25,796 nucleotides of DNA from a bacterium (GTDB taxonomy: Bacteria; Sysuimicrobiota; Sysuimicrobiia; Sysuimicrobiales; Kaftiobacteriaceae): positions 1 through 25,796 of the forward strand of contig JBIOWP010000042.1 in the NCBI GenBank assembly GCA_044868695.1, in the 5' to 3' direction. Position numbers and translations under genes: made by a program. Shown here piece by piece: positions 1-25,796 of the stretch. The notes under the pieces were generated by a model, which was given only the letters and a program-made list of their open reading frames with translations, had not been told where the DNA came from and made no database searches. Position 1 is the stretch's first letter, and each line of letters starts with the position of its first letter.

Positions 1-1
1 G

Positions 2-781
2 CTGTATGACGTGGATGTCCGCGGCCCGCAGCTGCGCGACGTGTTCGAGCGGGAGCGGCCGGAGATCGTCAACCATCATGCCGCCCAGGTTTCCGTGGTG
101 GCGTCGGTGGCCGATCCGCGCACCGACGCCGAGATCAACATCATGGGCACGATGCACCTGCTGACGCTGTGCGCCCAGTTCGGCGTGCGGCGGTTCGTGT
201 TTGCGTCGACCGGAGGCGCGATCTACGGCGAACCGCAGTACATGCCCGCCGACGAACAGCATCCCGCCCTGCCCCTGGCCCCCTACGGTCTGAGCAAACT
301 CGCCGCCGAGTCCTACGTGCGCTACTCCGGGAGTGCCGGACTGTCCTGGGGGATCCTGCGGTACGCCAACGTCTACGGACCCCGGCAGGATCCTCACGGC
401 GAGGCGGGGGTGGTGGCGATCTTCGCGCAGGCCATGCTGGACGGCCGCGCGCCGACGGTCTTTGGGGATGGGACCCAGACGCGCGACTTTGTCTTCGTCG
501 AAGACGTCGCCCGCGCCAGCCTGCTGGCCACGACCGCAGCGACCTCGGATGTCGCGAACGTCGGTACCGGCGTGGAAACTTCGGTCAACGAGATCGTGCG
601 GCATCTCGCGGATCTCACCGGGTTCCGCGGTACGGCGCTGCATGCCGCACCCCGGGCCGGCGAAGTCCACCGCATCGCGCTGAACCCTGCCAAGGCGCAG
701 CGCTGGCTGGGCTGGACCGCCGGTACCTCGCTGGTCGATGGACTGCGCAACACGGTCGCCTGGTTTCAACGGTCCCGCTAG
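2..781 (+). CDS. NAD-dependent epimerase/dehydratase (UDP-glucose 4-epimerase-like extended SDR), 5'-truncated by the window edge
   Basis: Frame is open from position 2. Motifs HHAAQ, FASTGGAIYG, YGLSK (YxxxK), RYANVYGPRQDPHGEAGVV and GDGTQTRDF. The N-terminal GxxGxxG lies upstream of the window. Confidence 0.88.
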   Translation: MYDVDVRGPQLRDVFERERPEIVNHHAAQVSVVASVADPRTDAEINIMGTMHLLTLCAQFGVRRFVFASTGGAIYGEPQYMPADEQHPALPLAPYGLSKLAAESYVRYSGSAGLSWGILRYANVYGPRQDPHGEAGVVAIFAQAMLDGRAPTVFGDGTQTRDFVFVEDVARASLLATTAATSDVANVGTGVETSVNEIVRHLADLTGFRGTALHAAPRAGEVHRIALNPAKAQRWLGWTAGTSLVDGLRNTVAWFQRSR

Positions 782-860
782 CGCAGGGATGAGTCCCCGC
801 GGTTATCGAACTCCCTAGGCAGCATCCCCTCAACAGGAACGAAGAGACTGGAGCGCCGCG

Positions 861-2585
861 GTGAGCATCCGGCCGGGTGGTGATCGCATCGGGCACTTTG
901 CCCTCGTGCTGCACGCCCACCTGCCCTTTGTGCTCGGACACGGACGCTGGCCGCACGGCAGCGACTGGCTGATGGAGGTCGCGCTCGGCTGCTACCTGCC
1001 GCTCCTGGACACGATCGGCGGCCTCGCGGCGGCGGGCACCTCTCCCCGTCTCACGATCGACATCTCTCCGGTGCTGGCCGAGCAGCTTGCCGCGCCCGCG
1101 TTCCGCGTGGGATTCGAAGCCTACCTGCGGGAACGCATGCAGTCCGCGCGGGAGAACCGCGCCGAGTTCGAGGCGGCCGCTCACCCGGAGCTGGCGCAGC
1201 TGGCCGTGGGGTGGGAAGAGCTGTACCGCAACCGGCTCGCGCAGTTCGAACGGCTCAACGGCGACCTCCCCGCCGCCTTCCGGTCCCTGGCCGACGCGGG
1301 CCACGTGACGCTGATCACATGCGCGGCGACGCACGGGTACCTGCCGCTTTTGTGCCGCGACGAGTCGGTCGAGCTGCAGCTGCGCGTTTCAGTCGCCTCG
1401 CACCAGCGAAACTTCGGCGCCCGGCCGGAGGGCATCTGGCTCCCGGAATGCGCGTACCGGCCTCGCTATGAGTGGACACCTCCGGTAGGACCTGGCAAGG
1501 GCCGCCTGCGCTACCGGCGGCGCGGGATCGAGGAATTTCTGGCCGTCGCCGGCCTGCGGTTTTTCATGACCGACCTCCACCTGGTCCGCGGCGGAGGCCC
1601 GCTATCCGCGTACCACGACTACTACCCGGTGCTGCAGACCCTGGCGGGCCCGGAGCCCCCGGCCTACCGGCCGGAGCGATCCCCGCACAGGCCGTACCTC
1701 GTCGCGTCGCGCGGAGGGCACGGGACGGCCGCCGCGTTCGTGCGCGACCCTGACACAACCGTGCAGGTGTGGAGCCGCGACCGCGGCTATCCGGGGGACG
1801 GGTGGTACCTGGAGTTCCACAAGAAACACGCGCGCGGCGGGCTGCGCTACTGGCGGGTGACCGAGGCGAAGACCGCGCTCGATGCCAAGCAGCCCTACGA
1901 TCCACAGCAGGCGGCGGAGCGGACGCGCGCGCAGGCGGCACACTTCGTCGACCTGGTGCGCCGCGTGGCGGCGGCGGCCCCCGAGGCGCCGCACGCGGTG
2001 GTGTGCAGCCCTTACGACGCCGAGTTGTTCGGCCACTGGTGGTTTGAGGGCCCGCGCTGGATGGCGGAAGTCTTTGCGCGCCTCCCAGAGGCCGGCATCG
2101 AGCCGGTCGACTGCGCCGCATACCTGCGAGCCCACCCGCCGCAGGACACCATTACGCTGCTGGAGGGCTCGTGGGGCGAGGGCGGGGATCACCGGGTGTG
2201 GCTGAACCGGGACACCGAGTGGACCTGGGAGCGGGTGTACGGCGCGGAAGAGGAGTTCTGGGCGCTCGCCCGGCAGGTGCGCGACCGTCCGGCGGATCCG
2301 GCGCGGCGCATCCTCGCCCAGCTCGCGCGTGAGCTGCTGCTGCTGCAGGCATCGGACTGGCAGTTTCTCATCACGACCTGGTCGGCGCGCGACTACGCCG
2401 AGGCGCGTGTCGACGATCACTATGCCGCCTTTACGCGCCTCGCACAGATGCTGCGGGCCAGCCTCGGCGGCGGGGCGCTGCCGCCGTCGGACGAGGAGTT
2501 CCTGACCGCCCGCGAAGCGCAAAACTTCCTGTTCCCCGACGTCCTGGCGCATGTCCTGGAGGCCTGCCGCGTGAACGCGGCGTAG
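861..2585 (+). CDS. GH57 family 1,4-alpha-glucan branching enzyme (DUF1957 C-terminal domain type)
   Basis: GH57 conserved regions HAHLP, WLPECAY (nucleophile Glu), PYDAELFGHWWFEG (acid/base Asp) and ASDWQF. GGAG lies just upstream of the GTG start. Confidence 0.9.
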   Translation: MSIRPGGDRIGHFALVLHAHLPFVLGHGRWPHGSDWLMEVALGCYLPLLDTIGGLAAAGTSPRLTIDISPVLAEQLAAPAFRVGFEAYLRERMQSARENRAEFEAAAHPELAQLAVGWEELYRNRLAQFERLNGDLPAAFRSLADAGHVTLITCAATHGYLPLLCRDESVELQLRVSVASHQRNFGARPEGIWLPECAYRPRYEWTPPVGPGKGRLRYRRRGIEEFLAVAGLRFFMTDLHLVRGGGPLSAYHDYYPVLQTLAGPEPPAYRPERSPHRPYLVASRGGHGTAAAFVRDPDTTVQVWSRDRGYPGDGWYLEFHKKHARGGLRYWRVTEAKTALDAKQPYDPQQAAERTRAQAAHFVDLVRRVAAAAPEAPHAVVCSPYDAELFGHWWFEGPRWMAEVFARLPEAGIEPVDCAAYLRAHPPQDTITLLEGSWGEGGDHRVWLNRDTEWTWERVYGAEEEFWALARQVRDRPADPARRILAQLARELLLLQASDWQFLITTWSARDYAEARVDDHYAAFTRLAQMLRASLGGGALPPSDEEFLTAREAQNFLFPDVLAHVLEACRVNAA

Positions 2586-2595
2586 TCTCACCGTT

Positions 2596-3795
2596 GTGAC
2601 CCGCCCGCGCGTTCTGGCGTTCGTGCTTGCCGGCGGCAAAGGCGAGCGGCTCTACCCGCTGACCCGGGAACGGGGCAAACCCGCCGTGCCGTTCGGCGGA
2701 AAGTACCGGATCATCGACTTCGTCCTGAGCAACCTCGTCAACTCAGGCGTCTACGCCCTCTACGTGCTCGTACAGTACAAGGCGCAGTCGCTGATCGAGC
2801 ACCTGCGCAACGCCTGGCGTCTGGGCGGCCTGCCGGACCACTTCGTGATCGTCGTCCCCCCACAGATGCGGTGGGGGGAGACCTGGTACCAGGGCACGGC
2901 CGACGCCGTGTACCAGAACCTCAACCTGCTGCTGGACTTCGCCCCCGATGTCATCGCCATCTTCGGCGCCGACCACGTCTACCGCATGGACATCGGCCAG
3001 ATGCTGGCCTTTCATCAGGAACGCGGCGCGGAGGCGACGGTGGCCGCGCTGCCCGTCCCGGCGGCCCAGGCGCGCAGCTTCGGCGTGATGGCGACTGAGC
3101 CGGACGGCCGCATCGTGCGGTTCGACGAGAAGCCGTCGTCGCCGGCCACCATGCCGGGGGATCCGTCTCGCGTCCTGGCGTCCATGGGAAACTACCTGTT
3201 TACGCGTGAGGCGCTCGTGGAGACGCTGGTCGAGGATGCGCGCCGCAGCACCGACCACGACTTCGGCCGGACGATCCTGCCCGAACTCATCCCGCACGCG
3301 CGCGTCTTCGCCTACAACTTCCTGGAGAACGCCGTTCCGGGCATACAACCGTATGAGGAGATCGGATACTGGCGGGACGTCGGTACCATCGAGGCCTACT
3401 GGCAGGCACACATGGATCTGCTCGGCCGCTCGCCCAGACTCGACCTGGCGAATGCGCAGTGGCCGATCTACACGGCGGCCTACCGCGGTCCGTCCGCGCG
3501 GGTGATCGACGGGACGATTGAGGACAGCCTCATGGGAGAAGGCAGCCGCGTGGAAGATGCGGCCGTCCGCCGGTCGATCCTCGGACGGGGGGTCCGCGTG
3601 CAGCCCGGCGCGGTCGTGGAAGAGTCGATCGTGCTGGACCACACGACCGTCGGGGCCGGCGCGCATCTCCGGCGGGTCATCGCCGACCGGTACAACGTGA
3701 TCCCGGAAGGCGCGCGGGTCGGCCTGGAGGCCGCGGCGGGCGACGACGCAGGGATCACCGTGCTGCCGCGCGGCCCGACCAGGGCTCCGCTCTAA
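2596..3795 (+). CDS. glgC: Glucose-1-phosphate adenylyltransferase (ADP-glucose pyrophosphorylase)
   Basis: LAGGKGERLYPLT...KPAVPFGGKYRIIDF, WYQGTADAV, FDEKP, ASMGNYLF, DFG and YWRDVGT motifs, followed by C-terminal beta-helix-like repeats. Confidence 0.95.
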   Translation: MTRPRVLAFVLAGGKGERLYPLTRERGKPAVPFGGKYRIIDFVLSNLVNSGVYALYVLVQYKAQSLIEHLRNAWRLGGLPDHFVIVVPPQMRWGETWYQGTADAVYQNLNLLLDFAPDVIAIFGADHVYRMDIGQMLAFHQERGAEATVAALPVPAAQARSFGVMATEPDGRIVRFDEKPSSPATMPGDPSRVLASMGNYLFTREALVETLVEDARRSTDHDFGRTILPELIPHARVFAYNFLENAVPGIQPYEEIGYWRDVGTIEAYWQAHMDLLGRSPRLDLANAQWPIYTAAYRGPSARVIDGTIEDSLMGEGSRVEDAAVRRSILGRGVRVQPGAVVEESIVLDHTTVGAGAHLRRVIADRYNVIPEGARVGLEAAAGDDAGITVLPRGPTRAPL

Positions 3796-3802
3796 CGACG
3801 GT

Positions 3803-6232
3803 ATGAGTTCACACTGGGTGGTCGTGCACGGGCACTTCTACCAGCCCGCCCGAGAAAATCCCTGGCTGGATGCCGTGGCGCTGCAGGATGCCGCCGCGCC
3901 GTACCACGATTGGAACGAGCGGGTCAACGCGGAATGCTACGCGCGCAACGCCGCCGCCCGCATGCTCGACGACGCCGGGCACATCGTCCGCATTGTCAAC
4001 AACTACGCCGCCATCAGCTTCAACGCCGGTCCCACGCTTCTGCGGTGGCTGGCGCGGCAGGCGCCGCCGGTGCACGCCGCCATGCTCGAAGGCGACCGCG
4101 TCAGCCGGCAGGCACACTTCGGCCACGGCAACGCCATCGCGCAGGTGTACAACCACGTCATCATGCCGCTGGCCTCCCCGAGGGACCAGGAGACCCAGGT
4201 CGTGTGGGGCATCAAGGACTTCGAGCGGCGATTCCGTCGGCGTCCGGAAGGCATGTGGCTGCCGGAGACCGCGGTGGACATCCCCACGCTGGAGGTCCTG
4301 GCCGCCCACCGGATGGCGTTCACCATCCTGTCTCCTCACCAGGCGTGGCGCATCCGGGGCGGACCGGACAGCCCCTGGTTCTACGTCGCCGAGGGCGCGC
4401 TGGATACCGCCGTGCCGTACCGGTGCCGCCTGCCGAGCGGGCGGTCGATCGCCATCTTCTTTTACGACGCCGCCCTCTCGCGCGCCATCGCCTTTGAAGG
4501 ATTGCTGAGCGACGGCGGCGCCCTCGCGCAGCGGCTGGCCGCCCCCATGGGCGGCGGGGACCCCCTGCCCCATCCGGCGCCGGCCGGCGGCCGACACATC
4601 CGCGTCGTGGCCACAGACGGCGAGTCCTACGGACACCATCACCGGTTCGGCGAAATGGCGCTGGCGTTCGCGCAGCAGCGGCTGGCCGCGGGCGAGGACG
4701 TACGGGTGACGAACTTCGGGGCGTACCTGGCGATGCATCCGCCGACCGCGGACGTGGAAATCCGCGAACGCACCTCGTGGAGCTGCCCGCACGGCGTCGA
4801 GCGATGGCGCGCCGACTGCGGCTGCAACACCGGAAAGGGATTTCACCAGCGATGGCGCGGCCCGCTGCGCGAGGCGATCTCCTGGCTGAAGCAGGAACTG
4901 GACGCGCTATTTGAGCACCAGACGGGCGGGCTGCTGCAGGATCCCTGGGCCGCGCGGGACGACGCCATCGATCTGGTCGATGCGGACCCCGGGGCGGGCG
5001 AGGCATTGCTTGCGCGTCACGGGCGGCCGGGGCTGGGCACCGAGCAGCGCCGGGGGGCCCTGCGCCTGCTGGAGGTGCAGCGCCAGGGCATGCTGATGCA
5101 GAGCAGCGACGGGTGGTTCTTCGACGACATCGCCGGTCCGGAGACGGTCCAGATCCTCACGCACGCCGCGCGGGCGCTCGACCTCGCCCGTGGGTGGAAC
5201 GACACCCTGGAGGCGGCCTTTACTCAGCGGCTGCGCGAGGCGCCCGGCAACACGGCCGAGCAGCCCGACGGCGCGGCGGTGTATGACGCTCAGGTGCGGC
5301 CGCAGGCGGTGCCTCCGGTCCGGCTGGTGGCGATGCACGCAATCGCCTCGCTCGTGGAGCATCCGCCCCGGATCGCCTCCCCCGCCGTGGCGATCCACCC
5401 GCTGGACGCCGAGCGCGCCGAGGCGGGCGGGCACCGCCTGCTCGTGGGCCGGGTGCGCCTCGACGCGCCCATCACGGGGGATCACCATGAAGCGGCGTAT
5501 GCCGTGGTGCACTTCGGGGGGCACGAGGTGCACTGCGCGGCGCGCGTCGATGTTCCGGCGGAGCAATTTGCGGAGTTCCGGGCGGCGCTGCTGCGCCGGT
5601 TCGGGAGGGACGTGCTCAGTGAGGTCATGCGCGCGCTTGACGCGGCGCTGGGCCCGGCCTACTTCACCCTGCGCGATCTTCCCCTCGAGGACCGCCGGCG
5701 CATCCTCGCAGCCCTGACCGCGCAGCAACTGCAGGCGCTGGATGAGACGTACCGGCGCGTCTACCAGGAGAACCGCGCGCTGATGCAGTATCTGCGAGAT
5801 GCGCAGGCGCCCATCCCGCCCCCGATGGTGCTGGCGGCCGTCGTCGTCCTGACCCGCGATCTCGAAGCCGAGCTGGGCGCCCCGCCGGACCGGGCGCTGT
5901 CACGCCGGTCGTCCGAACTAGTCGGGGAGCTGCGGTCGTGGGGCCGCGACGTCCGCGCCGACCGGTTCGAGCCGCTGCTGCGCGCCCGCCTCGAGGGTGC
6001 GCTGGGAGGATCGCAACCGGCCCGCGAGCGGCTGGAGCGCGCGGCAGAGGTCCTGGATCTGGCGGAGGCGGCGGGCGTGACGCTGGAAGTGTGGGAGGCG
6101 CAGAACCGGTTCTACGACCTCGTGCGGGCGGCACGCGCGCAGGAGGCCGCGGACCTCTTACGCGCGGTCGGCACGCGCCTCTCCTTCAACATGGACCGGC
6201 TGATGGCCGAGAGCGCCCTGGGATACGCATGA
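3803..6232 (+). CDS. GH57 family glycoside hydrolase with DUF3536 C-terminal domain
   Basis: HGHFYQP-REN-PW, WLPETA, TDGESYGHH, SWSCxHGVERW and GWFFDD motifs; 809 aa. Confidence 0.88.
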   Translation: MSSHWVVVHGHFYQPARENPWLDAVALQDAAAPYHDWNERVNAECYARNAAARMLDDAGHIVRIVNNYAAISFNAGPTLLRWLARQAPPVHAAMLEGDRVSRQAHFGHGNAIAQVYNHVIMPLASPRDQETQVVWGIKDFERRFRRRPEGMWLPETAVDIPTLEVLAAHRMAFTILSPHQAWRIRGGPDSPWFYVAEGALDTAVPYRCRLPSGRSIAIFFYDAALSRAIAFEGLLSDGGALAQRLAAPMGGGDPLPHPAPAGGRHIRVVATDGESYGHHHRFGEMALAFAQQRLAAGEDVRVTNFGAYLAMHPPTADVEIRERTSWSCPHGVERWRADCGCNTGKGFHQRWRGPLREAISWLKQELDALFEHQTGGLLQDPWAARDDAIDLVDADPGAGEALLARHGRPGLGTEQRRGALRLLEVQRQGMLMQSSDGWFFDDIAGPETVQILTHAARALDLARGWNDTLEAAFTQRLREAPGNTAEQPDGAAVYDAQVRPQAVPPVRLVAMHAIASLVEHPPRIASPAVAIHPLDAERAEAGGHRLLVGRVRLDAPITGDHHEAAYAVVHFGGHEVHCAARVDVPAEQFAEFRAALLRRFGRDVLSEVMRALDAALGPAYFTLRDLPLEDRRRILAALTAQQLQALDETYRRVYQENRALMQYLRDAQAPIPPPMVLAAVVVLTRDLEAELGAPPDRALSRRSSELVGELRSWGRDVRADRFEPLLRARLEGALGGSQPARERLERAAEVLDLAEAAGVTLEVWEAQNRFYDLVRAARAQEAADLLRAVGTRLSFNMDRLMAESALGYA

Positions 6233-6882
6233 GCACGCAGCCGCCGTTTGAGTTCGTCGAATGCCTGGAACTGCGCGAGATGCTCGGCCGCGCGGCATGG
6301 GACGAGCGCGAGCTCCTGGCCGGCATCGAAGATGTCCCCTCCGACTCCCTCCGCTACCACACCCGCAGCTACTTCCTGCGCAGCCGCTACCTGCCCGCGC
6401 CGTATCCCAACGACTTCGCCACCTGGGCGGCGATTCAGGTGCGGGACCGCGTGCTGGGCGAGCGCCTGGCCGTCGTAGACCCGTTTGGGTTCTCTGACAT
6501 CGAGCTGCTGCGCGCGGAGCTGAGCACGATCGTCGACAGCCACCTCGCGTCGCTGCCGTCGGTTCCCCGCGTCGACTACGGCGAGCCGTTCCACTTCATG
6601 CGGTCGGTGTTGATCGAAGTCCCGACCGGGGTGATGACCACCACGCTGAGGGAATTCCGCGACGGCCTGGCCCGCGTCGACGCCAGCGCCATCTACTATC
6701 ACTTCTACGAGTCCGCCCGCCGGCGCCCGGAGGCCGACCCGCTGGCCTGGCTGGAGGAGCACCGGCTGGCCGACGTCGCCGCGCGGGTGCGTAAGTTGAA
6801 CCCTTACATGAGCAGCCTGGACGGCACGCGGTCGCAGCTGCTGGCCATCTGCGATCAGGTGCTGGGGCATCCCAATGGCTGA
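6229..6882 (+). CDS. DUF5752-like protein (TreT-associated, function unknown), 217 aa
   Basis: Likely start is the ATG at 6229 (ATGA overlap with the upstream stop), giving MSTQPPFEF. Motifs SLRYH...YPNDFATW and SAIYYHF...LAW show an internal two-fold repeat. Directly precedes treT. Confidence 0.8.
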   Translation: MSTQPPFEFVECLELREMLGRAAWDERELLAGIEDVPSDSLRYHTRSYFLRSRYLPAPYPNDFATWAAIQVRDRVLGERLAVVDPFGFSDIELLRAELSTIVDSHLASLPSVPRVDYGEPFHFMRSVLIEVPTGVMTTTLREFRDGLARVDASAIYYHFYESARRRPEADPLAWLEEHRLADVAARVRKLNPYMSSLDGTRSQLLAICDQVLGHPNG

Positions 6883-8101
6883 ACCCGCGATCCGCCTCGA
6901 CGATTACCACAGCGTCGTCACCCCCGGCACCGTGGACCTGCTCCGGAGGCTGGCGGACCGCGTGCGGGGGCGGTCGTTGCTGCACGTGAACTCCACGCGC
7001 GTGGGCGGCGGCGTGGCCGAGATGCTGGAGCGGTACGTGCCGCTGTTCAGCGAGTTGGGACTGACGGTGCGGTGGGAGGTCATCTCAGGCGCTGAGGAGT
7101 TCTTCCGGGTGACTAAGAGTTTTCACAACGCGCTCCAGGGCCAGGAACAGGCGTTCACCGATGCGATGTTTCAGGCCTACTTGGAGGCCAACCGTGAGAA
7201 CGCGGCCCGGCTGAACTTGAATGCCGACGTCGTCATCATCCACGATCCCCAGCCGGCCGCGCTGATCGCCGGCGGCCCGGGCAAAGTCTCCTCCGACCGG
7301 ACCGGACGCTGGGTGTGGCGCTGCCACATCGACGTCTCCCGTCCTCAGCGCCGCGCGTGGGCGTTTCTCCGGCAGTTCGTCACCCAGTATGACGGCGCGA
7401 TCTTCTCGCTGCCAAAGTTCGCCCAGCGGCTGCCGATCCCGCAGTACCTCATTTATCCAAGCATCGACCCGCTGTCGGAGAAAAACCGTGATCTCACCGC
7501 TCAGGAGATCGCCGCGGTGCTGGAGCGGCTCAGCGTGCCGCAGGACAAACCGATCCTGCTCCAAGTGTCCCGGTTCGACCGGTTCAAGGATCCCATCGGG
7601 GTCATCAACGCGTATCGTCTGGTAAAGAAATACGATGACTGCCGGCTGGTGCTGGCCGGCGGGTCGGCGGACGACGATCCGGAAGGCGCCCAGGTCCTCG
7701 CCGAGGTGATGGAGGCCGCGGGTAGCGACCCGGACCTTCACGTGCTGGTCCTGCCGCCCAATGCGCACCATGAAATCAACGCGCTGCAGCGGGCGGCGGC
7801 GATCATCATCCAGAAATCCACCCGCGAAGGCTTCGGGCTCACGGTGGCGGAGGGCATGTGGAAGGGCAAGCCGGTGATCGGCGGGTTCGCCGGCGGTATC
7901 ACCGTGCAGATCATCTACGGCGTCACGGGGTACACCGTGAACTCGGTCGAAGGCTGCGCCTTCAGGATCCGCTATCTCCTGCACAACCCGGAACTGGCCG
8001 CGCAGATGGGGCAGCAGGCCCGCGAGTATGTCCGGGAGCGCTTCCTCATCACCCGCGATTTGGCTGAACACCTCGCGCTGATGGTGACCCTGCGCCGCTA
8101 G
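6875..8101 (+). CDS. treT: Trehalose synthase (glycosyl-transferring, GT4)
   Basis: HVNST..GGGVAEML, TKSFHNALQG, IHDPQP, WRCHID, QVSRFDRFKDP and QKSTREGFGLTVAEGMWKGKPV motifs typical of TreT. Confidence 0.88.
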   Translation: MAEPAIRLDDYHSVVTPGTVDLLRRLADRVRGRSLLHVNSTRVGGGVAEMLERYVPLFSELGLTVRWEVISGAEEFFRVTKSFHNALQGQEQAFTDAMFQAYLEANRENAARLNLNADVVIIHDPQPAALIAGGPGKVSSDRTGRWVWRCHIDVSRPQRRAWAFLRQFVTQYDGAIFSLPKFAQRLPIPQYLIYPSIDPLSEKNRDLTAQEIAAVLERLSVPQDKPILLQVSRFDRFKDPIGVINAYRLVKKYDDCRLVLAGGSADDDPEGAQVLAEVMEAAGSDPDLHVLVLPPNAHHEINALQRAAAIIIQKSTREGFGLTVAEGMWKGKPVIGGFAGGITVQIIYGVTGYTVNSVEGCAFRIRYLLHNPELAAQMGQQAREYVRERFLITRDLAEHLALMVTLRR

Positions 8102-10355
8102 CCCGCCACTCCGCCAGCAGGCGCAGAAACGCCTCCACGTCCTGCACATCGCGGGCCACGTACCGCGCCGCCGTCAGGTAGGTGGGACTGCCCACTTTCA
8201 CGGTGATCGCCGGCTCCGGCAGCGCCATGTACGCATCTTCGTCGGTCCGGTCGTCGCCGATGTAGACGGCCGCCACCCGGTCGGCCCAGTCCCCGCCGTA
8301 TGCGCGCTCGAGAATTGCCCGGGCGGCGCTGCCTTTGTCCCACGCCGTGCCCGGGCGCACGTCCAGCACCTGTTTTCCCTGCCGGACGGTCAGCTGGGGC
8401 GCACGGGCGGCCTCTTCAAGCACCGCCACCCGCACCTCTTCCACCTGAGGCAGCGGAGTCTGCCGGTAGTGGATGCTCGCGGTCAGCCCTTTGTCCTCCA
8501 CGACAACGCCGGCGACCCCGCTCAGCCGCTCGCGCAGTCGCCGGCAAATTTCGCCGATCGCTTCTCGGGCGGATTCCGCTTCCGGGAGCGTCCAGACCGA
8601 CGTCCCGAAAGCCACCTCCAACCCATGGTTGCCTGCGTACACGAACTCGGGGAACCCGACACGGCTCCGGATGTCATCCAACGCCCTTCCGCTGATGACG
8701 GCCACGAGGACGCCGCGCGCGCCGGCGAGCGCCCGCAGGACCTCGTGCGCCGAATCGGGCAGGGCCGCCAGCTCCGGGGAAGGCGCGATCGGCGCCAGGG
8801 TGCCGTCGAAGTCGAGCAGCAGCGCCAGCGGCCGGCCGGTCACACGAGGCCGGATCTGGTCGGCGTGATCGAGCAGCCAGTGGCTGGCCTCGCGCGCGGC
8901 CAGGAGGTGGCCCACGTGCTGCAGGTGCTGGGCCATCCACCTGTAGATGTCATGTTCGGCCACATAGGTCCGCAGGTGCTGCATCCGGACCTGGCGCTCC
9001 TCCGGATCCATCTCCAGCGCGCGCTGCAGCGATTCGGCGAACCCCTCCGCGTCGTACGGGTTGATCGGCACCGCCCACGGCAACTCGTCCCTCGCACCGG
9101 CCAGCTCGCTCAGCACCAGCACGCCCCGGAGGTCCACCTGGCAGGCGACAAATTCCTTGGCCACCAGATTCATGCCGTCGGCGAGAGAGCTGACCACGCA
9201 GGCATCGGCCATCCGGTACAGCGCCGCCAGCCCCTCCTGCGGCAGCGGCTCCGGGAGATAGATGATCGGACGCCACTGCTCTGTGCCGTAGGCGGCGTTG
9301 AGCCGCTCGATCTCATCCTCCACGCGCCGCTGCAGGTCGCGGTAGCTCTTGATCTGCGTGCGGCTGGGCGCGCTCTTTTGAATGAACACCAGCCGCTCAC
9401 GGTAGGACGGCGTCCGCTGGAACAGCGCTTCGAGTGCGCGGAACCGCTCCGGGATCCCCTTAGTGTAGTCCAGACGATCGAGCCCCAGGGCCACGAGCCG
9501 GCCGGCCAGCCCAAAGCGGCGCTGCAGACGCGACATCCATTGCTGGCAGGATTCCGAGCGCGCGAGCTGGTCCAGCGCGCCCGCATCCACGCTGATGGGA
9601 AACGCCTGGACGCGGGTGAGACGGCCGTCATACTCGACCGTGGATTCGTCGCGGTCCACCCGCGCGCCGAGTTCGCGCTCCGCGGCCTCGAGGAAGTGCC
9701 CGACGTGGCGGGGGTGCTGCAGGCCTACCAGGTCGTTGCCCAGCAGGCCGTCGAGCAGTTCCGCGCGCTGCGGGCAGATACGGAACACGTCCCACGCGGG
9801 CCACGGGATATGCCAGAAGGTCATGACGAACCCATCCGGCCTCCGCTGGCGCAGGTAGCGCGGGCACAACGCCAGGTGATAGTCGTGCACCCACACGATG
9901 GCATCGGCGCGCAGGCCGGACAGCGCGGCCTCCGCAAACCGGCGGTTGGCCGTCTGGTAGGCCTCCCAGTGCTGCTGCCGGAAGCGCGCGTGCTGCATCG
10001 CAAGGTGGCAGAGCGGCCACAGCGCCTGATTGGCGTAGCCGTAATAGAAGCCTTCGACTTCGTCGTCGGTGAGCCGCACGCGTCGCAGCGTGTAGGCCGG
10101 CGCCTGCGGGGGCACGCGCACCCGCCCCTCGGCGTCGGTCACGTCAAAGTCCGCGTCGCCGCTTCCCCAGGCGACCCACGTCCCGCCCACCGCCTGCAGG
10201 ACCGGGTCCAGCGCCGCGGCCAGACCACCCACCGGCCGGTGCACCATGATGCCCCGGCGGCTGCGCCGGTGCTCGTACGGCTCCCGGTTGCTGACGACGA
10301 CCATCTGGTGGTCGCCCAACAGCCCGGCGACGGCGGCGGCGGGAGATTCCGTCAC
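8049..10355 (-). CDS. otsAB: Bifunctional trehalose-6-phosphate synthase/phosphatase (OtsA-OtsB fusion), about 768 aa
   Basis: GT20 motifs SNREP, GGL, YYGYANQALWPLCH, WVHDYHL, FWHIPWP, DRLDYTKG and DGMNLVAKEF. HAD motifs DFDGTL, ISGR, GNHG and GDDRTDED. Start placed at GTG 10355 (GTGA overlap with the yihY stop, GAGG upstream). Confidence 0.93.
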   Translation of the reverse strand: MTESPAAAVAGLLGDHQMVVVSNREPYEHRRSRRGIMVHRPVGGLAAALDPVLQAVGGTWVAWGSGDADFDVTDAEGRVRVPPQAPAYTLRRVRLTDDEVEGFYYGYANQALWPLCHLAMQHARFRQQHWEAYQTANRRFAEAALSGLRADAIVWVHDYHLALCPRYLRQRRPDGFVMTFWHIPWPAWDVFRICPQRAELLDGLLGNDLVGLQHPRHVGHFLEAAERELGARVDRDESTVEYDGRLTRVQAFPISVDAGALDQLARSESCQQWMSRLQRRFGLAGRLVALGLDRLDYTKGIPERFRALEALFQRTPSYRERLVFIQKSAPSRTQIKSYRDLQRRVEDEIERLNAAYGTEQWRPIIYLPEPLPQEGLAALYRMADACVVSSLADGMNLVAKEFVACQVDLRGVLVLSELAGARDELPWAVPINPYDAEGFAESLQRALEMDPEERQVRMQHLRTYVAEHDIYRWMAQHLQHVGHLLAAREASHWLLDHADQIRPRVTGRPLALLLDFDGTLAPIAPSPELAALPDSAHEVLRALAGARGVLVAVISGRALDDIRSRVGFPEFVYAGNHGLEVAFGTSVWTLPEAESAREAIGEICRRLRERLSGVAGVVVEDKGLTASIHYRQTPLPQVEEVRVAVLEEAARAPQLTVRQGKQVLDVRPGTAWDKGSAARAILERAYGGDWADRVAAVYIGDDRTDEDAYMALPEPAITVKVGSPTYLTAARYVARDVQDVEAFLRLLAEWRASGAGSPSARGVQPNRG

Positions 10356-11188
10356 AGCGCACCTCGCCGGCGCGACTCCATCAGCCACATGATTTCCGCG
10401 CTCAGCAGGACCAGCACGGCCACCAGGTAGACCCACGCCATGAACACGATCAGGCCGGCTAGCGGGCCGTAGATGATCGGATACGTCGCCAGCGTGCTGA
10501 GATACCAGAAGAAAGCGCGCCGGGTGCCCTCAAAGAGCAGCACGGCCAGGGTCGTCCCCGCCAGCAGGCTGCTCCACGCGAGGCGGACGTTGGGCAGCAC
10601 GCGGTAGATAATGAAGAAGGCTGCCCCGGAAAACAGGCCCGGGCTCAGCGCCGTCACCACCGCCACGCCGCGCGTGGCGCGCAGCATCTCGACCACTTCC
10701 GCCACCTTCGGCACGGACTCCATCGCCGAGGCCACAATCGGAATGACCACCGACAGCCCAATGAATCCGCCGCCCAGCAGGACGATGACCAGATCCACCA
10801 TCTTCGTGCGCAGGAAGCCGCGCGCCCGCTCCGCCCGGAGCACCCGGTTCAGGGCGCGGCGCAGCGACCCGGCCACCGTCGTCGCGCTCCACAGCAGGCC
10901 CACCGCGGCCACCGCTCCGACGGTCCCCCTCGTCTGCACGATCGCGTCCAATGTGTCGCGAACGAGCGTCAGCGCGTCGGACGGAAGGTAGGGCCCCAGC
11001 GCCGCGATCGCAGCATACTGCGCCTGGGCGCGGTCCACCACGAGGCTGAGCAATGCGATCACAATGATCAGAAGGGGGAACACGGAAAAGACCGCGGCGT
11101 AGGCGACGGCGGCAGCCAGGACGAAGATGTCGTCGGCGGCCAGGTTCCGAGAGAGCGTCTGCCACAGCCCTTCCGCCACGTCCGTCAC
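10352..11188 (-). CDS. YihY/virulence factor BrkB family inner membrane protein
   Basis: AAAVAYAAVFSVFPLL, IYRVLPN and YPIIYGPLAGLIVFMAWVY...LLSAE motifs; multiple hydrophobic segments; 278 aa. Confidence 0.85.
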   Translation of the reverse strand: MTDVAEGLWQTLSRNLAADDIFVLAAAVAYAAVFSVFPLLIIVIALLSLVVDRAQAQYAAIAALGPYLPSDALTLVRDTLDAIVQTRGTVGAVAAVGLLWSATTVAGSLRRALNRVLRAERARGFLRTKMVDLVIVLLGGGFIGLSVVIPIVASAMESVPKVAEVVEMLRATRGVAVVTALSPGLFSGAAFFIIYRVLPNVRLAWSSLLAGTTLAVLLFEGTRRAFFWYLSTLATYPIIYGPLAGLIVFMAWVYLVAVLVLLSAEIMWLMESRRRGAL

Positions 11189-12267
11189 GGGCGGCTCCCG
11201 ACGCGCACCGGCGCTCCGACGGTTCCGCGCAGGTACACCGTCTGCGTGGGATAAGCAAACTCAATCCCATGCTGCCGGAACTGGCGGACCACCTCCAGAT
11301 TGATCGCCTGCTGAAGATCCATATAGACGTTATAGTCCGGGCTTAGCACAAAGTAGACAACCTCAAAGGTTAGCGCGAAGTCGCCGTACGCTTTGAAGTG
11401 GGCGCGGTCAAACCGCGTGGAAACCTGCGCCTCGACCACCCGCCGCACCATCGCCGGAATCGCGGCCAGCGTGTCGGGCGGCGTCTCATACGCCACTCCG
11501 AAGGTGAATTCCACGCGACGCTCCACCATTCGCTTGAAGTTCCGGATCCGGCTGCTGAGGAGGTCGCCGTTGGCAAAGACCAGCTGTTCGCCGGACAGGC
11601 TGCGGACGCGCGTCGTCTTCAGCCCGATGTACTCTACCGTGCCCAGCAGATCGTCCACGACGATGAAATCGCCGACGCTGAAGGGCCGGTCCAGCACAAT
11701 GGAAAACGCAGCGAGCAAATCCCCGAGGATGTTCTGCAGGGCTAACGCAACGGCGATGCCGCCCACCCCAAGACCTGCGACAAGGCCGGTGATGTTGACC
11801 CCGACGTTGTCCAGGGCGACAAGCAGGACGACCGTCCACAGTGCCAGTTTGGCGACAAAGCTGAACACGGCGATGGTCGTGACGCTGGCCGCGTCTCGTT
11901 CCACCCGTTGGTGGATGTAGTGGGACACTGCGAACGTGAGCAGGGCATTGCCCCACAGCCCAACCTGCAGCAGCACCACCATGCCTGCGATACTGGCGAC
12001 CGTGCGACTGACACCGGCCGGCAGCGCGAGAACCTGGGCGCCGGCGGCCACCGCCAGCACGACAACGAAGAACGGTCTCGTGCCCGCGACCAGATTGAGC
12101 AGGAGTGTGTCCAGGTCGGTGGAGGTCTTGCCGGTGGGGGCGCGGAGCCGGCGGACGGTGGCGCCTTTCAGCCAGCGCAGGGCCGCCCCGACGACGACGG
12201 CCGCGGCCAGGGCAACCATCCACCGCTGGACCGGATTGCCGTAGATCTCGAGCTCCAAAAAGGTCAT
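11185..12267 (-). CDS. mscS: Small-conductance mechanosensitive channel (MscS family), 360 aa
   Basis: AGLGVGGIAVALALQNILGD, DRPFSVGDFI, GTVEYIGLKTTR and GIEFAYPTQ motifs. ATG at 12267 follows a GGAGGT Shine-Dalgarno. Confidence 0.9.
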   Translation of the reverse strand: MTFLELEIYGNPVQRWMVALAAAVVVGAALRWLKGATVRRLRAPTGKTSTDLDTLLLNLVAGTRPFFVVVLAVAAGAQVLALPAGVSRTVASIAGMVVLLQVGLWGNALLTFAVSHYIHQRVERDAASVTTIAVFSFVAKLALWTVVLLVALDNVGVNITGLVAGLGVGGIAVALALQNILGDLLAAFSIVLDRPFSVGDFIVVDDLLGTVEYIGLKTTRVRSLSGEQLVFANGDLLSSRIRNFKRMVERRVEFTFGVAYETPPDTLAAIPAMVRRVVEAQVSTRFDRAHFKAYGDFALTFEVVYFVLSPDYNVYMDLQQAINLEVVRQFRQHGIEFAYPTQTVYLRGTVGAPVRVGSRP

Positions 12268-12374
12268 GGTGCTGTCACCACCTCCCTTGACTGCTCCCAG
12301 CCTGCAGCAAACGATCTGAGCTCGTCGCCCGGTTCCCCGATCGTGGTCCACCCGCAGGAAATTCCAGAGGGCTG

Positions 12375-12408
12375 GAAACGAAAACGCCCGGAGAAGGGCA
12401 CTCCGGGC
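12375..12408 (-). terminator. Intrinsic terminator in the mscS leader (riboswitch expression platform)
   Basis: Minus strand reads GCCCGGAG-ugcccuu-CUCCGGGC (perfect 8-bp stem) followed by GUUUUCGUUUC. Confidence 0.8.
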
Positions 12409-12426
12409 ACACGAAACCCTGGTCGC

Positions 12427-12552
12427 CCTCTCACGCTGCCTGCGGGGTTAGTTGACGGGCTCAGGTCGAGAGGTACCTTACCCGCGCGATTTGCGCGGGA
12501 TTCGCCCCAGTCTTGCGTCCCCCGCTCCCCGACATGAGGATTCGGCAGGCAC
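12427..12552 (-). ncRNA. Cyclic di-AMP riboswitch (ydaO/yuaA class) aptamer
   Basis: Minus strand carries the class hallmarks in order: GCCGAAUCC, GGGGGA, UGGGGCGAAUC, hairpin CCCGCGC/GCGCGGG, GGUA, stem-loop AGGU-ACCUCUCG-ACCU and GAGCCCGUCAACUAACCCCG. Terminal complementarity UGCCUGC/GCAGGCA, and a 3' GAGAGG complementary to the loop CCUCUC (pseudoknot). Confidence 0.88.
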
Positions 12553-12571
12553 TACTCACACATCTCGATCA

Positions 12572-12600
12572 AGTATAGCACTCATGACCCTTGCTGGAAT
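12572..12600 (-). promoter_or_regulatory. Putative sigma70-type extended -10 promoter (TGcTATACT) for the riboswitch-mscS-yihY-otsAB transcript
   Basis: Minus-strand TGCTATACT at 12580-12572, about 20 nt upstream of the aptamer. Only a weak -35 (TTCCAG). Confidence 0.6.
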
Positions 12601-12648
12601 CCGTCCCATCGGAGTACGCTGACAACAGGCAAAGGCGGAGCGGGATCA

Positions 12649-13164
12649 ATGCGATGCGCCACTCACCCAACTGTGGAGACCGAGCTGAGGTGTGCAACCT
12701 GCGCCAGGCCGATCTGCCCAGACTGCATGGTCGAGACCCCCGTGGGCATGAAATGCTGGGAATGCGGCCGGTCGCCGCTGCCCCCGATGTACCGGGTAAG
12801 CCCTCAATCGCTCGCGCTGGCGATGCTGGCAGGAGTCGTGGTCGGGGCGCTGTCCGGCGCGGTCATGCTGGTCTGGCGGGCGGCCATCGGGTTCTTGCTG
12901 ATCTTCTTCGGCCTACTCGCAGGCGTCGTCATCGGCGAAGTGGCTGGACGCGCGGGCAGCGGCAAGCGTGGGCCGGTCATAGCCACCGCTGTGGCCGCCT
13001 CGTGCGCGGTCGGCGCCCTCTTGCTTGCGCCTCAGCTCATGATGCTGGCTGCCGAAGGAGTGCCGCTGCCTCTCGATGAACTGCTGAGCGTTCTCGTGCG
13101 GCGACCGTTTTTCGTCCTTTCCGTGGGGCTCGCCGCGATGATGGCATTCCAGCACCTGCGCTGA
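12649..13164 (+). CDS. Membrane protein with N-terminal B-box-like zinc finger
   Basis: C-x2-HP-x6-C-x2-C-x4-C-x2-C-x8-C-x2-C pattern (CATHPTVETELRCATCARPICPDCMVETPVGMKCWEC), followed by about 4 hydrophobic helices. Confidence 0.75.
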   Translation: MRCATHPTVETELRCATCARPICPDCMVETPVGMKCWECGRSPLPPMYRVSPQSLALAMLAGVVVGALSGAVMLVWRAAIGFLLIFFGLLAGVVIGEVAGRAGSGKRGPVIATAVAASCAVGALLLAPQLMMLAAEGVPLPLDELLSVLVRRPFFVLSVGLAAMMAFQHLR

Positions 13165-13228
13165 CCGCTAGAGTTGATGAGACAAAGACCATCCGGCGAT
13201 GTGAAGTCAGATCACGCGAGGTTCATCC

Positions 13229-13972
13229 GTGCGAGATAGTCTGCGCTCCAGTGTGTCCCGTCTGCCCGGCGACTGTCCGATCACCTGGGCGCTGATTGCA
13301 TCGAACGCCGCGACGTTTCTGCTGGCCTTCGTCTCAAGCGCCCCGGTCGGACGGCTCGCCTTTGTCTCGCACGACCTCGTGGCCCGCCCCTGGGCCGCCG
13401 TGACGTATCCGCTGGTGGGCTCAAGCAGCATCTTCTGGCTCCTGATCGGGGGTTATGTGTTCTGGCTGTTCGGGGGCAGCCTCGAGCGGGCGTGGCGGTG
13501 GCGCGACTACACGGTCTTCCTCGTCGCGTCCGCCGTCGTGCCAGCGATCAGTGTCTGGCTGGGCGGGACGCTGACCGGCCGGGTGACGGCCCTAACCGGC
13601 CTCTGGCTGCCGCTGGCCGCGGCCACCGTCGCCTGGGCCGCGGTCAATCCGTACGAACGGGTCTTGATGTACTTCATCATCCCACTGGAAGCCCGCTGGC
13701 TGGCGCTGGTCATGGTCGCGTTCGTCGTGTTCTCCGCGGAGTTCCCGCTCGGAATCTTCGCGGCGGCCGGATGCGGCATGGCCTGGTGGTACGCGCGGAC
13801 CGGCAGGTACCGGTTGTGGAACATCGCGCGACTGCGACCGGCTCCGCGGACGCGGGCGCGGCGCGAGGACGAACGGTTCTCCCTCAACCCGCTCGTCCTG
13901 CTGCGGCGCTGGCGCACGCGGCGGCGTTTCCTGCGGGTGGTCCGGGACTCGGAGTTCAAGAAGCTGCACTGA
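13229..13972 (+). CDS. Rhomboid-superfamily-like membrane protein, probably catalytically inactive
   Basis: PITWALIASN, PWAAVTYPL, FGGSLERAW, AAVNP and YFIIPLEARWL resemble rhomboid/Der1-like folds. No GxSG or catalytic His is seen. Basic C-terminal tail. Confidence 0.6.
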   Translation: MRDSLRSSVSRLPGDCPITWALIASNAATFLLAFVSSAPVGRLAFVSHDLVARPWAAVTYPLVGSSSIFWLLIGGYVFWLFGGSLERAWRWRDYTVFLVASAVVPAISVWLGGTLTGRVTALTGLWLPLAAATVAWAAVNPYERVLMYFIIPLEARWLALVMVAFVVFSAEFPLGIFAAAGCGMAWWYARTGRYRLWNIARLRPAPRTRARREDERFSLNPLVLLRRWRTRRRFLRVVRDSEFKKLH

Positions 13973-14940
13973 TGCCCCTCGTCGCGTTGATCGCCATCGT
14001 CGCCGTGCCGGCGATCCAGGTCGGGTACGCGGCCGCGATTGAGTCCGCGCTGCGGCGGCTCCCCGAGCGCACCCAGTGGGCGCTCCGGCCCTGGCTGTGG
14101 CTGGCGCCGGCGCTGGCGTTCCTCGCGGTCTTTCTCATCTACCCGGCGCTCCACACCGTCTACCTGAGTCTCCTGGACGCGCGCTCGACGGCGTTCGTCG
14201 GCGTGAAAAACTATGCCTTCGCCTTTACGAACCGTGAGATGCTCCTCGCCTTTCGCAACAACCTGCTCTGGCTGGTGTGCTTCACCGGGCTGACGGTAGG
14301 GATCGGCCTGGTGCTGGCCGTCCTCACCGACCGCGTGCGCTACGAGGCCGCGGCCAAATCGATCATCTTCCTGCCGATGGCGATCTCCTTCGTGGCCGCG
14401 AGTGTGATCTGGAAGTTTGTCTATGAGTTTCGGCCCGCCGGCGCGCCGCAGATCGGGCTGCTCAATGCGGTTCTCACGGCGGCGATCCCTGACGGTCAGC
14501 CGGTGGCCTGGCTGGTCAACCTGCGCCTGAATAACCTGGCCCTCATCGGGGTGGCGGTGTGGGTGTGGGTGGGGTTTTGCCTGGTCATCCTCTCGGCAGG
14601 GCTGAAAGGCATCCCCTCCGAGCTGCTGGAGGCGGCGCGCGTTGACGGCGCGACCGAATGGCAGGTCTTCCGGAAGATCCTCCTCCCCGCCCTCAGCACC
14701 ACGCTCATCGTCGTCACCACAACGATGGTCATCTTCGCCCTGAAGGCGTTCGACGTCGTCTACGTCATGACCAACGGCAACCTCAACACCGAAGTGATCG
14801 CCAACCGCATGTACAAGGAGATGTTCACCTTCCGCGACTTTGGACGCGCGAGCGCCATCGCCGTCATCTTGTTTGCGGCGACGGTGCCCGTGATGATCGC
14901 CAACATCCGGCGGTTCCGCCAGCAGGAAGCGGTCCGATGA
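13972..14940 (+). CDS. Carbohydrate ABC transporter permease (AglF/MalF-like), 322 aa
   Basis: ATG at 13972 (TGATG overlap). Motifs WLAPAL..LIYP, FLPMAISFV and EAA loop ELLEAARVDGA. Confidence 0.9.
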   Translation: MPLVALIAIVAVPAIQVGYAAAIESALRRLPERTQWALRPWLWLAPALAFLAVFLIYPALHTVYLSLLDARSTAFVGVKNYAFAFTNREMLLAFRNNLLWLVCFTGLTVGIGLVLAVLTDRVRYEAAAKSIIFLPMAISFVAASVIWKFVYEFRPAGAPQIGLLNAVLTAAIPDGQPVAWLVNLRLNNLALIGVAVWVWVGFCLVILSAGLKGIPSELLEAARVDGATEWQVFRKILLPALSTTLIVVTTTMVIFALKAFDVVYVMTNGNLNTEVIANRMYKEMFTFRDFGRASAIAVILFAATVPVMIANIRRFRQQEAVR

Positions 14941-15821
14941 CGGTAGAGATGACGGCTGCCGGACCGAGGCCCCGGCATCCGCTCGTCGCCGCCCTGCGCC
15001 GCGCCCCCCTCCACGCCGTGGTCATCGGGCTGTGCGTGGTGTGGCTGATCCCCACCCTGGGCCTGCTGGTCAGCTCGTTCCGGCCGCCCCGCCTGGTCAC
15101 GGTGTCGGGGTGGTGGACGGCGCTGGTCCCCCCGGGGCCGTTCACGCTGCAGAACTATCGCGACGTTCTGGGCGCGTACAACATGGGCCGCAGTTTCCTC
15201 AACAGCCTGCTCATCACGCTCCCGGCCACCGTCATCCCGGTCATGGTGGCCGCCTATGCCGCGTATGCGTTCGCCTGGATGCGCTTTCGCGGCCGCGAAC
15301 TGTTGTTCACGATCGTCGTCGGCTCGCTGGTCATCCCGCTGCAGATGACATTGATCCCCGTCCTGCGGCTGTTCACGACGCTCGGACTGGTCGGCACGTT
15401 CCCGGCGGTATGGCTGGCCCACACGGGATACGGCCTGCCGTTCGCGATCTACCTGCTGCGGAACTTCATGGGGGCGCTGCCGAGAGACCTGCTGGAATCA
15501 GCCTCGATTGACGGCGCCACGCCGCTCGTGGTGTTCTTCCGTCTCATTCTTCCCCTCGCCGTGCCGGCCATCGCCTCCCTCGTGATCTTCCAGTTCCTGT
15601 GGGTGTGGAACGATCTGCTGGTGGCCTTGATCTACGTCGGCGGGACGCCGCAGGTGGCGCCGATGACGGTCACGGTCGGCAACCTGGTGAATTCTCTGGG
15701 GCAGAACTGGCAGCTGCTCACCGCCGCGGCGTTCATCTCGATGGCGCTCCCGATGCTGGTCTTCTTCGCGCTGCAGCAGTATTTCGTGCGCGGCATCCTG
15801 TCGGGCGCTGTGAAGGGGTAG
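14937..15821 (+). CDS. Carbohydrate ABC transporter permease (AglG/MalG-like), 294 aa
   Basis: ATG at 14937 (ATGA overlap). Motifs LLVSSFRP, DLLESASIDGA, FQFLWVWNDL and QQYFVRGILSGAVKG. Confidence 0.9.
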   Translation: MTVEMTAAGPRPRHPLVAALRRAPLHAVVIGLCVVWLIPTLGLLVSSFRPPRLVTVSGWWTALVPPGPFTLQNYRDVLGAYNMGRSFLNSLLITLPATVIPVMVAAYAAYAFAWMRFRGRELLFTIVVGSLVIPLQMTLIPVLRLFTTLGLVGTFPAVWLAHTGYGLPFAIYLLRNFMGALPRDLLESASIDGATPLVVFFRLILPLAVPAIASLVIFQFLWVWNDLLVALIYVGGTPQVAPMTVTVGNLVNSLGQNWQLLTAAAFISMALPMLVFFALQQYFVRGILSGAVKG

Positions 15822-15901
15822 CGCGGGAGGGGCGCTCAACGGTATCATGAAGGTCGGGACGACTAGAGGATCTCGTCGCAAGACGAGAGAGGAGGCGTGG
15901 A

Positions 15902-16525
15902 ATGCCGTATCCGTTCAAGCTGCCGGACCTGGGGTATGCCTACAACGTCCTGGAGCCACATCTGGACGCCCAGACGATGGAAATTCATCATTCCAAGCAC
16001 CACGCGGCGTACGTAAACAACCTCAACGCCGCGCTCGAAAAGCACGCCGCGTTTCACATGAAAGAAGTGGAAGACCTGCTGAGCAGTCTGTCCGACCTAC
16101 CCTCTGAGGTGCAGACAGCCGTGCGCAATAACGGCGGTGGGCACCTCAACCACAGCCTGTGGTGGCGCTGGATCGCCCCGGGCGGCAGCAAGGAGCCGAA
16201 GGGCAGGCTCGCCGACGCCCTCAAGGGAGCCTTCAACAGCCTCGACGCGTTCAAGGAGCAGTTTGCGCAGGCGGGGATGACGCGGTTCGGATCCGGATGG
16301 GCCTGGCTCGCCCTGGACCGCGGCGGCAAGCTCAAGATCTACTCCACGGCCAACCAGGACTCACCGGTAAGCGAAGGCAACAAACCGGTGCTCGGCCTCG
16401 ACGTGTGGGAGCACGCGTACTACCTGAAGTACCAGAACCGCCGGGCGGACTACATCAAGGCCTGGTGGAACGTCGTAAACTGGGACGCGGTCGGCCAGAG
16501 CTACGACAAAGCAATGTCCCGCTGA
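15902..16525 (+). CDS. sodA: Superoxide dismutase, Mn-type by signature residues
   Basis: [16 protein letters not shown] (Gly-Gly of the Mn type), ANQD and DVWEHAYY motifs. GGAGG RBS upstream. Confidence 0.93.
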
Positions 16526-16535
16526 CCGGCGCGCA

Positions 16536-16575
16536 CAGGAAACGGGACGCGGGCAACCCCCCGTCCCGTTTCTTG
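16536..16575. terminator. Probable bidirectional intrinsic terminator between convergent sodA and the SBP gene
   Basis: GAAACGGGACG...GG-GCAA-CC...CGTCCCGTTTC inverted repeat with a GNRA loop, and A/T runs at the stem base. Confidence 0.75.
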
Positions 16576-16595
16576 TTCCCGCGTTCCCGCGTTCC

Positions 16596-17936
16596 CTATC
16601 TCTTGTACGCTTCCCCCGCCACCCGCTCCAGGTTCTGCAGGATGGAGTTCAGCCGCGACGGGCTGCGCACGTAGTCGAGGGTGCCTTTCCAGAACGCGGC
16701 GTTGACCGCCTCGGGCATCAGGTCGCTGGCGTCGAACCGTGCGACCTCCGCGGAGGTCAGGATCTCCGCCGCCCGGCGGCTGAGCGGGTCTGGATAGTTG
16801 TCCGGGCTGACCTTGCGGTTGGGCGACAGCGCCCCGCCGCGCTTCACCCAGATGGCCTGCGCTTCCGGGGTCGTCAGGTATTTCATCAACGCGCGGGCCT
16901 GCGGCGTGTCGCGGAACATTCCGAATAGGTCCCCCGCGGCCTCCACAGCCTTCGGCACCGCGGGGTCGATCGACGGGAACGCGAAGAAGTCAAAATCCTC
17001 ACCGGGCTGCAGGTTGGGGAACTGCTTCTGGATGAAATCCTGGATGAACGTCGCCTGGTGGTGCAGGTAGCAGCTCGGCGGATCGTTGAACATCGGGAAC
17101 GGCGACTCGCCGAAGTTCGTCGTGAGCACCCCGTCCGCCCCGCCGTAGACGGACTTGGGATTGGTCGCGATCGTCCCGAACAGTTCCCACGCCCGCCTGA
17201 CCACCGGATCGGTCCAGGCGATGTCGTGCCGGTACCACCGGTCGTAGGCGTCGGGGCCCGCGGTCCGCAGCATGATGTCCTCGATCCAGTCCGTCGCGGG
17301 CCACCCGCTGGCCGCTCCGCTTTCCAGACCGATGCACCATGCCGTCTTGCCGTCCGCGGCGATGCGGCTCGTCAATGCGAGGAGCTCGTCCCAGGTCGCA
17401 GGCACCTCGAAGCCGGCGGCGGCAAACGCCTGGGGATTGTACCAGATCAGTCCCTTGAGCGCCGCCTTGACAAAGATCCCGTAGACTTTCCCATCGACCG
17501 TCCCCAGGTCGATCCAGCTCTGCGCGTACTGCTCTTTCATGGCGCCCAGATCGACCACGCCGTCCAGCGGGACCAGTTTGCCGGCCCGGGCGAACTCTGC
17601 CATCTGGCCCGGTCCCGGCAGCCCGGCAACGTCGGGTGGGTTCCCGCCTTCCAGGCGGGTGGTCAGCACGGTATTGAGGTCGCGGGTCCCTTCGAACTGC
17701 ACGCTGATGCCGGTCCGTTCCTCGAAGGGCTTCACCATCGCCAGGAAGCTCTCCAGCTCCCCGCCGCCCCAGACGCCCAAGACCGTCACCGTCCCGCCCA
17801 CCTTCTGCCCGGGCAGCACGCCGGTGCGGCGTGTGTAGGAGTACAGACCGCCGGCCAGGGCGACGACCACCACGATGATGACGATCCAGGCGATCGCGCC
17901 GAGTCCGGCCTGTGACCATCGGCTGCGTCCGGTCAT
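16596..17936 (-). CDS. Carbohydrate ABC transporter substrate-binding protein (AglE-like, alpha-glucoside cluster)
   Basis: GNPPDVA, KGLIWYN, WCIGLESGAASGWPATDWIED, HHQATF and RFDASDLMP motifs. Start set at ATG 17936 for GGAGG spacing (alternative 17942). Confidence 0.88.
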   Translation of the reverse strand: MTGRSRWSQAGLGAIAWIVIIVVVVALAGGLYSYTRRTGVLPGQKVGGTVTVLGVWGGGELESFLAMVKPFEERTGISVQFEGTRDLNTVLTTRLEGGNPPDVAGLPGPGQMAEFARAGKLVPLDGVVDLGAMKEQYAQSWIDLGTVDGKVYGIFVKAALKGLIWYNPQAFAAAGFEVPATWDELLALTSRIAADGKTAWCIGLESGAASGWPATDWIEDIMLRTAGPDAYDRWYRHDIAWTDPVVRRAWELFGTIATNPKSVYGGADGVLTTNFGESPFPMFNDPPSCYLHHQATFIQDFIQKQFPNLQPGEDFDFFAFPSIDPAVPKAVEAAGDLFGMFRDTPQARALMKYLTTPEAQAIWVKRGGALSPNRKVSPDNYPDPLSRRAAEILTSAEVARFDASDLMPEAVNAAFWKGTLDYVRSPSRLNSILQNLERVAGEAYKR

Positions 17937-17960
17937 GAGCATCCCTCCCTCTCTTCTCTG

Positions 17961-19976
17961 TTATTCCAAATCACAGTGCAACTTCACCTGCCACGACCCC
18001 TGGGGCGCCACCCGGGCCGCCCACACGCACAGGCACACCAGCCCCTGGACGATCCGCTCGAAGCCGGCTTCCGAGTTCGAGACCGTCTCCAGCGGATGCA
18101 GCCACACCTCCGCCTCAGGAAACGTCACTGTGACAACCCGCTTCCATCCCCAGTCGGAGAGCACGATCCGCCCGGCGTTCTGCACCTGCCGGGTCTCCCG
18201 GGCCGGCGCCATCTGCCCGTCGATGGCGACCGGGGCACTCGGATCGGTGATCGCCCAGACCGTTTCCACGCCGAAGCGAATGTCCAGCGCGGACTCTCCG
18301 GGATTCTCCACCAAAAAGGCCGCCGTCAGACGCGGTGTGCGGGCGCCGACGGTCAGGCGTTTCGTGATCAGCGGCGCCGTCTGCCTCTCTCCCGCTGTGC
18401 CGCTGTCGGGACGCAGCGTCACCGCGACGGCGTCGCGTGTGTGGAGCACCTTCGCCCGGTACGGGCTGGCGGCCGCGCCCTCGCGGTCGACCACCTCTCC
18501 GCGCGCGAACGCGTCCGGCGTGGCCTGGGGGTCGAGGACGTGCTCGAGGAACCCGGCGCGGCGGTACCGGTCGTAGACCAGCAAACGGTCGAGTCCGGGT
18601 TCCTTGACCCGGACCCGGGTCGTGTGAATCGTCTCCACGACCCCCGACGACGGCTCACCGGTGCCCCGCTCCAGCAGTTGGCGGTGATACGATTCGGGGC
18701 GCCGGGACAGGATATTGACCAGGTTGATCCGCTCCGCGCGCCAGTCCCACTCCACGACGCCGCCCCCGTCGGCGGGATCGACGACCACGACCATCGCCGG
18801 AGACGCCAGCTCCACTTCGTCTGCGCCGTCGCCGTCCAGGTCGGCGACCTCGGTGGTGGGCCGCCGGCCCGCGTCGGCCTGCGCCTCCGCGGCAATCAGG
18901 TGGGCGAACGTGGCGCGGCGGATGTGCGGCAGGTAAATGCCGCCGAACACACCGTGCCAGTATGGACAGTTGCACTGCCCGGCCCACAGGTCGTCCAGCG
19001 CCTGCCGGGCGCGTGGGCCCGGCCGCATGGCGTGGACCTTGCGGCTGACGCGCAGCATCCGTTTGTGCATCGTGTTAATCTCCGGATATTTGACCAGGAA
19101 CTGGCGCCAGAATCCGCCCGACCACTCCAGCATCTCCTCGTAGGAAGCCGCCGGCAGATAGACGCGTCCCGCGGCCGGCAACGCCGCCGCCTCGCCGGGG
19201 GGCATCGTCACCAACCAGTCCCCCGCGGACTCGACCGCACGGAAGAAGGACTCAACCCAACCCTGCTCCCAACACAGCGCGTGGGTCCCCGGCCACAGCC
19301 CGAACTTTTCTCCGTCGTCGCCCATGACTAAGACGGGATCCGGGATCCGGGATCTGGGATCCGGGGAAAGAAACGTGCGGAGGTAGCCGAGCACCTCATC
19401 CGGCGACTGCCACGGGATCAGATACCGCAGCCGCTTCCGGCTGGGAAAGATCTTGAGGGTGGCGCCCTCTTCTTCCGTGACGAAGTAGCCGGTCAGCACC
19501 TCCTCCGGCATGCCCGCGGCGAGAAAGTGCGTGTCGTCGACAATCGTGTACTCCACGCCGGCCGCCGCGAGCGGCTTGGGCAGGTACGGTTCCCACACAC
19601 GCTCCGCCAGCCACAACCCCGCCGGCCTGGCGCCGCACCGCCGGGCCAGATAGCCGGTGAGTTTGCGGATCTGTCCGTCTTTGTCGCGATCGGGGATGTT
19701 CGCCAGGATCGGCTCATAGTATCCGCCGGTCATGAGCTCGATCTGGCCGCCTTCCACGAGCGCGCACACCCGCGGAAAGAATTCAGGGTGGGTGTCATCC
19801 AGCCAGTCCAGGAGCGGGCCGCTGTAGTGCAGGGCGAGGCGGATGCCCCGATGGCGTTCCAGCGCCTCGAGCATGGGACGATACGCCTGGCGGTAGGCCG
19901 CTTCAAAGACGTCCGGGAAGTTGCCGACGGGCTGGTGGTTGTGAATCGCGAGCGACAGGACGACGCGGCCGGACAT
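17961..19976 (-). CDS. GH57 family 4-alpha-glucanotransferase/alpha-amylase (DUF1925/DUF1926 type), 671 aa
   Basis: HNHQPVGNF, WLAERVWEP, DDGEKFG, QCNCPYWHGVFGGIYLPH and SNSEAGFE motifs. ATG at 19976, 5 nt after the glcE stop. Confidence 0.88.
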   Translation of the reverse strand: MSGRVVLSLAIHNHQPVGNFPDVFEAAYRQAYRPMLEALERHRGIRLALHYSGPLLDWLDDTHPEFFPRVCALVEGGQIELMTGGYYEPILANIPDRDKDGQIRKLTGYLARRCGARPAGLWLAERVWEPYLPKPLAAAGVEYTIVDDTHFLAAGMPEEVLTGYFVTEEEGATLKIFPSRKRLRYLIPWQSPDEVLGYLRTFLSPDPRSRIPDPVLVMGDDGEKFGLWPGTHALCWEQGWVESFFRAVESAGDWLVTMPPGEAAALPAAGRVYLPAASYEEMLEWSGGFWRQFLVKYPEINTMHKRMLRVSRKVHAMRPGPRARQALDDLWAGQCNCPYWHGVFGGIYLPHIRRATFAHLIAAEAQADAGRRPTTEVADLDGDGADEVELASPAMVVVVDPADGGGVVEWDWRAERINLVNILSRRPESYHRQLLERGTGEPSSGVVETIHTTRVRVKEPGLDRLLVYDRYRRAGFLEHVLDPQATPDAFARGEVVDREGAAASPYRAKVLHTRDAVAVTLRPDSGTAGERQTAPLITKRLTVGARTPRLTAAFLVENPGESALDIRFGVETVWAITDPSAPVAIDGQMAPARETRQVQNAGRIVLSDWGWKRVVTVTFPEAEVWLHPLETVSNSEAGFERIVQGLVCLCVWAARVAPQGSWQVKLHCDLE
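19334..19365. repeat. Heptamer tandem repeat (CGGGATC)x4 inside the GH57 4-alpha-glucanotransferase CDS
   Basis: cgggatc cgggatc cgggatc tgggatc cggg; encodes PDPRSRIPDP. Confidence 0.85.
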
Positions 19977-19981
19977 GCAGC

Positions 19982-21286
19982 CTACAATCCGGCGACGAAG
20001 CGCCCCGGGTTCAGGACGCCGAGGGGATCGAACTGACGTTTTAGCTCGCGCATGATCGCCAGGCCCGGCGGCGGCGGCCCCCACACATCCATCGCGGCCT
20101 TGACCGGCGGTGGCGCGGCCGCGAGCACCGCGTGACCCTGGTGTTCACCGGCCAGCGAGATCAGTTTGGGGAACCACGCGGCCGCCGTGGCCGGGTCGTC
20201 GAGCGCGAGCCAGACCGTGCCCGCGCCGGCATGCGCGAGGTACCGGACCGGTCCGCCGTCCGCGAGGCGGTCGATCGAGAACAGCACGGGCATCACGCCC
20301 GCCTGCGGCACGGTCACGCGAAAGAGCGCCGGTGCGCCGCCGGCCGCGAAGTCCCGGACGCGGTCCCACACGACGTGGTGGGCATCCGCGTCCAGCGCCG
20401 TCGCGCGCATGCCGGATGCGGCCGCCATCTTCTGCACATCTGCCACATGGCGCGTCACCGACTCCGAAAACCCCTCCGCCCACACGAGGACGGCGGCCGG
20501 TGCCGCCGCAAGCCCCGCCGCCGAAGCGACCGCGCCGTTGAGGACGGTCACCGCGGCCGGAAGCAAGGGAGACGCCGAGAGCGACTCGACCAGGCGGGCG
20601 GCCTGTTCCGGCGAGCCGACGGCTGCCACGGTCGCTGCCATTTCTGGGAGGGGCGCCATCTTGAAGGTGACCTCGGTGATGACCCCAAGCGTCCCAAGGG
20701 ATCCGACGAAGAGCTTGCACATGTCATAGCCGGCGACGTTCTTCACGACCTTGCCGCCGGCTTTGATCGGCTCTCCCGACGCCAGCACCATCTTCATGCC
20801 GATGACCAGATCGCGCACCCCGCCGTACAGCATCCGCCGCGGGCCATTCGTGTTGGCGGCCACCATGCCGCCGATCGTGGCCCGGTGCGGCAGCGGCGGA
20901 TCGATGGCGAGAAACTGTCTCCCACGGTCAAGGAGCTCCTGAAACGCTGTGACGGGCATTCCTGCCTGCACGGTGGCGGTCAGGTTGGCGTCGTCGTGCT
21001 CGACGAGCGCATGCAGCCGCTCCAGGCTCAGCACCACGTCGGCGCCGGCCGGCACGTTGCCCCAGTGCATCGCCGTTCCGCCGCCCCAGGGGATGACTGA
21101 GGCCTTCGCTTCGGCGCACAGCCGCAGGACGTTGCCGATCTGGTCAGGATCGCTGGGGCTGCAGCGGACCTTCGGGATCTTGTCGTCGACCACGTACCCG
21201 GCAAGGCCGTCCGGCGAATACTCAACGGCGGCCGGGCCAAACTCGGACTCCAACCGATGGCTGAGCGCATCTACCGTTGAGATCAT
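19982..21286 (-). CDS. glcE: Glycolate oxidase FAD-binding subunit GlcE-like, 434 aa
   Basis: ATIGG, GGVRDLVIG, GGKVVKNVAGYDMCKLFVGSLGTLG and FDPLGVLNPGRF motifs. ATG at 21286 (ATGA overlap). Confidence 0.85.
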   Translation of the reverse strand: MISTVDALSHRLESEFGPAAVEYSPDGLAGYVVDDKIPKVRCSPSDPDQIGNVLRLCAEAKASVIPWGGGTAMHWGNVPAGADVVLSLERLHALVEHDDANLTATVQAGMPVTAFQELLDRGRQFLAIDPPLPHRATIGGMVAANTNGPRRMLYGGVRDLVIGMKMVLASGEPIKAGGKVVKNVAGYDMCKLFVGSLGTLGVITEVTFKMAPLPEMAATVAAVGSPEQAARLVESLSASPLLPAAVTVLNGAVASAAGLAAAPAAVLVWAEGFSESVTRHVADVQKMAAASGMRATALDADAHHVVWDRVRDFAAGGAPALFRVTVPQAGVMPVLFSIDRLADGGPVRYLAHAGAGTVWLALDDPATAAAWFPKLISLAGEHQGHAVLAAAPPPVKAAMDVWGPPPPGLAIMRELKRQFDPLGVLNPGRFVAGL

Positions 21287-22548
21287 CGCGTTTCCTGTTC
21301 GTAAGCTCGATCCAGCAAATCCATCAGATGATAGACGGGCAGCCCTGGACCGTACTGCGTCGCGCCGAAGCGCAGCTGCAGCATGCACCCGGGGTTGGGA
21401 GCGACGATCGCCTGCGCTCCGGTGCGCGCGACCGCGGCCATCTTCTCCGTGAGCAACTCCTGGGACATCTGGGGGTGGGTGATGTTGTAGATGCCGGCGC
21501 TGCCGCAGCAACGGTCCGACCCTTCCATCTCGAGCAGCCGGAGCCCGGGGATGGCGGCCAGCAGCTGCCGAGGCTGCGCGCGCACCTTCTGCCCATGGGC
21601 CAGGTGGCAGGGATCCTGGTAGGTGACGGTCATCTCGACCCGCTGCGACGGCGGCACCAGCCCGAGGCCGGCCAGGTACTCGCCGGCGTCCTTCACCAGC
21701 GCCGCCATGCGTGCCGCCGGCTCAGCGTAGTCCGGGTCGTCGCGCAGCAGGTGCCCGTACTCCTTCATCGCCGCCCCGCACCCAGCCGCGTTGACGATGA
21801 TCGCGTCCACCCCTGCATCCAGAAAGCTGCTGATGTTGCGCCGGGCCATGGACCTGGCCGCCCGCGTCTCTCCGTTATGAACGTTGAGCGCGCCGCAGCA
21901 CACCTGGCCGCGGGGGATGACCACTTCGCAGCCGTTCCGCCGCAAGACGCGGACCGTGGCGTCGTTGATCTCCGCAAACAACGTGCTCATCACGCAGCCC
22001 GACAGCAGCGCCACACGCGCGCGCCGCGCGCCGATCGCGAGTAAGACATCGGCATCCGGCGCAAAGAAATGCGGCGGGACCGGCGGCAGCATCGCTTCCA
22101 TCTGGCGCAGGCGGCGCGGCAGCACGCGGCGGGCCAGCCACTGCAGCCCCGAGCGCTGATAGAAGCGCAGCAGCCTCGCCGCCAACCGCAGCCGGCCTGG
22201 GAACGGGAACAGCTGCGTGAAGGCCAGACGGGCCAGCCACCGCGCCAGGGGCGATCCCGGCGGCCCGAGCACCTCACGCGCGGCTTCGGCGATGCGGCCG
22301 TAGTGCACGCCCGACGGGCACGCCGTCTCGCACGCCCGGCACATCAGGCACAGGTAGATGTGCTCGCCGAACCGCTCGTTGGGCTCGATGCGACCTTCGG
22401 CCGCCGCGCGCACGAGGTGAATGCGGCCGCGGGGGGACTCCGGCTCCAGCTGCGTGACGCGGTAGGTCGGGCAGTGGTTCAGGCACAGGCCGCAGTGCAC
22501 GCACTGGTCCAGCTCCGGAATATTCAGCACCGCGCCGGGGGTCGCCAT
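21283..22548 (-). CDS. glcF: Glycolate oxidase iron-sulfur subunit GlcF-like, 421 aa
   Basis: CVHCGLCLNHCP, CLMCRACETACP, CCG domains (CCGAL, CCGSAG) and YQDPCHL. ATG at 22548 (TGATG overlap). Confidence 0.9.
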   Translation of the reverse strand: MATPGAVLNIPELDQCVHCGLCLNHCPTYRVTQLEPESPRGRIHLVRAAAEGRIEPNERFGEHIYLCLMCRACETACPSGVHYGRIAEAAREVLGPPGSPLARWLARLAFTQLFPFPGRLRLAARLLRFYQRSGLQWLARRVLPRRLRQMEAMLPPVPPHFFAPDADVLLAIGARRARVALLSGCVMSTLFAEINDATVRVLRRNGCEVVIPRGQVCCGALNVHNGETRAARSMARRNISSFLDAGVDAIIVNAAGCGAAMKEYGHLLRDDPDYAEPAARMAALVKDAGEYLAGLGLVPPSQRVEMTVTYQDPCHLAHGQKVRAQPRQLLAAIPGLRLLEMEGSDRCCGSAGIYNITHPQMSQELLTEKMAAVARTGAQAIVAPNPGCMLQLRFGATQYGPGLPVYHLMDLLDRAYEQETR

Positions 22549-23996
22549 CAGATCCACAACCCCGCCGGGATTTTCGCCGGCGCGCGCCGCATCTCGGCGC
22601 AGGTGATGGGCGTCGGGAACATCTTGGCGGGGTTGAAGCGCCCGTCGGGGTCGAACGCGCGGCGCATCCTGGCCATCGCGTCCAGGTCGGCGGCGGAAAA
22701 CAGCATCTCGATGTACGCCTTCTTCTCCAGCCCGATGCCGTGCTCGCCGGTGATGCTGCCGCCGGCCGCCACGCAGGCGCGCAGGATGTCCGCGCCGGCC
22801 TCCACGACCCGGTCCAGCTCTCCCGGCGTGCGCATGTCAAACAAGATATTTGGATGCAGATTGCCGTCGCCGGCGTGAAAGACGTTGGCGATGCGCAGGG
22901 AGTACCGGGCGCTGATCGCCGCGATGTGCGCCATGATCTCCGGCAGCCGGCTGCGCGGTACGACGCCGTCCTGCACGTAGTAGTTCGGCGCGAGCGCCCC
23001 CAGCGCGCCGAACGCGCCCTTACGGCCTTTCCACAGGCGCTGCCGCTCCGCGTCATTCTGCGCGAGACGGACCTCGCGCGCGCCGTGCCGGGAGCAGATG
23101 GCCTGGACCAGAGCCGCCCCCCGCTCCGTGTACTCGCGCACGCCCTCCAGCTCCACCAACAGGACGGCTTCCGCATCGCGGGGATACCCGACCGGCGCGC
23201 CGGTCTCCACGGCCTCGATCGTCAGCCGGTCCATCATCTCCAGCGCGGCGGGCACAACGCCGGCCGCCGTGATGGCCACGACCGTCTGTGTCGCCGCGTC
23301 CATGCGGTCGAAGATGGCCAGCAGCGTCCGCACCGTTTCGCGGATCCGCATCAGCCGCACGACCGCCGTGGTCACGATGCCTAACGTTCCCTCGGACCCG
23401 ACGAACGCGCCGCAGAGATCGTAGCCGGGAACATCAGGCACGCGCCCGCCCAGCCAGACCGCTCGGCCGTCGTCGAGGACCACCTCAATGCCCAGCACGT
23501 GGTTGGTGGTCACGCCGTAGGCCAGCGTGTGCGGACCGCCGGAGTTGTTGGCGACGTTGCCCCCGATGGAGCAGGCTGCCTGGCTGCTGGGGTCAGGCGC
23601 GTAGAAGCAGCCGCCGGAAGCGACGGCCTTGCTGACGTCCTGGTTGATGACCCCCGGCTCGACGACCGAGAGGCGGTTGGGCAGATCGATCTCGCGGATG
23701 CGGTTCATCCGCGCGAGCGAGATGATCACGCCACCCTCGGCCGGCACCGCCCCGCCGGCCAACCCCGTCCCCGAGCCTCTCGGCACGATCGGTACGTTCG
23801 CCCGTTTCGCCGCCTGCACCACCGCCGCGACTTCAGCCGTATCCGCGGGGAGGACGACGACCTCCGGCATCACCTGCATAATCGAGCCGTCCTGCTCGTA
23901 GACGATCACGTCCTCCTTTTCAACGAGGACATGCTCGTCCCCGACAACGTGCCTGAGTTCGCGCACCAGACTGTCCCTGTTCGTTGAAGTCGCCAC
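22548..23996 (-). CDS. glcD: Glycolate oxidase subunit GlcD-like FAD-linked oxidase (copy 2)
   Basis: RGSGTGLAGG, APDPSS, GSEGTLG, HAGDGNLHP and GEHGIG motifs. Confidence 0.88.
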   Translation of the reverse strand: MATSTNRDSLVRELRHVVGDEHVLVEKEDVIVYEQDGSIMQVMPEVVVLPADTAEVAAVVQAAKRANVPIVPRGSGTGLAGGAVPAEGGVIISLARMNRIREIDLPNRLSVVEPGVINQDVSKAVASGGCFYAPDPSSQAACSIGGNVANNSGGPHTLAYGVTTNHVLGIEVVLDDGRAVWLGGRVPDVPGYDLCGAFVGSEGTLGIVTTAVVRLMRIRETVRTLLAIFDRMDAATQTVVAITAAGVVPAALEMMDRLTIEAVETGAPVGYPRDAEAVLLVELEGVREYTERGAALVQAICSRHGAREVRLAQNDAERQRLWKGRKGAFGALGALAPNYYVQDGVVPRSRLPEIMAHIAAISARYSLRIANVFHAGDGNLHPNILFDMRTPGELDRVVEAGADILRACVAAGGSITGEHGIGLEKKAYIEMLFSAADLDAMARMRRAFDPDGRFNPAKMFPTPITCAEMRRAPAKIPAGLWI

Positions 23997-24010
23997 GTGT
24001 CTTACCCCTA

Positions 24011-24087
24011 CGGGATCAGGGATCCGGGATCAGGGATCCGACATTCAGGCTCCACTCGTCGTTTCGGCTCCCGGCTCCCGGTTCCCG
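24011..24087. repeat. Intergenic heptamer arrays (MGGGATC)x4 and (GGYTCCC)x3 in imperfect inverted orientation
   Basis: cgggatc agggatc cgggatc agggatc at 24011-24038, and ggctccc ggctccc ggttccc g at 24066-24087. Confidence 0.8.
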
Positions 24088-24099
24088 TTGTTTCGTGTC

Positions 24100-25533
24100 T
24101 CAGGTCCACATCCCACCCGCCGCGACCGGCCTGAGGGTCACCGAGGGCGGCGTCCCCTCCGGAAAGAGCTTGCCGGGATTCATGATGCCGGCCGGGTCAA
24201 ACGCGCGCTTGACGCGCTGCATCGCCAGTAGGTCGGCGTCGGTAAACAGCCAGCGCATGTACTCACGCTTTTCGATTCCCACGCCGTGTTCGCCTGTAAT
24301 CGTGCCCCCCGCCTCCACGCAGGCGTGGAGGATCTCCTCTCCTGCCTGCACGACCCGCTCGATCATGCCGGGTTCGCGCGGGTTGAACAGGATGATGGGA
24401 TGCAGGTTGCCGTCGCCGGCGTGGAAGAGATTGCCGATGCGCAGGTCGTGCGCCTTGCCGATCGCGGCGACCCGGCGCATCACGTCGGGCAGCTTCGTCC
24501 TCGGCACGACGCCGTCGTGCAGGTAGTAGGACGGCGCGAGACGGCCCAGCGCGCCGGCTCCCTCCTTCCGCCCTTTCCAGAGCAGCAGGCGTTCCTGATC
24601 GGTCTCCGCGGTGCGCAGCAGCCGCAGGGCGTGCGTGCGGCAGATCGCCGCGATCCGGTCGATCTGGCGGGGCAGCGACTCGGGCGGACCCTCCACTTCG
24701 ATGAGCAGCACGGCGCCCGCGTCTTCCGGATAGCCGGCGTGGATGGCCGCCTCCACCGCCGCCATTACGACACCGTCCATCATCTCCATCGCCGCCGGCA
24801 CGATCCCCGCGGCGATGATGTCCGACACCGTCTGCGAGGCGTCATCGATCGTGTCGAAGACGGCGAGCACGGTGCGCACGCCCTCGCGCTTCCGCAGGAG
24901 CCTGACGACGATCGCCGTCACCACGCCCAGCGTCCCCTCGGAACCCACAATCACGCCGCCGAGGTCGTACCCGGGCGGATCAACACTGCGATGCCCCACC
25001 CACGTGATCTCGCCCGACGGCAGCACCACCTCCATCGCCAGCACGTGGTTGCCGGTGACGCCGTACGAGAGACAGTGCGCCCCGCCCGCGTTGTTGCCGA
25101 CGTTCCCCCCGATGGTGGAGACGCTCTGGCTGCCGGGATCCGGCGCGTAGAACAGCCCGAATCGCGATGCCTCCACCGTCAGTTGCACGTTGACCACGCC
25201 GGGCTCCACGACGGCCACGCGGTTCTGCGGGTCGATCTCGATGATCCGATTCATACGGGTCAAGACGAGCATCAGGCCGCCGCGGACAGGGATCGAGCCG
25301 CCGTTGAGACCGGTGCCGGCGCCCCGCGCGACGATGGGTACGCCCGCGTCGCGGGCCAGGCGCACGACTGCGGCGACTTCATGGGTGGAGGCGGGAAGCA
25401 CGACGAGTTCCGGCAGCGCGCGGGCGACAAGAAACGCATCTTGCTCGTAGACGACGACGTCTTCGGGGCGAGAGAGGACATGGGCGGGACCGACGACTTC
25501 TTGCAGGCGGGCCACCAGCTCGGCGTGGACCAT
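24100..25533 (-). CDS. glcD: Glycolate oxidase subunit GlcD-like FAD-linked oxidase (copy 1)
   Basis: RGAGTGLNGG, APDPGS, GSEGTLG, HAGDGNLHP and GEHGVG motifs. Confidence 0.88.
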   Translation of the reverse strand: MVHAELVARLQEVVGPAHVLSRPEDVVVYEQDAFLVARALPELVVLPASTHEVAAVVRLARDAGVPIVARGAGTGLNGGSIPVRGGLMLVLTRMNRIIEIDPQNRVAVVEPGVVNVQLTVEASRFGLFYAPDPGSQSVSTIGGNVGNNAGGAHCLSYGVTGNHVLAMEVVLPSGEITWVGHRSVDPPGYDLGGVIVGSEGTLGVVTAIVVRLLRKREGVRTVLAVFDTIDDASQTVSDIIAAGIVPAAMEMMDGVVMAAVEAAIHAGYPEDAGAVLLIEVEGPPESLPRQIDRIAAICRTHALRLLRTAETDQERLLLWKGRKEGAGALGRLAPSYYLHDGVVPRTKLPDVMRRVAAIGKAHDLRIGNLFHAGDGNLHPIILFNPREPGMIERVVQAGEEILHACVEAGGTITGEHGVGIEKREYMRWLFTDADLLAMQRVKRAFDPAGIMNPGKLFPEGTPPSVTLRPVAAGGMWT

Positions 25534-25542
25534 CGTAGCCCC

Positions 25543-25548
25543 ATTATA
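25543..25548 (-). promoter_or_regulatory. Consensus -10 box TATAAT 9 nt upstream of the glcD copy 1 start codon
   Basis: Minus strand reads cccTATAATggggctacgATG. A perfect hexamer is rare in such GC-rich DNA. Confidence 0.55.
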
Positions 25549-25576
25549 GGGGACCAGGGACCGGAACCGGATGGCG

Positions 25577-25795
25577 CTATGTCAGGAGGTACACGACGAC
25601 CTCAACCGGACCGTGGACGCCTTGGACGGGTGTCAACTCGATGTCGGCGGTCCGGCTGGGGCCGGTGATGAAGGTGAGCGCCGAGGGGAGCGGGCGGCCG
25701 ACGCGCTGGAACAGGTGCCCCAGCGTTGGGACGATGCGGTCTGCCTCCAGCACGGCGACGTGAAGCGGGGGGAGAAGTGAGGTGCTTCTGGGCCG
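25577..25795 (-). CDS. lutC: LutC/YkgG (LUD domain) lactate utilisation protein, C-terminal part only (not in the ORF track)
   Basis: Manual translation gives ...SLLPPLHVAVLEADRIV...TFITGPSRTADIELTPVQGVHGPVEVVVYLLT*. GPSRTADIE..GVHGP is the LUD signature. Confidence 0.88.
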   Translation of the reverse strand, partial: RPRSTSLLPPLHVAVLEADRIVPTLGHLFQRVGRPLPSALTFITGPSRTADIELTPVQGVHGPVEVVVYLLT

Positions 25796-25796
25796 C

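Follow-up and report, generated by a model that had tools for sequence, protein, structure and literature searches.

A predicted c-di-AMP OFF switch ahead of mscS-yihY-otsAB and the link of its riboswitch class to trehalose synthesis in an uncultured phylum

On the minus strand of the window, the 25,796-nucleotide stretch of DNA analysed here, a c-di-AMP leader probably switches a predicted mscS-yihY-otsAB transcript OFF by terminating it. In a survey of the phylum, likely Ca. Sysuimicrobiota, that took in 94 genomes, otsA lies within 3.3 kb downstream for 30 of 41 aptamers (the linked cases). Judged from sequence, the conserved target of the riboswitch is trehalose synthesis. The class of c-di-AMP riboswitches, termination by c-di-AMP of an osmolyte-precursor gene (PMC9337991) and the msc-gt-tpsp operon (PMC3634074) are already known; what is new is trehalose synthesis as the main riboswitch target across an uncultured phylum. 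Our literature searches returned no paper linking a c-di-AMP riboswitch to otsA, although trehalose genes may already be among those given by Nelson 2013 or its supplements.

The RF00379 match, the only Rfam match in the window, covers the full model (1-134, E 1.9e-18) and scores 83.9 bits against a gathering cut-off of 38 bits. The ydaO-class aptamer of the initial annotation, bounded there at 12552-12427, is placed by the Rfam model at 12557-12423. Both three-way junctions of RF00379, with their helices, and the long-range pseudoknot can be traced in the leader; the pseudoknot is placed as in the crystal construct printed in PMC5393176. In an alignment of 39 distinct aptamer sequences from the phylum, 95.9% of the cells in the aptamer, pseudoknot and terminator are paired and 17 of 42 pairs show compensatory change, a level reached by none of 500 shuffles, with slid controls at 38-52%. 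The pseudoknot helix is 91.9% paired, with compensatory change among relatives in four of its seven pairs, and the terminator helix 95.0%, with such change in five of nine. Folding energy was rejected as evidence for the leader (z = 0.03).

Table 1. Features of the leader and of the genes that follow it
Feature	Position	Strand	Basis
Extended -10 (TG-n-TATACT)	12572..12580	-	sequence; predicted transcription start near 12565
c-di-AMP (ydaO/yuaA) riboswitch aptamer	12423..12557	-	RF00379, 83.9 bits; covariation in 39 phylum sequences
Pseudoknot 5' strand (pyrimidine loop)	12467..12473	-	7 bp with 12433-12427
Switching purine strand (pseudoknot 3' or antiterminator 5' strand)	12425..12433	-	sequence and folding
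Antiterminator 3' strand (loop and first part of the terminator 3' arm)	12391..12399	-	predicted nascent hairpin, -19.5 kcal/mol
Intrinsic terminator hairpin and U-rich tail	12376..12410	-	stem 12410-12384; covariation
mscS ribosome-binding site	12279..12285	-	sequence
mscS, MscS-family channel, 360 aa	11185..12267	-	MS_channel 1st/2nd/3rd (Pfam), all above cut-off
yihY, YihY/BrkB-family inner membrane protein, 278 aa	10352..11188	-	PF03631; TIGR00765 119.9 > 73.15
Fused otsAB	8049..10355	-	PF00982 and PF02358; PRK14501 672.7 > 634

The leader differs from its relatives at two near-invariant positions, with G for C at 12516 (C in 37 of 39 relatives) and A for G at 12452 (G in all 39). These substitutions could mark a weakened or decaying aptamer that responds poorly to c-di-AMP and leaves the operon largely constitutive, a reading also favoured by the nearest OtsA relatives in a quick tree, which are without a riboswitch. 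This tree omitted three linked (G006, G018, G066) and three unlinked (G001, G053, G060) genomes with partial or broken genes. Decayed remnants upstream of otsA in G036 and G063 indicate that aptamer decay occurs in the phylum. We nevertheless consider decay unlikely for the window leader, given a score well over the cut-off, an intact pseudoknot, antiterminator and terminator, and a P7 pair in which both sides have changed, from G-C to A-U. Moreover, by our own reading the two substitutions fall within the internal "bubble" that, according to PMC5393176, is mostly unresolved in the crystal, and they may pair with each other.

The preferred reading, an OFF switch, follows from the expression platform in the 5' leader, which excludes the bound fold through three mutually exclusive helices: because a single purine strand is shared by the pseudoknot and the antiterminator, the leader is likely to switch OFF via termination. 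The terminator noted earlier after the aptamer is present, with a stem at 12410-12384 (-17.3 kcal/mol) and then a U-rich tail (seven U in ten), and pseudoknot-free folding of the leader yields the antiterminator, not the terminator. In the alignment the main antiterminator helix is 93.2% paired and the second just 63.7%. Antiterminator covariation is modest, with both sides changed in five pairs versus 1.9 in shuffles; 9 of 500 shuffles match or exceed that number, and one slid control reaches it. A tail and its own terminator pair at -14.96 kcal/mol, as against -13.56 kcal/mol when the two come from different leaders (p 5e-5 by permutation, with kin not independent). Terminator hairpins of -12.7 kcal/mol or lower are found in 38 of the 41 leaders, and G042, G065 and G079 have none. 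The direction of switching was absent from the initial annotation; the leader anatomy points to OFF.

Under the OFF model, ligand bound at high c-di-AMP would keep 12433-12425 engaged in the pseudoknot, leaving the terminator free to close and ending transcription near 12376. At low c-di-AMP, the state expected at high outside osmolarity, 12433-12425 would instead take up the loop and arm of the terminator before this hairpin closes; the antiterminator once formed, RNA polymerase would read through, giving trehalose, with the sole MscS-type channel pre-installed. The steps that we infer are ligand binding, termination, a single transcript, trehalose as the enzyme's product and an osmolyte role for it. 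In a studied homologue it is the pseudoknot that switches in response to the ligand (PMC11963983), and c-di-AMP leads to termination in a Dehalobacter leader (PMC9337991) and in a Streptomyces leader (PMC10117811). The counter-intuitive repression of an MscS channel at high c-di-AMP speaks against the model.

The fold and the pseudoknot are shared with the other members of the RF00379 class (ydaO(kimA) and ktrAB of Bacillus subtilis, rpfA of Streptomyces), as is the OFF logic by termination predicted here, but the target here is trehalose synthesis; the regulon survey of Sun 2013 does not list trehalose or mscS genes. A close parallel in logic is the tandem Na+/c-di-AMP riboswitch on ablA of Dehalobacter sp. 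CF, where c-di-AMP terminates a gene for osmolyte-precursor synthesis in vitro (PMC9337991); termination of an osmolyte-synthesis gene by c-di-AMP is likewise predicted for our leader, whereas the pairing in it chiefly involves the terminator loop and 3' arm. In Thermoanaerobacter pseudethanolicus, too, switching falls to the pseudoknot 3' strand, but that riboswitch hides a Shine-Dalgarno sequence and acts on translation (PMC11963983), so that it resembles G042, G065 and G079 and not the window leader. The 41 aptamers offer natural variants of a compact pseudoknot/antiterminator/terminator platform, including apparently translational and decayed forms, while knowledge of the riboswitch class itself is unchanged.

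The extended -10 reported ahead of the aptamer is found at 12580-12572 and is the only TG-extended one among four -10-like hexamers on the minus strand between 8049 and 12700. Its -35 appears poor, and a strict sigma-70 scan of 7500-13500 returned no promoters. A -10-like hexamer lies within 70 nt upstream of P1 for 31 of 40 aptamers and is TG-extended for 21 of 40, over backgrounds of 6.3% and 0.4%, respectively, in random, mostly coding genome windows.

The remaining hexamers bear on whether the riboswitch controls mscS (with or without yihY) alone, with otsAB transcribed from an internal promoter of its own. Two of them, at 11636 and 11017, lie inside the unit, as do weak terminator-like matches at 11283-11262 and 11107-11091; the aptamer and otsA are 2.1 kb apart, and in Thermoproteus tenax tpsp has its own promoter within the operon, giving a monocistronic transcript besides the tricistronic one (PMC3634074). 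Still, an independent otsAB seems quite improbable to us, since none of the internal hexamers has a TG extension, the GTGA overlaps said to couple mscS, yihY and fused otsAB are seen at both junctions, and otsA is directly the first gene after the aptamer in 21 of the 30 linked cases.

All the MscS domains (TM2/3, beta and C-terminal) are present in the channel, which is the sole PF00924 match in the genome and has YnaI as its closest solved structure. For otsAB, we infer a start at 10355 from the GTGA overlap and an upstream GAGGT; the list of open reading frames places it earlier, at a GTG at 10436. The GT20 and trehalose-phosphatase domains lie in one open frame that passes the PRK14501 cut-off, and its translation contains SNREP, HDYH, DRLDYTKG, DGMNLV and DFDGT, which we take to be the catalytic motifs.

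A genuine switch might yet serve carbon storage, or another glycoside such as glucosylglycerol, instead of osmoprotective trehalose. The OtsA domain alone falls below the TIGR02400 cut-off (469.3 < 564.85), the neighbourhood is one of glycogen/alpha-glucan metabolism (glgC, three GH57 genes and treT), and PMC11962464 reads trehalose in the phylum as an energy store. We regard such an output as very improbable: besides PRK14501, the T6PP model is over its cut-off, the score for the glucosylglycerol model falls well short of its own (314.1 < 569), a trehalose-phosphate synthase, 5JIJ, ranks first among solved relatives (E 2.5e-94), and two aptamers elsewhere in the phylum (G039, G067) lead to an ABC importer. 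The latter is accompanied by an MGH1-like hydrolase, identified by Pfam in G039 and by sequence match in G067, and these targets fit with compatible solutes. The riboswitch link argues for the regulation of trehalose as a stress solute, beyond its use as a store, in a phylum described as abundant in deep soil (PMC11962464), and it would extend the turgor logic of c-di-AMP from solute uptake to trehalose synthesis.

The co-encoding of a mechanosensitive channel with a fused TPSP recalls the T. tenax msc-gt-tpsp operon, modelled as making its product under stress and releasing it on downshock (PMC3634074). That system is archaeal, has no reported riboswitch and requires a GT4 activator; the window unit consists of mscS, yihY and otsAB only, with yihY between the other two and no GT4, and is therefore T. 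tenax-like in layout and not a member of the msc-gt-tpsp module.

That c-di-AMP signalling operates in this lineage, as the initial annotation implied, agrees with the genome's CdaA (237.5 bits, over the TIGR00159 cut-off of 188.8) and cdaA operon, its 7TM-HD, PgpH-like protein, a candidate phosphodiesterase, and a DAC domain in 86 of the 94 phylum genomes.

A search of the phylum with a custom model, in which 26-44 candidates per genome were scored, returned the same 41 aptamer sites; the downstream gene is readable for 40 and one is at a contig end. A second aptamer of the window's genome lies at C84:133-270, where the contig stops 132 nt downstream, and no contig overlapping the end of C84 was found that could reveal its target. 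The initial proposal that c-di-AMP gates trehalose synthesis is borne out insofar as the aptamer-otsA link is conserved, whereas control of compatible-solute synthesis had been published before for a different osmolyte (PMC9337991). The "complete turgor module" did not hold up as a conserved unit: just 2 of the 30 linked cases have mscS within the unit that the riboswitch leads, so that the module is a local arrangement and mscS was rejected as a conserved target. A K+ transporter or cell-wall hydrolase is the first gene for none of the 40 readable aptamers. Three metagenome loci share the aptamer-otsA link, their unfused OtsA being less than 51% identical to that of any compared locus.

Among the 58 otsA-bearing genomes, 28 have no aptamer linked to otsA. 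The search for missed aptamers in these unlinked genomes (excluding G064, G069, G072, G077, G078 and G081) returned no Rfam match in 20 phylum otsA loci and three outside loci, and the custom model gave nothing above noise in 25 otsA loci, the only remnant being that of G036 (E 0.69). Of the 40 genomes with both genes, 26 have yihY and otsA no more than 4 kb apart, which ties this uncharacterised family to trehalose synthesis. It is conceivable, though we advance it tentatively, that the RNA arm of c-di-AMP signalling in the phylum ancestrally served compatible-sugar metabolism and not K+ uptake or the cell wall, that it was repeatedly lost with vestiges, and that trehalose synthesis has in YihY a membrane partner of its own, an exporter or an anchor. 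If true, the YihY/BrkB family would gain a testable function. A TreT-like GT4 is the first gene in five linked relatives, and the EGFG motif is kept in at least five TreT-like copies.

Sequence comparison identifies the leader ahead of mscS as a genuine c-di-AMP riboswitch, and its platform is clearly that of a predicted OFF switch. RF00379 (c-di-AMP, ydaO/yuaA) is the sole Rfam match in the window, with the whole model covered and a score of 83.9 bits (cut-off 38). As the initial annotation had it, a terminator lies behind the aptamer, and mscS, yihY and a fused otsAB follow with a GTGA overlap at both junctions. The extended -10 it placed ahead of the aptamer is also present, the only TG-extended one of four -10-like hexamers on the (-) strand between 8049 and 12700, though a strict promoter scan of 7500-13500 returned none. 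The mscS gene is the only PF00924 match of the whole genome; its translation may be damped by a small hairpin that takes in the ribosome-binding region together with the start codon and leads into a stretch of U.

Features of the predicted riboswitch-led operon (window positions)
Feature	Position	Strand	Basis
TG-extended -10	12580-12572	(-)	sequence reading
c-di-AMP aptamer (RF00379)	12557-12423	(-)	Rfam match
Pyrimidine loop (pseudoknot, 7 bp)	12473-12467	(-)	
Purine strand	12433-12425	(-)	
Terminator-like hairpin (U-rich tail follows)	12410-12384	(-)	terminator scan
Terminator loop and arm (antiterminator)	12399-12391	(-)	
Small hairpin at mscS start	12281-12266	(-)	
mscS (MscS family; nearest solved structure YnaI)	12267-11185	(-)	domain and structure matches
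yihY	11188-10352	(-)	domain match
Fused otsAB	10355-8049	(-)	PRK14501 above cut-off; OtsA-only model below cut-off

The purine strand has two mutually exclusive partners, the pyrimidine loop in the pseudoknot and the terminator loop and arm in an antiterminator. Across 39 distinct sequences, 95.9% of the cells of aptamer, pseudoknot and terminator are paired and 17 of 42 pairs show compensatory change; none of 500 shuffles was as high, and slid controls gave 38–52%. The main antiterminator helix is paired in 93.2% of cells, with weaker covariation (five pairs, 9/500 shuffles as high; 11 cells, 0/500), and a second antiterminator helix in 63.7% in the alignment register used. Own-tail duplexes are 1.4 kcal/mol better than foreign ones, and pseudoknot-free folding leads to the antiterminator for the nascent RNA (-19.5 kcal/mol) and the full leader alike. 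A point against is the overall folding z-score of the leader, 0.03. According to PMC11963983, c-di-AMP stabilizes the pseudoknot of a studied homologue. From this and the exclusive pairing we propose that high c-di-AMP would stabilize the pseudoknot, so that the terminator forms and transcription stops, while at low c-di-AMP the antiterminator would form instead and transcription would proceed. PMC9337991 takes high c-di-AMP as a signal that osmotic distress is absent and demonstrates c-di-AMP-dependent termination at an osmolyte-precursor gene.

A further point against is that the window aptamer has G in place of C at 12516 and A in place of G at 12452, where its relatives have C in 37/39 and G in 39/39. 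These positions could pair with each other and, on our reading, fall within an internal bubble described as poorly resolved in PMC5393176.

The apparently new part is the target: judged from gene order, trehalose synthesis is the dominant riboswitch regulon of the phylum, and yihY often accompanies it. RF00379 occurs at 41 sites in 37 of 94 phylum genomes (G handles; L, survey loci; C, contigs), and our own model, built on 40 of these aptamers, recovered the identical 41 sites. Thirty of the aptamers, each in a different genome, share the strand of otsA and stand at most 3.3 kb upstream of it. These counts are to be read knowing that kin genomes are not independent and many are incomplete. The gene directly after the aptamer is otsA in 21 cases, a TreT-like GT4 in five, yihY in four, a sugar-binding protein or a cupin in three each, and mscS, CBM48, a G8-domain gene, a small ORF or the contig end in one each. 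Of the 40 genomes having both yihY and otsA, 26 have the two genes no more than 4 kb apart, irrespective of orientation.

The "complete turgor module" of the initial annotation does not hold as a conserved unit, since mscS lies within only 2 of the 30 otsA-linked aptamer units (those of G057 and the window genome). G002 and G004 have the order mscS-yihY-otsA too, but no aptamer with it. This arrangement is local, with an archaeal precedent: in the T. tenax model (PMC3634074), a release channel is co-expressed with solute synthesis, as would be the case in the window operon. A point against is the monocistronic tpsp transcript also reported for T. tenax.

The leader hairpin is strong in 38/41 leaders, with variable U-tails. 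It is missing in L043 (G042), L079 (G079) and L083 (G065), where the start codon stands close behind the purine strand; together these suggest translational control after terminator loss, possibly a shift from transcriptional control.

GT20 is present in 58/94 genomes, and 28 of these 58 otsA genomes lack a linked aptamer; none was found at otsA in the 22 directly examined. In G036 (L065) and G063 (L089), the 3' half of an aptamer survives in decayed form just upstream of otsA. In a quick tree of OtsA, the aptamer-linked label needs eight changes and is interleaved throughout the main clade; with the decayed remnants this tentatively favours an old otsA-aptamer link, repeatedly lost. Both dead aptamers contain a perfect -10 hexamer.

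A pattern scan of metagenomes gave 16 loci, all with RF00379. Twelve encode a fused enzyme that is 62–100% identical to phylum loci, so that most of them cannot count as independent. In three, OtsA is unfused and less than 51% identical to any compared locus, and one lacks otsA.

As published targets, PMC10117811, PMC7266159 and PMC3766115 give transporters of K+ and amino acids, together with enzymes of the cell wall; the PMC3766115 passages and supplement searched name neither trehalose, otsA nor mscS. Osmoprotectant synthesis in cyanobacteria is credited to Nelson 2013 by PMC5986932. PMC5473149 and PMC6753628 contributed no further point. Titles and abstracts, in a search thin on subscription journals, linked no RF00379-type riboswitch to otsA. 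A term search of the main text of the phylum papers PMC11962464 and PMC11604079 found no mention of riboswitch or c-di-AMP; PMC11962464 ascribes trehalose synthesis to most phylum members.

The host (2.59 Mb, 95% complete) likely belongs to Ca. Sysuimicrobiota, because one of its nearest named OtsAB relatives, Ca. Calidihabitans tengchongensis (66%), sits there; the other is the 'Bacillati bacterium ANGP1' MAG (80%). The c-di-AMP signalling anticipated for this lineage is supported by a host CdaA above the family cut-off and a DAC domain in 86/94 phylum genomes. The ORFs downstream of cdaA are presumably cdaR, then glmM; the first has no NCBIfam match. The host also encodes a PgpH-type 7TM-HD protein, and TrkA_C domains on four contigs. 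A second host aptamer (L001, G000:C84:133-270; 98.7 bits) has a clear promoter and shares the terminator platform of the window leader, but the contig ends before its target. An SLC13-like permease with TrkA_C domains is encoded divergently from this aptamer.

Other units varied. In G039 (L042) and G067 (L078), the aptamer heads the genes of a sugar ABC importer, and a gene for an MGH1-like hydrolase comes next (Pfam match in L042, sequence similarity in L078); the unit is possibly for mannosyl- or glucosylglycerate uptake. In L035 (G003), L082 (G080) and L084 (G063), it heads a cupin-domain protein of about 370 aa, one family in three genera; the L035 copy has no NCBIfam name. A divergent second TreT-like GT4, about 45% identical to the window TreT, lies upstream of yihY/otsAB in L028, L029, L032, L034, L037, L051, L062 and L064, and may correspond to the TPSP activator of T. 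tenax. Split yihY (G030:C16, G079:C173) and otsA (G066:C34), each in two pieces, reflect either frameshift or assembly error.

In the window, an operon at 861-8101 (+) encodes a GH57 branching enzyme, glgC, GH57/DUF3536, DUF5752 and treT, and is convergent with otsAB, the two ends overlapping by 53 nt. By annotation, two trehalose routes lie opposite one another here, and several genomes of the same family show this tail-to-tail arrangement as well. At 13972-17942, sodA separates the permeases of a sugar ABC system (+) from a binding protein (-); an orthologue (80%) of this binding protein is a riboswitch target in G051.
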